Shown here: one piece after another, positions 1 to 64,000 of the stretch | Numbering within the stretch: the stretch's first letter is position 1 | Layout of the letters: every line of letters starts with the position of its first letter | Position numbers and translations under genes: made by a program | The notes under the pieces: model-generated | Databases searched by the model: none | Told to the model about the DNA's origin: nothing | Seen by the model: the letters and a program-made list of their open reading frames with translations, nothing else | Sequence record: NZ_CP022047.2 | Length of the DNA stretch: 64,000 bases | Reading direction: 5' to 3' (one strand) | From: a plasmid

Positions 1-8
1 TAAAATTA

Positions 9-932
9 TCACTCATCTAGATATAACATTTTAACTTGCTCACTTAAAACTTTAATCTTAACGGGTGTTTTAAATAAAATTTCTCCATCAATGTCTAACT
101 TAGTACTTGGTGTGGTTTCTAAAATCGCAGACTCACAAGATATGTGAGTTATACTTTCACTTATTTCATTCCAATTCATGCTATCTTTAACTTTAAAAAA
201 GTCATTAATAATACTAAAGTTTTGTTTGTCGAATATAAAAATATTCATTTTACCATCGTTAGGTGATAAATCCTCTAATGGTATTCTACTGCCACCTACA
301 TTTTGACCATTTGCTATTAAAATCATAGTTGTTTCACCTATATACTCAAGTTCATCGGCAATTATTTTATATTTATAAATTTCCGGATTTGAAACTGTTT
401 TAATTGTAGAAAATATATAACTAAATTTACCAAGAAGTTCTTTTTTATTAGATTCAACGTTTTCTGCATTTTGAACCATTAATCCAATTCCAGCAAAATT
501 CAAGGCATATGTACCATTAACATCTAAAACATCAAAAGATCTAATTTGACTATTTAGTAAATCTTGAGATGCTTGCAATGGCTTTTGTGATAGATTTAAT
601 GTTTTCGTAAAATCATTAAAGGTACCCCCCGGCAATACACCAATAGGTATTTGTAAATTGTTTTCGATAACTCCATTTATAAGTTCATTTAATGTGCCAT
701 CTCCACCTAATATAAATAAAACATCAAAAGAATGCCCAAACCTATTCTCAGCTATCTCTTTACAATATGATTTAATTTGCCCTTCTTCCTTACTCAGTTT
801 AATCGTTAAGTCATCACACATTTGAGTTAAATTTTCCGTAACTTTTCCAATTTCTTTATAAATATTACCTTGGCCGGCTGATTCGTGATAAAATAGTATG
901 CCTTTATGAAAATGTTGGTTCATTATCTTCAT
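9..932 (-). CDS. DagK-family lipid kinase (diacylglycerol kinase catalytic domain, YegS/DgkB-like)
   Basis: Complete 307-aa ORF. It carries a 'LFILGGDGTLNE' nucleotide-binding motif typical of DAGK_cat. Confidence 0.55.
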   Translation of the reverse strand: MKIMNQHFHKGILFYHESAGQGNIYKEIGKVTENLTQMCDDLTIKLSKEEGQIKSYCKEIAENRFGHSFDVLFILGGDGTLNELINGVIENNLQIPIGVLPGGTFNDFTKTLNLSQKPLQASQDLLNSQIRSFDVLDVNGTYALNFAGIGLMVQNAENVESNKKELLGKFSYIFSTIKTVSNPEIYKYKIIADELEYIGETTMILIANGQNVGGSRIPLEDLSPNDGKMNIFIFDKQNFSIINDFFKVKDSMNWNEISESITHISCESAILETTPSTKLDIDGEILFKTPVKIKVLSEQVKMLYLDE

Positions 933-936
933 TCCT

Positions 937-1362
937 TTATTTTTCTTTTATTATTAATATTGGTAATGTTGATATTTTACTTATTTTATGAGTTACACTA
1001 CCTAAAATGTTTTTTATTTCACTATTTGCTTTTTTATTCCCTAATATAATTAGATCATATGTATCATTATTACTTTCTTTTATTATTTCTTTAATAATAT
1101 CCCCACGTCCTATTTTCAGGTCACATTCAAATCCACTTTTTTCCAAAATTGAAACTAGTGTATTTAGATTTTTTTTCTTATTCTCAATTAATACTTCTAA
1201 ATGAATACCTTTATATCTAACACTTTGCTCTAATTCTTTTTGTGAAATAACATGAAATAAAGTAATTTTTGTTTTATCCATAGATGTTAATTTTTCAAGT
1301 TCATATATAAAAACATCTATTTGTAAGTTTAGATCATATGCTAATAATATTCTTTTAAACAC
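937..1362 (-). CDS. Universal stress protein (UspA family)
   Basis: 141-aa ORF. It ends in 'DLIILGNKKANSEIKNILGSVTHKI', a UspA-like ATP-binding C-terminal pattern. It overlaps the kinase stop by 4 nt, consistent with operon organisation. Confidence 0.5.
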   Translation of the reverse strand: MFKRILLAYDLNLQIDVFIYELEKLTSMDKTKITLFHVISQKELEQSVRYKGIHLEVLIENKKKNLNTLVSILEKSGFECDLKIGRGDIIKEIIKESNNDTYDLIILGNKKANSEIKNILGSVTHKISKISTLPILIIKEK

Positions 1363-1582
1363 TGCGTTACCTCCTTATAATATTAAGATTAAACTATCCA
1401 TAGATTTATCATGTTAAACTAAAAGAAAACTGAATTTTGTATTGTAAACTATCACTATGTCAAATTATGTCGTAGTGATAGATCTTTATGCTTACTGCTA
1501 CTATTACTTTTATTCATATTTTAATATAAAATATATCCAAGAGCATGTAGTTATTATTTAAGATATTAATATCATACTAAAA

Positions 1583-1620
1583 ACCCCCTTACTTTTTTAT
1601 AAGTAGGGGGTTTTTGAATA
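1583..1620. terminator. Bidirectional intrinsic terminator
   Basis: Hairpin 'aaaaaCCCCCTTACttttttataaGTAGGGGGttttt' with A/T runs on both sides. Confidence 0.5.
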
Positions 1621-1683
1621 ATACAAATTACATAAGGATTCATTAATACATATCAAAAATTGATATTCCAAGACATTTATAAA

Positions 1684-2165
1684 TGGAAACTCATATGACC
1701 ATAAGTCTAATTTAACAAATATTTCTTATTAATACAATATTTAATAGAAGAAAATAAGAATTATATCCCTAAAAACTGGCTTTTCAATTAGGCAAGTTTT
1801 TAGGGATATCGTAATCTACATAAGGGTTGATAATTAATTTCAGAAACTTATTATTCAAATACTTTAGAATAAGGATTGGTTAATATGACCGTAAGTCTAT
1901 TATAACAAAATCAAAAATATTTCTAGTATAAAGTAATCAATATACATAAAATTTAATAGTTGGAATGAAAAATAATTAATCACCTCTTATTAGTATATAA
2001 ATAAGAGGTGATTTGAAAGGTTTCTTATTAAAAACGGGATTTAATTAATATCGGGATTGGTTATTAATTAAGGAAACTTATACGACAAAAATGGCGGGTA
2101 CTTTCGACCCTGAGTCGATTATAACAAAGATTAAAAAAATTTACTATACTTATACTAATAATATT
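1684..2165. repeat. Three degenerate tandem ~190-bp repeat units; the last unit is near-identical to 51607-51745
   Basis: Units start near 1684, 1877 and 2071 and share 'ggaaacttatacgac...gtcgattataacaaa' cores. Each is followed by a different hairpin, e.g. 'GATATCCCTAAAAACT..AGTTTTTAGGGATATC' and 'AATCACCTCTTAT..ATAAGAGGTGATT'. Confidence 0.5.
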
Positions 2166-3466
2166 TGACCAACTTTGATAGTATTATTCTTTAAGTTATT
2201 ATCTTTCTTTATTTTTTCAACACTTGTTTTATACTTTTTGGATATACTATACAATGTATCTTTTTTAGCTACTTTATGTGTTTTCTTTAAATACATTATC
2301 TGATTTACTTTAATACTATCATTTTTCATATAATTCCATTTTTTTATATTAGTAACACTTTTACCACTTCTTTTTGAAATGCTATATAACGTATCGCCTT
2401 TCACTACTTTATATGTGTTTCCTTTGATTGCTGTTGTATTACCAGTATTCGTTGCTGGAGCTTTTAACTTGAGTGTTTGTCCTATTTTAAGTGTATCTGA
2501 CTTTAATTTATTCCACTTTTTGATATTAGTAACACTTTTACCACTTCTTTTTGAAACACTATATAATGTGTCTCCTTTTACTACTTTATATGAGTCTCCT
2601 TTTATAGGTGTAGCATTATTATTATTACTTCCTGAATTAGCCTTAAAATGTTTGTTAACCAATTCATAAAATTGATTCATATTGTATCCCCATTGATTGA
2701 AATATCCAACTGGATCTGTATGATCAGTACCACCCCAATATCTTGAAATAGCATTATGACTTATAATTGTCCCACTTCCCTGATTATTATCTGCTAGAGA
2801 AGGTTTTAAACCATTTTGCTTTAGCATCTGTGCCGTCAAATATGCTTGATTATTTACAGATCTGGCAAATTCATCAAATGAATGTGCTCTTACTAATTCA
2901 ATTTGATAAAAGTATGGATTGGCATTTGCTCCGGCACCCCATGCTAAATAATTACTTGGTGCTGTTTGTATAATTTTATTACCACTCGCATATGCATGAA
3001 CAAAGGCATTGAAATAGTTATTATACATATAATTTACTTCCCCTTCTATTGTACTGTTAGGGTTAGCTGTTTCATGTATTACAACGCCAATAAATTTACT
3101 AGATTTATAATTATACTTTGGTAATGTGTTAATTCTTGAATCTTTCACAATTTTTGAAGGTTTAATACTATTTTTACTAATATAACTATTAACATCTTGA
3201 TATGTACGTCTAGCACTATACTGGCTTGTATTTTCTTGGTGATCAGATACTTTGTTATGCAATAATAAATCTTGAGGTGTTAATTGAGATTTAAGTTCCG
3301 ATGGACTCATTTGTTGAGCTTTTTTGAAATCAATAGGCTTACTTGTTTGTTTATTTTCTTGAACTTGATTTGTGTTCATTCCATTTTCACTTGCCTCAAC
3401 TTGTCCTAAATTTAATAATAATAATGCTGACGATAAGACGCCAATTAGATGATTTTTATACCTCAT
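2150..3466 (-). CDS. Secreted N-acetylmuramoyl-L-alanine amidase (Amidase_2/PGRP-like) with three C-terminal LysM repeats
   Basis: N-terminal signal peptide. Central 'GVVIHETANP...HTDP' amidase region. Three repeats of 'YKVVKGDTLYSISKRSGKSVTNIKKWN' (LysM). Confidence 0.7.
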   Translation of the reverse strand: MRYKNHLIGVLSSALLLLNLGQVEASENGMNTNQVQENKQTSKPIDFKKAQQMSPSELKSQLTPQDLLLHNKVSDHQENTSQYSARRTYQDVNSYISKNSIKPSKIVKDSRINTLPKYNYKSSKFIGVVIHETANPNSTIEGEVNYMYNNYFNAFVHAYASGNKIIQTAPSNYLAWGAGANANPYFYQIELVRAHSFDEFARSVNNQAYLTAQMLKQNGLKPSLADNNQGSGTIISHNAISRYWGGTDHTDPVGYFNQWGYNMNQFYELVNKHFKANSGSNNNNATPIKGDSYKVVKGDTLYSVSKRSGKSVTNIKKWNKLKSDTLKIGQTLKLKAPATNTGNTTAIKGNTYKVVKGDTLYSISKRSGKSVTNIKKWNYMKNDSIKVNQIMYLKKTHKVAKKDTLYSISKKYKTSVEKIKKDNNLKNNTIKVGQILLV

Positions 3467-3493
3467 TTTATATCTCCTTTAATATTATGGTTT

Positions 3494-4087
3494 TTACGTA
3501 CTCCAAATGCCAACTTTTTTTGAATGTGCTATACTTTCTCTTTTTTCTAAAATTGATAAATATTTTTGATTGGGAGCTACAAACATCGTTTTAGCTAAAC
3601 CCCTGTCTATCAACATTTCATTCAACATCTTTTTATCATTTAACCATACATAAGCTAGTCTTCTACCATATTTGTCATACATTTCTTCATCATATTCAAG
3701 AATAACATCCTTATCTTCAATTATTTTTTTTGTAAATATCGATGCTTTTTTTCCATATGGTTCTATAGGTGTGTTTGGTTTGACAGTCTCAGGTGTATCG
3801 ACGTTCAATAATCGTACCTTAAAAGCATTATCAATTCCATCTTTTCTTGCTATAAATGTATCGCCATCTATGACCCTTTCAACATATACTTTTTCTTTTT
3901 CCGATCTCTCATCAAGTTTAACACTTGTTTCATCATTTTTGACATTTTGTTCGATTTGTTCTAACGATTTTTGAGTTTTAAAATATTCGATTACATCATC
4001 AATTTTTGTATCACCTACTACGACAGTAAACAATACAACGATAATTAGTCCAATACCTGATAAGATACTAAATATTCTGTTTTTCAC
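3494..4087 (-). CDS. nuc: Thermonuclease (staphylococcal nuclease/SNase family), membrane-anchored or secreted
   Basis: N-terminal TM/signal region. SNase motifs 'DGDTF...VRLLNVDTPE...YGRRLAYVW'. Confidence 0.8.
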   Translation of the reverse strand: MKNRIFSILSGIGLIIVVLFTVVVGDTKIDDVIEYFKTQKSLEQIEQNVKNDETSVKLDERSEKEKVYVERVIDGDTFIARKDGIDNAFKVRLLNVDTPETVKPNTPIEPYGKKASIFTKKIIEDKDVILEYDEEMYDKYGRRLAYVWLNDKKMLNEMLIDRGLAKTMFVAPNQKYLSILEKRESIAHSKKVGIWST

Positions 4088-4227
4088 GTCTATATCTCAC
4101 TCTTTCTTCTTTTTATATCTACTTGAAATTTTAATATTTTTCTAACTCAATATATCAATAGATTGATTATAATCTGTTTTCACTTCTAATATACTACCTG
4201 AATAATGGTCGATTTGTATACAAATAT

Positions 4228-4440
4228 TTAAGTTTTTATTATACGCATGGATGATAATGATAAAAAGCTGTGTTTTCCTTGTATTATTTTTTGACAGTGT
4301 TCACAAGTAACCTTTCGACTGAATATAGGTTTCCAATTTCTTTTGATATTTGTTGTGCTCATCTTTAGACATGATTCACAATATATATGTGTATCTATAA
4401 TTCCATTTTTCATTTGCGTGACTAATATACCTGTATCCAC
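4228..4440 (-). CDS. Small zinc-ribbon protein (CxxC...CxxC)
   Basis: 70-aa ORF carrying 'CESC' and 'CEHC' pairs. The function call is weak. Confidence 0.3.
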   Translation of the reverse strand: MDTGILVTQMKNGIIDTHIYCESCLKMSTTNIKRNWKPIFSRKVTCEHCQKIIQGKHSFLSLSSMRIIKT

Positions 4441-4461
4441 AAATGAATCACTCCTTTATAA

Positions 4462-4494
4462 TAATAACCCCGTCGAAATCGACGGGGTTACTGT
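4462..4494 (-). terminator. Intrinsic terminator after the ArdC/primase-like gene
   Basis: Hairpin 'AACCCCGTCGAtttcGACGGGGTT' immediately 3' of the 4496 stop on the minus strand. Confidence 0.5.
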
Positions 4495-4495
4495 T

Positions 4496-6865
4496 TCACG
4501 TTGTCTTTTCCATCCCTAAAGAACCTTGATTCTCAGGGACTAACTTAAAATTTTCTATCGTTGAATCTTTAGACTTTTTCAGTACGTCGTTCCAGTCTTT
4601 ACATTCTGTAATATCGTGTGGCATATCACGAACAATTTGTATATCTTGACCATTTTGATTAGATATCTTCTCAGGGTATTTATTTGCGAATTTTCCCCCT
4701 TTATCATCATTATCCACACATAAATGTACACGCTCAGGATAGTCTTCATGTTTCTTTACATAATTGTATATAGCCCCTGCAACTGCTTGTTCTTTTAAAC
4801 CACTCATAGATACATACATACCTGATTTTCTATGAATAGATGCATAACTCATCGCATCTATTGGCGATTCAAATATATAAATATTTTTACTATCTCCTAG
4901 TTCAAAATTGAAGCTGTTTTGAACATCACTACCTGCCTCAATACCTTTAAATTTTGTTTGACCTGTTCCAACTTTTTCAGCACCAGTGATATTATTTTGA
5001 TAGTCCTTCCATATGAATACTGTATTGTTACGCTTATCTTGTTTGATAGAATTTTGTTGAATCAGTTGTTCAACTAAACTTTGATCAATAGCTCTAGTCT
5101 CTGTTAAATATTGAATGGACGCGTTCATTTTATCCTTTTCTACAAAATTACCTTCATCATATGTGTACGCCTCTGTGGTTTTTCCAACAATTTCAGCTTT
5201 TGATAACTCTGCTTCATTTAAATATTTCACGGCTTCTTTAAAAGAAAGATCTTTTTCTTTTTGAATAAAATTAATAGGATTACCATACTCGTCTTTTGAG
5301 TACCAATGGTACGTATTCTTGCTTAGATTAATGTTTAATGAGTCATGTTCTAGAGATCTTACATAATTTTTTCCAACCTTTTGAAATGTATATCCGCAAC
5401 TTTCTGCAACTTCTACCATATCTCGTTTTTCTGCGTATCTCACTTCTTCATCTGTAACCTTTTGTCGACTATTAATTTCTGATTCGAAACTAAACGGTTT
5501 CTCTATCTCATTACAAAACTTTACACTCTGTGGAAAACTCTTTTTTTGTTCATTGATACAATAATCTATACCATTGCCACCCTTTTTTAGTTCTTGATTA
5601 AAATACGTATTTGTATTTTTGAAAAATTTAATATGTTGATGTTCTCGGTCAACATATAAGTTTTCATTTATCTTTTCAAGTTGAACACCACAATTATATG
5701 CCACATCTAAAACTGATTTTTTTCGCGCTAATGCGATTTCATCTTCTGTGACACGGTAAAAACGTTCTTTATGGTCAATTGTAATAGATTTTTCTTCTGT
5801 TTCCTTAACTTTATAATTTCCTTCCGTTTTTACTTCACTATTTTTATTTATTCCTTCATTTTCTTTATAGAATACTTTTATTTTTTCTTGATCAATATGT
5901 TCTTCGATACCCTCGATAATCTCACTAGAAAATTCAGAAATACGATTCATACTTTGTTCAATATCTTCTATTTTTGTAAGTTCTTCTGTCCATTTGGATA
6001 CGTATCTTATAGAATATTCCTTGGTATCTACACCAAAATGCTTCGAAACAACATAAGCTGTCAATTCAGCTTCCATTTCTTTTTGAGAACGGCTTATATC
6101 TTTATCACCTGTATGATATAAAGCATGTGTCGTTTCATGTAGTAATGTTTTCATACGTTCATTATCTGATAGACGACCATTGACTTTGACTTCTTTTGTG
6201 CCATCTTGATAGTGAATTGCCATACCTTTTTTTGTACCCATGAGCTGATTATCTAGACTATTTAAATCGTATTTAATATTGTGCATATCTAATAACTTTT
6301 GATTGGCAGAAATGATGTCCTTACCTATATGAGGATCTTTAGAATAAAAATCTTCTCGCTTATTAGGATAATACTCAGGGTAGTCAGGTGCTTTGGCATA
6401 AGTTTGAGTGATATCATATACATCTACAAGTTTGTAATAATGTAACTTTTTTATGACAGGTATTTCTTTCTTTTTCACTTTTTCTTTCTCTTCTTTTGTC
6501 GCAAATCGATATAACACATTTTTATCTCCGCGTTTTACAAATGTTTGATAATGTGGAGCAACAATTTTAATTGGTTTTTCATTTGGCATTACTTTAACAC
6601 CAAGTGCTTCTTCAAATTGGCGCTTTCCTTTTAAAAACCCCGCATTCGGATACTGACTTTGAATCATCATTTGATTTTTAAATGAATGTTGTGTTGAATG
6701 TGCCATGAAATCAAGCGTTTCAAATACTTTACTTGGATCATCTTTAAAATCTAACACTTGTCTAACTGCCTTGTTTGTTTTTCGTTTAAGTTCTTCTTCT
6801 TTTTGTTTTCGATAAGCTACTTTATCAAAATCATTTTTTGTCATTTTATTGCCACCTTTCTTCAA
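4496..6865 (-). CDS. Conjugative-element ArdC-like ssDNA-binding/HExxH metalloprotease domain fused to a primase-like domain (degenerate CHC2 repeats plus Toprim)
   Basis: The N-terminal half carries 'LLHETTHALYH' (HExxH). The middle has two tandem cysteine-less zinc-finger-like repeats ('TEDEIALARKK..VAYNCGVQ..' and 'TDEEVRYAEKR..VAESCGYT..'). The C-terminus is Toprim-like ('IYIFESPIDAMSY...VHLCVDNDDKGG'). Confidence 0.55.
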   Translation of the reverse strand: MKKGGNKMTKNDFDKVAYRKQKEEELKRKTNKAVRQVLDFKDDPSKVFETLDFMAHSTQHSFKNQMMIQSQYPNAGFLKGKRQFEEALGVKVMPNEKPIKIVAPHYQTFVKRGDKNVLYRFATKEEKEKVKKKEIPVIKKLHYYKLVDVYDITQTYAKAPDYPEYYPNKREDFYSKDPHIGKDIISANQKLLDMHNIKYDLNSLDNQLMGTKKGMAIHYQDGTKEVKVNGRLSDNERMKTLLHETTHALYHTGDKDISRSQKEMEAELTAYVVSKHFGVDTKEYSIRYVSKWTEELTKIEDIEQSMNRISEFSSEIIEGIEEHIDQEKIKVFYKENEGINKNSEVKTEGNYKVKETEEKSITIDHKERFYRVTEDEIALARKKSVLDVAYNCGVQLEKINENLYVDREHQHIKFFKNTNTYFNQELKKGGNGIDYCINEQKKSFPQSVKFCNEIEKPFSFESEINSRQKVTDEEVRYAEKRDMVEVAESCGYTFQKVGKNYVRSLEHDSLNINLSKNTYHWYSKDEYGNPINFIQKEKDLSFKEAVKYLNEAELSKAEIVGKTTEAYTYDEGNFVEKDKMNASIQYLTETRAIDQSLVEQLIQQNSIKQDKRNNTVFIWKDYQNNITGAEKVGTGQTKFKGIEAGSDVQNSFNFELGDSKNIYIFESPIDAMSYASIHRKSGMYVSMSGLKEQAVAGAIYNYVKKHEDYPERVHLCVDNDDKGGKFANKYPEKISNQNGQDIQIVRDMPHDITECKDWNDVLKKSKDSTIENFKLVPENQGSLGMEKTT

Positions 6866-6911
6866 ATAAAAAAGCGTGCTAACAATGTCAGCACGCTTTT
6901 ATGAAATATTA

Positions 6912-7124
6912 TTAAATTTTCCAATAAATTTTAGGTAACACATACATTCTGTGTTCGATTGACTCCCCATACTCAATATCTGCTTTTTGATCATCTGTTA
7001 ATGGCAAAGAGAATTCTTCATCATTTCGATGGTCATAATACACAGCATTTTCATCTTCTAATCGTAATACAGCATACATATCTTGATTATCAGGTATATC
7101 GATATTATATAATTCGTCTTTCAT
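6912..7124 (-). CDS. Small acidic hypothetical protein
   Basis: 70-aa ORF rich in D/E. No recognisable domain. Confidence 0.25.
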   Translation of the reverse strand: MKDELYNIDIPDNQDMYAVLRLEDENAVYYDHRNDEEFSLPLTDDQKADIEYGESIEHRMYVLPKIYWKI

Positions 7125-7344
7125 ATCCTCACCTCCTTATAATGTTTATTGTTGTAAAAATTACAGTTTAATGGGATAATATCATTGTCCAAAATCCCTC
7201 TTTGCCTCAAGCTAGAGGGGTTTTTCTATTAATTGCATACTATTTACAAAAATGTTATAGTGTATTTAATAAAATTTTCAATTTTTTAAACACCAAACCC
7301 CTCACTACTGCGAATAGTGAGGGGTTTTTTAGGTGTTGGCATAT

Positions 7345-7440
7345 CGCCTATTATTTTTTCTCGTTACGTTTTCGTAGACAATAAGCGAATAACGCAACGG
7401 CATAACCACTTATAATCGTAGCTGCAATATGTCATTTTTC
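7345..7440 (-). pseudogene. Truncated Fst/PepA1-like type I toxin remnant (3' part only) with its terminator
   Basis: Minus-strand frame encodes '...IAATIISGYAVALFAYCLRKRNEKK*', preceded by an in-frame TGA with no start codon. It is followed by the same 'ataggcga..ccaacacctaaaaaacccctcactat' terminator block seen at 24300 and 24520. Confidence 0.4.
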
Positions 7441-7441
7441 T

Positions 7442-8002
7442 CTATTTCTTTTTACTTTCATTTACCACTCTATACACTGTTGAACGACTAACACCTGTTC
7501 TTTTCGCAATTTCTTCAGTCGTAATTTCTCCTTCATTATATAAAAATAAAATTTCACGCCTTTTATGATCAGGAAAAGATGGGCGTCCTCCTTTTCGACC
7601 TCTAGCCCTAGCTGCCTCCAAACCTTTTTTAGTTCGTTCACTTAATAAATTTGCTTCTAATTCTGCAAAAGCACTCATCATTGTGAAAAACATTTTGCCC
7701 ATTGCGTCCTTAGTACTTATATTCATATCTATAATTTGTAAATTTATTTTGTTTTCATCCAACCATTGAGACAACTCGATTAATTGTTTTGTTGTCCGTC
7801 CTAATCTATCTAACTTAAATATAACAAGTGTATCTCCATCACGTAAGTAGTCTAAACACTTATCAAGTTCAGATCGCTTTATTTTTCTGCCACTTACTTT
7901 CTCAGAGAAAATTCGTTCACATCCATATTTTTCTAGAGCATCTATTTGACTATCTAAACTTTGATCTTTAGTAGAAACTCGTGCATAACCTATTTTCGCC
8001 AT
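7442..8002 (-). CDS. Serine recombinase, resolvase/invertase family (Sin/Bin/Res-like)
   Basis: 'MAKIGYARVSTKDQSLDSQ' N-terminal catalytic Ser motif. C-terminal HTH 'TGVSRSTVYRV'. Confidence 0.85.
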   Translation of the reverse strand: MAKIGYARVSTKDQSLDSQIDALEKYGCERIFSEKVSGRKIKRSELDKCLDYLRDGDTLVIFKLDRLGRTTKQLIELSQWLDENKINLQIIDMNISTKDAMGKMFFTMMSAFAELEANLLSERTKKGLEAARARGRKGGRPSFPDHKRREILFLYNEGEITTEEIAKRTGVSRSTVYRVVNESKKK

Positions 8003-8110
8003 GTGTTATCCTCCAAATTATTATAATTGTTATCTGAGCGTTCAACATAACGTTTCTAAACTCATCTACTTTTATAATTATAGCACATTGATTATGAAAC
8101 AAGTTTTGGC
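8003..8110. promoter_or_regulatory. Possible res/crossover region and promoter of the resolvase gene
   Basis: AT-rich region immediately upstream of the resolvase with short dyads ('ttataattgttat', 'ttataattatag', 'cgttcaacataacg'). Positional inference only. Confidence 0.2.
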
Positions 8111-8237
8111 AATAAAGAATTTAAGAAAAAAGTCTTATTGCATAAGACTTTTTTCTACTTTTGAATTTTAATATTTTCTTCATTCCAAAAACATTCGTTT
8201 TTGAAACGAAAAATTTTTTATATTCATTTTAATCTCC

Positions 8238-9443
8238 TCAACCCTGTCTTTTACTAAATACAAATGTAGCTACTAATATAGTAGTAACATTTATTAAAAC
8301 AGCAGCATAAATAATATTTAATATGTCGACTAAATAGCTAAATAGCATGACCACTATTGGAGGTGGTATTCTTAAAGCTAGAGATCTAAAACTACTAACT
8401 CTTCCTATAAATTCATTACTTGTTTCTTTTTGAATAAAAGTATTAATAAAGATAACACTTAGGCTGGAAGTGATACCTGTTAAAAATATTAGAGCAATTA
8501 CTAAGAAGGTATTTGGAACCATCACAGTTAATATAACTAATATAGAATATAGAACTATTAGTAGATAATTAACAGTACTCTCTTCTATTAGTTTTAATAT
8601 ATATGAGGCGCTAAAAGTTCCAACTATTGATCCGACGGAAAAACTTATTGTTAATAATGATAAACCTACTGATCCTAATTTTAAATTATCTGATAAAAGT
8701 ACAAACATTAAGCTAATAGGTGCTACTGATATATTAATAATAACCAAATAGTATATTGACTGCTTTAATAATCTTGAACTTGATTTTAAGTATTTAAATG
8801 ATTCTACTATACTACCTTTTATTCTTTTATCTATAATTTGTTGAGAAAAAGTTGGAACATACGCAAATTTCATTAGGATGGCTCCTCCTAGAAATAAAAT
8901 ACTTCCTAAAAATAGTGTATTAATTAAGCCTATTGTTTCAACTAAAACTCCACCTAATAATAATCCAATAATATTACATATATGTTTTACAAATTCAATA
9001 GAACTATTAGCTATAACTAGGTTCTTATCGTTTATTGATTTTTTTATAGTTGCTTGGAAGCTCGGAAGATAGAAAGAATTTAGTACTGATAAAATGAAGA
9101 CTAATACATACAACAATATAACGTTTAAAATATGATTTTGAACGTTATAAAAGAGAAAAGCAGACACCAACAACAATAAAAATCGCGATATATTTGTTGT
9201 TATTAATATATTTTTATTGTTGTACAAATCAGCTAAAGATCCAGAGTAAAAAGAAAAAATTATTATGGGTAAAACTTGGAATAGCGTTAATAACCCAACC
9301 AGATAAACATTATCAGTATATATATATAAGCTCCATAATACAGCAATCCCTAAAAAGGATTCACTTACTCTAGTTAATGCTAAAGACGATAAAATCAGAT
9401 GAAAATCAATACTCTTTATGAAATGTTTCATAGTTACTACCAC
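8238..9443 (-). CDS. MFS-type transporter (12 predicted TM helices)
   Basis: 401-aa highly hydrophobic ORF with the helix pattern typical of the major facilitator superfamily. Confidence 0.55.
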   Translation of the reverse strand: MVVTMKHFIKSIDFHLILSSLALTRVSESFLGIAVLWSLYIYTDNVYLVGLLTLFQVLPIIIFSFYSGSLADLYNNKNILITTNISRFLLLLVSAFLFYNVQNHILNVILLYVLVFILSVLNSFYLPSFQATIKKSINDKNLVIANSSIEFVKHICNIIGLLLGGVLVETIGLINTLFLGSILFLGGAILMKFAYVPTFSQQIIDKRIKGSIVESFKYLKSSSRLLKQSIYYLVIINISVAPISLMFVLLSDNLKLGSVGLSLLTISFSVGSIVGTFSASYILKLIEESTVNYLLIVLYSILVILTVMVPNTFLVIALIFLTGITSSLSVIFINTFIQKETSNEFIGRVSSFRSLALRIPPPIVVMLFSYLVDILNIIYAAVLINVTTILVATFVFSKRQG

Positions 9444-9764
9444 TCTCTTTCATATAAAATATGATTTTTGCTATTTAAAAAGTTACTACATTAGTTGTAC
9501 ATTAAATTTTGCATGGTATTGTTTTTGTTTCTTGAATACTGTTCCAACCCTCTAATCCTATAATTACTGTTTCAATATGATTATTCTTACCATTAATATA
9601 CTCAGCCTCGTGATTTTCATTAACATTGCGTATTAATTCATAAAAATTTGTCCTTGATTATGTTGGCAATTTTATATTCATTTTTTAAGCACTTCTTTAT
9701 TATTTTTAATATATTTATATTATTACGTACTTAATTACGTATGTATATAAATATAAAAAATTAA

Positions 9765-10085
9765 CTATTTGTCTTCATAATCTACTATATTTCCTCCAAA
9801 TTTTCTGTTATGTTTATATTGATTTATTACTTTATAGATTAGAAAGTGCCAACTTATTTTGTTCGTGAAGAAAGTCATAAAGTAAACAAATAGTATGATA
9901 AACACTGACTCTGGAATATTTTCTTTATATACAGATTCAATTACAACCACTATACTGATTAAACCCATTATCAGCATCATCAAAAACCCAAATAGTATTA
10001 TTAAAATATCTATTATTACCATCAAAATAATTAAGAACCTTTTCCCATATTTTTTGAAGTTTTCCATATATCTCTCCTTATCCAT
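9765..10085 (-). CDS. Small membrane protein
   Basis: 106 aa with two or three hydrophobic helices. Confidence 0.25.
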   Translation of the reverse strand: MDKERYMENFKKYGKRFLIILMVIIDILIILFGFLMMLIMGLISIVVVIESVYKENIPESVFIILFVYFMTFFTNKISWHFLIYKVINQYKHNRKFGGNIVDYEDK

Positions 10086-10112
10086 TTATAATAGTAGAAA
10101 CTCGTCACAAAA

Positions 10113-10898
10113 CTATATTGTCATGTCAAAAAATGATTGATTAGAAGCTCTTAATTTTTCTTTTCCAATCAATTTACCTTGGACTATTAATCGATTAGTT
10201 GCTCTTAAATCACTACACGTCACAAGCGTAATCATCTTATCTCCCATTTCATCTTGTATTATATTACCTGATTGAGGACTTACGATTTCTGTTTTTGTCG
10301 TTTTATATGTATATACATATTGTCCATCCGTAACATAAATAGATGAATTTTTAGAAACTTGATGTAAAGGTGTAAATAACAATTCAGGATTTGGCATTGT
10401 ATGTCCTGCTAATGAATAATTGCCCTTACCCATTTGTTGATTTGATTTTAATGTTCCTGCACCTAGCCATAAATTATTGTTAGAAACACCTTCTAATATA
10501 GGTAAGCGCATATTAACACTCGGTATACTAATCTGACCTCTTACATATCTTGTATTTAAAGAAACATCTTTAATATCCATTAAGCGAATAGGTTTTACAT
10601 TCCCAAAGTCATAGGTAATATTTGGGTCTTTTTGATCAGAATTTAATAAGTTATTTTCTAATTGATATTGGTATTTATCTAATACTTGTTGATTCCGTTG
10701 ATAATCGACCGATTTCATCTTTTCAACCTGTTCATATTGCTTACCGAGTTTATGAGGTGCCCAAACCTTATCTATAATTGGTTGATGAAAAACCAACAAT
10801 AAACCAATTATCAATATAATCCCTATTAATAAGCTGTAACCCCACCTTAAAAATCGATTAAAACCATAATTCATCTTTCTTTTTTGTCTTTCAGTCAT
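10113..10898 (-). CDS. Sortase (class B/C-like transpeptidase), probably dedicated to the plasmid LPXTG protein
   Basis: N-terminal TM anchor. 'ITLVTCSD' matches the TLxTC active-site signature, with an upstream 'GHTMPN' His. Confidence 0.7.
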   Translation of the reverse strand: MTERQKRKMNYGFNRFLRWGYSLLIGIILIIGLLLVFHQPIIDKVWAPHKLGKQYEQVEKMKSVDYQRNQQVLDKYQYQLENNLLNSDQKDPNITYDFGNVKPIRLMDIKDVSLNTRYVRGQISIPSVNMRLPILEGVSNNNLWLGAGTLKSNQQMGKGNYSLAGHTMPNPELLFTPLHQVSKNSSIYVTDGQYVYTYKTTKTEIVSPQSGNIIQDEMGDKMITLVTCSDLRATNRLIVQGKLIGKEKLRASNQSFFDMTI

Positions 10899-10902
10899 TG
10901 TT

Positions 10903-11343
10903 TCACGTTCCTTTCATTAATATTATTTGTAAAATGATTATTGTTCCGTTATATAGGCTATGCGTTACCATATTTGTCAAAATTGATTGCGTCTTATGAT
11001 ATAAAGCGCAATATATCAAGCCTGTACAAATTAAAGGTATAAAATTCGTACTTCCATGAATCCATCCAAATATGATGGATACTATTAAAGCCGATAGATA
11101 TATATTAGGTATCCACATTTTAAGAAAACCCCACAACCATTTTCTAAATACCAATTCTTCTATAACAGGTGCTATCAATATGCCAACACTCATTATCCAA
11201 ATATTATTTAAATATTCTTCAGTTCTAGATTTCGTAGAAGTCTTAAATTCAAATCCTAGTTTAGATTGTATGTAGCCAATACTGATTTGAACTAAAAATA
11301 AAAGAATATAAGCAATTAAGCTAAACTGTATTTTACTTTTCAT
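10903..11343 (-). CDS. CPBP/CAAX-type intramembrane protease (Abi family)
   Basis: 'VIEELVFRKWLWG' EExxxR motif and 'FGWIHG' His motif within a polytopic membrane protein. Confidence 0.65.
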   Translation of the reverse strand: MKSKIQFSLIAYILLFLVQISIGYIQSKLGFEFKTSTKSRTEEYLNNIWIMSVGILIAPVIEELVFRKWLWGFLKMWIPNIYLSALIVSIIFGWIHGSTNFIPLICTGLIYCALYHKTQSILTNMVTHSLYNGTIIILQIILMKGT

Positions 11344-11456
11344 CTCTTTCCCCCATAAAAAAACACGAGATAAATATATCTCGTGGCTTAAATATTGTTA
11401 TAATGGAAAAGTCGGTTACTCACTCCGTGCGTTTTCAACATGGAGGAGGTGAAACT

Positions 11457-11552
11457 ATGTGCACTATTATTTTTGTATCATTAATCGCTCCTATAATAAC
11501 AGGAGTAATTATTGCGTTATTTACACATTGGCTGAATAATCGCAAAAAGTAA
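11457..11552 (+). CDS. Type I toxin peptide, Fst/PepA1 (SprA1)-like, copy A
   Basis: 31-aa ORF MCTIIFVSLIAPIITGVIIALFTHWLNNRKK. It resembles S. aureus PepA1 ('IAPVISGCAIAFFSYWLSRRNTK') and pAD1 Fst. It has the SD 'ggaggaggtg' and a bidirectional terminator downstream. Confidence 0.7.
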   Translation: MCTIIFVSLIAPIITGVIIALFTHWLNNRKK

Positions 11553-11559
11553 CCGACTT

Positions 11560-11700
11560 CCAATGCCGCCTAAAAAAACCCCTCACTATTAACGGTAGTG
11601 AGGGGTTCGGTGTTTATATGTGCACTATTATTTTTGTTATATCTAATATAACACTTAGCTTAAATTTTCGCAAACACCCTACTTCTTTTTTCTCATCGCT
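11560..11700 (-). ncRNA. Candidate antitoxin antisense RNA for toxin copy A
   Basis: Minus-strand promoter TTGCGA-17-TATATT near 11655-11685. The transcript would contain 'aataatagtgcacat', complementary to the toxin start region, and end at the shared bidirectional terminator (11570-11615). Confidence 0.4.
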
Positions 11701-11768
11701 CAAAACTTGTTATAATAGAAAAGTCGGTTACTCACTCCGTGCGTTTTCAACATGGAGGAGGTGAGAAC

Positions 11769-11864
11769 ATGTTCATAACCATATTCGTATCATTAATCGC
11801 TCCTATAATAACAGGAGTAATCATTGCGATATTCACACATTGGCTGAATAATCGTAAGAAGTAA
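11769..11864 (+). CDS. Type I toxin peptide, Fst/PepA1-like, copy B (tandem duplicate)
   Basis: 31-aa ORF MFITIFVSLIAPIITGVIIAIFTHWLNNRKK. The ~310-bp unit is duplicated, including promoter, SD and terminator. Confidence 0.7.
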   Translation: MFITIFVSLIAPIITGVIIAIFTHWLNNRKK

Positions 11865-11869
11865 CCGAC

Positions 11870-11990
11870 TTCCAATGTCACCTAAAAAACCCCTCACTAT
11901 TCCAACTAGTGAGGGGTTCGGTGTGTCATGTTCATACCATATTCGTTACATATAATATAACACTTAGCTGATGTTTTCGCAAACGCCCTA
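11870..11990 (-). ncRNA. Candidate antitoxin antisense RNA for toxin copy B
   Basis: Same architecture as copy A. Carries the repeat 'tcatgttcataccatattcgtt' matching the toxin 5' end, plus a bidirectional terminator. Confidence 0.35.
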
Positions 11991-14162
11991 CTTCTTTTCG
12001 AAATCAAACACAATTTTATATTCTTCATTGAGTTTAAGTTTCGCATCAAACTTTTTACCTGCTTTACTTTTAAATCCTTTGATAACCTTACTTTTATGCG
12101 TCTCTAACAATGATTGAATGATTGTTTCTGATAGTGTTTTACCACTGATTACCCCAAACAATATATATTCACATGTCGAAGAATCACATGTATAAAAAGG
12201 CTGTCCTTTCTTAGATTTTCTTTTTAACAGGTGTCCTTGACGACATTTCGGACATTTACCAATCATTTGTGATTTTTGAAGTGATTCTAATGAAATACCT
12301 GATACGGATGTTTTGATCTGTTGATCAAAATTATTAACTTCTTCTTTCAATGACACTTTTATTTTTTCTAAAAATTTGTCTTGTACGTCTTTTTTTCCTA
12401 TTTCTGAAATGGTTTTAAGTTCATGTTCCCAATGCGCAGTCATTTCAACAGATGCTAGTTGGCTATTTTTTAATGCTTCACACAACATGTTACCTTTTTC
12501 TGTGATATACAACTTTTTCTTCCTTACTTCCATATAGCCTTTATCAATAAGACCTTTGACAATATTCCCTCTAGTAGCCGGTGTACCAATACCACTCACA
12601 TTTTTTAAATCTTTCTTCAATATTTCATCATCTAGTCCATTACTACATGTTTCCATCAATCCACCTTCACCACCAAGAGTAGCTTCTGTGAGATATACTG
12701 GGGGTTTAGTACGACCTTCTTTATTTTCTAATTTAACTTGAATTGTTTGTTTTTCTTGATATGAAGGAATGACTTGTACATCTGTTTCCTTTTCTTCCGT
12801 ATTTTGATATTGTTTCCAACCTTTATCTTTTGTAATAGTTCCTCTCGCTTTAAAAATAACATCTTGACATCTTAACGTTACCTTTGTTTCATCATAGACA
12901 AAATCTGGTTGAAACATGCCTAATGTACGTATAACAACTTCACGATAAATATTTTGTTGTGCCGAACTAAATGCCGATAAATCTTTCAATGTTGGGATTG
13001 TTTTAGTAGGTACAATGGCATAGTGTTCTAATACTTTATCACTATCAACGAAACGTTTTCTAGGCTCTAAATTTGTAAAATTCTCTTGAATATCTACAAT
13101 ATTGGCATAATCTGAAATTCGTTCCTTCAAATATTTAAACTCACTTGTTGTTATAAGATCACTATCTGTCCTCGGATAGCTTAAAAATCCCTTGTCATAT
13201 AGTGATTGCACAATTGAAAGTGTCTCATCTAATGTATATCCCCATTTTTGGTTCGCAACTTTCTGTATACCACCTAACTTAAATAGTTTTGGCGCAGGCG
13301 TTTGTTTTTCTTTTACTTCTACTTTATCAATTTGCCCAGTCATTTCATCTTTTAAGTCATGCTCTTCTTTAAATGCGTCATAAGTTTCTTTTGATTCAAA
13401 GCGTCGATCGTATTTAAATCGACATAATGGATTGGATGTCTCATCAATCGCAAATAATTCATAGAAAGGCTTTGATTCAAACGACTCAATCGCTTTATTT
13501 CTGTTATATACCATAAATAATGTTGGTGTTTGAACACGACCAACTGAAAAGACGCCAACATTTATCCCCATGTTTTGCATCGTAATTGAAGTCAATCTTG
13601 TCATATTAATACCTACAAGCCAGTCCGCAACACCTCTTGCTTGTGCCTCTAAATAGTAAGGGTACGTTTCTGCCCCAGTCTTCAATGATTGAAATGATGT
13701 TCTTAACCCTTCAGGTTCTTGTGTATTTGCCCAAAGTCTTTTGATTGTTATATCCCTATTTTTTATATTTGGAATTTGATTCATGACATATCGTGCGATA
13801 GCTTCACCTTCTCGATCTGGGTCAGTCGCAATAATGAATACATCTTGTGATGTTAATGATTCACAAAGACCTTCTATCTTATAAAACTGTTGAGAGGCAT
13901 AAGGTGATACTTTGTACTTCATTCTTTTAGGAATGAATGGTAATGTTTCTTTTTTCCACGCTTTTAATGATGAATCATAATCTTCCATATCGGCTAGTTG
14001 AATAAGATGTCCAACACACCACGTCACAATCACATCACCTTCTAAAATATTTGTTGTAACTTCAAAATAACCATCCTTCTTTTTAAATGTCCCTAAAGCT
14101 TCCGCATATTTTAAAGCTTGATTAGGTTTTTCAGCTAGTATGACGTGTTTCATTTCTATCAT
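11988..14162 (-). CDS. topB: Type IA DNA topoisomerase (topoisomerase III) of a conjugative element
   Basis: N-terminal Toprim ('MKHVILAEKPNQA...'). Central TopA core. C-terminal zinc ribbon 'CPKCRQG...CDSSTCEY'. Confidence 0.85.
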   Translation of the reverse strand: MIEMKHVILAEKPNQALKYAEALGTFKKKDGYFEVTTNILEGDVIVTWCVGHLIQLADMEDYDSSLKAWKKETLPFIPKRMKYKVSPYASQQFYKIEGLCESLTSQDVFIIATDPDREGEAIARYVMNQIPNIKNRDITIKRLWANTQEPEGLRTSFQSLKTGAETYPYYLEAQARGVADWLVGINMTRLTSITMQNMGINVGVFSVGRVQTPTLFMVYNRNKAIESFESKPFYELFAIDETSNPLCRFKYDRRFESKETYDAFKEEHDLKDEMTGQIDKVEVKEKQTPAPKLFKLGGIQKVANQKWGYTLDETLSIVQSLYDKGFLSYPRTDSDLITTSEFKYLKERISDYANIVDIQENFTNLEPRKRFVDSDKVLEHYAIVPTKTIPTLKDLSAFSSAQQNIYREVVIRTLGMFQPDFVYDETKVTLRCQDVIFKARGTITKDKGWKQYQNTEEKETDVQVIPSYQEKQTIQVKLENKEGRTKPPVYLTEATLGGEGGLMETCSNGLDDEILKKDLKNVSGIGTPATRGNIVKGLIDKGYMEVRKKKLYITEKGNMLCEALKNSQLASVEMTAHWEHELKTISEIGKKDVQDKFLEKIKVSLKEEVNNFDQQIKTSVSGISLESLQKSQMIGKCPKCRQGHLLKRKSKKGQPFYTCDSSTCEYILFGVISGKTLSETIIQSLLETHKSKVIKGFKSKAGKKFDAKLKLNEEYKIVFDFEKK

Positions 14163-14271
14163 CCTTCCATTCTAAAATTTGATTTATTATTTGTTTAATA
14201 CTTTCTTAACACGTGCTAAGATATCTTTATTTTTATTGTGTTTGAAATCAGTATGGTTAGTATTTAATTGC

Positions 14272-14886
14272 TTAGTGTTTTTTTGATTCATTTTTCTCTG
14301 ACTCCTTTACACTTTGATCATTCTTCATAATTTTTAGTTTCAATGCTTTTTTGACTGCTTCATTTTTTATATCATCGTGCAAGATAGCTTTCATGATATT
14401 CGTTTCAGTTATACAATCTAAATTTTGAAGGTGTTCCACATCTGAAATACGCATCTCATTTAACGTCTTAATAAAATCCTCGCCATCATTTATAGAATCG
14501 ATATGACGTTGACTTTTCAGTAAACGATTGTAAGGTGTATCTTTTTTTTGAGCCATATAAAAAATGAGTATTCTTGTCCATCTCACAGACAGCTTTAGAT
14601 TCATCACAATAAGTGGTACTTGAATAAACATGATAAATAGTATACTCATACTATCAAATTGTCCCATCATTTTTTCACCGACTAACCATTCATGATAGAT
14701 ATCTAAAACACCAATGGATAATATAATGAATACTAGCCAAATAATTGTCTCTAATCCCATTTTGAAATGACTGACCCAACCTCGCTCATGTTTACTTATA
14801 ACTGTTCGTACGAAATGATAAATTAAATTCAAATTTATAATGAAAGCTACAATAATCAACATTGTATACATAACATCATCTATCAT
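14272..14886 (-). CDS. Membrane protein (four TM helices in the N-terminal half)
   Basis: 204 aa. Hydrophobic helices followed by a charged C-terminal tail. Confidence 0.3.
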   Translation of the reverse strand: MIDDVMYTMLIIVAFIINLNLIYHFVRTVISKHERGWVSHFKMGLETIIWLVFIILSIGVLDIYHEWLVGEKMMGQFDSMSILFIMFIQVPLIVMNLKLSVRWTRILIFYMAQKKDTPYNRLLKSQRHIDSINDGEDFIKTLNEMRISDVEHLQNLDCITETNIMKAILHDDIKNEAVKKALKLKIMKNDQSVKESEKNESKKH

Positions 14887-16194
14887 CTAAATCCCCCTGT
14901 TCGCTTCTTGATATTTGGTTTGTTCAATTTTGCGTTCTAATTGTTCATGTTGAATTTCAGCTTGATATGTTTCAGCTTGATTATCGAGTGCACGATTTAA
15001 GCGATACATATCACGCTTAGTCACCATTTGTTTTTTGTAAGGATAGAATGTCTTATTTGTTTTAGGATCCTTAAAATATTTTGATGGGACATCTTTCTTT
15101 TGAATGTCTCGAACTTTGTCATCATCAATACGCTTAAGTTCTTTTAATAATTTATTCCCCATACGCATATTGATTTCTTTTTCTTTATGACTCTGATATT
15201 GATCGGCTTTAGAATTTTCTCCATATGCTTCTCGGTAAAAATCAGTCGTCTCTTTTACGGATTTATGATAATCTTCATACAATGCGTGATGATGATTTTT
15301 CATATATTCATTTGTGTAACGATCAATCAATGGTTGAAGATGTTTCACATTTTTATGATTATATTGCCACTTATGTTTTTCTTCAGGTAATCTTCTCACA
15401 AGTTGGATCAGTGCGACCTGTTCTTTAGCCGTCGCTTTTGTGACACCTACTTTTTCATAAAGCTCATTACGGTGTTCAGTTACTTTTTCTAAATATTTTT
15501 GGTTATCAAGTAACTGATTAGCGAATGCGGATTTCATATTAGATAACGTCGCTTCAGATCGTGAACCTTTAACTTCACCTTGATACCATTCACTCTTTAT
15601 ATACGCTCTTGTATTTTCTAACTCCGTTGTAGAAATGTGTATATGAATATTATCTGTATCATAATGAATATTCCCAACCCATCTTGTATTTTCAGGTATG
15701 AGTGCTTCATCTTTTATTAATTGTGTCATCATTTTACGTGTCGCATTTTTGATGACTGCTTCATTTAATGTATCGGTTTTAGAATCATATAAACCATGTT
15801 TTTCTAAAAAGTCATTATCAAACGAAATGATATCTTGATAATTAACAGAACCATTTTTTTCAGCTTGATCAAAATCTTGTTTCAACTTTTTAAAATCTTC
15901 AGCGTTTATGTGATCATTTAGTTCATTAAATGATCCCGTTGTACGTTTAATAATTTCTTTTTGGTTTTGATTGTCTTTCTTTCTTAAATGATTGTTGTTC
16001 ATATAATCTAAAACATAACGACTAAATCGAACTTCATGTTTGTCTGTTTGTCTGTTTGAATGAGTTGATTTTATATGTTCAAGATGTTGAGTGGTTTTAT
16101 CGTCTTCATGTTTTGATTTTTCATCATTAATATAATCGAGATACCCTGAAAATTGACTCGTTGAAAATTGTGATTTTAAAATTATGCCTGCCAT
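14887..16194 (-). CDS. Conjugative relaxase, MOB_P family
   Basis: Motif I 'FSGYLDYINDEK' with a catalytic Tyr. Motif III 'IHYDTDNIHIHIS', the HxDxDxxHxH histidine triad as in RP4 TraI. Confidence 0.75.
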   Translation of the reverse strand: MAGIILKSQFSTSQFSGYLDYINDEKSKHEDDKTTQHLEHIKSTHSNRQTDKHEVRFSRYVLDYMNNNHLRKKDNQNQKEIIKRTTGSFNELNDHINAEDFKKLKQDFDQAEKNGSVNYQDIISFDNDFLEKHGLYDSKTDTLNEAVIKNATRKMMTQLIKDEALIPENTRWVGNIHYDTDNIHIHISTTELENTRAYIKSEWYQGEVKGSRSEATLSNMKSAFANQLLDNQKYLEKVTEHRNELYEKVGVTKATAKEQVALIQLVRRLPEEKHKWQYNHKNVKHLQPLIDRYTNEYMKNHHHALYEDYHKSVKETTDFYREAYGENSKADQYQSHKEKEINMRMGNKLLKELKRIDDDKVRDIQKKDVPSKYFKDPKTNKTFYPYKKQMVTKRDMYRLNRALDNQAETYQAEIQHEQLERKIEQTKYQEANRGI

Positions 16195-16200
16195 CTATCA

Positions 16201-16581
16201 TCACACACCATATCGTTTTCGACCTTTATGAAGTTGTCTTTTTTTTATTTCATTTTCTACATCTTGTTTCGCATATTCAAAATAATCATATAGATGTTCT
16301 TCTTTTTTTACTTGTGGATCCACTAATAATTTGTTGGCTATGTTTTCAGTAAGACGTGAATGAATCGATTGAACTTTATCCATTTGTTTTAATTTTTTAT
16401 CCATTGATTCGACAATAGATAATAGATTGTCGAATGTATTCTTTTTAGAACTCTCTTCTATTTCTAACAACTTACTAATAACTTCACTTTTTGTTTTACA
16501 CCCATACTTTCTTTTTAAATTTAAAATTTGTTGATGTTCTTCGTCATTTAAATAGAATGCATAATTACGTTTTTTATTCAT
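16201..16581 (-). CDS. Hypothetical protein (relaxosome-associated?)
   Basis: 126-aa charged protein lying between the MobC-like gene and the relaxase. Confidence 0.25.
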   Translation of the reverse strand: MNKKRNYAFYLNDEEHQQILNLKRKYGCKTKSEVISKLLEIEESSKKNTFDNLLSIVESMDKKLKQMDKVQSIHSRLTENIANKLLVDPQVKKEEHLYDYFEYAKQDVENEIKKRQLHKGRKRYGV

Positions 16582-16879
16582 GATGATTCACCTCAATCTC
16601 ATCCAATGGTAAGTCCATAACCATCTCTAATTTTTCAGTAAATGATGAAACATGTTCTAGAATAAATAAAATGTTTTGGTTCGTTTCTATCAATAATTTG
16701 TCGTGTTGACTCAATCGAGTCATAAAAGCACGTTCAGTTTTTCCAAATGTTTTGTCTTCAATGTAATCTTCAAGAACTTTTTTTATCAATTCATTAATAC
16801 TAATATTTCTCGACTTAGCATCTTCTTCTAATGAAGAAAGTAAAGTTGAATTTATATTTTTGATTGTGTATGTCTTCAT
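16574..16879 (-). CDS. Hypothetical protein
   Basis: 101 aa. Its stop overlaps the next gene, indicating operon arrangement. Confidence 0.25.
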   Translation of the reverse strand: MKTYTIKNINSTLLSSLEEDAKSRNISINELIKKVLEDYIEDKTFGKTERAFMTRLSQHDKLLIETNQNILFILEHVSSFTEKLEMVMDLPLDEIEVNHHE

Positions 16880-17289
16880 TGTTTCTTCCTCGCTAATCGT
16901 TCGCGTTGTTTCTTCGCATAGATTGTTCTAACGTTTGATAATTCTGCACGATACTGTTCACGTAATGTTGGATAAACTTTGACTGAATTTAAAATTACTT
17001 CTAATTGTGAAATGGTCATTTCTTCATGAGGAAGTGTAAATGACATCTTCAAAAAACTTTCTATAAAAATATTTTTTTCTTCAAGTGATTGTTTCATTTG
17101 AATGTTTTCTTTTTCCGTTTGTATTCTTTTTTCATCATCCACCACATGAATGTCTGTCGTTGTGATTTGATTACCAAGTATCGTTGTACGAACATAATCA
17201 CTCATTTTTAATTTGGAATGTTGCGCCAGCAATCGCACACTCTCATGTTCTTGTTCACTCAAACGTACTTCAATTCTTTTTTCTTTCAT
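16876..17289 (-). CDS. MobC-like relaxosome accessory protein
   Basis: From the internal start 'MKEKRIEVRLSEQEHESVRLLAQHSKLKMSDYVRTTIL', which follows the MobC pattern RLSxxE..L...A...g.S.SdYIR. The ORF track's longer N-terminus (to 17379) is probably not translated. Confidence 0.5.
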   Translation of the reverse strand: MKEKRIEVRLSEQEHESVRLLAQHSKLKMSDYVRTTILGNQITTTDIHVVDDEKRIQTEKENIQMKQSLEEKNIFIESFLKMSFTLPHEEMTISQLEVILNSVKVYPTLREQYRAELSNVRTIYAKKQRERLARKKQ

Positions 17290-17640
17290 AGACTTTCTCT
17301 CCTTTATAATGATGTACGGCAAACGACCGTACATAAACACCGGTGATTTTCCGTACAATTCCAGCAAACCACCGTACATTTCTTACGGTAAATCACTGTA
17401 CAAAAATATGTTCAAACTATGTTCAAATCTCACTTTTTTATATTCAATTCATGTTCATTTGCGTAATTTATGGTTCCATTTTTTGAATATACTTGGCACC
17501 GCCAAGTAACCACGTTTTTCAACTTTGTTGAACATAAAGTGGTTCCATATTCCCTTATGCTCATGTACTCTATGTACATCCGCATAAACAGAAATTGATC
17601 ATTTCGTCTTGTTGCGAGCTGGGATTTCTTTTCGGTTACT
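17290..17640. promoter_or_regulatory. Candidate oriT/promoter region upstream of the mobC-relaxase operon
   Basis: Perfect inverted repeat 'ATGTACGGcaaacgaCCGTACAT' (17308-17330). Repeated 'CCGTACA' half-sites, and further 'atgtactctatgtacat' repeats near 17550. Confidence 0.35.
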
Positions 17641-17713
17641 TTTTCTTAAACCAGTAAAGAAAAAGTACATTTTTGAATTTTCTTTTGTAAGTTTTGTTGG
17701 ATAAACTTCATCA

Positions 17714-18031
17714 CTAACAATTTTTCTTTTCGTAAACTTGAATATATTTCAAACAAGCCATTCTATTTTCATGAATACAATCATACATTTTATTTTGTCG
17801 ATTTACGTTTTTCATTGTTTCATTTTCTATATCTAAACAAATTGCTTCTTTAATGAATTCGAGAATTTCAAGTTTTTCTTTTTGTTGAGCTATATTTTTT
17901 ATAAACACAAATACAAAATCTTTATAAAAATGATTAACACTTTGTATTTCATTTTGTTCGTGATTAAGTTTTAACGAATTTTTTCTAAAGTACTTCCACA
18001 TCGTTTTTAAACACCTCTTCCAAAAACTCAT
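17714..18031 (-). CDS. Hypothetical protein
   Basis: 105-aa ORF that overlaps the upstream ORF. Confidence 0.2.
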   Translation of the reverse strand: MSFWKRCLKTMWKYFRKNSLKLNHEQNEIQSVNHFYKDFVFVFIKNIAQQKEKLEILEFIKEAICLDIENETMKNVNRQNKMYDCIHENRMACLKYIQVYEKKNC

Positions 18032-18413
18032 AACATGCTTTCTCGTATGGATTTCGATAACCTACTAACTCTCTTAAAGAAATGATGGCTTTATTATAAT
18101 TTTCGTTTAGAAAATAATATTTAAATTGTCCGGCATATATATAATATGAATCTAAACTTGGATGTGATGACTTATAACCTTTAAAATATCTTGTTGTTCC
18201 ATTATCCTTTACATGATTTTGAATTATTCCAAAGGCTTTATACAAACGTTCTTTATTTTCGATTTGTAACGCTTCATGTTTATCATATGGAATTTGTTCA
18301 AGACTCAAGATAAGTGTTGGGTTATCTTTACTTAAAATTTCAATAAGTTCATCTATTTTCATTTCAAAAAATTGCCTCTGCTTATTTTCCTTCATCATTT
18401 TTGTTTTGTTCAT
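17985..18413 (-). CDS. Hypothetical protein
   Basis: 142-aa ORF in the transfer operon. Confidence 0.25.
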   Translation of the reverse strand: MNKTKMMKENKQRQFFEMKIDELIEILSKDNPTLILSLEQIPYDKHEALQIENKERLYKAFGIIQNHVKDNGTTRYFKGYKSSHPSLDSYYIYAGQFKYYFLNENYNKAIISLRELVGYRNPYEKACYEFLEEVFKNDVEVL

Positions 18414-18445
18414 TAATCATTCACCTCAACCATGGCTAAAAAATT

Positions 18446-19303
18446 TCATTGGAAATCATTTAAAACTTGTTTCACACGTTCAATATTTTCCAACAATGTT
18501 TCTTTCGCTTTAACTTTAGATGCGTAATCTTTTTTCAATCCGTTGATGTCTGCTTTATTATTTGAAATCGTTTCTTTCACTATCTCTCTTTCACTTTCAG
18601 ATAATGTAGGATCTTTTACATCTAACATACTTGTTTCTTTTTCAACTCTATCAATTCGACTTAAAATATTTTTCTGAGCTTCTTCATTCTTCTTCACTTT
18701 CTTTTCTAATCTTTCTTGAAGATAAAGATAACTATCATACATATATTCATCTTTTGTTTTTGGTGTTAATTTCCTATCGATATCTTTTTCTGAAGCACTT
18801 GTGTACTTAGCACCTTCCATTTCAACTTCATTGTTTGAAGTGTCTTGAGTATGATATTTAAAATTAATTTTAAGCGCTTTATAATCTTTTGGAACATCAT
18901 GCATTTCTACTACAAAATAATCATTCATCGTAAAATATGTTTTTGTTTCTAACGATGTCCCTTCTCCTCGTTCCATAAAACCTGCCACTTCTAAATTCTC
19001 TTTATTAACCACAACTGCTTTTTCATTTTGTGGCATTACTTTATACGTCATCACATATAAACCATTCTCCGGATTATATTTTTGTCCTGTCATTTTAATT
19101 TCAATGTCTTCTAAAGATATTGCTTCATTTTTGATTTCCTCACTATAACTTCTTGTTGGATTTGTAAAGTTCACAAACAGATACACACAAAGATAAAAAA
19201 TAATAATGGTTAAAATAATCGCAATATATATCGCTGATTGATTTTGTTTAAAATACGTTTTTACTTTTTTCAATGTCAATCTCCTTTCAAAAAATCCTCT
19301 CAT
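18446..19303 (-). CDS. Bitopic membrane protein, possible VirB8-like T4SS component
   Basis: Single N-terminal TM helix followed by a ~230-aa extracytoplasmic domain. It sits next to the VirB1 and VirB4 genes. Confidence 0.3.
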   Translation of the reverse strand: MRGFFERRLTLKKVKTYFKQNQSAIYIAIILTIIIFYLCVYLFVNFTNPTRSYSEEIKNEAISLEDIEIKMTGQKYNPENGLYVMTYKVMPQNEKAVVVNKENLEVAGFMERGEGTSLETKTYFTMNDYFVVEMHDVPKDYKALKINFKYHTQDTSNNEVEMEGAKYTSASEKDIDRKLTPKTKDEYMYDSYLYLQERLEKKVKKNEEAQKNILSRIDRVEKETSMLDVKDPTLSESEREIVKETISNNKADINGLKKDYASKVKAKETLLENIERVKQVLNDFQ

Positions 19304-19339
19304 AAGTTTGAACTCATGAGAGGGTTAAGTCATTTGTCT

Positions 19340-19969
19340 TTATTCTTTTTCAGTTTCTAAATCTTCGAATGGTGTCTGTCCTTTAATATCAAATTGGTCA
19401 ATTAACCATTTACCATCTTCTTTTTTATATGTGATTTCTATTGTCATTTGTTCTTCCGTATCTTCAGTACTACCTACTTCTTTACTTGCACCTACGAATC
19501 GATTAAATGTCGCAAGTCCTTTCATTGTTTCTTGATCGTCTTGTCGCGTATTCAAATAAATTTGAATACCTGTTACGTTTGTTTCGTAATTATAATTATA
19601 TTGAGGTTTATCTGCTGAAAAATATTTAGACATAAAATCTTGTGTACTTACCTTGGACAAACTTTCTTTCACGACCGGGTAGTTACTATCATTTTGAACA
19701 TTAAACATTTTATTAATGAATGTTGTTGTATCTGACTCTAATTGTGTATCTACCACATTTTGATTTAAATCTTTTTCATCTTGCTTTTTAATTTTTTCTT
19801 CTTCATTTGTTCTTGTTTCAATTAAGTCTTGTTGTTTATTCTCTTCATATTCTTTAACTTTATGTTTTAAATCTGTATTCTCATTTTTGATATTCATCAT
19901 AAATAATCCCATAATGAGTAATACACCGAGCCCGATTAATATCGAAAAACCTTTTTGTTTTTGTGTCAT
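19340..19969 (-). CDS. Bitopic membrane protein of the T4SS cluster
   Basis: N-terminal TM helix, coiled-coil region, then a C-terminal domain. Confidence 0.25.
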   Translation of the reverse strand: MTQKQKGFSILIGLGVLLIMGLFMMNIKNENTDLKHKVKEYEENKQQDLIETRTNEEEKIKKQDEKDLNQNVVDTQLESDTTTFINKMFNVQNDSNYPVVKESLSKVSTQDFMSKYFSADKPQYNYNYETNVTGIQIYLNTRQDDQETMKGLATFNRFVGASKEVGSTEDTEEQMTIEITYKKEDGKWLIDQFDIKGQTPFEDLETEKE

Positions 19970-19996
19970 CTTGAAAACCTGCTTTCAAAAAATTTT

Positions 19997-21073
19997 TTAT
20001 TTGGATTTGTCATATACAAAAGTCATATCACTTGTTACTGGAATTGTACGTTCTCCATAACCAAGTGGTGTCGCATAATTATGTTCTGAGATATGAATTC
20101 TCTTACCACCATCTAATACTTTTTCTACAAATGCGATATGTCCATAATGATTACCAGGTGTAGCTGGTGTCGATACCATTGAACCTTGTACAGGTTTCTT
20201 TCCAATTTTGTAGCCATCTTTTTGCGCGTTTTCTGGCCATAATCTTGCATCGCCCCAAAATGTCGAAATAGGCATACCGAGTTCAGCTCTTCTATTATAA
20301 ACATACCAAGTACAGTGTCTATATAAATATAAATTACCAGACGCAACGGTATGTTTTGTTTTCGGTAAATTACCATTATATTTCTCTAAATCTTTTAACG
20401 TACCGCCATCATGTGTACCACCTGTTGAACAATTATCTTTTGAAGAAGATGAACCATTTAATGATTTCATAATACTATTGACCGTTTTTGTCCAGTTACT
20501 ATTCATATTCGTTGGATCATTCGCCGCACCATTTGGCGCATATTTAGGTTGAATTTTTTCCGGTGTTGTTAAACCTTCTTTAATATATAAATCATATAAA
20601 TTTTTGGCTGTCGCGTCGATACCTTCTTCAATTGAATCAAATTTAAAAGGTGCGCCTGAACCCATAAGTCCTCCAACATTGTGGTGAGATTTAGCTAAAG
20701 ATGACTGCCCCCAACCACTTTCATTAGAGACAATCGCCACAAATAAATCTTGTGAGATTTTATGTTTTTTAGCTGACGATAATAAATATTCTGATTGACC
20801 TTCCAATGCCCCACCTTTCGCATTTGGTTCAAACACTTTCTTCATCGTTTCTAATGACACATCTCCACCTGTCATACCACCACATAAACCACCATCAAAA
20901 TCAACTTTGGACTCCTCATATCCACCAACAATGATCACAATAAAAAGAACAACACCTAAAACACCAACCGCAATTAAACCGGTTATTGAAAACAACGACC
21001 CTGCAATCGCAAGAAATATTTTTTTCTTAACTAAACTTTTCGCAAGATCCATACCTTGTTTAAACAGTTTCAT
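19997..21073 (-). CDS. VirB1-like cell-wall hydrolase (glucosaminidase/lysozyme-like domain plus C-terminal CHAP domain)
   Basis: N-terminal TM helix. 'VAIVSNESGWGQSS' muramidase-like region. C-terminal CHAP with 'RHCTWYV' Cys and 'HYGHIAFVE' His. Confidence 0.75.
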   Translation of the reverse strand: MKLFKQGMDLAKSLVKKKIFLAIAGSLFSITGLIAVGVLGVVLFIVIIVGGYEESKVDFDGGLCGGMTGGDVSLETMKKVFEPNAKGGALEGQSEYLLSSAKKHKISQDLFVAIVSNESGWGQSSLAKSHHNVGGLMGSGAPFKFDSIEEGIDATAKNLYDLYIKEGLTTPEKIQPKYAPNGAANDPTNMNSNWTKTVNSIMKSLNGSSSSKDNCSTGGTHDGGTLKDLEKYNGNLPKTKHTVASGNLYLYRHCTWYVYNRRAELGMPISTFWGDARLWPENAQKDGYKIGKKPVQGSMVSTPATPGNHYGHIAFVEKVLDGGKRIHISEHNYATPLGYGERTIPVTSDMTFVYDKSK

Positions 21074-21115
21074 TCACTCCTCTCAAAAAAATAACCGTTC
21101 GTTTGAAACGAACGG

Positions 21116-23068
21116 TTAAATACCTCCACTAAATCGATTTAATTGGTCTTGCGTTGGACTCACATTAATCACCATCGCTTTTAAGCCTGAAATGTGTACA
21201 AGTGCTTGTCCTCTATGAAACTGAGAAATTCTCACATACTCAGAATCTTTAATATTGCCACCAATAACACCTTTAAGCGATTTTACATCCGTAGGATCCA
21301 TATTCATTAAAAATTTACTCTGTGTTAAGGCAAAAACTTGTTTCAACTTCGCATGTACATTAGAATTTGGATTTTCAGGAATCAGTTCTTGTGGAGACTG
21401 TGTCGCAAATATAACGCCTGCTAAGAATTTACGCATCTCCTTTTGGAACTTCACAATAAACTCTACAACGTCTTCATTTTTCGCATTAATTAAGTTATGA
21501 CATTCATCGATAAAAAACATAAAACGCTTCGCATCGATTTCATCAATTTCACCTGACTCAATCATATTTTTATAACGACGTCCATGCTTCATCGCTTGTG
21601 ACCATATTAACTGTAAAGCCGTGAATAATACACTGTTCTTTACGTTATCACCTAACGCAATGACCCCTTCTATATCAAACATCACAACCTGTTCATTTTC
21701 CATATCTTCTAAGGTTGTAATACCATCAAAAATATCTCCATAGGTTTGAGTCATTTCCGTAATGGTTGCTTCAATCTTTTCTAATCCTCTTAATTTTTCT
21801 TCCGTTATATCATTCGACTGAAGACTCGGTACATAGACATCTTTAAAATATTTCAGAAATTCAGACATAGTTGGATACGCATCATTCGGTAATTGCGTCA
21901 CATTTTGGCTTTCACCTTTTTTAGGATCAAAAATACCATAACTCATATAAAATTCGTTAAAGGCTGATTTAACTTCAATTAAATCAGTATCTGATAAATC
22001 TTGGTTGATTAACTTAATCTGCATTTTGAGTTTATCTAGATGAATCTTATAACTATTCACTTGTGAAACTCTTAAATCTTCTTCACTAATAGATGATGAG
22101 CCATATATCTGTAAAATATTAATACGACCATCTGTGCCATCTAATGTTAATATTTTTCCACCTTGTTGACGTATCATGGGCGCAAAGTCTCTTGCTTTAT
22201 CAAAACCTCTGATAAAATGTCCTTTCGCAAATTGGTCTTCTTCAATCATTTTAAGTAGTGTTGATTTACCAGCACCCATTTTACCAAGTACCAATATATT
22301 GAAATAAGTACGGATATTATCAGATTTAAAAGGGTCAAATACAAATGAGCCATTCGTCATCGTCGTACCAAGATAAGCACCACGTTCATCAATTAATTGT
22401 TCATGGTTAAAGTAATAGCCACCACCTAATTGACCAGCTTGTATTGGGTAACCTTTTCTAAAATGAGATAAATGCTTTTTCTGTTGATCATAACTATAGA
22501 GTAGAGATAAAAAATTATCTTTCGATTCGAACTGCATCATTTGTGCTTTAAAGCCCATCGACTCTAATTCTTTTCGAATTAATGCCACTTCTTCTTCTAG
22601 TGCTTGTTCTGTGTCCTTTGAAACATATAAGCGTAATACAAAACGCTTCATTGTTTCACCATGTTGAGAAATATTTTGTCCTAACCCGACTAACGATTGA
22701 TAAGCATCTTGTGCTTCTATCTTCTGCATTGTTTTAGAATTTTTTTGATACAATCGTGAAGACTGTTCTCCAATTGACCGATTGACTTTTTTCACAGATT
22801 CATGACGTTCTATTGTACTAATGTCTAATACAGATATGACACCTGAGCGATTACATATACGGTCTAACCAGTTATCATGTAGTATTTTAGGAATATCATA
22901 AATCGTGATACAGTTTGTATAACCATCACCTGTAAGATAATATCTTTCTTTAAATTCTATTCCTCCTTGCGGTTGAACGGTCGCAATGGTCTTTAAATCA
23001 TAACCATCATCTTTAAAATCTTGTTCTGTAATGGGTTTTGGTTCCTTATTAATAAATGGTATTTTCAT
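21116..23068 (-). CDS. VirB4-family conjugation ATPase
   Basis: Walker A 'VLGKMGAGKSTLL'. Walker B 'VMFDIE'. Size and context fit TraE/PrgJ-like proteins. Confidence 0.85.
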   Translation of the reverse strand: MKIPFINKEPKPITEQDFKDDGYDLKTIATVQPQGGIEFKERYYLTGDGYTNCITIYDIPKILHDNWLDRICNRSGVISVLDISTIERHESVKKVNRSIGEQSSRLYQKNSKTMQKIEAQDAYQSLVGLGQNISQHGETMKRFVLRLYVSKDTEQALEEEVALIRKELESMGFKAQMMQFESKDNFLSLLYSYDQQKKHLSHFRKGYPIQAGQLGGGYYFNHEQLIDERGAYLGTTMTNGSFVFDPFKSDNIRTYFNILVLGKMGAGKSTLLKMIEEDQFAKGHFIRGFDKARDFAPMIRQQGGKILTLDGTDGRINILQIYGSSSISEEDLRVSQVNSYKIHLDKLKMQIKLINQDLSDTDLIEVKSAFNEFYMSYGIFDPKKGESQNVTQLPNDAYPTMSEFLKYFKDVYVPSLQSNDITEEKLRGLEKIEATITEMTQTYGDIFDGITTLEDMENEQVVMFDIEGVIALGDNVKNSVLFTALQLIWSQAMKHGRRYKNMIESGEIDEIDAKRFMFFIDECHNLINAKNEDVVEFIVKFQKEMRKFLAGVIFATQSPQELIPENPNSNVHAKLKQVFALTQSKFLMNMDPTDVKSLKGVIGGNIKDSEYVRISQFHRGQALVHISGLKAMVINVSPTQDQLNRFSGGI

Positions 23069-23077
23069 AGTTGCCTC

Positions 23078-23668
23078 CTAAATATAGATGTTTTGATTAT
23101 TTAATTTTGATATAATTTTTACTTTTTCATCATATGTTAGTGGAACGGGATAAATCAGATTACTCGCTACACTGATTAACGTACGCTTATTCTTATCTAA
23201 CATTTCTTGATTTTCACCATAAATCACACAAAAATATTCTTGGTTAATTTGCGTCTTCGCAATCATTTTCAGCCTCACCAATTGTTCATAACAGATACGT
23301 TGTCGGTTAGAATTTCCTTCTCTTTCAGCACGATTGGCGTATTCCTGCCAACGTAACTGAAGTTCAGTTGTATCCGTATGGAAATTTAAACTGACAAATT
23401 TAATACTGTCTTCAAATTGACGCAATAAAGAAGCCTTTTGACCCATTAATTGATTATTTTCAGTTTGATTAATGAAGTCTAACGCCACTGTATTCACTTT
23501 ATACATTTCTGAATAGACATCATCCTTAAAAATAGGTTCTACATTATTCGAGAAATTTTTAATGGTAAGAATGTCTAATGAAGATTTAGGAATATTCATT
23601 TTTTTATGTTTTTTTCTTAATTTTTTACGACGTTCTTGTTCATAGTCTTGTTTAGATACTAAAGGCAT
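23078..23668 (-). CDS. Hypothetical T4SS-associated protein
   Basis: 196-aa ORF lying between the VirB3-like and VirB4 genes. Confidence 0.25.
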   Translation of the reverse strand: MPLVSKQDYEQERRKKLRKKHKKMNIPKSSLDILTIKNFSNNVEPIFKDDVYSEMYKVNTVALDFINQTENNQLMGQKASLLRQFEDSIKFVSLNFHTDTTELQLRWQEYANRAEREGNSNRQRICYEQLVRLKMIAKTQINQEYFCVIYGENQEMLDKNKRTLISVASNLIYPVPLTYDEKVKIISKLNNQNIYI

Positions 23669-24079
23669 TTAAGCAACCTCTCTTTCATTTGTTGTATTGT
23701 TAATATTTACCATCTCAAATGTTTCATCTAATACTTCATCTGTTACATATGCGTTATAGTCAATACTGTGATATTTTGTTTTATCATTTGTCGCAATTAA
23801 ATGTAATAGAATCTCATATGTCGCTCTATCAGGATGTGAAGGTCTTGGACTAACAATAAGTAATCCTATTAATGCGTGAAATCCAATAACAACACCTTGC
23901 ATACCTTGTTCAAGCGCCAGTTTATCTGAAATCACAAAACCTAAAAATACAATGCCCGCAAATATAAACAGTGTTTTTAAAGCAAATGTGCCCCAAATGA
24001 CAATTTTTGAGTCAAAGCCTTTAGGAATTTCGTATACGTTCGGTTCTGGTTGTCGATCTTTAATGTCCATTTTGTTCAT
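23669..24079 (-). CDS. VirB3-like small membrane protein
   Basis: Two adjacent TM helices ('GTFALKTLFIFAGIVFLGFVISD', 'VVIGFHALIGLLIV') immediately upstream of VirB4. Confidence 0.4.
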   Translation of the reverse strand: MNKMDIKDRQPEPNVYEIPKGFDSKIVIWGTFALKTLFIFAGIVFLGFVISDKLALEQGMQGVVIGFHALIGLLIVSPRPSHPDRATYEILLHLIATNDKTKYHSIDYNAYVTDEVLDETFEMVNINNTTNEREVA

Positions 24080-24199
24080 CCTTTCTTTTTAAAAATAAAA
24101 AACCCTGATAGACGTTATGTCTTCAGGGTTAAAAGCTGTTATACTATTGAAGTCGCCTATCTCTCAGGTGTCAATTGACATTGAGAGGAGGTGTAAATC

Positions 24200-24295
24200 A
24201 TGTTAGAAATATTCGTTCAAATTTCAACTACTATTGTAAGTGGTTGTGCCGTTACGTTGTTCGCACATTGGCTACGAAAACGTAATGAGAAATAA
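24200..24295 (+). CDS. Type I toxin peptide, Fst/PepA1-like, third locus
   Basis: 31-aa ORF MLEIFVQISTTIVSGCAVTLFAHWLRKRNEK with SD 'gaggaggtg'. A 5' palindrome 'TGTCAATTGACA' lies upstream. Terminator 'aaaaaaCCCCTCACTAtgccagTAGTGAGGGGttt' downstream. Confidence 0.65.
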   Translation: MLEIFVQISTTIVSGCAVTLFAHWLRKRNEK

Positions 24296-24469
24296 TAATA
24301 GGCGACAGGCCAACACCTAAAAAAACCCCTCACTATGCCAGTAGTGAGGGGTTTGGTGTAATCAAATTAGAAATATTCGTTATATAAAATATAACATGTA
24401 TATCTTCATCATACAATGAATATTAACGATTAACGATAATTCTTTTTTAAATACCAATTTGTTCATCTA

Positions 24470-24560
24470 TTCGCACATTGGCTACGAAAACGTAACGAGA
24501 AATAATAATAGGTGACAGGTCAACACCTAAAAAACCCCTCACTACTGCTATAGTGAGGGA
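24470..24560 (+). pseudogene. Remnant 3' end of an Fst-like toxin gene with its terminator
   Basis: '...FAHWLRKRNEK*' coding remnant without a start codon, followed by the same terminator block ('ataggtgacaggtcaacacctaaaaaacccctcactac'). Confidence 0.4.
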
Positions 24561-24672
24561 TTTGGTGTGTCCAATATGAACAATATATTTGTTAAATAAA
24601 GTATATCATACAAGAAACCTATTTTACAATTGTGTCATTACCTCCTACGTTGTTGACCATTGATTACAGTTT

Positions 24673-25368
24673 TTAATCGACTGTTCTTCTGAGATATAGC
24701 TCATATAGATACATACGTTCAATACTATCTATTCTAACCCTATCCTTTAAAAATTCAGGATTCTTTTGTAGAACTGGATAGTTGTGATACCCTGTTTGGT
24801 TTTCGAAAAAGCTTCTTGTTATATCATTTCTCAACAATAGACTTTCAACAATTTTTATCATACCTTCTTTAGAAGGCATATGACTGACTTTATCTTTCGC
24901 AAATGTATATAAACAATCCAAATCTTTTTCACTAAGTCTATGGAGTAGATAAGGTGTAAATCGTATATGCTTAATGACCTCATAAGAAATGGACGTTTCG
25001 TCAGCAATATCTTGATCCGTATACCTTTTAGTCTTAAATAACTTCAAAATCGTAAAATATTTATCATAATCTTGGTTATCTACCTCATATGTTACTCCTT
25101 TTTCTGGATACTCTCCTGTGATACTTATCGCTAAGTTGTACAATTTAACGTATCGACCAAAATCTAAACTATTCAGTTCATAGGCTTCATTCGAAATTCT
25201 TGAAAATACGATATATTGTATCAATGTCTCCACATATATCTTATGATGGGCTTCTTTATGTTTAGCCAAAAAGTACAATATTGTTGGCAACATCTCTTCT
25301 CTTGTTTTTATGTTATCTTGTTCTTGTTTCATGTTTTTTCTCCTCTTTATATTGTATTGGATTATCAA
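24673..25368 (-). CDS. Hypothetical cytoplasmic protein of the transfer operon
   Basis: 231-aa ORF whose stop overlaps the VirB6-like gene. Confidence 0.25.
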   Translation of the reverse strand: MIIQYNIKRRKNMKQEQDNIKTREEMLPTILYFLAKHKEAHHKIYVETLIQYIVFSRISNEAYELNSLDFGRYVKLYNLAISITGEYPEKGVTYEVDNQDYDKYFTILKLFKTKRYTDQDIADETSISYEVIKHIRFTPYLLHRLSEKDLDCLYTFAKDKVSHMPSKEGMIKIVESLLLRNDITRSFFENQTGYHNYPVLQKNPEFLKDRVRIDSIERMYLYELYLRRTVD

Positions 25369-27896
25369 CGATGATATTTCCCTTGATTTTTTTGTAGTTT
25401 CACACGCTCGACAGAAGTCATATTGCGTGCACGATCCACACGTGATGGTTTCACTTGTGACGACTTTATTTGTGATGGTTGTACGTTTTCTCTGTGCACA
25501 TGTTGTTCATTCACAATTTCTTTTTCTTTAATAATCTGCTGAGTCGGTTGTGCTGATCCTTTAGGCATTGTGACAGGTTTGCCTTGTTTAGTTGAATACG
25601 TCTCGTTTTTGCGATTAATGACTCGTTTTGTTTCTTTAGTTTGCTTGTGAGGCGCTTTTGATTGTGGTGACTTCACTGATTGTTGGTTACCACTTTGTTT
25701 ATGTCCAGAATTCGTACTTGTTGCCTTTGTTGTCGTACTTGTTTGACCTTGTTTAATCTGTGAACGTCCACTAGAGACACCTTGTTGAACAGATGCTTTT
25801 TGTACACTATCATCTTTACTATCTTTATGTGCTGTGGTATCTTCCGCTGTTGTCGGTATATTCTCTATTTCATCATGTGTAACAACACCATTATCGTCTT
25901 TTGATTTTACATTAGACGTATCAAGTGTTGTCGCATTTCTGTCATGGTCATTATGTGCTACTTTTTGTTCATGTTCATTTTGTTGAACATGTTGTATACC
26001 CTCTTGATCCGTTTGTTCATTGTCTAATTGTTGATGTGTGCCATCCTGATTTGAATGTACAACACCTTCATCATGACTCGTATCATTTGAGCTTTCTGGT
26101 ACATCTACATGTTCTGGTGTGTCATCTGATGTTGAAACTGTTTCATTAGAAACACCTTCTTGTGAGTCCTCAACTTCATCAGTCGTCGTTGTTGTATCAA
26201 CATCAACGGATTGACTGCCTTGACCACCTTTTGTGTGTTGTTGTGAACTCACATTATCTGATTCGCCTACGACCACCTGTTGCGCATTCGTTTCTTGATT
26301 AACATGAGCTTGTGCTTCTGTTTCTGCACCATAGGAAGTATCAACTGATCCCTCTTGGTCATCTAAAGTTGGCGCTGTATAAGTTTCATGTGGTTTCATA
26401 TTTAAATCTTTCTCCATTTGACTAATCGTGCCTGTACCTAAATCATTTGCGACACCTTTCGCACGACTTTGTTCAAAACTATCTTTTGCGTAGCCACCTA
26501 ATGTACCAACACCACCTTTTGCTTGATGTCCAATATTGCTCGCTAAATTCTTACCGCCTTGTGCGACTGCACTTGTTGCTTTCGTTGCACCAGTCATATG
26601 TGCCATTTTAGAACCTGCTTTCATCGCAACAGCACCACCTGCAATACCTGCCATCAATGATTTCTGTCCATCTTTAACACCTGTATCGATACCTAATATT
26701 TTCTTCGCTTCATTAGGACCATCTACAACCGCAATCGCAAGTCCTATATAACAAATGACTTTTGCCAAGAATGAAAGATCTGATTGGAATATCGCACCTG
26801 TTAAAATCATAAACATTTTAAAAATAATCAATACCAAACCAATAACCGCATAGTTTGTAACGATATTTGAAAGCAGTTGTTTCACACGTTGAAGGGTGTT
26901 TAAATCCGCCGCAGCTACCCACGGTGCGATCACTTTTTGAAAGGCAATTTCAAACGATAATCGAACGACTTTAAATGATGTAAAGACTTGTACCGCGATT
27001 AACGTCCCTAATAATAACCATGTGAAAAAGAAGCTCGTCTGATAACGTTGATAGTAATTACTAAAAGGTGCGGAAGATTGTTTAAAGAAACCTTTCCCAA
27101 AGCCGTCACTGATTTTAGATAACTCATTCGATTTACCATCACTGCTCGTGACAAGGTTATTGTTAAATACATAATACTTATATTTTTCTGAATTACTATC
27201 ACTTGCTTTTTTTAATTTTGCGATATTTTCATAATATCGATATCCCTCTTCTTTTGCTTTTTTATCATCAACATTAGGATTTATCTTTTCTCCAAATTGA
27301 CGACGTCCACTCGTAAATGAGCCATCCGTTAAATCATTGTTGATGCCATTTTTAGCCTTTTTAAAATCATTTTGGGCAAGCCAATATAAATCGGTTGTAT
27401 TCATGGCGACGATTTGTGTCGATAAATACTTCATGTCTTTACCCTCAATGAGGTTGCCATCGCCACCATTAATTGATTTCCCGACTTCTGTTACACCTTG
27501 TGAAAATTTATAAGCACTTGAGAAAATAGTCGGTAATGCGATGATGAAACAAATCGCAAGCACTGAATTTACCGCAATTTGGGCGAGTTTTGTTTGTTGT
27601 TTCCCAAACATCATCGATAAACCAATGATTAAAATGGTTAATCCAAAAACTGCCCATACAATTGGCATCATCGTTTCACTTAAATTCGTAATGGCTTTAT
27701 TGTTTAATAAACCACCGAAAGTCACAATTTCATTGAGTAATTTTTCCATCGAAACGCTGATTTTATATAAACCCTTCGTAAAGTACCAACCCATGGACTT
27801 ACAAATATGCACAAGCCAATCAATACCATCATATGATTTAAAAATTTCTTGATTATCTTTAAGGATTTCAATCGCCTTTTTTTTTGATTCACTCAC
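25365..27896 (-). CDS. VirB6-like polytopic membrane protein with a long Ser/Thr/Gln-rich C-terminal extension
   Basis: About six TM helices in the N-terminal 450 aa. Low-complexity hydrophilic tail of ~400 aa. Confidence 0.55.
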   Translation of the reverse strand: MSESKKKAIEILKDNQEIFKSYDGIDWLVHICKSMGWYFTKGLYKISVSMEKLLNEIVTFGGLLNNKAITNLSETMMPIVWAVFGLTILIIGLSMMFGKQQTKLAQIAVNSVLAICFIIALPTIFSSAYKFSQGVTEVGKSINGGDGNLIEGKDMKYLSTQIVAMNTTDLYWLAQNDFKKAKNGINNDLTDGSFTSGRRQFGEKINPNVDDKKAKEEGYRYYENIAKLKKASDSNSEKYKYYVFNNNLVTSSDGKSNELSKISDGFGKGFFKQSSAPFSNYYQRYQTSFFFTWLLLGTLIAVQVFTSFKVVRLSFEIAFQKVIAPWVAAADLNTLQRVKQLLSNIVTNYAVIGLVLIIFKMFMILTGAIFQSDLSFLAKVICYIGLAIAVVDGPNEAKKILGIDTGVKDGQKSLMAGIAGGAVAMKAGSKMAHMTGATKATSAVAQGGKNLASNIGHQAKGGVGTLGGYAKDSFEQSRAKGVANDLGTGTISQMEKDLNMKPHETYTAPTLDDQEGSVDTSYGAETEAQAHVNQETNAQQVVVGESDNVSSQQHTKGGQGSQSVDVDTTTTTDEVEDSQEGVSNETVSTSDDTPEHVDVPESSNDTSHDEGVVHSNQDGTHQQLDNEQTDQEGIQHVQQNEHEQKVAHNDHDRNATTLDTSNVKSKDDNGVVTHDEIENIPTTAEDTTAHKDSKDDSVQKASVQQGVSSGRSQIKQGQTSTTTKATSTNSGHKQSGNQQSVKSPQSKAPHKQTKETKRVINRKNETYSTKQGKPVTMPKGSAQPTQQIIKEKEIVNEQHVHRENVQPSQIKSSQVKPSRVDRARNMTSVERVKLQKNQGKYHR

Positions 27897-30416
27897 TTAT
27901 ATATTCACTCCTTTATTAAGATTTGCGATAATATTTTTATCTAGCTTATTTTGTAGTAGCTCTAAATCAACTTCTAAAGCCGAATCATCACTAAACGTTT
28001 CAATATATAGTGCTAATTCTGTCTGTAACGCTTCAACACTTTGTACACTCTTACAAGTTGTACGTAATGAAAATTCATAATCCACATCATATACATCATG
28101 AAACGCCTCAGAAAATAACCGACAAATCAATGTGATATACATATCTTCTATGTGAAATGAGGTTAATTCGCCTTTATCTGTTTCTGATATATGTTTAGGT
28201 TCTTCTGTCATTAAGTCATCTAACGTTTCCGTGAGTCGTTGTTGCTTCTGTTTTTCTTCTTTATCAAACACAAATGTTATATCTTTTAAGTCATAGTATT
28301 TATGGTCTGATAAATCTTCGATTTCTGCATATCTACTCGGATCAATAGAACGATCAAGAAATTCCCATCTAAACGGCATACCTGTTTCGCCTTGATTGAA
28401 AATAGGATAAGCTCTAATACGCTCTCTTTTTAAGTTTTGACGCTTTGTCGAACGTATCACCACTGTATGTGTTTCATGAATCATGAGTAAATCTTGCGGT
28501 AAAATCAATTCTTGCTTTTCAGATGAATACGTATGACTAACTTTTGTTGAATCATCAGATATATTTTTCTGTTTCTTTGTTTTTGTAAAATAACCACACT
28601 TTTTACTAAATTCATCAGCTGTATCAGGATCTGTTGATAAAATATATACATGATTTTGGAAATTTGATTTAATGGTTGTGCCATCATCTTGTCCATACTT
28701 CCCAAATATTTGTGAATAAGCTTGAACGTAAGCCTCAAATAAAATTCTTCGACCTGCACATACAGTCAATATTTGATTAAAATCCACTATTGCTGGTAAA
28801 TTCCCAAATTCATCGAGTCGGAATTTCACAAAGTTATGACATTTACCGTCAGGTACAACGTTACGATTCGATGTCATTTCCGCAAGCAATGTATAAGTTT
28901 GAGAAATAAATAATGTCGCAAGTACATTTCTTGAACTATCATAATCCGGTACAACAAGAAAAAGTGCGATGGGTTTATTTGAATATGATCCCTGAATAAA
29001 AAGAGGCTCAACATCATGACTTGATTGATCTCTCAAGTAATGAAATTGAACCATTTCGTCTTGTGTATTCACTTGTTTATCTTCTTCTGGCAATATCATT
29101 TGATAGACCATATGTTGTTTGACATTATCGGAATCTTCTATTTCAAAATGAATTTTAACATCGTCTCCTAAAACATCTTCATAAACAATCTCAGTATAAC
29201 TAAAGGCATTCAGTTCGAATTTTTGAGATTTTGTTTTTATACTTTCACCTTGTTCATTTGTATGTTCAAAATAGTAATAACCTTTCTGAAATCGAAATAT
29301 CGGTTTAAATCGTACATCAATAATTTTCTTAAATCCAAATCGCCTTGTATCTAACGTGTTTTGAGATGTCATTTTTGCGACATCTTGTTCCATGAATATT
29401 TGTAGTTTGCCGGAGGCAACCGTAAATATACTACTTCTAGTATTGCCTGTCGCAAAGTTAGACTGTGCGTAAGCATTTTTCGCAATATGATCATCTGGTA
29501 ATTTTTTGAAATATTGATCTAACTTATTCACTTCTACACCATCAACTATAGTTGTTTCTCCTCCAAGCTTAGACAACATTAAAGCGACGTTATACATGGT
29601 GAACTTCTCGAATTCTTGGTCTCTATGTGTTTTCTCTAAAAGCGCCAAAATAATCGCTTTAATTAAGTTTGCCGCTGAACTATTCCAAAAGGGGTCTTTC
29701 GCACCCGGATCATAATATATCTGATTGGTTAATGTCCCCGCGTACTTTTCAGCTTTACTCTCGTTTCCTAATAAATACATACGTTTAATGAGCTCTAAAG
29801 GATTGACCGCAATAGACTTTTCAGGATTCATGATATTAAAAGGTAAAACACGATAACCTCTATCAACCAATGTTTCATATGACCCATTTAATAATTCTTC
29901 TTTCGGGTCTCCAATGACGAGACTTGCCCTCTCTTCAGCGCGTGAATCAATATCAATAGCGACTGTTACAGCACTCTCACCTTTACCTGATCGACTCGTT
30001 CCAATAATACATGTATTATGTGTTTCCGTATCAATAAAGTACTGGTCTTTGTAATGTGATATTGGGAACCCCGCAATACCTTCATATGTGTCATCACTAT
30101 GTGGTATCGCTTTATATTGAGATTTAATTTCATCTAATGTTGCCCATCTTGAATCACCTTGTTCACCATAATCCATTGGGCGATTCTTCCGATACAATTT
30201 ATATATTTTGTAAAAAGAAAAAGGAACAATCACGGGTAATGTTAACAGAGAAAAGCCAATATATGAGAAGTCCAACCAATTAGGTATGTGTAACATTTCT
30301 TCGACCGTTATATCAAACAGACTCATAATCCCATCATTTCTCGCGGGATTTTCATATCCCTCTTTAATATGCATAATGACAGATATAATACCATTTAAAA
30401 ATAAAAATAGAGACAA
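27897..30416 (-). CDS. Type IV coupling protein (VirD4/TcpA-like ATPase)
   Basis: N-terminal TM helices. Walker A 'IIGTSRSGKGESAV'. 839-aa size. Confidence 0.75.
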   Translation of the reverse strand: MSLFLFLNGIISVIMHIKEGYENPARNDGIMSLFDITVEEMLHIPNWLDFSYIGFSLLTLPVIVPFSFYKIYKLYRKNRPMDYGEQGDSRWATLDEIKSQYKAIPHSDDTYEGIAGFPISHYKDQYFIDTETHNTCIIGTSRSGKGESAVTVAIDIDSRAEERASLVIGDPKEELLNGSYETLVDRGYRVLPFNIMNPEKSIAVNPLELIKRMYLLGNESKAEKYAGTLTNQIYYDPGAKDPFWNSSAANLIKAIILALLEKTHRDQEFEKFTMYNVALMLSKLGGETTIVDGVEVNKLDQYFKKLPDDHIAKNAYAQSNFATGNTRSSIFTVASGKLQIFMEQDVAKMTSQNTLDTRRFGFKKIIDVRFKPIFRFQKGYYYFEHTNEQGESIKTKSQKFELNAFSYTEIVYEDVLGDDVKIHFEIEDSDNVKQHMVYQMILPEEDKQVNTQDEMVQFHYLRDQSSHDVEPLFIQGSYSNKPIALFLVVPDYDSSRNVLATLFISQTYTLLAEMTSNRNVVPDGKCHNFVKFRLDEFGNLPAIVDFNQILTVCAGRRILFEAYVQAYSQIFGKYGQDDGTTIKSNFQNHVYILSTDPDTADEFSKKCGYFTKTKKQKNISDDSTKVSHTYSSEKQELILPQDLLMIHETHTVVIRSTKRQNLKRERIRAYPIFNQGETGMPFRWEFLDRSIDPSRYAEIEDLSDHKYYDLKDITFVFDKEEKQKQQRLTETLDDLMTEEPKHISETDKGELTSFHIEDMYITLICRLFSEAFHDVYDVDYEFSLRTTCKSVQSVEALQTELALYIETFSDDSALEVDLELLQNKLDKNIIANLNKGVNI

Positions 30417-30589
30417 ACAAAGGACTGTAGCCAGTATACTCGTATAACGGCTATTACCTAGTATGTCTCCAAATTCGAATGGTTTCTTCTTTTTATCTAA
30501 ATACGTATGTGTGATTTTGTTTTTTGATGGTTTTATAACGCATCCCTCCTAATAAATATCGGCATACAATATATAATATGCATTATGCT

Positions 30590-31555
30590 TTATATATTCC
30601 CTGACACTTGTTCAATATAGCGTTCAAATATCATCCCATCATATTGTTTTACATCTTCTACATATTCCTCGAAGATAAATGACGCATTAGAAAAACCTTC
30701 TTCATTTAAAATCGTGTGAACGTCATCAATGAGTTCAGTAATATTGTCTAATGAAGTTGTTTTGAGATAGGCTTGTTTCAATGAAACGGGTTCATCTCTT
30801 TCATTCATTAATCGACCATAATCAAAAGCGACATGTAAAATATTTTTTACTTTATCATCAAATGACTGAATGCCGGCTTGGTTGATGATTTCATCAAATT
30901 CGATTTCCGCTGTAATGTCTTCAATATAGTTAGTATATGCTTCATTTATTGTCGATACATCATATGGGTTCTCTTCAATCATAGTCTCCATATCTTCATT
31001 TACCGTCCCATCAGAATCATATTCAAAGTGTTTGGGTTCTTCAGATGTGTCAGCTTTAATTTCTTCTACATTGTCGAGTTCATTCTTTTGTTCATCAATT
31101 GTTGTATTGGCTTCGTTTAAATCATTTTGACTATGTGGCTCATCTTCATTTATTTTATCCACTTTATCTAGTACACTCTGATTGTCAGGTACTTCTTTGT
31201 TTACTAATGTGGTATCTTGTTGAACCGTCACAAATGAAGATTTTGTTCGAAATTTTTCAAATGCATCTTCATTACTATTTGCTTCATTTGGAATAGGCAG
31301 TATTTGGCGATAAACCAACAACTCATTTAACGTTAAAGTTTCCGTTAATTGTGGATTCAAATAAGTGAAAACTTTTGTATGCTTTTCTTTAATATTAGAA
31401 ATGAAGTTCTGTGCTTCTGTTAATTGAGCTTCCACTAAGAAAGTATTTGCCTTTTCTCTTGTCATTGTTTCTTCTTCGAATCTTAATTGTACGCGATCTG
31501 ACGAATCTAAAAGTGATTGTGTAGCTTCTGTTAATTTTATACTTGTTAAATGCAT
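30590..31555 (-). CDS. Acidic hypothetical protein
   Basis: 321-aa D/E-rich protein. Confidence 0.2.
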   Translation of the reverse strand: MHLTSIKLTEATQSLLDSSDRVQLRFEEETMTREKANTFLVEAQLTEAQNFISNIKEKHTKVFTYLNPQLTETLTLNELLVYRQILPIPNEANSNEDAFEKFRTKSSFVTVQQDTTLVNKEVPDNQSVLDKVDKINEDEPHSQNDLNEANTTIDEQKNELDNVEEIKADTSEEPKHFEYDSDGTVNEDMETMIEENPYDVSTINEAYTNYIEDITAEIEFDEIINQAGIQSFDDKVKNILHVAFDYGRLMNERDEPVSLKQAYLKTTSLDNITELIDDVHTILNEEGFSNASFIFEEYVEDVKQYDGMIFERYIEQVSGNI

Positions 31556-31576
31556 TGTATATATCTCCCTTTATGA

Positions 31577-33790
31577 TTATTTTTGGGCACCATTTATTAT
31601 TTCTTTCTGTGCCTCTGCTTCTTTTTGCGCTTTTTGATAAGTATTGAATGCTTCTCTCTCTTTGATTTTATTATCAAGCGATTCTGACTCAAGGTCAATA
31701 TTTAATTGTTTGGCTTCTTTAACTTTATTTTCATCAATCATATATTCGCCAATCGTTGCTAAATCACGATTTTTTAAATTTAATTGACCTTTATATTTTT
31801 CATACGTTTTAATAATGTTGTCGGCATCATGAGTAAGTAATGCCTGATACATATATGTTTTTGGATCATCGAATGTTTCTATAACAACATCTAAGCCATC
31901 AGAATCTTGATTTTTATAAGCCGTATCTGATATAGATTTATACTTATTTGGATATTCATTCATCGCTGTTTGATATTGTCTATTTTTTAACAATTCATTA
32001 AATGTTGGTTTTTCTGGTTCTTCTTCAGCCACCATTTTGCCTGTCATGTTTACTGTAAAAATAATTATCGCAACCATGATGCTCAGTAATAGCCCACCTA
32101 ATATTAATGATGTCCAAATAGACTTCGATGAAGTTGGTTTAGTATTAATATATTGTGGTGATTGTAATAATTGCTCTGTTTTCATTAATTCTTTTTGAAC
32201 GGAAATCTCTTCTTCTTTTAAACTATTGAGCTTTTTCTTTTCTTCAAGCTTTTGAAGTTCGATTTCTTGTGCCTTTTTCTTTGTTTCAAGTTCAAGTTGG
32301 GATTTCTTCTCTTTTTCAATCTCCAATTGATCAGCCTTTTCTTTGGCTTTTGCTTCTTGACGTCTTGTTTCTTCTATATGATGTTGTTCTTGTTTTAATT
32401 GTTGTTCATATTTTAATTTTTCAGCTTCAGCATGCAATTTATCTCGATAGGCTTGTTCCTCACGCAACACTTCCTGTTTAAAACCTTCTATTTTAGCTTT
32501 TAAGAGTTGGAACGTTTCTTTATCGTAATCATACATTTTTGTTTTAAGATGTTCTTCTTGTGTTCGAATTAAATTTTGTAAATTTGTTTTTATTTCGCTG
32601 TCTAATCTTTTTTGTTCATTAGTAATATCATCAGATATGATTAATTCATGATTATCTATCATATTAGACAAATGGTCACTCACCTCTTGTTCATAAGCTT
32701 GATCTAAATCCTTAAGTTTATGTTCAAGTTCTTGATTTAACATACTGACTTTTTCTTGATACTTTAAATCCAACTCTTCTTTATAACGTCTCAAGATTTC
32801 TAAATTTTTAGCTTCTTCATTTTCAATAAACGCTTGTCTACGTTCTTCAATTTCAACACGTTTTTCTTCTTCAGATTCATTTAAAGCTTCATCTGACATC
32901 ATTAATGAAGATTGGAACTGGCTTAATTTTAATTCACTATCCTCTTTTAACTCGAGATACTTCAACATTAACTGTTGTTCTAAATCAAAGTAATATGTTT
33001 CTTTGAGCTGTTCTTTTTCTAATTGTCGATCATGTATGAAATCATATTTCTTTTGTAAGATAGGATCTTTCGAATGTCGCTTTTTAACTTCATGATGTGT
33101 ATATTTTGGAATTAAAACAGGTATAATATCTTTAACATGGCGTTTTGAAATGTCTAATTCTTTAGAATTAGATACGTTACTTTCTGAAGATTCCTCTAAA
33201 GGTTTCGTATTTTCTAAGATTTCAACAATTCGATTGAGTTTTTCTTGTCCTTCCTGATTAATTTCAAATGATTGTGATTCTATTGCTTTAGGTTCTTCTG
33301 TTAGTTCTTCCTTTGGTTCTTCTAATGTCTTATTAAGAACTTCTTCTTTTTTCTTTAATAAATGTTTCTTCGACTTAACCTCCGGTTCATATTGATAAGC
33401 TTCCTCGTAATCTTGTTTAAAGTCTTCTATATTGTCTTTTGTCACATCCGGATCCTGTGATATATCTCTCGTGACAATCGCAAACAATAAACTGTTTTCT
33501 ACTTTGGCTAATTCATCAAATTCATCTGTTTGAACATGCTTTGATTCTTGATGATTCAGTTTAACATCATCACTTTCCCACCTTGATACAAATGTTTCAT
33601 CATCCAAAATACTCATTTCTAAAATAAAATCTATGGTTTCTTGTTTCTTATCATAATAATCTCTACTCTCCTCAACTAACATATTTAATAGTCGGTCAAT
33701 TTCTTTTAATGGATATGCTTTTCTTAATTTATATCCAAGCTTTTTGACCAATTTAGGATCATTACTTTTTTTGATTTGTCCTTTTAACAA
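31577..33790 (-). CDS. Large coiled-coil protein with a single TM segment
   Basis: Extensive E/K/Q-rich heptad-like regions. TM helix 'IWTSLILGGLLLSIMVAIIIFTV' near residue 545. Confidence 0.3.
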   Translation of the reverse strand: MLKGQIKKSNDPKLVKKLGYKLRKAYPLKEIDRLLNMLVEESRDYYDKKQETIDFILEMSILDDETFVSRWESDDVKLNHQESKHVQTDEFDELAKVENSLLFAIVTRDISQDPDVTKDNIEDFKQDYEEAYQYEPEVKSKKHLLKKKEEVLNKTLEEPKEELTEEPKAIESQSFEINQEGQEKLNRIVEILENTKPLEESSESNVSNSKELDISKRHVKDIIPVLIPKYTHHEVKKRHSKDPILQKKYDFIHDRQLEKEQLKETYYFDLEQQLMLKYLELKEDSELKLSQFQSSLMMSDEALNESEEEKRVEIEERRQAFIENEEAKNLEILRRYKEELDLKYQEKVSMLNQELEHKLKDLDQAYEQEVSDHLSNMIDNHELIISDDITNEQKRLDSEIKTNLQNLIRTQEEHLKTKMYDYDKETFQLLKAKIEGFKQEVLREEQAYRDKLHAEAEKLKYEQQLKQEQHHIEETRRQEAKAKEKADQLEIEKEKKSQLELETKKKAQEIELQKLEEKKKLNSLKEEEISVQKELMKTEQLLQSPQYINTKPTSSKSIWTSLILGGLLLSIMVAIIIFTVNMTGKMVAEEEPEKPTFNELLKNRQYQTAMNEYPNKYKSISDTAYKNQDSDGLDVVIETFDDPKTYMYQALLTHDADNIIKTYEKYKGQLNLKNRDLATIGEYMIDENKVKEAKQLNIDLESESLDNKIKEREAFNTYQKAQKEAEAQKEIINGAQK

Positions 33791-33925
33791 CGCCTTGACA
33801 CCCTTTCCTTTTTTATTTAGAATTAAATTCTAGTATCTATATATATGAAATAGCTTTTTTCATCGTTAATTTTAAGAAAACCCCGGAATAACTTTTTTAA
33901 GTTATATCGGGGTTTTCTATTTATA

Positions 33926-34216
33926 TTAAAATTTTCCGTTTGCTTGGAACCAACCTACAATTGTTGTTGCGGACAATACAACACATAAGCCGACGGCGCC
34001 ACCAATCCACCATTGTTTAGCTGTACGTTTTCCATCATCGCCACCGAAAATCCAAAATAAGCCACCAATGATGAATGCCAGTCCAGCTCCAGCAACACCG
34101 ATTTTGTTTAAACCACGGCTAAAGTCTTTAATAACCTTTGCCCCTTTATCGAACGCGTCATTGTATTGTAAGAAATCAAAAATGACATCTAAATGTAGTA
34201 ATGTAATTAAATCCAT
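33926..34216 (-). CDS. Small two-TM protein, possible VirB2/TrbC-like pilin-like component
   Basis: 96 aa with two hydrophobic helices ('IGVAGAGLAFIIGGLFWIFG', 'WWIGGAVGLCVVLSATTIVGW'). Confidence 0.3.
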   Translation of the reverse strand: MDLITLLHLDVIFDFLQYNDAFDKGAKVIKDFSRGLNKIGVAGAGLAFIIGGLFWIFGGDDGKRTAKQWWIGGAVGLCVVLSATTIVGWFQANGKF

Positions 34217-34395
34217 TCGTTTACCTTCTTCCTGTTAAAATTAGTAATTAAAAAAGCCCTTCGAAAAGGGCTGTGAGATGTTTAAAATTGATATAAGTGC
34301 TTTTTGGAGTATTGTACGTCTTCCGTTAGTGTTGGATTGCGTATAGGGTTCATATATAGCCTATCCTCCATGCATCAAGTTGCATAGTCTTTGGT

Positions 34396-34677
34396 TTAAG
34401 CTTGTTGATGCTTATTTTTTTGTATTTGTTCTGACTGGGCTACATTCTGCCCTGTTTTGTTGTTCGTACCTTTTACATTTTGTAGTACTAGTGATAAGAC
34501 GGCTTCCTTCAAAACATTTTCTCTCCAAGCGTTAAAATATGTTTTATCTTTATCAATGATTTGAAGACGTTTTTCATTCACTACTTGTTCAGCCCAAGTT
34601 TGATAATCAATACCATGTGACTGTACAATTTCTTTCATATCTTTTTCTTTCAATGTTAGATTTATCATATCCATCAT
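34396..34677 (-). CDS. Small hypothetical protein
   Basis: 93-aa ORF whose stop overlaps the adhesin gene. Confidence 0.2.
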   Translation of the reverse strand: MMDMINLTLKEKDMKEIVQSHGIDYQTWAEQVVNEKRLQIIDKDKTYFNAWRENVLKEAVLSLVLQNVKGTNNKTGQNVAQSEQIQKNKHQQA

Positions 34678-37535
34678 CCTTCAGAATTTTTCTTGCGTAA
34701 TTTTAGGAGTGTTAAGCCACCAGCAATTAACACACCACCCATCACAATAAGCCATGTCATCGTCTCAGTACCTGTCTTTGGTAAAACTGATTGAATCATA
34801 TTAGGCTTTTCTTGTGGTGTTTCTTTCACTTGTTGTGGAGCTGATTGCGGTTGTTCAGTTGGTGGTGCAACTTTTTCAGGTTGTTCTTGTGGTGCTTCAG
34901 GTTCAGGATTCTCAGGTGTTGGTTCTTGAGGATCTTTTGGTTCTTCAGGTTTTTCAGGTACTGGTGTTACTTCTTTCTCTTCCTTCGGAACTTTAGTTGT
35001 CACTTGATTAGTTTCCTTCTTCTCCTCATTGACAGTTGAAATTGCGACATTATCTATAATAGATTTTCCATCTTCTTGTTTTAGTTTTGATAAATCAACA
35101 TCTTTTGGAATTGTCACATCTATATCTGTCTCTAAATGACCACCACGATACTTTGTATCAGGCTTTTCATTTTCCCATTTAACAGATGATTTTTCTTCGT
35201 CAATCGTTGATTTCCCTTCTTTTGTCACATCTTCTCTCTTATCCGTATTAGAACCATCCTCATTCACATTTTCTGTGTTTGTGGAAGAATCTAAGTCCGT
35301 TACATCTTTATTTGATTCATTTTCTTCAGTATTTGTAGAACCTTCATCTTGATCTGTCGTTTCATTATTTACGTTCTTTTCTGTTTTAACTGTTTCTTCT
35401 GTATTTAATGATTCTTCATTTTTACCTACATCTTCATTATTTGATGAAGCATCATTCTTGTTTTCTTCATTTTTTGATGACTGATTATCATTATCTTCTG
35501 TATTGGATGATTCTTCCTGATTTTTTTCAGAAGTTATCTTTTTACCACCTAAATAAACTTTCATCCCATCTATTTGTAATACGTCGTTCATGTCATCTTC
35601 AATTTTGATGGCATCTACCTTCTCAGCATTTGGAATATCAGTTTTAATACGGTAAGTGTAGGATTCGCCTGCTTTAACTTCATTTTCTTTTACTTCTTTA
35701 CCTGTATCATCTACAATGACTTTTTCTGTTTTAAAATCAACTTTTTCTAATACTGTCTCTACTTCATTTGAAGGTGTTTCTTTATCCCCTTCCACAATTT
35801 TGATTGTATTAGGTAAAACAAATTGACCGTCTTTCTCATATTCCTTAAGACTAACGTCATCTCTCACCGTCACATCAGCGAGTACCTTAATTTTTTTACC
35901 TGCTAATTTTTTGGGACCTTTAGCAAACCATGAATAAGTATTGGTTTTTTCATCAATTTTTAAATCGCCATCTTTTGTGATTTCTTGATCCTTTTCATCC
36001 ATGACTTTAATGTCATTAATTTTTAAAGGCTTAGTTACTTCATCAATTACACCACGTTTAACATCAGCTTCTTTATTGCCAAATTGTGCAATTTTTTCAT
36101 ACTTAAAAGTATCACCAATTTTAACGTCATTCATATCAACTTTATTACCATTTTGATCAATGATTTTTTTAGTAACAGAAGGTTTAATTGGTTTTGGCGG
36201 TGTTGTCACAACTTCATTCGTATCTTTATCTTTTCCATCTTTATACACTTTAGCTTTATTCAAAATTTGAATTTCACCTTTATCATTTGTAATTTTGGAT
36301 AAGTCAGCATCTTTCTTCAGTTTTACGTCTACTTTAAATTTATAGTCATTCTCATAAAACTCTTTTTTCTTTAAAATGCTTGATTTTGCCTGATAATGAA
36401 GTTTATTTCCTTCAGATTTATTATCAAAGTACTCAGTTGTCACATCTTTGCCTTCTGAATTCGTAATCGTAACTTTTTTAACTTCTAATTCACTATTGAT
36501 ATCGTCTTTAAAACCGTAATCTTTATAGTAGAATTGTTCTTCTTCCGCAGGTACAGTATGTGTAATATCATAATGATAACCTTCATACAATGTATCTAAC
36601 TTGTTTTTCTCTACATCTTTTTCATCTTGGTCAGATACTAATTTAAATGGCTCTAACGTTTCAGTTTTCGCTGGTTTTTCACCATCGTATCCAAAATACT
36701 GTGCATATTGTCCTTCATCCCATTTAATGACTTTATCTTTATTATAATCTGTCCAATCTTTACCCCAACGCATAGATAAGTCATGACTATCACTTAAAAT
36801 TGTAAATTTCGCAAAAGCATCCTTTGGATCTGATAACTCTCCATCAAGTTCTTGGAATCTATGAAAACCGTCTTTATGTTCATAATCAATCCAAGAATCT
36901 TTTGAATGATAGACTTTTGAAATCTTACTCATTTGTTTGTCAGGGAATCCAGCATATTGTTTAGCATCAATATCATTGATGCCCATATATGTTCCAGTGA
37001 TGTCTGTAGCTGGTTTACCTGTATCGTGATAAATTGGTTCCCAGTGGATATCAATCCACTCATACCCAGCTTGTGTAAAGCCAATACCATTCACTTTACT
37101 TCCTGCGAATCGCATATATTGACCACCTTCGAAACCTGCCTCTTTCCAATCAACAACTGTTGCTTTATAGTCAATTTGTTTCCCGTGGTATGTTCCAACA
37201 TTTGTGTAATAAGCCGTCAACTTCCCTTTTTCATCCTTTTTAGGTTCAACCCAAATAGCATTACCAGTTGGTGTTGTCTTTAAAGAGGCTGTTTTAGATA
37301 ATTCTAATTTTGATTTTCCAGTGATCCATTTGGCGATAAAACTATACTTATTACTGATTTCAGAATCTTTACTTGGCACTTCTGCATTTGGTGCTTTTGA
37401 AATTGGTTCAGCTTTCACAATACCTCCGGTACTCATTAGAGATGTACCTAAAATAACACCTGCTGTTGCGGTTTGAAGTTGCCTCATACGCTTTTTATTT
37501 CTATTGTCCTTTAATTGTGTTGTCACCATGTACAA
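34674..37535 (-). CDS. LPXTG-anchored surface adhesin of the conjugation module
   Basis: N-terminal signal peptide. Pro/Glu-rich wall-spanning region. C-terminal 'LPKTG' followed by a hydrophobic stretch and an 'RKKNSEG' tail. Confidence 0.8.
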   Translation of the reverse strand: MYMVTTQLKDNRNKKRMRQLQTATAGVILGTSLMSTGGIVKAEPISKAPNAEVPSKDSEISNKYSFIAKWITGKSKLELSKTASLKTTPTGNAIWVEPKKDEKGKLTAYYTNVGTYHGKQIDYKATVVDWKEAGFEGGQYMRFAGSKVNGIGFTQAGYEWIDIHWEPIYHDTGKPATDITGTYMGINDIDAKQYAGFPDKQMSKISKVYHSKDSWIDYEHKDGFHRFQELDGELSDPKDAFAKFTILSDSHDLSMRWGKDWTDYNKDKVIKWDEGQYAQYFGYDGEKPAKTETLEPFKLVSDQDEKDVEKNKLDTLYEGYHYDITHTVPAEEEQFYYKDYGFKDDINSELEVKKVTITNSEGKDVTTEYFDNKSEGNKLHYQAKSSILKKKEFYENDYKFKVDVKLKKDADLSKITNDKGEIQILNKAKVYKDGKDKDTNEVVTTPPKPIKPSVTKKIIDQNGNKVDMNDVKIGDTFKYEKIAQFGNKEADVKRGVIDEVTKPLKINDIKVMDEKDQEITKDGDLKIDEKTNTYSWFAKGPKKLAGKKIKVLADVTVRDDVSLKEYEKDGQFVLPNTIKIVEGDKETPSNEVETVLEKVDFKTEKVIVDDTGKEVKENEVKAGESYTYRIKTDIPNAEKVDAIKIEDDMNDVLQIDGMKVYLGGKKITSEKNQEESSNTEDNDNQSSKNEENKNDASSNNEDVGKNEESLNTEETVKTEKNVNNETTDQDEGSTNTEENESNKDVTDLDSSTNTENVNEDGSNTDKREDVTKEGKSTIDEEKSSVKWENEKPDTKYRGGHLETDIDVTIPKDVDLSKLKQEDGKSIIDNVAISTVNEEKKETNQVTTKVPKEEKEVTPVPEKPEEPKDPQEPTPENPEPEAPQEQPEKVAPPTEQPQSAPQQVKETPQEKPNMIQSVLPKTGTETMTWLIVMGGVLIAGGLTLLKLRKKNSEG

Positions 37536-37763
37536 CCACCCTTCTTAATTTTTAATTACTTTTAACATACGTCCACCAAAATATATGTAGGTGAACGCGC
37601 GTTATATTGTTTTTCCATAACCTCATCCCTTCCAATAAAAAAAGCCATTATTACAATTTGTAATAATGGCTTTTTTAACCTATTCTATTTGATCTATTTG
37701 TCTCTAAAAACATTTTCATATCTTTAGTACTTGTTTTGAGATGGCTTCAAATCAATATTCAAG

Positions 37764-38129
37764 TTAGATTATGCTTACAATCGTATCCACCAACAACAAA
37801 ATAGCTATTAGTGAAATCATCACATCGAAAATTTCAAAGTGTTTCACGTTCATTGACTTAAGATATTCTTTCAACCTATATTGATATAGCTTTTTACAGA
37901 CCATCATGAAAATAATTAACAATCCAACGACAATCGATACAATTTGAATAACCCATTCTGTGCTGGACTCAGCACCAAGTAGCAATTTCAAAAATATCGT
38001 TATCAGCACCACATAATTTGAAAAAATAAGATTTCTTCGACACATCTGATAATTTACTACTGTTTTTTTCAATGTCTCAGGTACTATATCCATTAATTCA
38101 TTTAGTTTCGCATCAATATTATTATTCAT
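37764..38129 (-). CDS. Small membrane protein
   Basis: 121 aa with three hydrophobic helices. Confidence 0.25.
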   Translation of the reverse strand: MNNNIDAKLNELMDIVPETLKKTVVNYQMCRRNLIFSNYVVLITIFLKLLLGAESSTEWVIQIVSIVVGLLIIFMMVCKKLYQYRLKEYLKSMNVKHFEIFDVMISLIAILLLVDTIVSII

Positions 38130-38326
38130 ATCTTCTCCTAACTATCCAATATTAGAAAATCTATATTTTTGTAGGTATAAACATACTTCCACTAATCAGA
38201 TTTTCATTCAAAATAAAAATACTTTCATCAACATCATTAAAATGAGAATTGCACTACCTATAATACCTGCTCCGCACAAAGTCGCCTTAACTAATTTCGC
38301 GTTAACTAATTCTTTACTCATCTTTA

Positions 38327-38645
38327 TCACCCTTCCATTAATTTATTGAACCTAAATACAGACTGTTCTGTACGATATTTTTCCTGTAGATATACTAAAG
38401 CTGAACGATGAGTCCAGTCTAATATTGCAACACGCTCAGACGCTTCATTTAGGCATGTGAACTGGTAGTTCACACCTTTTAGTGCTATTCCGTCCATTAG
38501 TCGAAAACAACTCAATACACAGCCCCTCTTCGCTTAATAGAACTAGTTTAATGTCTTTACTGAACTTCTTGTTGATCTCTACATCAATCAACAGAGATTC
38601 ATACGCAAATGTCATCATTTCGGCTTCTACCTTAGTTTTAATCAT
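38327..38645 (-). pseudogene. Frameshifted hypothetical gene (two overlapping ORFs in adjacent frames)
   Basis: ORFs 38445..38645 and 38327..38515 overlap by ~70 nt in different frames and read as one ~106-aa protein with a -1/+1 shift. Confidence 0.35.
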
Positions 38646-38752
38646 TTTTTTGGTACTCCTTTACTGCGTACGACATGGGTTCATGCGTCTATCCAATTTC
38701 TTCAAAAATAATAAAAAGTATTTATTGAAAAAATAATCCATTGCTTCACTTC

Positions 38753-38998
38753 CTACCTAAATTTCTTTTGTTCACAACTCAACAAATAACCAAAATAATT
38801 ACGTGGTACATCATTTTTCAATTTTTCTGCTACTTTATTTTGTCGTACAGTTTCAACAAGATCTTTAGTACGTCGATAACGTGATGCTACAAAACAAAAA
38901 TCTAGCATACTATTTTTGTGATAATGAACGCTTACTAATATCTTGTCTCTCTTAATTAAGTCTGTTTTCAACTTAATGAATTCTAATTCTGTCATGTA
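38753..38998 (-). CDS. Hypothetical protein. The likely start is the internal ATG; the track's upstream extension runs into the left inverted repeat
   Basis: 'MTELEFIKLKTD...' preceded by SD 'GGAAGG'. The extension to 39052 has no SD and encodes the repeated IR sequence. Confidence 0.3.
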   Translation of the reverse strand, partial: YMTELEFIKLKTDLIKRDKILVSVHYHKNSMLDFCFVASRYRRTKDLVETVRQNKVAEKLKNDVPRNYFGYLLSCEQKKFR

Positions 38999-39008
38999 CA
39001 GTTCCTTC

Positions 39009-39520
39009 CCAGGTGTTGGCACATCACCTGTACAAATAACAATATGAATCACTCTATTAGCTCACAAGTTATATAAACTAAAAGTATAAGCAAAAATACA
39101 AAAACACCATATCCTAAAAACATCAAATGATATAGTTCTTGAATCATCCTATCACTCTTTTCATCTTTTCTATGGTCTGGTTTTTCTTGTTTTGTGGCTT
39201 TGAAACAAGAACCTTATGTATATCTATTCGCTCTTACTCTTTCAGAGTCATCATTGCTGAATACTAGGCTCGCTACCATACTCAATTGTCATCGCAAGCT
39301 ATATACAACGTACTTAGGATAGTTTCGGATAACTAACAACCGTACACCTGTGTGTACATTTAGACCGTTCGCTATTTCTTTACACGTATGTCTTATGCGC
39401 TATGTACTTAAACATAGTAAGTTTCAAGTTACGAATTCTTAATCCCCGCAAGTAACTATATTCAATTATCAATGTGCATTGTACAAATTCTTTATTTGTA
39501 CAGGTGATGTGCCAACATCT
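39009..39520. mobile_element. 454-bp non-coding segment bounded by 29-bp inverted repeats (MITE-like element or invertible switch)
   Basis: Left IR 39009-39037 'aggtgttggcacatcacctgtacaaataa'. Right IR 39492-39520 is its reverse complement with one mismatch. There is no ORF inside. Confidence 0.45.
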
Positions 39521-39532
39521 ATTTTTTACATT

Positions 39533-39883
39533 CTATAATGTTTCAAATTTTCTCTTCTTTAATTTTTGTTTATATGTTTTTTTAGGGACAAACGTTAAAC
39601 TATTCAGTTGCCCGGAATGTTTATTTTTCTTATAAATCAATTGTCCATGTATATCATAAACTGCTCTTACAAGATCCTTAATCTCACATAATGATACAAA
39701 CTCTTTTACATACGTCAAATTATGATTTTTCAAAGGTCTTCTAATAACAAAACCATCTTGAATATTGATATAAGTTGTCCCATCATTTAATACAAATCGA
39801 TAACCATTTTTGATGAGATCATTTAGCGACACCTTATTATTATTAAATATAATTGTGTAATCCTTTTTATTCACATTTTTCAC
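39533..39883 (-). CDS. Hypothetical protein
   Basis: 116-aa basic protein. Confidence 0.25.
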   Translation of the reverse strand: MKNVNKKDYTIIFNNNKVSLNDLIKNGYRFVLNDGTTYINIQDGFVIRRPLKNHNLTYVKEFVSLCEIKDLVRAVYDIHGQLIYKKNKHSGQLNSLTFVPKKTYKQKLKKRKFETL

Positions 39884-40413
39884 TCCTTTTTTGTATTTGG
39901 GGAAATTTTTTTATATTTTATTTTTCAATGTTCTATGATCAATAAAAAAGACAAATAAAAGAAGGCAACTTTCACTCTGTTATAGTGAAAGTTGCCCTCG
40001 AAAAGTCCGTAACAACAATATTGTACACGAAACTACTACCCTCTCATTCTATTAGGATAGCTTGTTAATTAATTCCAATTCAAACAGTTATTCCTACTCA
40101 AATTATATGATTTCTCCCTGAAATTCACATTAGTAAGATTGAATTAATTATTTATGTGTACTATATTTAGATATGTGCTTGTATTAAGGTTGTTAGCGCA
40201 ACCTCATACAAGTCACATATGTTACGGGGAAAGTCAATTCACTAGTAGTGTAGTGGTATTGATGAAATAGAAAGAGTGTGTTGACGCACGCTCTTTTTAT
40301 TCCCCTTTTTTATTGATCACAGAGCATTGTACACTCTGAAACCTTATAAATTAATTAAATATGAAAACTGGACATTAGTCAACTAATAATGAAAAGAAAA
40401 TAATTAATATTAA

Positions 40414-40881
40414 TTATTTTCTTTTCATTTCTATAATTGAACTAGTAAGTCTAATCTTAGATACATCGAATTCTGATAAACTTTCCGAATACTGATAAAA
40501 TTCATCATATTCAAAAGAAATCAATTTATTATCCCCTAAAGCCCAAATAAAAGCATCATTTTCCTCATTAGTTTTTTCTAAACTGTCCCTAAAGTAATCA
40601 CCAGCATTATCAGGTACAGACTTAAATAATAAATAATCTTTATCACCTTTAGACACTACTTCATATTTACCTACACCTTCACCACCAAATGAATCTTTAT
40701 CTTTCACACGATACTCACCATTATCTTCAAACGTTATATCACCTAATACATCGCCTGATTCTTCAACTAACTCAAATGATTCACCTTTTAATTGTCCCTC
40801 AGCGCCTTTACCACAAGCAGTTAACATCACTAATACAAACAAAGACATTACAACTACACAAACTCTTTTTAACTTATACAT
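40414..40881 (-). CDS. Lipoprotein
   Basis: Signal peptide with lipobox 'LTAC'. Acidic mature protein. Confidence 0.55.
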   Translation of the reverse strand: MYKLKRVCVVVMSLFVLVMLTACGKGAEGQLKGESFELVEESGDVLGDITFEDNGEYRVKDKDSFGGEGVGKYEVVSKGDKDYLLFKSVPDNAGDYFRDSLEKTNEENDAFIWALGDNKLISFEYDEFYQYSESLSEFDVSKIRLTSSIIEMKRK

Positions 40882-41175
40882 ACGATCTCCTCCCTAACCC
40901 TTTGCCCATTAAGCTTAAGGCAAAAATTATTATAACATTATTCATCGACTTGTAGTCAACGACTTCCTAAATGAATAAATATAATGCCTAAGTGTTTAAA
41001 AATATAAAAAATTTTACAATACTCACGAACAGATATAGCAATAGCATAATAAATACAAGATAATAAAGTATTAAATTATAATAAGACACAACTCAATAAT
41101 CACATAATACATTCATCAAAACAATCCGTAAGAGCAAACATATAAATAATGTAAGGCAGAGTGTCCAATTAAAAA

Positions 41176-42690
41176 TCAACTCGAATCAACCTCTATCCTC
41201 TTCCGGTAAAATGCCTCTAATTGTAAGTCTTCTGTGATAATCTGAATGGTTGTATCAATGAATGTACTAGTTTTTGATGATACGCGATGTTTTTTAAACA
41301 CACGATTCAATTTCATTTTCAAATGTGCCGTTGATCTAATACGTTTACCTCTTACTTTTTTCATTGCTTCTTGAATCATTGTTTTTCGTGTTGCTAAATA
41401 CATCACCGCATTTTTCCCTTTAGTTGTATGGCTGTAGAACGTTTGGACGTCTTTTAATAAGGCTTTAAGTGTCGATTTTGACATTCCTAGAGCCTTACAT
41501 AATTCTGTTCTTGTTGTTTTCACAATGCCATTACGCGCATTTTTTTGTATGTATTGATATAAATCTTGTTTCCATTCTGAATAATGAACACGTTGTCTTT
41601 GTTCTCTTGATTTACGATGTTTTCTAAAGAATAATGAATCAACTTTGATACTATGCTTTTCGCACCATGTATATAAAAGCGTCATAATATGCTTTTTTGA
41701 AGCCCCTTTATAACGTCCTGAATAAGCACTATTAACCTTTTCTTCAACCTGTTTGTCATCTAAAGGTCGTTTTAGTTTTTGATTCCATTGATTCATAACA
41801 GCCAAAGCTTCTGACTTATCCATGTTACTCGCATACATATGAAGTGCCATTGTAAAAACAGCATTATCTCTCGCAATAATTCCGTTTCCTTCACCTGCAA
41901 TGTCTGTAGCATTGTATAAGTGATGGAACCATGGCTCATGAATGGATTTTAATTGTTTAAATTGTACTGTTTTAGGTTCATTATACTTATCCTTAAGGGT
42001 TGTTAGTTCAAAGTTCATTGAAAAATCAATCATTGTTTGAAAGTCATAGATATGTTCGTCATTGAAATAGACAACGTTATCATGCCTAGGTACACGGAAG
42101 AAACCGAAATGATTACAATTGATATCAATGCCTTCAATCACTTCGGCATAGTATGTTCTTAAGTTCATTGAAACACGTTTTGCGCGATCTAACCCTAAAT
42201 TAAACGCTTTTTTACCTATATTTTTCATAAAAATAGGCGATTTTAAGTAGAACATAACATGGTAGCCATTTGGGGTATCCATAATGAGCGTTGGTTTAAT
42301 ACCTATGTCGTGTCCTCTCGCAATAATATCTTCTATTGTCACGGTCGCTTTATCTACACCATCTATATCAATCGCAAATACATTTATTTGTTTTAAATTT
42401 GTTTCCAAATGCCCAGCAAACTTACCTTCTTTTGTGTAGTACGCTGAACGAAACACATTTGGTGTCATGTGCGTAATATCATGTCTCATTTCATGAAATG
42501 TTTCAAACGAATCGATAATCTTACCTTCAGTTTTACTTAAATCTTCTTTTGTCTTTGTCACAATAACCTTACCATTTTTAAAAGTACATTTTTTTAAATT
42601 TTTATTATGCATATTATCATTTCTTGATAAACCATTATGTAACATACCATCAAAAATTGCTTGATCACGTGACTTTTTATTTTTAACCAT
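41176..42690 (-). CDS. Theta-replication initiator of the Inc18 RepR/RepE/RepS family (Prim-Pol-like N-terminal domain)
   Basis: 'HMTPNVFRS..YTKEG..NLKQINVFAIDIDG', 'NGYHVMFYL', 'NHFGFFRVPRHDNVVYF' and 'EQRQRVHYSEWKQDL' closely parallel conserved blocks of pIP501 RepR and pAMbeta1 RepE. Confidence 0.75.
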   Translation of the reverse strand: MVKNKKSRDQAIFDGMLHNGLSRNDNMHNKNLKKCTFKNGKVIVTKTKEDLSKTEGKIIDSFETFHEMRHDITHMTPNVFRSAYYTKEGKFAGHLETNLKQINVFAIDIDGVDKATVTIEDIIARGHDIGIKPTLIMDTPNGYHVMFYLKSPIFMKNIGKKAFNLGLDRAKRVSMNLRTYYAEVIEGIDINCNHFGFFRVPRHDNVVYFNDEHIYDFQTMIDFSMNFELTTLKDKYNEPKTVQFKQLKSIHEPWFHHLYNATDIAGEGNGIIARDNAVFTMALHMYASNMDKSEALAVMNQWNQKLKRPLDDKQVEEKVNSAYSGRYKGASKKHIMTLLYTWCEKHSIKVDSLFFRKHRKSREQRQRVHYSEWKQDLYQYIQKNARNGIVKTTRTELCKALGMSKSTLKALLKDVQTFYSHTTKGKNAVMYLATRKTMIQEAMKKVRGKRIRSTAHLKMKLNRVFKKHRVSSKTSTFIDTTIQIITEDLQLEAFYRKRIEVDSS

Positions 42691-42838
42691 AAAAAATCAC
42701 CTACGTATCCAAGTTAGAATTTGAATATGTGTGCGATAAAAAAGGTATTCAAGCTTTCTTATCCATACAATCCAATCCTAAAACCCAAACGTAGATGAAA
42801 GAAATAATAATAATTTTTTATGAATTTGGTCAAAACTA

Positions 42839-42990
42839 TTGCATTCTTAAGTAAGGTCACATAAAATAAGGTTATCGTAAATTAAATCATGTGACTACTT
42901 TCTGTTTTTGATTGAGTTTTGGGAATGGATTGTATTTACAAATCAAGCAACTAATCATGGACAACGCTTCCCCAAGCGTTGTTCTTTTTT
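42839..42990 (+). ncRNA. Candidate countertranscript (antisense copy-control RNA) in the rep leader region
   Basis: Plus-strand promoter TTGCAT-17-TAAAAT (42839-42867). Intrinsic terminator 'ACAACGCTTccccAAGCGTTGTtctttttt' (~42960-42990). It runs antisense to the predicted rep mRNA leader, as for RNAIII of Inc18 plasmids. Confidence 0.35.
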
Positions 42991-43181
42991 ATTTGCTTAT
43001 ACTTTTTAAAACTTTTAATAAGGTTTCACTTCAGTCTTAAAAAGCGATTTGTAGCACAATTGCGTCCAAAATATTTAATTGTTGTCTATAATATTAAAGC
43101 AATCTAAACTTCGTGTAAATAATCATCACTATAAATTTTAAAATTTATATTTAGATAACTAATAATAATATTTTTAAAATT

Positions 43182-43418
43182 CTATTCAAAATTTATATTT
43201 ATACCATTTTGATTTTCTATTAGATAGCTTATAATTTGTATATCTTCGAAATACTCTGCTTGTTCTATGTCTTCTTGAAATTTCATGTAGGTCGCTAAAG
43301 TCATTTCAGATGATTTTAATGACAATTCTGCTTTTACCATATCTTTCATTTTTTCTATTGAAGTACCTAACACCACAAAGCCATGTTCACTGATTGCGAA
43401 ATAAGACACTTTCATCAC
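43182..43418 (-). CDS. Small acidic hypothetical protein
   Basis: 78 aa. Last gene of a three-gene operon with overlapping stops and starts. Confidence 0.25.
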   Translation of the reverse strand: MMKVSYFAISEHGFVVLGTSIEKMKDMVKAELSLKSSEMTLATYMKFQEDIEQAEYFEDIQIISYLIENQNGININFE

Positions 43419-43716
43419 CCCATATTACGTATTCTAATACAATTTCTGCTAAATGTTTAGATTCTAAATACACATTATCATCGTACTCTAAACCAAAAAT
43501 ATTGAATGGTTCCACTATCGGAACTCGATTGATGATTGTATTTTGAATATGATTATGTTGTACTTTGTTTGAATTATTTATAATAAAGTATTCATCCATC
43601 TTTATACCCCAAATATATTTTTCTTCTACTTTAACGACCCTAAAAATACCAATCTTATTTTCACCTATCAACATATCTACAATATGTCCTTTTTCTATGG
43701 GTAACATCATAGCCAA
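43387..43716 (-). CDS. Hypothetical protein
   Basis: 109-aa ORF overlapping its neighbours. Confidence 0.25.
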   Translation of the reverse strand: MAMMLPIEKGHIVDMLIGENKIGIFRVVKVEEKYIWGIKMDEYFIINNSNKVQHNHIQNTIINRVPIVEPFNIFGLEYDDNVYLESKHLAEIVLEYVIWGDESVLFRNQ

Positions 43717-43892
43717 TCACTCCCCTCTAAGATATCAAAAATTGTGAGCTGTTTTTGTTGAAAATATTCTATCTGGACAATTTTATAGTTTACATTCATT
43801 ATGTTTGGTTCATTATTCTGAACCAACCTTTCATCAAACCCTTTTAGATGATATACAGTCCATTCTGTTAACTCTTCAATTATATTAGACAT
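43707..43892 (-). CDS. Small hypothetical protein (starts 'MSNI', within duplicated module copy 1)
   Basis: 61 aa. The start codon and SD 'AAAGGAGA' are part of the duplicated ~450-bp module. Confidence 0.3.
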   Translation of the reverse strand: MSNIIEELTEWTVYHLKGFDERLVQNNEPNIMNVNYKIVQIEYFQQKQLTIFDILEGSDWL

Positions 43893-44342
43893 CTTTACCG
43901 TCTCCTTTTTTAGAAATGATTTTGATTCACTTCTATATTGAATTGTGTTTTGTTAGTGAAAAGTCAGTTGATTTATTTCGAAGACAAGGGCGACTTTGTC
44001 GCAACGTTTACCCTTGTCTTTGAATGGTCGATCACAACCATTTATGGTTGATGATCCGACTTAATTAACTACATTTGAACGTCCAAAACACCAATATAGA
44101 TGTGAAAATGATTTTTAGAGGCGGTTTCCATATGCGTCTGCTTATGCAGACAAAAATACCGGTCAAAAGGGCTACCCTTTTGACCGGTATCAAGAGATTT
44201 GTTATAATATAGTTGTAAAAAAAGAGAACATGCGCGAACATGTTCTCTCCGTAGACCCGTTAAAAAGACGGTGACTTAAGTTAAAAAGATAAAAATAACC
44301 TTTTCGAACCTGTCAAAGTTGGAAGGTTATTTTTTTTGGTCG
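43884..44342. repeat. Duplicated ~450-bp module, copy 1 (structured leader plus sRNA plus toxin 3' end)
   Basis: Near-identical to 45095-45545 over the first ~380 bp. The last ~80 bp diverges but stays alignable. Confidence 0.8.
44216..44340 (+). ncRNA. Candidate antitoxin sRNA (SR4/RatA/SprF-like antisense), copy 1
   Basis: Consensus sigma-A promoter TTGACC-17-TATAAT with extended TG (44179-44209). 5' stem-loop 'AGAGAACATGcgcgaaCATGTTCTCT'. Terminator 'ATAACCTT...AAGGTTATtttttttt' overlaps the toxin ORF 3' end on the opposite strand. Confidence 0.5.
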
Positions 44343-44407
44343 TTGTTACTAATTATTACTAAGCCAATGATTGTTAATACAATCATGAGCATTTCATAAT
44401 CAGACAT
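44327..44407 (-). CDS. Type I toxin peptide, BsrG/TxpA/SprG-like, copy 1
   Basis: 26-aa ORF MSDYEMLMIVLTIIGLVIISNNDQKK with SD 'AAAGGA'. Its N-terminus parallels B. subtilis TxpA 'MSTYESLMVMI' and BsrG 'MTVYESLMIMI'. Its C-terminus parallels SprG 'LIGLVI'. Confidence 0.55.
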   Translation of the reverse strand: MSDYEMLMIVLTIIGLVIISNNDQKK

Positions 44408-44533
44408 GCTATTCCTTTCTAGGAGTAGAAACCAAAATCATAGGCATCACCCCATTTTCATGAGATTAGCCACCATCTATCCAACTTGTCTACTAAACTA
44501 TTCTAACACATCACCTCCTTTTCATCATTTGAA

Positions 44534-45103
44534 TTAAAGTATTTTGATTCTTGGGTCTAAAACACCCGTTATCGTATCATCATTAATATACGATACATAC
44601 TTTCTCGTTAATTCTTCATCAGACAATTGTATCCCTTCAAACTCAAAAAGCGCCTGTAAAACTTCTTTGTTTGAACATTGATTCAAGATATCTATTAACA
44701 GTCTAACATGTTCTCTTTGGTTCAAATAATTTGTGAGCCCTTCCTCATTAATCAAATTAATAATATTAGAACTGTCTTCTTCATCACATTCCAATTCGTA
44801 CATTTTGATATTGAAATATTCTCTATCAAAATATGTATTCAATATATCCAATGTTGGTCGAATATCATAGATATTCATGCCATTTTGATACAATGCATTT
44901 AATCCTGATAACAATACAATATCTTCTACGAAGTCCCTATAGTCGCTTTCTGAAATAGCCTCTCTTATCGCTTCGAATTGTTCCATATAGAACTCTGGAA
45001 ACTCGTCTTCTTCATATATACCAATTATATCTTTAGCCATAATCGGTGCATATTTTGAATTTGTTTGTTCCTTACAAAATACATAAAGTTTAATGTTAGA
45101 CAT
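44534..45103 (-). CDS. Highly acidic hypothetical protein (starts 'MSNI', within duplicated module copy 2)
   Basis: 189 aa, D/E/F/Y-rich. A candidate DNA-mimic or immunity-type protein. No recognisable motif. Confidence 0.3.
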   Translation of the reverse strand: MSNIKLYVFCKEQTNSKYAPIMAKDIIGIYEEDEFPEFYMEQFEAIREAISESDYRDFVEDIVLLSGLNALYQNGMNIYDIRPTLDILNTYFDREYFNIKMYELECDEEDSSNIINLINEEGLTNYLNQREHVRLLIDILNQCSNKEVLQALFEFEGIQLSDEELTRKYVSYINDDTITGVLDPRIKIL

Positions 45104-45545
45104 CTTTACCGTCTCCTTTTTTAGAAATGATTTTGATTCACTTCTATATTGAATTGTGTTTTGTTAGTGAAAAGTCAGTTGATTTATTTCGAAGACAAGG
45201 GCGACTTTGTCGCAACGTTTACCCTTGTCTTTGAATGGTCGATCACAACCATTTATGGTTGATGATCCGACTTAATTAACTACATTTGAACGTCCAAAAC
45301 ACCAATATAGATGTGAAAATGATTTTTAGAGGCGGTTTCCATATGCGTCTGCTTATACAGACAATAATACCGGTCAAAAGGGCTACCCTTTTGACCGGTA
45401 TTAAGAAATTTGTTATAATATGGTTGTAAAAAAAGAACATGCGCGAACATGTTCTCTCCGTAGACCCGTTAAAAAGACGTTATCTTTTATGATTTGATAA
45501 AATAACCATTAACCGTCTAGAGTTGGATGGTTATTTTTTTGGCTA
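45095..45545. repeat. Duplicated ~450-bp module, copy 2
   Basis: Direct repeat of 43884-44342. It has a compensatory change in the terminator stem (CCTT/AAGG to CCAT/ATGG). Confidence 0.8.
45426..45540 (+). ncRNA. Candidate antitoxin sRNA, copy 2
   Basis: Same TTGACC-17-TATAAT promoter (45391-45419), 5' stem-loop and terminator 'ATAACCAT...ATGGTTATttttttt'. Confidence 0.45.
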
Positions 45546-45548
45546 ATA

Positions 45549-45638
45549 TTAATGATTGCGATAACTAAGTCCAATAAGTGTCAGTATGAATATACCGAAG
45601 CTCATCATCATTTGTATCGAAACTTCTATTGAAACCAA
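45549..45638 (-). CDS. Type I toxin peptide, diverged paralogue, copy 2
   Basis: ORF (M)VSIEVSIQMMMSFGIFILTLIGLSYRNH from a TTG start with SD 'AAGGAGA', or 20 aa from the ATG. It shares the 'LT(I/L)IGL' core with copy 1. Its 3' end overlaps the sRNA terminator. Confidence 0.4.
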   Translation of the reverse strand: MVSIEVSIQMMMSFGIFILTLIGLSYRNH

Positions 45639-46113
45639 AAGGCGTCTCCTTTCTATTGGTTTAATTGTCATTGGATCTAAACCTTTTTCAATACAAGACA
45701 CCGAAGCAAAAAACTTTTAAGATCAATACATAATATATTTCTTTCTGTACAAATATGGTAATCATACATGATAAACACCAAACCCCTTACTACGCCACAT
45801 AGAAAAGGAGTTTGGTGTTTATCTATGAACTATTACTTTTATAAGCACATTATGACACATATGACATGGTATGTCATATGTAGCCATCTAAAAATAAATA
45901 TATTAATTATATTCTTTTACTTTAAATGTAAAAAAAATAAATACTTCTAATAATTTAAATATTTCACCATTCAAATCCTCAATTACCGCATTTACAACTT
46001 CAATAGATGTATTTCCTAATGATAATGCTTCATAATTCTTATGAAGCATTATACTTTCTTAAATAATCAATAACTTCTTTAATTGAATCTACTGTTAAAG
46101 GAAAGTGAGAAAT

Positions 46114-47031
46114 TTACAGTGATAAAACATACATTAAAATAGGTAATGTTATGATACATAGTATCGAAGACATAACCACATATTGAGAAGTTTCAGGACC
46201 TTTATCAGAATATATCGTTGCTAATGATGTATTAGTGGCACCAGCAGGCATCCCTCCAGAAAGCACCATAACACCTAAAATAACTTTATCTGTTATAAAC
46301 GTATTTAAAATTAAAAACACAAGCCCAGGTATCATGATAAGACGTACAAAACAAAAAATATAGATATTTTTAGAGGCCATGAATTTCTTAATATTGATAA
46401 ATCCAAACAAAGCACCTGTAATAATCATAGATAGAGGAGCAGTCATACTCCCTAATTCATCTAGAGCAGCAGTTAATGTTTTAGGTAATGAAACACCTAA
46501 TATCAATAATAAGATGCCTAGAAAAGAAGCTAAAAGTGCAGGGCTTAATAGTGTTGTACCTATATATTTAAAATTAACATCATTTTTATATAATCTTATA
46601 CCTAATGTAAATAAAAATAAATTAGATATTGTATTGTAAATGACAAGTATAAATAAGCCTTTTTCATCATATAGTGTACCTATAATAGGAATACCTATAA
46701 ATAGTATATTTGAGTATGTGCAACAACCAATCCATACCTTTTTTAAGGTTAATTCCATCTTAGTAAATGAAACAAGCAACTTAGAAAGAAGGAAAGGGAA
46801 AGCTACTAAAAATAAGCTGATACAAATGATCGTAACATAGAAATTTAAATTATAAGCAGTTATATTAACGTTAAAGCTAGTTAATATAGCTGCTGGTAAT
46901 ACAATATTAGTTAATAGATTTGATAAACTGCTGATATGTTTTTTGTGAATCCAATTTTTTCTGCTACATAGAAAACCAATAATGAGGAATATTAGTAGTA
47001 TTAAACATTGATCTATAACTGTAGTTATCAT
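46114..47031 (-). CDS. AEC-family (auxin efflux carrier/malate permease-like) membrane transporter
   Basis: 305 aa. About 8-10 TM helices with the typical AEC N-terminal helix pattern. Confidence 0.55.
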   Translation of the reverse strand: MITTVIDQCLILLIFLIIGFLCSRKNWIHKKHISSLSNLLTNIVLPAAILTSFNVNITAYNLNFYVTIICISLFLVAFPFLLSKLLVSFTKMELTLKKVWIGCCTYSNILFIGIPIIGTLYDEKGLFILVIYNTISNLFLFTLGIRLYKNDVNFKYIGTTLLSPALLASFLGILLLILGVSLPKTLTAALDELGSMTAPLSMIITGALFGFINIKKFMASKNIYIFCFVRLIMIPGLVFLILNTFITDKVILGVMVLSGGMPAGATNTSLATIYSDKGPETSQYVVMSSILCIITLPILMYVLSL

Positions 47032-47049
47032 ACTAATAATTCTCCTAAC

Positions 47050-48474
47050 CTACTCATAACGAATATAGGTTACAGTTGTATTTAAATATTCTTCAAAACC
47101 ATTCATGCCATCTGCTCCACCAAGACCTGATTGACGCCATCCCGCATGGTATCCAACAATGGCTTCTTCGGCTTCGCAGTTAACATAAACTTCGCCGAAT
47201 TTTAGTCTTTCACTTGCTAACATCGCTTCTTTTAGATTTTCTGTAAAAATATAAGAAGAAAGTCCATAATCAGAATTGTTGGCTTCGTCTAAAACTTCTT
47301 CAAAGTTTTCAAAACTTACGATTGGAAGTACAGGGCCAAAGACTTCTTCTTTCATAACTATAGAATCTTTAGAAAGGTTAGTTAAAATTGTTGGTGCATA
47401 GAAAAAACCTTTTCTATCTATGATATGTCCACCTAATTCTATAATGGCACCTTCAGCTACTGCACTTTGTACTTTTTCATTTATAGATTCTAATTGTTTA
47501 AGATTAATAATAGGACCCATAGTAGTATCTTTATCGTAAGGATCTCCAGGTTGAACTTTATTCATTTTATCTTTAACAAATGTTATAAATTCATCAAAAA
47601 CTTCTTTTGCTACATAGATACGTTCTGGACATGTACATACTTGGCCACTGTTATTAATTCTTGCTTGTACAATGTAACTAGCCGCTTTTTCTATATCGGC
47701 ATGCTTCGTAACAATCGCGGGCGCTTTACCGCCAAGTTCTAGGTTTACGCTTTTCACATTATTTGCTGCGCTTGCCATAACTGATTTACCTGCACCAGTA
47801 CTTCCTGTAATTGAAATCAGATCAATATCTTCACTTTGTGATAATAAGTCACCAACTTCTGAACCTGTTCCTGTTATAATCTGGACTAAACCATTTGGAA
47901 TGTCAGTCTTCTGTATATATTCAGCAATTTTAAAAGCGCCAAATGGTGTCTCCTCACTTGGTTTTATAACAATAGAACAACCAGTAACTAGAGCTGGAAT
48001 AAGTTTTCGCATCAAAACAAAAATAGGTGCATTCCAAGGAATGATACCAGCAGTATTCCCTACAGGTTTTTTTGTTAATATAATTGTCTCGTTTTCTACT
48101 TCACTTTGTAAAACTTCCCCATTATTTTTTCTAGCTAAACTACACATGTAATTAATATATTCAATAGATTTCTCTATTTCAGCTATAGCTGCATATAATG
48201 GTTTACCTTGTTCCTCAACATAAATTTCAGCCAATTCATTTTTATACTTTTCCAATTTTTCAGCTAAGACTTGAACAATTTTAGCTCTTTTTACAATATT
48301 AACCTGTTCCCATTTCAATTGCGCCTCTTTAGCACCATTGATCGCTTTTTTAGTATCATTTTCATTTGCTAAAGTAACTGTATCGATTATTTTCTCTGTA
48401 ACTGGGTTAATAACTTCTAATTGATTTGTAGAATTACTTTCTATAAATTGACCATTTATAAATAATTTATTCAT
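47050..48474 (-). CDS. NAD(P)-dependent aldehyde dehydrogenase
   Basis: 'ELGGKAP' Glu motif, 'GQVCTCPERIYV' catalytic Cys motif and a 'GSTGAG' NAD-binding motif. Confidence 0.85.
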   Translation of the reverse strand: MNKLFINGQFIESNSTNQLEVINPVTEKIIDTVTLANENDTKKAINGAKEAQLKWEQVNIVKRAKIVQVLAEKLEKYKNELAEIYVEEQGKPLYAAIAEIEKSIEYINYMCSLARKNNGEVLQSEVENETIILTKKPVGNTAGIIPWNAPIFVLMRKLIPALVTGCSIVIKPSEETPFGAFKIAEYIQKTDIPNGLVQIITGTGSEVGDLLSQSEDIDLISITGSTGAGKSVMASAANNVKSVNLELGGKAPAIVTKHADIEKAASYIVQARINNSGQVCTCPERIYVAKEVFDEFITFVKDKMNKVQPGDPYDKDTTMGPIINLKQLESINEKVQSAVAEGAIIELGGHIIDRKGFFYAPTILTNLSKDSIVMKEEVFGPVLPIVSFENFEEVLDEANNSDYGLSSYIFTENLKEAMLASERLKFGEVYVNCEAEEAIVGYHAGWRQSGLGGADGMNGFEEYLNTTVTYIRYE

Positions 48475-48569
48475 ATAATGACCTCCTTTTGTTATAATAT
48501 AATCTTTACGTAAAATTATGTAAATACAGAGTAAAAATTGATATACTGATTATATTAACAGTATAGATT

Positions 48570-48929
48570 ATGAAAGGTTTGAATATATTGATAGAATTTA
48601 AAAATCAAAGTTTTAATTGTGAAAAAGAGCTTGCTTTAAATATTATTGGTGGGAAATGGAAACTTATGATTGTATGGGAATTATTACGAGAAGAACCGCT
48701 ACGCTTAAATCAAATTGAAAAAGCCATCCCAAACGCTCATCAACGGGTATTAATTAATCAACTAAAGGAATTGGAAAAAGATGGACTTATTACACGTACC
48801 ATCTATCCAGTTATGCCACCAAAAGTAGATTATAAATTAACTGAATTAGGTAAATCTTTAAAACCATTAGCAAAAGAATTGTATAAATGGGGTGTTTACT
48901 TGTACAATTACGCAGAAAAAGAAGAATAA
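48570..48929 (+). CDS. HxlR-family winged-helix transcriptional regulator
   Basis: 'CEKELALNIIGGKWKLMIVWELL...RLNQIEKAIPNAHQRVLINQLKELEKDGLITR' matches the HxlR pattern. Confidence 0.75.
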   Translation: MKGLNILIEFKNQSFNCEKELALNIIGGKWKLMIVWELLREEPLRLNQIEKAIPNAHQRVLINQLKELEKDGLITRTIYPVMPPKVDYKLTELGKSLKPLAKELYKWGVYLYNYAEKEE

Positions 48930-49367
48930 ACAATGAAAGAAATTAATATAAGAAAAGATGTTAGATAAAGCATAGAAAATGAAAATTATAGCTATTCAAA
49001 AGAGTATACACTTTTAATTTTCCAGGTACATTTAATATATCAACTAATAGATTATGCACTTTAAGTATAACATGTTGTTCTACACCAGTTTTATTTATGT
49101 ATTTATTTTGGTTAAGGGGGATCCATTCTATACATTAGTCCAAAATTGAAATATCAGTTCTTGTGTATTAATGTAAAAGTGTAATTAAGAGCAATAAAAA
49201 AGAAGCACCCTACCATCGACTAACCTATTTTGTTATATCATTCAGTTCCAAAATATAAAAAGAAGACTTTTCATACAGAAAAGTCCTCTCTTAAAAGTTG
49301 GTGTTTGTTATGAAAGTTGTGTATCTTATACAAGCTATTTTCATTTTAAATCATTTATTTACTTTAT

Positions 49368-49838
49368 TCAACTTTCAATTATCTGTACATATTTTATAGC
49401 GTGTTTAAATACTATCATTTCCTTATTTTCTTTTGTAATATTAATTTCGAACTTTGATATTGCAATTAATTGAGCATCATTTATAGCTTTTCCATCAATA
49501 AAAACTATCTTAACTTTAGATCCGATTTTATCAGCCAATATTTCTTTGGGTTTGATATCATTTTTTTTAGTTTCCATACGTTCCGTCTCCTTTTTATTCA
49601 AATACTTTCCATGTCTATTTAAACTATTTTTTCCTAAACCAAACAAAATATACTTCAATTCTATTTTATCTAATGACTTTTCTATTCCATCTTCATCCAT
49701 TATCTCAATACAATTTGATCCACTCGTAAGATAAGTTGCTTTTTTATTTTCTCCATTTAGAGGACTAATTATACAAGTTTTTCCTTTTTTATTTTTAAAT
49801 CCAATTGTATGTTTTTCTTTTGGTCTTTTGTTGCTCAT
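49368..49838 (-). CDS. Hypothetical protein
   Basis: 156-aa basic protein. Confidence 0.25.
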   Translation of the reverse strand: MSNKRPKEKHTIGFKNKKGKTCIISPLNGENKKATYLTSGSNCIEIMDEDGIEKSLDKIELKYILFGLGKNSLNRHGKYLNKKETERMETKKNDIKPKEILADKIGSKVKIVFIDGKAINDAQLIAISKFEINITKENKEMIVFKHAIKYVQIIES

Positions 49839-49960
49839 ATTACCCCTCCCCTACTACATATTGAATAAAGCATAATGAATATTGCGTAATGAATAAAGTA
49901 TATTGAATATTGCATAATATATAATGTATACATATAGAAAATAAGCTGAAACTATCACGC

Positions 49961-50275
49961 TTATTTCTTTTTCTTTAAAGCCTTTTTTAATTTATAGTCA
50001 TTTTCTTGTTCAATAATTAACTTTAGTTTTTCTTGTTCACTTTTACCAATTTGATTTATATATAAGTTAAGTGCCTCTTCTAAAATGTTATCATAGGAAT
50101 CTTCTAGTTGAATTTTTTTAAGGGCTAATATCTTACTATGTGTTGCTCCCTTAACCCTCAATGTTGTTTGAGGTAAAGTCATTTCTTTTTCCTGTTGTGT
50201 TATTAATGTATTATCAAATTTTGATTGTGTTGTTTCGTTTGTATTTAATAAAGATTGTTTTTTCATTTGTATCAT
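49961..50275 (-). CDS. Ribbon-helix-helix ParG-like partition adaptor/centromere-binding protein
   Basis: 'TTLRVKGATHSKILALK' beta-strand-helix start. Its stop overlaps parA. Confidence 0.4.
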   Translation of the reverse strand: MIQMKKQSLLNTNETTQSKFDNTLITQQEKEMTLPQTTLRVKGATHSKILALKKIQLEDSYDNILEEALNLYINQIGKSEQEKLKLIIEQENDYKLKKALKKKK

Positions 50276-51066
50276 TCGCTTTCATAGTTATTTATTTCAG
50301 ATATTAATTCTTGTGTAATTGCTTCATACATAGATATGACTTTTCGATCATGGATATCTTCTTCTTTTATACCTGATATATCCCAACCCTTAACTCTTTC
50401 TCTTTGATAAACAAAACTTTTAAACAAATGTTCTCCATATTTTTCTGAAGCATTGTTAATAATATGTTCATCTACTTTTCCGTTATTTTTAAACATCACT
50501 GGTAATATACCAGCAATTTCAAAGTCATTTTGATAGATTTGTTTAAACTGTGATAAATGTCCAATGAACTTTTCCACAGCTTTAAAACTTCTACTATGAG
50601 TCTGCATAACAATTAATGAATAATCGCAAGCATAAATTGCACTATTTGAATAATCACTTATTGTCGGTGGTGTATCAATCAGTATGTAATCGTAATTATC
50701 TTTAATTGGTGCAATAAAATCACTAATTACTTTTGCACCATTAATTCTATTATATCCGGATTGTTCTAATAATTGAGGAAACCCAATCATATTGAAGTTC
50801 GATGGGATCAAATCTAAATTATCAGTTAGGTTTAATATTATTGATTCAACGGATTTTTGATCTTTTAGAGCATAATATAAGTCTTCCTTATTTTCAGTAT
50901 TGTAAGTGAGTAATAGCGTTTCCGTAGCATCTGCTTGTGGATCTAAATCTAAAACAAGAGTCTTATAGTTTAGCTTTTGTGACAAAACATATGCAATACC
51001 TAAAGTAGTAGATGTCTTTGAAACGCCACCCTTAAAATTATTGATAGATACGACTATTGCCATCAA
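50272..51066 (-). CDS. parA: ParA/Soj-family partition ATPase (type Ib)
   Basis: Deviant Walker A 'NFKGGVSKTSTT'. 264 aa. Confidence 0.8.
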   Translation of the reverse strand: MMAIVVSINNFKGGVSKTSTTLGIAYVLSQKLNYKTLVLDLDPQADATETLLLTYNTENKEDLYYALKDQKSVESIILNLTDNLDLIPSNFNMIGFPQLLEQSGYNRINGAKVISDFIAPIKDNYDYILIDTPPTISDYSNSAIYACDYSLIVMQTHSRSFKAVEKFIGHLSQFKQIYQNDFEIAGILPVMFKNNGKVDEHIINNASEKYGEHLFKSFVYQRERVKGWDISGIKEEDIHDRKVISMYEAITQELISEINNYESE

Positions 51067-51254
51067 ATCTCCTCCTTAATATACTTTTATACTAACATAT
51101 ATTATTCATTATACAATATATTTAATACATTAAATTTGAATAATGTATGCAAATAACTACAAGTTATAGCTTAAAAAATAATTATATATACATTTCAGTG
51201 TAGAGAATCTATAATACAACTGACAGTCAGTCAATTGTATTAGGCGATTATTCT

Positions 51255-51476
51255 GTGTGGATGATTTATATGGTGATAGGTTCTCTTATTTGTCACACAC
51301 TTTTAAGTGCGGCTATAGCATTAATCGTTTTTAGAGAAGTTTCAGATGAAATCAAGTCTAAAAGGAATGTATTTTTCGATTTAATATTTAGTTTCAATGT
51401 ACAATTAGTCAGTTTCTTTATTTATATTCTAATTGTACTATTCGGATTATTCATTTGGATTTTCAATCCATACTAG
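51255..51476 (+). CDS. Small two-TM membrane peptide
   Basis: 73-aa hydrophobic ORF. Confidence 0.2.
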   Translation: MWMIYMVIGSLICHTLLSAAIALIVFREVSDEIKSKRNVFFDLIFSFNVQLVSFFIYILIVLFGLFIWIFNPY

Positions 51477-51606
51477 AATTTTATTATTTTTTTGAGGGCA
51501 GGGGGTGTAGTGGAGAAACGTGATATACAAAACCATGACCTCTTAGCTGGACACAAAAAACCCCTTCTTACTTAAATATGAGTAGGAAGGGGTTTAAATG
51601 GTTATT

Positions 51607-51745
51607 AATTAAAACGGGAATTAATTAATATTAGGATTTGTTATCAATCATGGAAACTTATACGACAAAAATGGTAGGTTCTTTCGACCATAGGTCGATT
51701 ACAGCAAAAATTATTTGAATTTTCTATACTTAGACTAATATTATT
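51607..51745. repeat. Copy of the 2033-2165 repeat, including a degenerate LysM-gene 3' end
   Basis: About 85% identical to 2033-2165: 'aaaacggga(a)ttaattaatat..ggaaacttatacgacaaaaatgg..ctttcgacc..gtcgatta'. Confidence 0.6.
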
Positions 51746-51951
51746 TAAACAATTTCAAAGTTATTATTATTTAAGTTATTATACTTAGTAGGCTGGAGAT
51801 CCTTCACACCATTAAAGAGAAAATCTCCACTTAGGAAATGATAAATAACGGTAAATAATCTGAGATTAATTGATTTCTACTGCTTTTAAGTATATCACTT
51901 AATTATTTCTATTACTTGGGTTGATTTTCTTCTAAATATAGCATCTTAACT

Positions 51952-51979
51952 AATCACATGTTACATGTAACATGTGATT
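51952..51979. promoter_or_regulatory. Perfect 28-bp palindrome upstream of RepA_N rep (operator or centromere-like site)
   Basis: 'AATCACATGTTACATGTAACATGTGATT'. Further 'ttacatgtgatt' half-sites lie at 51989-52000. Confidence 0.5.
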
Positions 51980-52250
51980 AGTTATTTGTTACATGTGATT
52001 TATATAATGTTACATTATTTGTTGTGTATTTAAGTTGAATTTGTTACTCTAAAAATAGAAAAAACATTTAGTTGTTGGTAGCAACTAAATGTTTTGTAAA
52101 GGTAATAAAACGTTCGCACATAATTTGAACTTATTTAATATATAAATTATAACTCGTAAATGGATGACTATCAACTATGTAGTTTAAAATTTCAATTGAA
52201 AACGTTTTATTATCTCAATCCAATTTTAGATATGGAGAGAGGCTATACTT

Positions 52251-53264
52251 ATGTCAACTAAATCAACATCTTATAGAAGTGTCAGAAAATCAAAGTTTAC
52301 TCAAATTTCAAATCAACTATTAAATGATGAAGAACTTACATTAGAGTCAAAAGCATTATTATCAATTTTTTTATCTAATTCTGATAATTGGGAACTCCAT
52401 ATGTCTGAAATTATAAAACGTTCTAAAAATGGACGTGATGCTCATTATTCAGCGCTTAAAAAATTAATAATTGCTGGTTATATCGCACGCTTAGAATTTA
52501 AGCAAAATATTAACAACCAGTTTGTGAAACTTGAATACATATTTAGTGATAGTAAAGAAGACATATGGCAAGGAATAGAGGAAGCTAAAGTAATTGCTAA
52601 AGAAAATAATCAATCTATCGTACTTACGTATAAAAACATAAGCTGTGAAAAAATAGATACTAATAATGACTTAAACCCGTATCCGGAATTCCAGTATACG
52701 GAGGAATCTAATCCCAAAATTCCGTTTACTGAAAATCCGGATGCGGCTAATACGAATACGGAAATTGCGAATACAGAAAATCAGTATATAAATAATACTA
52801 ATATAAATAATACTAATAAAAAAAATACTAATATAAATAATGGAATGAATGGAGTGAGTGCTATTAAAAATTCCTATCAAAAATCACAACAATCAATCCA
52901 TTCAATCCAAAATGATAACAATTATTTAATTGATGAACAAAAACATTTATTAAAACTATTACCTCAAGACCTTCAAGAATTTGTCAAAACACGATATACA
53001 TTAGAAGATAGTATTAATATAATCAATAAAATTATACAAGCTAAAAGAGCGGCAGGGGATAGACGTAATGATAATTTATTTTTCTATTTTGAACACAACA
53101 ACGATCTATCAGAAGCCATCATTGAAATACTAATTTCTGTAAACAGAGAAATGAAAAAGAAAAGAGAATCTGTGGAATCAATGCTAGGATACTACTATAA
53201 TGCATTAGTCAATGGATTGGAAGAATTTCATTTTACAATGGAAGCTAGAAAAAATATGAAATAG
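52251..53264 (+). CDS. RepA_N-family plasmid replication initiator
   Basis: N-terminal 'KFTQISNQLLND..LTLESKALLSIFLSN' is typical of Firmicute RepA_N initiators. Asn-rich linker. C-terminal host-specificity domain. Confidence 0.8.
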   Translation: MSTKSTSYRSVRKSKFTQISNQLLNDEELTLESKALLSIFLSNSDNWELHMSEIIKRSKNGRDAHYSALKKLIIAGYIARLEFKQNINNQFVKLEYIFSDSKEDIWQGIEEAKVIAKENNQSIVLTYKNISCEKIDTNNDLNPYPEFQYTEESNPKIPFTENPDAANTNTEIANTENQYINNTNINNTNKKNTNINNGMNGVSAIKNSYQKSQQSIHSIQNDNNYLIDEQKHLLKLLPQDLQEFVKTRYTLEDSINIINKIIQAKRAAGDRRNDNLFFYFEHNNDLSEAIIEILISVNREMKKKRESVESMLGYYYNALVNGLEEFHFTMEARKNMK

Positions 53265-53621
53265 CTAAGTAATATATTCATTTAAGACGAAATAAGCTTT
53301 TTTACAAAAAAATACTAAAAAACATACTTTAATTAATATGTTTTTTAGTATTCATAGTTCCAATTTTATGAATGTTTAGTGGGAAAGTTATCAAAAATTG
53401 AATGGTAATTAATACCATGTTCATTACGATACCATAATCTTATAGAAAAATAAAATATATAATTGTTTTTTCTCCAAAACTTTTCAAACTTAAAATTTAA
53501 CGATAAGTCAAAATCCCACAATAATTATAAGTTATAAACTATAATATAAGTAAACATTGTTTACTTATATTATACATAATTAACACAAAATAATATTAGC
53601 TGAGTAAAGTGGGGGATTTCA

Positions 53622-53954
53622 ATGAAAGTAGAAGAGTTTATAGAATATGAGTTGCACAGAAAAATTTTCCTTACTCCTATAAAAGATAATTATCAACTAA
53701 CAAGAGATGAGTTACTTTTACTTGGTATTTTTCAGAAATTTGATTACATTAATGAAGTTTACCTAACCGATTTTATTTATTTAGCAAACAAGTATCAACT
53801 TCATTACACAAAACCATTAAAATCATTAGCTAGTAAAAATTTTTTTAAGAAAAAGAGACTTATTGAAGATGAACGCACAGTCATTCTATATGATATAAAT
53901 TATAGGAAGATAAATGATATATTTAATCATATTAATTCAGAAATTTTCAATTAG
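53622..53954 (+). CDS. Small MarR-like winged-helix protein (paralogue A)
   Basis: 110 aa. 'LTRDELLLLGIF...LIEDERTVILYDI' HTH-wing pattern. Paralogue of 56402..56752. Confidence 0.35.
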   Translation: MKVEEFIEYELHRKIFLTPIKDNYQLTRDELLLLGIFQKFDYINEVYLTDFIYLANKYQLHYTKPLKSLASKNFFKKKRLIEDERTVILYDINYRKINDIFNHINSEIFN

Positions 53955-54065
53955 AAACATTTCAAGGGGGAGCATAAGCAAAAAAATGCCTACAAAGTCT
54001 TAGACTATGTAGGCTCTAAAACATGTGATTATATATTCACATGTTTTATTAAATACAGTAGTTTA

Positions 54066-54446
54066 CTATCCTAGATAATAAAAAGTGATGGTCATGATCA
54101 TAATACATACAATTTTATAGCTTTCATTAATTAAAATGAGCTTTATGGATTTCATTTCAAATAAATAATTCTTTAAACTAGATGCAACAGCAATAAAAGC
54201 GATTACAACGCCCCCGAATATTACATTTAAATTTATATGGTGAAGTAAATAAAAAATTAAGAAAGCCACTAATATTTCTGTGATTAATGAAATTAACATT
54301 TCCTTCTTCCCACCATCACTAGATTCAATTGTTTCTTTATTTACCCCAACTTCACGCATCCATACCTTACCAAATATAATTGAATACCAAAGTGCTCCTA
54401 CCATAAATGCTAAAATTCCAGATAATACTATGGCCACAATATTCAT
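54066..54446 (-). CDS. Small membrane protein
   Basis: 126 aa with four TM helices. Confidence 0.25.
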   Translation of the reverse strand: MNIVAIVLSGILAFMVGALWYSIIFGKVWMREVGVNKETIESSDGGKKEMLISLITEILVAFLIFYLLHHINLNVIFGGVVIAFIAVASSLKNYLFEMKSIKLILINESYKIVCIMIMTITFYYLG

Positions 54447-54478
54447 TTATGTTCTTCCTCCATAGATTCTTTATAGAC

Positions 54479-54895
54479 TCAATCAATAAATTGGACTATT
54501 ACTTTATCATTTTGTTTTTTAGGCATTAATATCAACATAATTTTACCTATAAAATTAAGACCTTTGTTTTGGCCACTATAAGTAAACTTAGTTTCATTTT
54601 CATTTATCTTTTCTAATATATAGTCAGCCTCGATATCAAACATTTTACCTAACTGAAACCCAGAACGGTTATGTTTATAATTCGAAGTGTTTGTATATTC
54701 TAAATCCGTAACAACATATTTCATAATTCTTTTTCCTTCTTTATATGTCTGTTCATATGTGGATCCAACTACATTTTCTGTCTTATTTATTACTTTCATA
54801 TCGACTATTTGAGGCATTATACGTTTTATATTTTCTAAATCAAATAAACTCCATACATTTTCTATATTAGTTGGTATAATAATTGTTTTTACCAT
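54479..54895 (-). CDS. SRPBCC (Bet v1/START-like) ligand-binding protein
   Basis: 138-aa ORF with the beta-sheet/long C-helix pattern typical of SRPBCC. Low confidence. Confidence 0.3.
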   Translation of the reverse strand: MVKTIIIPTNIENVWSLFDLENIKRIMPQIVDMKVINKTENVVGSTYEQTYKEGKRIMKYVVTDLEYTNTSNYKHNRSGFQLGKMFDIEADYILEKINENETKFTYSGQNKGLNFIGKIMLILMPKKQNDKVIVQFID

Positions 54896-54921
54896 TTAAG
54901 CATAAAAAGCCCCCCCTTTAC

Positions 54922-55470
54922 TTAAGCACAACGAATAATATCAGTTAACATTTCTCCAACAAGCTTTTTTCTTTTCTCGACGTCTACACTATTTTCTTTA
55001 ATAAAAATATATGATTGTTCTGCGGCGTGCTCAATTGTTCCTACAATAATTTGTGCTTTTAAATTAGTAGAGGTATCTTTTTTACTAAATAGTAATTCTT
55101 CTACACGATCATAAAACTTAGAATAGATACTTTCCCACTCATTTAAATTTCCACTTCCAATAAATGAATGATATAACGATTCAATAATATCTTTATTTTT
55201 TTTATTATAGTTAAATATCACTTCTATAATGTTATTAATAGTTTTTGACTTATCCTTATTATAGGGGATTTCATTTAGTTCATTAACCATCTCGTCTAAA
55301 ATGACGCTTGCAAAGTATGAAACTAAATCTAATTTTGAATCAAAATAGGTATAAAATGTTCCTTTACCAAATCCAGCATCATCAACGATGTCAGATACAT
55401 TCATTTTATGAAAACCTTTAGTTATTAATAAATGTTGTGCGGATTTAACTAGCTTATCTTTTGTGTACAA
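54922..55470 (-). CDS. TetR-family transcriptional regulator (paralogue A)
   Basis: N-terminal HTH 'LITKGFHKMNVSDIVDDAGFGKGTFYTYFDSK'. Confidence 0.75.
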   Translation of the reverse strand: MYTKDKLVKSAQHLLITKGFHKMNVSDIVDDAGFGKGTFYTYFDSKLDLVSYFASVILDEMVNELNEIPYNKDKSKTINNIIEVIFNYNKKNKDIIESLYHSFIGSGNLNEWESIYSKFYDRVEELLFSKKDTSTNLKAQIIVGTIEHAAEQSYIFIKENSVDVEKRKKLVGEMLTDIIRCA

Positions 55471-55717
55471 TATAAAACCTCCAATTTTTTCTAAGTTAAT
55501 TATAATAAATCTTTACTAAAATTTATATATACTAATAGACCTTTAATTATTTATTGCTAATCTTGCTTTAATAATTATATAAAATAAGTGACTACTAGTC
55601 AAAATTAACGAGAAATTTTTTATTAATTTTACACTATTCTCTTGCATTTTATAAATAATTATTATATATTAATATACATCAACCGACGGTCAGTCGGAAA
55701 AAATAAAGGAGATTTAT

Positions 55718-56056
55718 ATGAAAAATCCATGGTTTTATGTTTTTCTTACATGTGTACTAGAAGTTGTATGGGTTTTTGGTTTTAATGTTGCTAACACTTG
55801 GTGGCATTGGATTCCCATTGTTTTAGTTATTGTAGTTGATTTTTATTTATTATCTAAGGCTTGTGAAAGTTTACCAACGGGTACAGTGTATGCTGTGTTT
55901 GCAGGTGCTGGAACGGTTGGAACTGTCTTAATGGATACATTTATTTTCAATAGTACGATGACATTTTCTAAGTTATTTTTTATTTCTTTAGTAGTATTAG
56001 GTGTTATTTTTCTAAAGCTTTTAGATAATTCTAATGAATCGGAGGTAGTAAAGTAA
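55718..56056 (+). CDS. SMR-family small multidrug-resistance protein, subunit 1 of a paired pump
   Basis: 112 aa with four TM helices. EmrE/YkkC-like. Confidence 0.65.
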   Translation: MKNPWFYVFLTCVLEVVWVFGFNVANTWWHWIPIVLVIVVDFYLLSKACESLPTGTVYAVFAGAGTVGTVLMDTFIFNSTMTFSKLFFISLVVLGVIFLKLLDNSNESEVVK

Positions 56057-56371
56057 ATGGGATGGATATTGGTTATACTAGCTGCACTATTTGAAGTAGT
56101 AGGAATAATTGGTTTGAAAAAATTTAGTAGTGAAAAAAACTTAAATAATGGAATTCTTCTGTTTGTAGGTTTTATTGGCTCTTTAACACTATTGTATTCT
56201 GCTTTTAATTATATACAAATGAGTATTGCTTATTCTGTATGGGTAGGTATTGGAACAGCATCAGCTGTAGTTTTAAATATGGTTTTCTTTAATGAACCTA
56301 AAAATATGGGAAGAATTTTAAGCCTTATATTAATAATTATAGGAGTCGTAGGACTAAAAGCTGTTTCTTAA
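56057..56371 (+). CDS. SMR-family small multidrug-resistance protein, subunit 2
   Basis: 104 aa with four TM helices. 'FEVVGIIGLK' carries the conserved Glu in TM1. Adjacent to subunit 1 with no gap. Confidence 0.65.
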   Translation: MGWILVILAALFEVVGIIGLKKFSSEKNLNNGILLFVGFIGSLTLLYSAFNYIQMSIAYSVWVGIGTASAVVLNMVFFNEPKNMGRILSLILIIIGVVGLKAVS

Positions 56372-56401
56372 AATTCTAAGTAAAATAAAGGGGAATAAAG
56401 T

Positions 56402-56752
56402 GTGGAAGACTTCATAAAGTATGAATTAAATAGAAAACTATATATCAATAAAATAGAAAATAGTTTTGATATCAATAGAGAAGAGCTATTGATACTGTCG
56501 ATTATTAAAGAAATAAATAGTGATAAGATATATTTAAGTGAATTGTTATATCATATAAATAAGTACAATTTATACTATACTAAACATTTAAAATCACTTA
56601 GAAAAAAGAATTACTTTACCAAAAAAAGATTACCTGAAGATGAAAGATCTGTTATTATACAAGATATTAACTATGAAAAAATTGAAGATTTATTTGACGA
56701 TATTTATTCAATAGTATTTGATACAAATGAAAAAAATGACAAAAGGACGTAA
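56402..56752 (+). CDS. Small MarR-like winged-helix protein (paralogue B)
   Basis: 116 aa. Aligns along its length with 53622..53954 ('EELLILSII...LPEDERSVIIQDI'). Confidence 0.35.
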   Translation: MEDFIKYELNRKLYINKIENSFDINREELLILSIIKEINSDKIYLSELLYHINKYNLYYTKHLKSLRKKNYFTKKRLPEDERSVIIQDINYEKIEDLFDDIYSIVFDTNEKNDKRT

Positions 56753-56799
56753 GACTGTGTTCTTTTGTCATTTTTATTTTTATGCCAATTATCTGAAAA

Positions 56800-57366
56800 T
56801 TAAAGTTGGATATTTTTAGATAATTCGTAAACAACGGCTTTCCTTTTTTTTATATGTTCATCACTTTCATTTAAAAATATATAGCCTTGTTCAGCAGAAT
56901 ATTCTATCATTCCAACTACTGTTTGAGTTTTTATCAATGTCTCTTTACTATATTCTTCGAATAATAATTTTTCTATACAAGAATAAAACTTTCTATACAT
57001 ATTTTCCCATTCATTTAAATTACTAGTTCCCATATAAGAATGAAATAAGGCTTTAATAATTTCACTGTTTTTTCTATTATTTTCAAAGATTATTTCAATA
57101 ATCTGAAATAGAGTTTCTGATTGGTTGCTATTATAATTTAATTTTTCAAGTTCTGTGATCATGTCATCCAAGATACTATTTGCAAAATATCCAATTAATT
57201 CATTCTTAGATTTAAAGTATGTGTAGAAAGTTCCTTTACCAAAACCAGCTTCATGGGATATATCAGAAACATTCATGTTGTGGAAACCATTCGTTATTAG
57301 CAAGTTTTTTGCTGATTCAACTATCTTTTCTTTTGTACTCAATATATACACCTCCAATTTAATCAA
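56800..57366 (-). CDS. TetR-family transcriptional regulator (paralogue B)
   Basis: 'LITNGFHNMNVSDISHEAGFGKGTFYTYFKSK' is near-identical in its HTH to paralogue A. Confidence 0.75.
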   Translation of the reverse strand: MIKLEVYILSTKEKIVESAKNLLITNGFHNMNVSDISHEAGFGKGTFYTYFKSKNELIGYFANSILDDMITELEKLNYNSNQSETLFQIIEIIFENNRKNSEIIKALFHSYMGTSNLNEWENMYRKFYSCIEKLLFEEYSKETLIKTQTVVGMIEYSAEQGYIFLNESDEHIKKRKAVVYELSKNIQL

Positions 57367-57467
57367 TAACTTTAATTATAATAAATTGACAGAAAAAAAC
57401 AAATACTTATTAAAAAAAATGTTTTTTAGTAGAAAGAACTTCTAATTATATATATATTATTTAATTC

Positions 57468-57533
57468 TTAATTATTATAACAGAAACATGTGACATGTTA
57501 CTTGTAACATGTCACATGTTTCTGTTATAATTA
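57468..57533. promoter_or_regulatory. ~66-bp near-perfect palindrome immediately upstream of the second parA (operator or centromere-like site)
   Basis: 'aattattataaCAGAAACATGTGACATGTTACttGTAACATGTCACATGTTTCTGttataattact'. Confidence 0.5.
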
Positions 57534-57552
57534 CTTTATCATAGGAATAGAG

Positions 57553-58353
57553 GTGTGCTTCGTGTCTGTTATTACAATTGGAAACTTTAAAGGTGGAGTA
57601 GGTAAAACAACTGTTTCAACATTACTATCTTATATAGCATCAGAAAGATATGATAAAAAAGTTTTACTGATTGATTTTGATCCTCAAGGAAATGCTACTC
57701 AAATTATGAAAAGAACATATCCGGAAGCCTTAGAAGAAACAAAAAGTTTTATTGAGACTCTAAAGTCAGGTGAATTAAGTGAAAGCATGATAAATTTATC
57801 AAATAATCTTTCTCTGCTACCTGCTGATTCTTCATTAGCTAATTTATCGGATATAATTGCAAAAACTGACATTGTAAAAAAAAGATATATACTTAAAACA
57901 GTTATTGATCAAATTAAAATAGACTATAATTTTGATTACATTTTCATCGATGTTCCACCAACTATAAATTCAGATTTTACTAATAATGCTGTATATGCAA
58001 GTGACTATATTGCAATGGTATTTCAAACACAACAATCAGCATATGAAAGTAGTTTGTCTTTTGTAAACTTTTTACGGGATAGAAAAAAAGAGTCCAATCT
58101 ACCCTTTGAATTAATTGGTGCTATACCAGTACTAATTAAGAGAAATGGAAAAATTGATGAACAAATTTTAAAAATATCTAAAGAAACCTTTTCAAATGCT
58201 CTTTTCAAAAACCAGATATTTCAAAGAGAAAGAATCAAGAAATTCGGTGCAGAAGGTATCAGGGACAAAGATACACATGATAAGAGAGTACTACATATGC
58301 TTGAAGAAATTTATATAGAGCTTATTGAAAGAATAGAACTCATTGAAGGATAG
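57553..58353 (+). CDS. parA: ParA/Soj-family partition ATPase, second cassette
   Basis: 'GNFKGGVGKTTVST' deviant Walker A. The start may instead be the GTG at 57562, which has SD 'AGAGGTG'. Confidence 0.8.
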   Translation: MCFVSVITIGNFKGGVGKTTVSTLLSYIASERYDKKVLLIDFDPQGNATQIMKRTYPEALEETKSFIETLKSGELSESMINLSNNLSLLPADSSLANLSDIIAKTDIVKKRYILKTVIDQIKIDYNFDYIFIDVPPTINSDFTNNAVYASDYIAMVFQTQQSAYESSLSFVNFLRDRKKESNLPFELIGAIPVLIKRNGKIDEQILKISKETFSNALFKNQIFQRERIKKFGAEGIRDKDTHDKRVLHMLEEIYIELIERIELIEG

Positions 58354-58605
58354 GTGATTAATATGGCAGGGTTTTTAGACGAGATAAAAGTAGAAAATAA
58401 TAAGAAGAAAAGTTTTTTAGATGATATAGATACATCTGCTGTAAAATATACGGAAAATTACAAGCCCGTGGCGAAAAGTACAACAATGAGAGTAGATACT
58501 CTCATTAAAAAAAGGTTAAATCAAATGGCATTAGATAAAGATACTTCAATAAAAGCAATATCAGATCAAGTACTAAATGAATTTTTGGAGAAAAATAATT
58601 ATTAA
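58354..58605 (+). CDS. Ribbon-helix-helix ParG-like partner of the second ParA
   Basis: 'TTMRVDTLIKKRLNQMAL' RHH start. Its start abuts the parA stop. Confidence 0.4.
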   Translation: MINMAGFLDEIKVENNKKKSFLDDIDTSAVKYTENYKPVAKSTTMRVDTLIKKRLNQMALDKDTSIKAISDQVLNEFLEKNNY

Positions 58606-58666
58606 AAGAGACCATCGTGTATTAACACGATGGTCTTTTATTCATCATTGCTTTAAAAATATTTAT

Positions 58667-59125
58667 TTAGCTAGTTACTTTTAAGTAATTTAATTTTTGC
58701 AACGTTATATATTTAATGATTAGAATAGATGATCCAAAATGGAGAAGTGCAAATGCTATAGGAGCTGTATAGTCTATATGAAAGTTATGAACAAATGTAT
58801 ATTTCAATATTATATTCGATATAAAATTACATAATAATAATATTATAGATACATAACTACCTTTCATCATCCATCTATTATTTATATTACAGAAATAAAT
58901 ATCAAAACTTAATCCTTTTAAATAACCAAATAATAGACCAAATGTGATTGTTAATAGCGAAAAATATATTAATGGCAAATTGAAGGAGTTATTAACTGTA
59001 TTTTTTAATAGAATAACTAACCCAGCAAAAATGACTATACAACTAAACAAATAGGAGGTATTCAACTTCCTATTCATCAGTATTCTTAAACTAAATGTAA
59101 AAAAAATTATGATATATATATACAT
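58667..59125 (-). CDS. Membrane protein
   Basis: 152 aa with four or five TM helices. Confidence 0.25.
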   Translation of the reverse strand: MYIYIIIFFTFSLRILMNRKLNTSYLFSCIVIFAGLVILLKNTVNNSFNLPLIYFSLLTITFGLLFGYLKGLSFDIYFCNINNRWMMKGSYVSIILLLCNFISNIILKYTFVHNFHIDYTAPIAFALLHFGSSILIIKYITLQKLNYLKVTS

Positions 59126-59215
59126 TCATTACTCCTTTTGCGTTCATTGAATTGTATTATAAACTATGTTAATCTTCTGTAATAGACTCATAGTCAAATT
59201 AAGGGAGAATTTTAT

Positions 59216-59731
59216 ATGAAAAATTTCAAATGGTTTAGCTTAGTATCTGGTAGTATTTTTATATTAATTGGTATTTTATGTTTCCTTTTTCCATTAGAGA
59301 GTATAAAGAACATGTTTATATTAATAGGCATATTTTTAATTTTTAATGGAATTTTAGAAATATTTGTATTTCAAAAGTTAAAAGAAATAATTAACTTTTC
59401 TAGGTTTTGGTCTATTTTATTAGGTGTATTACACATACTAACTGGCTTATTTATAATTATGAATTTAGAAGCTAGTTTTGTTGTTTTATCTTATATCCTA
59501 TCTATTTGGTTCATATTATCATCGATATCAAATATTTATAAAGCAACTCCTTTAGAAAAATCAAATAAGCTCTATCATAGCTTAAGTATATTATTAAATA
59601 TTTTAGGTATAGCTATTGGTATAATATTATTATTTAATCCCTTCATAGTTATAGTATTAATTTCATTTTTAATAAGCTGTTACTTTATAATTTTTGGGTT
59701 AAGTCATATCATTTATGCATTAGCCAAATAA
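59216..59731 (+). CDS. HdeD/DUF308-like membrane protein
   Basis: 171 aa with six TM helices. 'GILEIFVF' and 'GVLHILTGLFII' repeats are typical of DUF308. Confidence 0.35.
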   Translation: MKNFKWFSLVSGSIFILIGILCFLFPLESIKNMFILIGIFLIFNGILEIFVFQKLKEIINFSRFWSILLGVLHILTGLFIIMNLEASFVVLSYILSIWFILSSISNIYKATPLEKSNKLYHSLSILLNILGIAIGIILLFNPFIVIVLISFLISCYFIIFGLSHIIYALAK

Positions 59732-59842
59732 ATATTACTCAAAATATATGGAAATACATTTTATACTTACTAAGAAGTAGTCTAAATTTTAAAAATTATA
59801 TAAGTAATTTCATATCTATCTGTACTTAGCAGATAGATATTT

Positions 59843-59895
59843 TTATACAAATCACATGTAACAAGTTACTTGTTACATGTGATTTGTATAAAAAG
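59843..59895. promoter_or_regulatory. ~53-bp near-perfect palindrome upstream of the aquaporin gene
   Basis: 'tttttatacaaATCACATGTAACAAGTtACTTGTTACATGTGATttgtataaaaa'. Related to the palindromes at 51952 and 57468. Confidence 0.45.
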
Positions 59896-59977
59896 CAACT
59901 ATAATATATAAAAAAGCAATTGATAATAATTGACTTCCACTATATAATTATTTTCTAAATTAAGTAGGAGGTTATTT

Positions 59978-60664
59978 ATGAACAAGTTTTTTGCTGAGTT
60001 ATTTGGTACGTTTATTTTGGTATTTTTTGGTACGGGAACAGCTGTGATGACTGTTTTAAATCCAGAAAATAATGTTGGACATCTAGGCATAGCAATAGCG
60101 TTTGGTTTAACGATCGTTGCTGCTTGCTATAGTATTGGCCATATTTCAGGAGGGCACTTAAACCCTGCTATTTCTTTGGCAATGTATATGGACAAAAGAA
60201 TTAATTTAAAAACATTGATAGGTTACATGATTTTTCAAATAATTGGAGCAATTATAGCTACAACAATCATTTGGATAATTTTACATACAACAAATATAAA
60301 TGTCTCTAATTATACTTATGGACAAAATACGTTAGGATCTTTAAATGTATTAGGGGCTTTGTTGACTGAATTTATATTAAGTACAGTATTCATATTCGTT
60401 GTTTTAAGTGTGACAAAAGAAAGTTTTACTTCTTCAAATATTGCAGTCTTAATCATTGGTTTAACATTAACTTTAGTACATTTAATAGGAATTCCGTTAA
60501 CTGGTACATCTGTTAACCCAGCAAGAAGTATAGGGCCTGCTATTTTTGCTCAAGATAATGCTTTAAAAGAGTTGTGGATTTTTATATTAGCACCATTATT
60601 AGGAGCAATATGTGCGACATTCTTACATAAGTCATTTGAAAATAAAGGTTATAAAAACAAGTAA
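59978..60664 (+). CDS. MIP-family channel (aquaporin/glycerol-facilitator-like)
   Basis: Two NPA boxes ('GGHLNPAIS' and 'SVNPARS') and six TM helices. Confidence 0.85.
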   Translation: MNKFFAELFGTFILVFFGTGTAVMTVLNPENNVGHLGIAIAFGLTIVAACYSIGHISGGHLNPAISLAMYMDKRINLKTLIGYMIFQIIGAIIATTIIWIILHTTNINVSNYTYGQNTLGSLNVLGALLTEFILSTVFIFVVLSVTKESFTSSNIAVLIIGLTLTLVHLIGIPLTGTSVNPARSIGPAIFAQDNALKELWIFILAPLLGAICATFLHKSFENKGYKNK

Positions 60665-60711
60665 CGGAATCGTTACTTGTTTTTACAACATAAGGGAGGG
60701 TTTTATTAATA

Positions 60712-61034
60712 TGAATCTTAAACAAATTAAAAATTATCTTGATTATATGGAAAAAATTGAAAAGGAAATATTGAAAGAGTTTGGCATCGATTTAAATGAT
60801 TTAAAGATTATATTAATCATTTCAAATAATAACAATACTATTTCTAAAGTTGAAGCATATAAACACAGTAATTTAAAGGTAAGTGCATTTAATATTCATG
60901 TAAAAAAACTTTATAAGTTAGGTTATATTCATAAAGAGCGAGATGTGGTTGATGAAAGAACTTTAATATTATCCACAAATCAAAAACTAGTTAACAAAAT
61001 AGAAGAAAGATTTAATCTAATAAAGCGTCTTTAA
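60712..61034 (+). CDS. Small MarR-like regulator
   Basis: Start at 'MNLKQIKNYL' with SD 'AAGGGAGG'. HTH-like 'ISKVEAYKHSNLKVSAFNIHVKKLYKLGYIHKERDVVDER'. The track's 60612 start overlaps the aquaporin 3' end and is unlikely. Confidence 0.35.
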
Positions 61035-62533
61035 CTATTATTTAATTTATATAGTATATCTTTCCACTTATTTAATATATTTTTATAGGAAAATTGATTG
61101 GACTCATGAACGCTATTATCTCTTAACTTTTGTTGTAGTGTACTATCCTCTAAAAAGAACTTAACTTTTTCGTATAATTCTTCTTCATTATTTTTGTCAA
61201 TCAAAAATCCATTAATATTATTTTTGATCATTTCTCTAGGGCCATATGCAATGTCATAACTTATAACAGGTACACCATTAGATAAGGACTCTAATATTGC
61301 TAATGAGAATCCCTCCATATTACTAGTAATTAGGCTCAAATGAGAGGATTTCATTTCTTCTGTTAAATCTGATATAAACCCCCTAAATTTAACATATTCT
61401 TTTAAATCCATTGCTTCTACAAGGTCTTTTAGCTTATTTTGTTCACTTCCATAACCAAATAAGTGGAGTTCTATTTCTTTAAAATCATTTTTTAATTTTG
61501 AAATCAAACGTATTTGATGATCTAGTTGTTTTTCAGGTGAATATCGTGCTATTGAAATCATTTTAAATGGTTTGTCTGGAACAGGAGCTATCTCAATTGC
61601 ATGCTCTTCCTTATATCCAACTGGAATATTGTATACAGGAATTGAAGATGCAATTCTTTTATTTAAATCTATTTTTTGTTGTTCAGTAGAAACAATTATT
61701 GCAGAAAATCGATCGAGATTTTCAAAAACGGATTTATATATATTTTTAGTATTTGAATACTCAATATTATCATTATCTTTAACATGTGTACTATGTAATA
61801 CAGCAACTACAGGTATCTCCTTATTTATCATTAAAAATGGTGGAGAAGTATCAGCAGTTTTATCACTAAAATATATATCACCTTTTTCATACAATTCCTC
61901 ATAGAAAAATGAAACAAATTCATCATGAGTATTAAAATAGTAAGTCCTATTTTTAAATTCATTTAAAATAATCATCGTTAAATCATTTTTATCTGATCCA
62001 GTATCATAATATTTTTCTATTTTAACGTCTCCATTAGTATTAAAAAATTCTTCGTGAAGTACTCTTTGGTTTTCAGTAAGATATTTCGTACAACTAATAA
62101 AGCCTCTTATATCATACAAATCTCTCTTGATTTTTCTGCCCTTAAGATCAAAATGGTTAATATAGTTGATAAATTTGTAATTGTCATCATAAAAGTTAAC
62201 GTACATAATTTTTCTTCCATTAGAGAATATCCTTATATCATTAGTATCTGCTATATATTTAATTTCAAATCTATCTTCATAAATCCATTTAGATATCCAA
62301 TTAGGTATTGTATTTAGTTCAATATGTATTGTTTCTTGAAAGTAATCATAGATGGAAAATATGTCTTTATTAACACCAAATACTCCAGCATTGCCTGTTA
62401 ATCGAGGATTCCAAGTTAAAGTTATGATTTTAGAATGAAGTAGTTCTTGATCAAAAAGTTTAAACCTATTAATTACAGCTTTTTCTATTCCAGTTAATTT
62501 TTCGCCTATATTATTAATTACAAAATAATACAT
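61031..62533 (-). CDS. GT4-family glycosyltransferase of the TarM/SdgA/SdgB/GtfA type (N-terminal DUF1975-like domain)
   Basis: C-terminal 'EGFSLAILESLSNGVPVISYDIAYGPREMIKNNINGFLI' parallels TarM 'EGQGLSMIEAMISKRPVVAFDIKYGPSDFIEDNKNGYLI'. 500 aa. Confidence 0.65.
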   Translation of the reverse strand: MYYFVINNIGEKLTGIEKAVINRFKLFDQELLHSKIITLTWNPRLTGNAGVFGVNKDIFSIYDYFQETIHIELNTIPNWISKWIYEDRFEIKYIADTNDIRIFSNGRKIMYVNFYDDNYKFINYINHFDLKGRKIKRDLYDIRGFISCTKYLTENQRVLHEEFFNTNGDVKIEKYYDTGSDKNDLTMIILNEFKNRTYYFNTHDEFVSFFYEELYEKGDIYFSDKTADTSPPFLMINKEIPVVAVLHSTHVKDNDNIEYSNTKNIYKSVFENLDRFSAIIVSTEQQKIDLNKRIASSIPVYNIPVGYKEEHAIEIAPVPDKPFKMISIARYSPEKQLDHQIRLISKLKNDFKEIELHLFGYGSEQNKLKDLVEAMDLKEYVKFRGFISDLTEEMKSSHLSLITSNMEGFSLAILESLSNGVPVISYDIAYGPREMIKNNINGFLIDKNNEEELYEKVKFFLEDSTLQQKLRDNSVHESNQFSYKNILNKWKDILYKLNNS

Positions 62534-62829
62534 GTTATATCCTCCTGATTGTAAAACTTGGAAATCAGTTAATTATTGCTGAATGCCTTCTTTCCACTAT
62601 TTATACCATAAGTTTAAGCTATTTGTGAAATTAGATATCAGAACTACAATGCAGCTATTTTTAATGTAATTAATATTTTTTATATTTATTATTTAACTAA
62701 ATTTAATAATTTAATTAAATAATATGACTGAATATTAGTCAGATTTTCCCGTTTAATTTATATTTATTTCCCACGATTACTAGTGTATAATTCTCCTAGA
62801 TTTATATTAAATAAATAAGAGGTGTTAAA

Positions 62830-64000
62830 GTGGGGAAATTCAAAAAGCAAAGATTTGCGATTAGAAAATTCACTATGGGTATAGGTTCCGTTTTACTAGG
62901 ATTCACTATATTTTCTGTAGCCCATACTAGTGAAGCTAAGGCAAATGAAAGTGAAAAGGATTATATTTTAAAGCAGTCATCATCTACGGGTGCAGAAGAT
63001 GAAACTTCTGAGACAAAAGAATTAGAAGTAACGGGAAATAATGATGGTGTAAAATCACAAGAAGCAACTAATGATAATAATCAACCTATTGCTGAAGAAC
63101 AAAATGTTAGTCAAGAAGATAGTCCAACTAATGATTTGAATGACAATATCTCAGAAGAAGTGAATACTGAGGAATCTAACTCTGAGATAGAGGTAAATTC
63201 AGACAGTGAAACATCTGATTCTGATAAAGAAAAATTAGATTCAGACAGTGAAGCATCTGATTCTGATAAAGAAGAATTAGATTCAGACAGTGAAGCATCT
63301 GATTCTGATAAAGAAGAATTAGATTCAGATAGTGAAGCATCTGATTCTGATAAAGAAAAATTAGATTCAGATAGTGAAGCATCTGATTCTGATAAAGAAA
63401 AATTAGATTCAGATAGTGAAGCATCTGATTCTGATAAAGAAGAATTAGATTCAGACAGTGAAGCATCTGATTCTGATAAAGAAGAATTAGATTCAGACAG
63501 TGAAGCATCTGATTCTGATAAAGAAGAATTAGATTCAGATAGTGAAGCATCTGATTCTGATAAAGAAGAATTAAATTCAGACAGTGAAGCATCTGATTCT
63601 GATAAAGAAATATCAGATTCAGAGTCTGAGGCAATTGATTTAGCAAAACAAAAAGCAAAAGAAAAAGAAAAAAATGAATTAAAAGCAAAAGAAAAATCAC
63701 TTAAAGCTGTAAAAGCAGCTCCAGACCCATATCATGAAGTATCAAAAAAGTATTGGGGTGGTATTCTTGGGTTCTTCGGTAATAATGGTTTTACTGGAGA
63801 TATAGCAGCCGAGAAAAATTCATATGTAATTGGTGAAAATGTAAAAGCTAAAGGTGAATTTAAAAAAGCCGGACTTATTAATACTGATAAAGTTACTTAT
63901 CAGTGGTATATGTATAAAGATGGCAACTGGGTAATTCTTAGTGGTCAAACGAGTGATACTTTAACATATAAGCCAACAACTGAAGGAGAATATTGGTTCC
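62830..64000 (+). CDS. Secreted surface protein with a YSIRK-type signal peptide and N-terminal acidic Ser/Asp tandem repeats (3' end beyond the window)
   Basis: GTG start with SD 'AGAGGTG'. 'KKQRFAIRKFTMGIGSVLLG' YSIRK-G/S motif and 'AHTSEAKA' cleavage region. About 10 copies of 'DSDSEASDSDKEEL' follow. There is no stop before 64000. Confidence 0.7.
   Translation, partial: MGKFKKQRFAIRKFTMGIGSVLLGFTIFSVAHTSEAKANESEKDYILKQSSSTGAEDETSETKELEVTGNNDGVKSQEATNDNNQPIAEEQNVSQEDSPTNDLNDNISEEVNTEESNSEIEVNSDSETSDSDKEKLDSDSEASDSDKEELDSDSEASDSDKEELDSDSEASDSDKEKLDSDSEASDSDKEKLDSDSEASDSDKEELDSDSEASDSDKEELDSDSEASDSDKEELDSDSEASDSDKEELNSDSEASDSDKEISDSESEAIDLAKQKAKEKEKNELKAKEKSLKAVKAAPDPYHEVSKKYWGGILGFFGNNGFTGDIAAEKNSYVIGENVKAKGEFKKAGLINTDKVTYQWYMYKDGNWVILSGQTSDTLTYKPTTEGEYWF
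63190..63620 (+). repeat. 42-bp coding tandem repeats (~10 copies) encoding a 14-aa acidic SD-containing unit
   Basis: 'gattcagacagtgaagcatctgattctgataaagaagaatta' iterated with minor variants (acagt/atagt, gaagaa/gaaaaa). Confidence 0.85.

What the first reader, a model, noticed from the sequence alone, without database searches (positions are those of the whole stretch)
61031..64000. Divergent TarM/SdgB-like glycosyltransferase next to a YSIRK surface protein with N-terminal acidic Ser-Asp tandem repeats
The 500-aa GT4 enzyme shares the catalytic C-terminal block with TarM, and by family with SdgA/SdgB/GtfA, which GlcNAc-ylate Ser-Asp or Ser-rich repeats of staphylococcal adhesins. Directly divergent from it is a surface protein with a YSIRK-G/S signal peptide followed by ~10 copies of the 14-aa unit DSDSEASDSDKEEL (42-bp DNA repeats). 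The folded domain lies after the repeats, the reverse of the Sdr/Clf architecture, where SD repeats are C-terminal. This pairing suggests a plasmid-borne dedicated adhesin and glycosylation cassette of an undescribed architecture. Repeat-number variation is likely through slippage.
Basis: partly seen in the sequence, partly recalled or inferred. Interest (0 to 1): 0.6.

Follow-up and report, generated by a model that had tools for sequence, protein, structure and literature searches.

The report
Plasmid surface glycoprotein with SdgB-like glycosyltransferase
A conjugative plasmid of the animal-skin bacterium Mammaliicoccus sciuri carries a repeat-rich surface protein gene back-to-back with a sugar-adding enzyme of the staphylococcal SdgB family. 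This is a new variation on the known pairing of an adhesin with its own glycosylation enzyme, not a new kind of system.

Summary
A 500-aa GT4 glycosyltransferase (61031-62533, minus strand) lies divergent from a YSIRK-signal surface protein (62830 to beyond 64000). That protein carries 10 near-identical 14-aa units, consensus DSDSEASDSDKEEL (42-bp array, 63197-63623).

- **Enzyme family:** it is an SdgB-family enzyme, not a TarM orthologue. Identity is 47% to S. aureus SdgB and 40% to SdgA. The PDB E-value is 1e-148 for SdgB and about 1e-19 for S. aureus TarM. Donor and catalytic residues are conserved.
- **Architecture:** the "reversed architecture" claim is incomplete. A 97%-identical M. sciuri relative shows three Ig-like domains after the N-terminal repeats, then a long C-terminal Ser-Glu-rich stalk (SESISESESISESLSTSE...). 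Homologues about 50% identical on S. xylosus plasmids end in LPNTG, but they are followed by gtfA-gtfB instead.
- **Conservation:** the GT-adhesin pairing is kept in five contigs, down to 78% GT identity.

Most likely the enzyme O-GlcNAcylates serines in the neighbour's acidic repeats before Sec export. The conserved C-terminal stalk is the likelier main target. The window's N-terminal array, which holds 18 DSD motifs, is a possible extra target.

This is a new variant of a known kind (sdr-sdgAB, pls-gtfCD, sesJ-gtfAB, UafB). Interest is moderate.

The parts
60612..61034 (+). SarA/Rot-family winged-helix regulator. The ORF is 140 aa from GTG 60612 or 107 aa from ATG 60711. It is convergent with the GT gene, and the two stop codons overlap (TTAA at 61031-61034).
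   Evidence: Pfam Staph_reg_Sar_Rot at E 7e-11 and TIGR01889 at E 8e-13, which is below its cut-off. A gene is called at this position in relatives L001, L010, L011 and L012. A role in regulating the cassette is inferred only.
61031..62533 (-). SdgB-family GT4 glycosyltransferase, 500 aa, cytoplasmic (no signal peptide).
   Evidence: NCBIfam glyco_SdgB 622 bits (cut-off 800), SdgA 514 bits, GtfA 131 bits. PDB SdgB 7EC1/7EC7 at E 1e-148, aligned over residues 1-493. 47% identical to SdgB, 40% to SdgA and 24% to GtfA. Of 15 donor/catalytic residues, 13 are identical and 2 are conservative; 8 of 12 acceptor-groove residues are identical. The exact sequence is ASE35721.1/WP_088592813.1 of Mammaliicoccus sciuri.
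62534..62829 (.). AT-rich 296-bp divergent intergenic region, presumed to hold promoters for both genes.
   Evidence: It is 100% identical in L001, 96% in L011 and L012, and 90% in L010. The promoter scan was uninformative: 17 sites found against 18.8 expected.
62830..64000 (+). Surface protein, 5' part only (390 aa); it runs off the window.
   Evidence: Translation. YSIRK hits. The 97%-identical relative L010 shows 799 aa.
62830..62943 (+). YSIRK-G/S type signal peptide (residues 1-38, predicted cleavage after AKA).
   Evidence: Pfam PF04650 at 31.9 bits (cut-off 20) and TIGR01168 at 30.7 bits (cut-off 20.2).
63196..63615 (+). Ten tandem 14-aa acidic units (consensus DSDSEASDSDKEEL). The visible 390 aa hold 18 DSD motifs, all in or at the edge of this array.
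   Evidence: TRF: period 42, 10.2 copies, 96% matches, score 770. Unit list and motif counts. DNA units.
63616..63714 (+). Charged Lys/Glu-rich linker (DSESEAIDLAKQKAKEKEKNELKAKEKSLKAVK).
   Evidence: The linker is conserved in L014 and P0002.
63715..64000 (+). Start of the folded region: the first of three Ig-like domains, with a YQWY motif.
   Evidence: Weak Pfam Y_Y_Y hit. The full region in L010 gives Y_Y_Y, Big_2 and Ig_2 hits. It is 50-52% identical to YSIRK/LPNTG proteins on S. xylosus plasmids. The domain recurs many times in large repeat proteins.

Best explanation
This is a mobile adhesin-glycosylation cassette on a conjugative Mammaliicoccus sciuri plasmid. The surface protein is exported through the general Sec pathway by its YSIRK signal peptide. 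By homology it has the order: signal peptide, acidic N-terminal repeats, three Ig-like domains, a long C-terminal Ser-Glu-rich stalk and (inferred) an LPXTG anchor. The divergently transcribed cytoplasmic enzyme is a member of the SdgB/SdgA family that uses UDP-GlcNAc. It most likely O-GlcNAcylates serines flanked by acidic residues in the neighbour's disordered repeats before export. By analogy with SdgB and with GtfC/D, this would protect the repeats from proteases and change surface, biofilm and antigenic properties.

The conserved C-terminal stalk is the more probable main substrate. The window's N-terminal DSDSEASDSDKEEL array matches the known minimal SdgB acceptor (DSD) and may be modified as well.

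Shown here: gene anatomy, family assignment, residue conservation and conserved linkage. Inferred: the sugar, the acceptor sites, the anchor, the presence of the C-terminal stalk in this exact plasmid, and the role of the Sar-family regulator.
For: Family assignment. The catalytic and UDP-GlcNAc-contacting residues named in the SdgB structure paper (PMC8561734 section 3.4) are conserved: G15, H246, R329, K334, E406-A411 and E414. SdgB modifies a minimal DSD peptide (PMC8561734 section 3.1), and the window's N-terminal array holds 18 DSD motifs.

The same divergent GT-adhesin arrangement occurs in L001, L010, L011, L012 and L014. In L014 the GT is only 78.5% identical and the adhesin folded region 82% identical, which points to co-inheritance as a unit.

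L010 shows a C-terminal SESISESESISESLSTSE stalk after the Ig-like region. Homologous S. xylosus plasmid proteins have the same layout, end in LPNTG, and are followed by the glycosylation genes gtfA-gtfB. This adhesin family therefore travels with a glycosylation module.

Precedents are sdrCDE-sdgAB, pls-gtfCD on SCCmec (PMC5230774) and sesJ-gtfAB on ACME/SCC (PMC7029136). An S. epidermidis plasmid carries an adhesin with N-terminal repeats and C-terminal SD repeats next to an SdgB-like GT.
Against: There is no biochemical evidence. The window does not show the protein's C-terminal half, so the stalk and the anchor are inferred from relatives. The enzyme scores below NCBI's SdgB cut-off (622 against 800 bits). 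Three acceptor-groove residues that are conserved in SdgB, SdgA and the S. epidermidis plasmid enzyme are changed in every M. sciuri-lineage copy: Y103F, F108K and R132G. Acceptor specificity may therefore differ from DSD. Nothing I read shows an SdgB-family enzyme acting on Ser-Glu repeats. In S. aureus SdgB also acts in trans on unlinked ClfA and ClfB, so adjacency does not prove a dedicated pairing. No SdgA-like second enzyme lies in the visible 64 kb.
Confidence: 0.6

Rival explanations
1. The N-terminal DSDSEASDSDKEEL array is the dedicated and principal substrate of the GT, which would define a 'reversed' Sdr-type architecture.
For: DSD is the minimal SdgB acceptor. The array holds 18 DSD motifs and lies in the gene directly divergent from the GT gene.
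Against: The sister lineage L014 keeps the GT with identical groove residues, but its N-terminal unit is QEEATDSEETTSKAA/QEDTTDSEESTSEAD with only 2 DSD motifs. In L010, D-to-N changes cut the DSD count from 18 to 12, so there is no sign of selection to keep the motif. The protein also has a C-terminal Ser-rich stalk. N-terminal repeats in Aap, SesJ and the S. epidermidis plasmid adhesin are not SD-type.
Confidence: 0.15
2. The GT works mainly in trans on other Ser-Asp repeat proteins of the host, chromosomal or on the plasmid, and its position next to this gene is incidental linkage on a mobile element.
For: S. aureus SdgA and SdgB modify unlinked ClfA and ClfB as well as the neighbouring Sdr proteins, and they also modify Pls (PMC5230774).
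Against: The linkage persists down to 78% GT identity, with similar divergence of both genes. The homologous adhesin in S. xylosus also keeps an adjacent glycosylation module, of another family. I could not survey M. sciuri chromosomes for SD-repeat proteins.
Confidence: 0.12
3. The enzyme is a TarM-type wall teichoic acid glycosyltransferase, or otherwise acts on a non-protein acceptor.
For: It shares the GT4 fold and the inserted domain with TarM and hits it weakly: E 1e-19 for S. aureus TarM and 1e-24 for TarM(Se).
Against: SdgB hits at E 1e-148 over the full length, against 1e-19 to 1e-24 for TarM. NCBIfam ranks SdgB and SdgA far above everything else. No teichoic-acid genes lie nearby.
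Confidence: 0.03

Closest known systems
S. aureus SdgB/SdgA with SdrC/D/E, ClfA and ClfB (Hazenbos 2013; structures 7EC1 and 7VFL, PMC8561734)
   Same: Same GT4 subfamily. The alignment to SdgB covers the full length, including the inserted acceptor-binding/dimerization domain, at 47% identity. Catalytic and UDP-GlcNAc residues are conserved. The gene lies next to a YSIRK surface-protein gene whose product carries DSD motifs.
   Different: There is a single enzyme; no SdgA-like partner was seen in 64 kb. Three groove residues are changed (Y103F, F108K, R132G). The partner is not an MSCRAMM. Its DSD motifs sit in 14-aa N-terminal units rather than a long C-terminal (SD)n region, and the C-terminal stalk seen in the relative is Ser-Glu type. 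The cassette is plasmid-borne in Mammaliicoccus.
SesJ/SdrI N-terminal-repeat MSCRAMM subfamily with adjacent gtfA-gtfB (PMC4850167, PMC7029136)
   Same: The layout matches: signal peptide, 12-15-aa acidic N-terminal repeats, folded region, acidic Ser-containing C-terminal repeats, then an anchor. Both are encoded on a mobile element next to glycosyltransferase genes.
   Different: The folded region here is built of Y_Y_Y/Big_2/Ig_2-type domains. It has no TYTFTDYVN trench motif and no B repeats. There is one GT of the Sdg family rather than two GTs downstream.
Uncharacterised YSIRK/LPNTG proteins on S. xylosus plasmids NZ_CP066727 and NZ_CP060272 (fragments also in S. equorum and S. gallinarum), followed by gtfA-gtfB
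   Same: They are true homologues: the three-domain folded region is 50-52% identical. The order is the same (N-terminal repeats, Ig-like region, C-terminal SES(L/I)SES stalk), and they are plasmid-borne.
   Different: Their N-terminal unit is a 27-aa sequence without DSD. The glycosylation module is GtfA/GtfB placed downstream, not an SdgB-like enzyme placed divergently.
Serine-rich repeat glycoproteins SraP and UafB (UafB was recalled from memory as plasmid-encoded in S. saprophyticus; only its citation was seen in PMC4893552), and the S. lentus SRRP-like protein with GtfA/B but no accessory Sec system (PMC4893552)
   Same: A long Ser-rich stalk, a cell-wall anchor and dedicated cytoplasmic O-glycosylation, with the genes found on mobile DNA.
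   Different: Here there is a YSIRK signal instead of the long KxYKxGKxW-type signal. No secA2, secY2 or asp genes and no GtfA/GtfB were found in the window. The GT belongs to the Sdg family.
Pls with GtfC/GtfD on SCCmec (PMC5230774)
   Same: A surface protein on a mobile element with its own glycosyltransferases, which add HexNAc to Ser in acidic repeats. Glycosylation affects biofilm formation.
   Different: Pls is a G5-E protein with C-terminal SD repeats. It has two GTs that are transcribed convergently downstream.

Membership tests
SdgB/SdgA family of SD-repeat adhesin O-GlcNAc transferases | Full-length homology, including the inserted domain between the two Rossmann halves | tested here: met
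   PDB SdgB at E 1e-148, residues 1-493 aligned with a single 1-residue gap. 47% identical to SdgB and 40% to SdgA.
SdgB/SdgA family of SD-repeat adhesin O-GlcNAc transferases | Score above NCBIfam's curated SdgB or SdgA cut-off (800 bits) | tested here: not met
   622 bits for SdgB and 514 bits for SdgA. NCBI names the protein only 'glycosyltransferase'.
SdgB/SdgA family of SD-repeat adhesin O-GlcNAc transferases | UDP-GlcNAc-binding and catalytic residues (G15, H246, R329, K334, E406-A411, E414, etc.) | tested here: met
   13 of 15 are identical. Y358F and L386I are conservative changes.
SdgB/SdgA family of SD-repeat adhesin O-GlcNAc transferases | Positively charged SD-peptide groove (R101, Y103, F108, Y111, Y124, N126, F128, R132, K134, R137) | tested here: inconclusive
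   8 of 12 listed residues are identical. Y103F, F108K and R132G are shared by all four M. sciuri-lineage enzymes but are not found in SdgB, SdgA or the S. epidermidis plasmid GT.
SdgB/SdgA family of SD-repeat adhesin O-GlcNAc transferases | Paired SdgA-like second enzyme | tested here: not met
   tblastn of SdgA, SdgB, GtfA and GtfB against the window finds only this one gene. The roughly 26 kb of plasmid outside the window could not be examined.
SdgB/SdgA family of SD-repeat adhesin O-GlcNAc transferases | GlcNAc transfer to Ser in DSD motifs | not testable with these tools
   This needs an enzyme assay or glycoproteomics.
TarM (WTA alpha-GlcNAc transferase) | Closest homology to TarM | tested here: not met
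   TarM scores E 1e-19 to 1e-24, against 1e-148 for SdgB.
Accessory-Sec GtfA/GtfB | TIGR02918 equivalog score and a GtfB partner | tested here: not met
   131 bits against a cut-off of 574.6. No GtfB homologue lies in the window.
Clf/Sdr MSCRAMM | N2N3 DEv-IgG A-domain with the TYTFTDYVD trench motif, and a C-terminal (SD)n R region | tested here: not met
   The motif is absent from the window protein, L010 and the S. xylosus homologues. NCBIfam MSCRAMM hits cover only the signal-peptide region. The folded region gives Y_Y_Y, Big_2 and Ig_2 hits. The relative's C-terminal repeats are SESISES, not SD.
SesJ-type N-terminal-repeat subfamily | N-terminal repeats together with C-terminal acidic Ser repeats, LPXTG and an MSCRAMM A-region | tested here: not met
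   N-terminal repeats are present. C-terminal repeats are seen only in relative L010. LPNTG is seen only in the S. xylosus homologues. The MSCRAMM A-region is absent. The layout is similar, but the protein is not a member.
Serine-rich repeat glycoproteins (SraP, GspB, UafB) | Long specialised signal peptide and an accessory Sec locus | tested here: not met
   The signal peptide is the YSIRK type, there is no KxYKxGKxW motif, and no secA2, secY2 or asp genes appear among the window ORFs.
YSIRK-G/S signal peptide proteins | Pfam PF04650 or TIGR01168 above the cut-off | tested here: met
   31.9 bits (cut-off 20) and 30.7 bits (cut-off 20.2).
LPXTG cell-wall-anchored proteins | C-terminal LPXTG, hydrophobic span and a positively charged tail | not testable with these tools
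   The window ends at residue 390, and L010 ends inside the stalk. The homologues in S. xylosus and in L015 end with LPNTG, a hydrophobic span and RRRRKK.

The most novel reading that the evidence does not exclude
The M. sciuri-lineage enzyme may be an SdgB-family transferase whose acceptor groove has been remodelled (Y103F, F108K, R132G). Under this reading its specificity has shifted from (SD)n to Ser-Glu-type serine-rich stalks, to mixed DSDSEASDSD units, or to both. Homologous adhesins would then have swapped between two unrelated glycosylation systems, GtfA/GtfB in S. xylosus and Sdg-type in Mammaliicoccus. That would make the glycosylation module an exchangeable part of mobile adhesin cassettes.
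Probability: 0.3. Interest if true: 0.55.

Novelty: new variant of a known kind. Interest (0 to 1): 0.38.

Why it matters
Glycosylation of repeat regions by SdgB-type enzymes protects staphylococcal adhesins from host proteases and creates dominant antibody epitopes. On Pls, glycosylation by GtfC/GtfD promotes biofilm formation. A conjugative plasmid that carries both an adhesin and its modifying enzyme could transfer a ready-made glycosylated surface structure between Mammaliicoccus and Staphylococcus strains in animals and food environments.

The comparison with the S. xylosus homologues offers a natural experiment on how glycosyltransferase specificity matches repeat sequence. None of this overturns current understanding. 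It extends a known theme to a new protein family, host and enzyme-substrate combination.

Tried and rejected
- **Megablast against PLSDB.** The region and the tra region gave no close plasmid. The source plasmid is not in that collection.
- **The search for homologous proteins.** All three searches were unproductive. The 390-aa query was swamped by low-complexity words. The 102-aa and 301-aa folded-region queries returned only the fragment P0002.
- **Exact-DNA scan of metagenomes** with the window's last 48 nt found nothing.
- **Attempts to reach the C-terminus and downstream genes of the surface protein.**
  - Logan contigs break inside the 42-bp array.
  - The NCBI contig L010 breaks inside the C-terminal stalk.
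  - Look-ups of genes at the window start reached only about 0.9 kb beyond the window, and that stretch encodes unrelated small proteins.
  - The viral-contig scan gave only a distant Ig-like hit.
- **Promoter scan** of the divergent spacer was no better than shuffled sequence.
- **SxsA of S. xylosus** was considered as a possible name for the homologue. The paper is not held. From memory SxsA is a core-genome protein, so it is probably a different protein; this is unverified.
- **The antisense ORF 63176..63700** (174 aa) was rejected as an artefact of the repeat.
- **TarM, GtfA and MSCRAMM assignments** were rejected (see the membership tests).


Full report
**1. What is there**

The minus-strand ORF 61031..62533 encodes a 500-aa protein with a C-terminal Glycos_transf_1 domain. 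A 296-bp AT-rich spacer separates it from a plus-strand ORF. That ORF starts at GTG 62830, preceded by AAGAGGTG, and runs off the window end with 390 aa visible.

The plus-strand product has these parts:
- It begins MGKFKKQRFAIRKFTMGIGSVLLGFTIFSVAHTSEAKA. This passes the Pfam and TIGRFAM YSIRK signal models.
- An acidic non-repetitive stretch follows.
- Next come ten 14-aa units (NSDSETSDSDKEKL, then DSDSEASDSDKE(E/K)L, ending NSDSEASDSDKEIS) at residues 123-262.
- These units are encoded by a 42-bp array that Tandem Repeats Finder scores at 770, with 96% matches.
- A Lys/Glu-rich linker leads into a folded region that starts at AAPDPYHEV.

The 174-aa antisense ORF 63176..63700 is a by-product of the repeat.

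**2. Source and context**

The exact GT sequence is ASE35721.1/WP_088592813.1 of Mammaliicoccus (formerly Staphylococcus) sciuri, on an 89,775-bp contig. The window is 30% G+C. It encodes a T4SS coupling protein, a MobL relaxase, a topoisomerase, a CHAP/glucosaminidase hydrolase, a primase, two ParA-like proteins, a second LPXTG protein resembling antigen I/II, and a sortase. It is therefore a conjugative plasmid. PLSDB holds no close relative.

**3. The enzyme**

NCBIfam ranks SdgB first (622 bits), then SdgA (514 bits). GtfA (131 bits) and everything else score far lower. The SdgB score is below NCBI's strict 800-bit cut-off.

Against solved structures, S. aureus SdgB (7EC1, 7EC7) scores E 1e-148 and aligns over residues 1-493 with one single-residue gap. 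By comparison, streptococcal Gtf1/GtfA scores about 1e-30 and TarM scores 1e-19 to 1e-24.

Identities:

| Compared with | Identity |
|---|---|
| S. aureus SdgB | 47% |
| S. aureus SdgA | 40% |
| SdgB-like GT on an S. epidermidis plasmid | 47% |
| S. xylosus GtfA | 24% |
| (SdgB against SdgA, for scale) | 44% |

I used the residues named in the SdgB structure paper (PMC8561734).
- **Donor and catalysis:** 13 of 15 residues are identical and two changes are conservative.
- **SD-peptide groove:** 8 of 12 residues are identical.
- **Lineage-specific changes:** Y103F, F108K and R132G occur in all four M. sciuri-lineage enzymes. SdgB, SdgA and the S. epidermidis plasmid enzyme keep Y, F and R at these positions.

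The enzyme is therefore a divergent member of the Sdg branch. It is not a TarM orthologue, and its acceptor specificity may be altered.

**4. The surface protein beyond the window**

Contigs carrying this GT or a 98%-identical one were recovered. The Logan contigs break in the 42-bp array. NCBI contig JAMWMD010000008.1 (L010) is 97% identical at the DNA level and reads 799 aa of the protein. L010 shows, in order:
- the same signal peptide;
- ten 14-aa units;
- the linker;
- about 300 aa giving Y_Y_Y, Big_2 and Ig_2 hits;
- a Ser-Glu-rich repeat (SESISESESISESLSTSE...) that runs off the contig.

tblastn found homologues 50-52% identical on two S. xylosus plasmids. They are 1828 and 2396 aa long. 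Each has a YSIRK signal, six or seven 27-aa acidic N-terminal units and the same three-domain region. Each then has a SESLSESESLSTSE stalk of about 1200 or 1800 aa, followed by LPNTG, a hydrophobic span and RRRRKK. Both are followed by gtfA and gtfB.

Fragments of the same protein exist in S. equorum and S. gallinarum. A metagenome contig (L015) repeats the S. xylosus arrangement.

The "reverse of Sdr/Clf" reading is therefore incomplete. The family has repeats at both ends, a layout already described for the SesJ/SdrI subfamily (PMC4850167). An S. epidermidis plasmid adhesin also shows it, with N-terminal SSAQDKATTEQ repeats, C-terminal SD repeats and LPETG, next to an SdgB-like GT.

The protein is not an MSCRAMM: it has no TYTFTDYVD motif and no SdrG-type hits. 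It is not a classical SRRP either: the signal is YSIRK, not KxYKxGKxW, and no accessory Sec genes are present.

**5. Linkage**

The divergent GT-adhesin arrangement recurs in L001 (identical), L010, L011 and L012. It also recurs in metagenome contig L014, where the GT is only 78.5% identical and the folded region 82% identical. The two genes have therefore diverged together as a unit. A SarA/Rot-family regulator gene is convergent with the GT gene in all contigs long enough to show it.

**6. Which repeats are the substrate?**

SdgB glycosylates a minimal DSD peptide (PMC8561734), and the window's N-terminal array supplies 18 DSD motifs. Three observations argue against it being the conserved substrate:
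- L014 keeps the same GT groove, but its N-terminal unit is QEEATDSEETTSKAA/QEDTTDSEESTSEAD, with two DSD motifs in all.
- L010 has lost six DSD motifs through D-to-N changes.
- Of the 14 amino-acid differences between the window and L010, 11 fall inside the array.

The N-terminal repeats are thus the fastest-evolving part. The C-terminal Ser-Glu stalk is shared across M. sciuri and S. xylosus, and a glycosylation module accompanies it in both.

I conclude that the stalk is the likelier main target and that this plasmid's N-terminal array is a plausible additional target. Both points are inferences. No experiment bears on them, and nothing I read shows an Sdg-family enzyme acting on Ser-Glu repeats.

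**7. Comparison with the known, and novelty**

Adhesin-plus-glycosyltransferase cassettes, including ones on mobile elements, are established:
- sdrCDE-sdgAB;
- pls-gtfCD on SCCmec (PMC5230774);
- sesJ-gtfAB on ACME/SCC (PMC7029136);
- SRRP-type proteins with GtfA/B in S. lentus. UafB is cited in the same paper (PMC4893552); that it is plasmid-borne in S. saprophyticus is from memory.

What is new here:
- a specific, uncharacterised adhesin family (YSIRK, variable N-terminal repeats, three Ig-like domains, Ser-Glu stalk);
- its pairing in Mammaliicoccus with a single divergent Sdg-family enzyme whose groove is altered;
- the contrast with its S. xylosus homologues, which pair with GtfA/GtfB.

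No paper in the library mentions SdgB together with sciuri. I rate this a new variant of a known kind, of moderate interest.

**8. Limits**

The C-terminal half of the protein in this plasmid was not seen, nor were its anchor and whatever lies downstream. Several attempts to reach them failed. Copy-number variation of the 14-aa array could not be shown, because both readable M. sciuri copies have ten units. The S. xylosus homologues do vary in both repeat regions.

Noticed in passing
window 10113-37535: The conjugation module carries its own surface machinery. A sortase gene (10113..10898, minus strand) sits next to a CPBP-type membrane protease-like ORF (10903..11343, minus strand). A 953-aa LPKTG protein with an antigen I/II C2-like domain lies at 34674..37535 (minus strand), recalling the PrgB-type aggregation adhesins of enterococcal plasmids. 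The plasmid sortase could also anchor the repeat protein studied here.
   Followed up: partly
window 53622-53954, 56402-56752, 60612-61034: Three SarA/Rot-family paralogues lie within 8 kb on the plasmid. They are interleaved with two TetR-family genes (54922..55470 and 56800..57366) and a pair of small multidrug-resistance genes (55718..56371).
   Followed up: partly
window 61031-61034: The stop codons of the convergent GT and Sar-family regulator genes overlap in the sequence TTAA, so the two transcripts must overlap at their 3' ends.
   Followed up: no
window 60648-60689: A 19-pair hairpin followed by a T-run lies between the aquaporin-like MIP gene (59978..60664) and the regulator gene. 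It falls inside the longer (140-aa) reading of the regulator ORF, which favours the 107-aa start at 60711.
   Followed up: no
window 50272-51066 and 57553-58353: Two ParA-like partition ATPase genes sit on opposite strands, each with a small downstream ORF. There are also two candidate replication or primase genes (41176..42690 and 52251..53264). This suggests a cointegrate or multi-replicon plasmid.
   Followed up: no
L007 (NZ_CP134836.1) 9001-17195: An S. epidermidis 25-kb mobilizable plasmid carries a 1633-aa adhesin with 11-aa N-terminal repeats, a long SD region and LPETG. It lies next to an SdgB-like GT (54% identical to SdgB) and a second 538-aa protein annotated as poly(glycerol-phosphate) alpha-glucosyltransferase, which has no Pfam GT hit.
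   Followed up: partly
L006 (NZ_CP060272.1) 4895-7363: Just upstream of the S. xylosus homologue lies a CBASS-type pair: a DncV-like nucleotidyltransferase and a SAVED-domain protein.
   Followed up: no
window 25365-27896: An 843-aa membrane protein in the transfer region has a C-terminal half that is long, low in complexity and rich in Gln, Ser, Thr and Lys.
   Followed up: no
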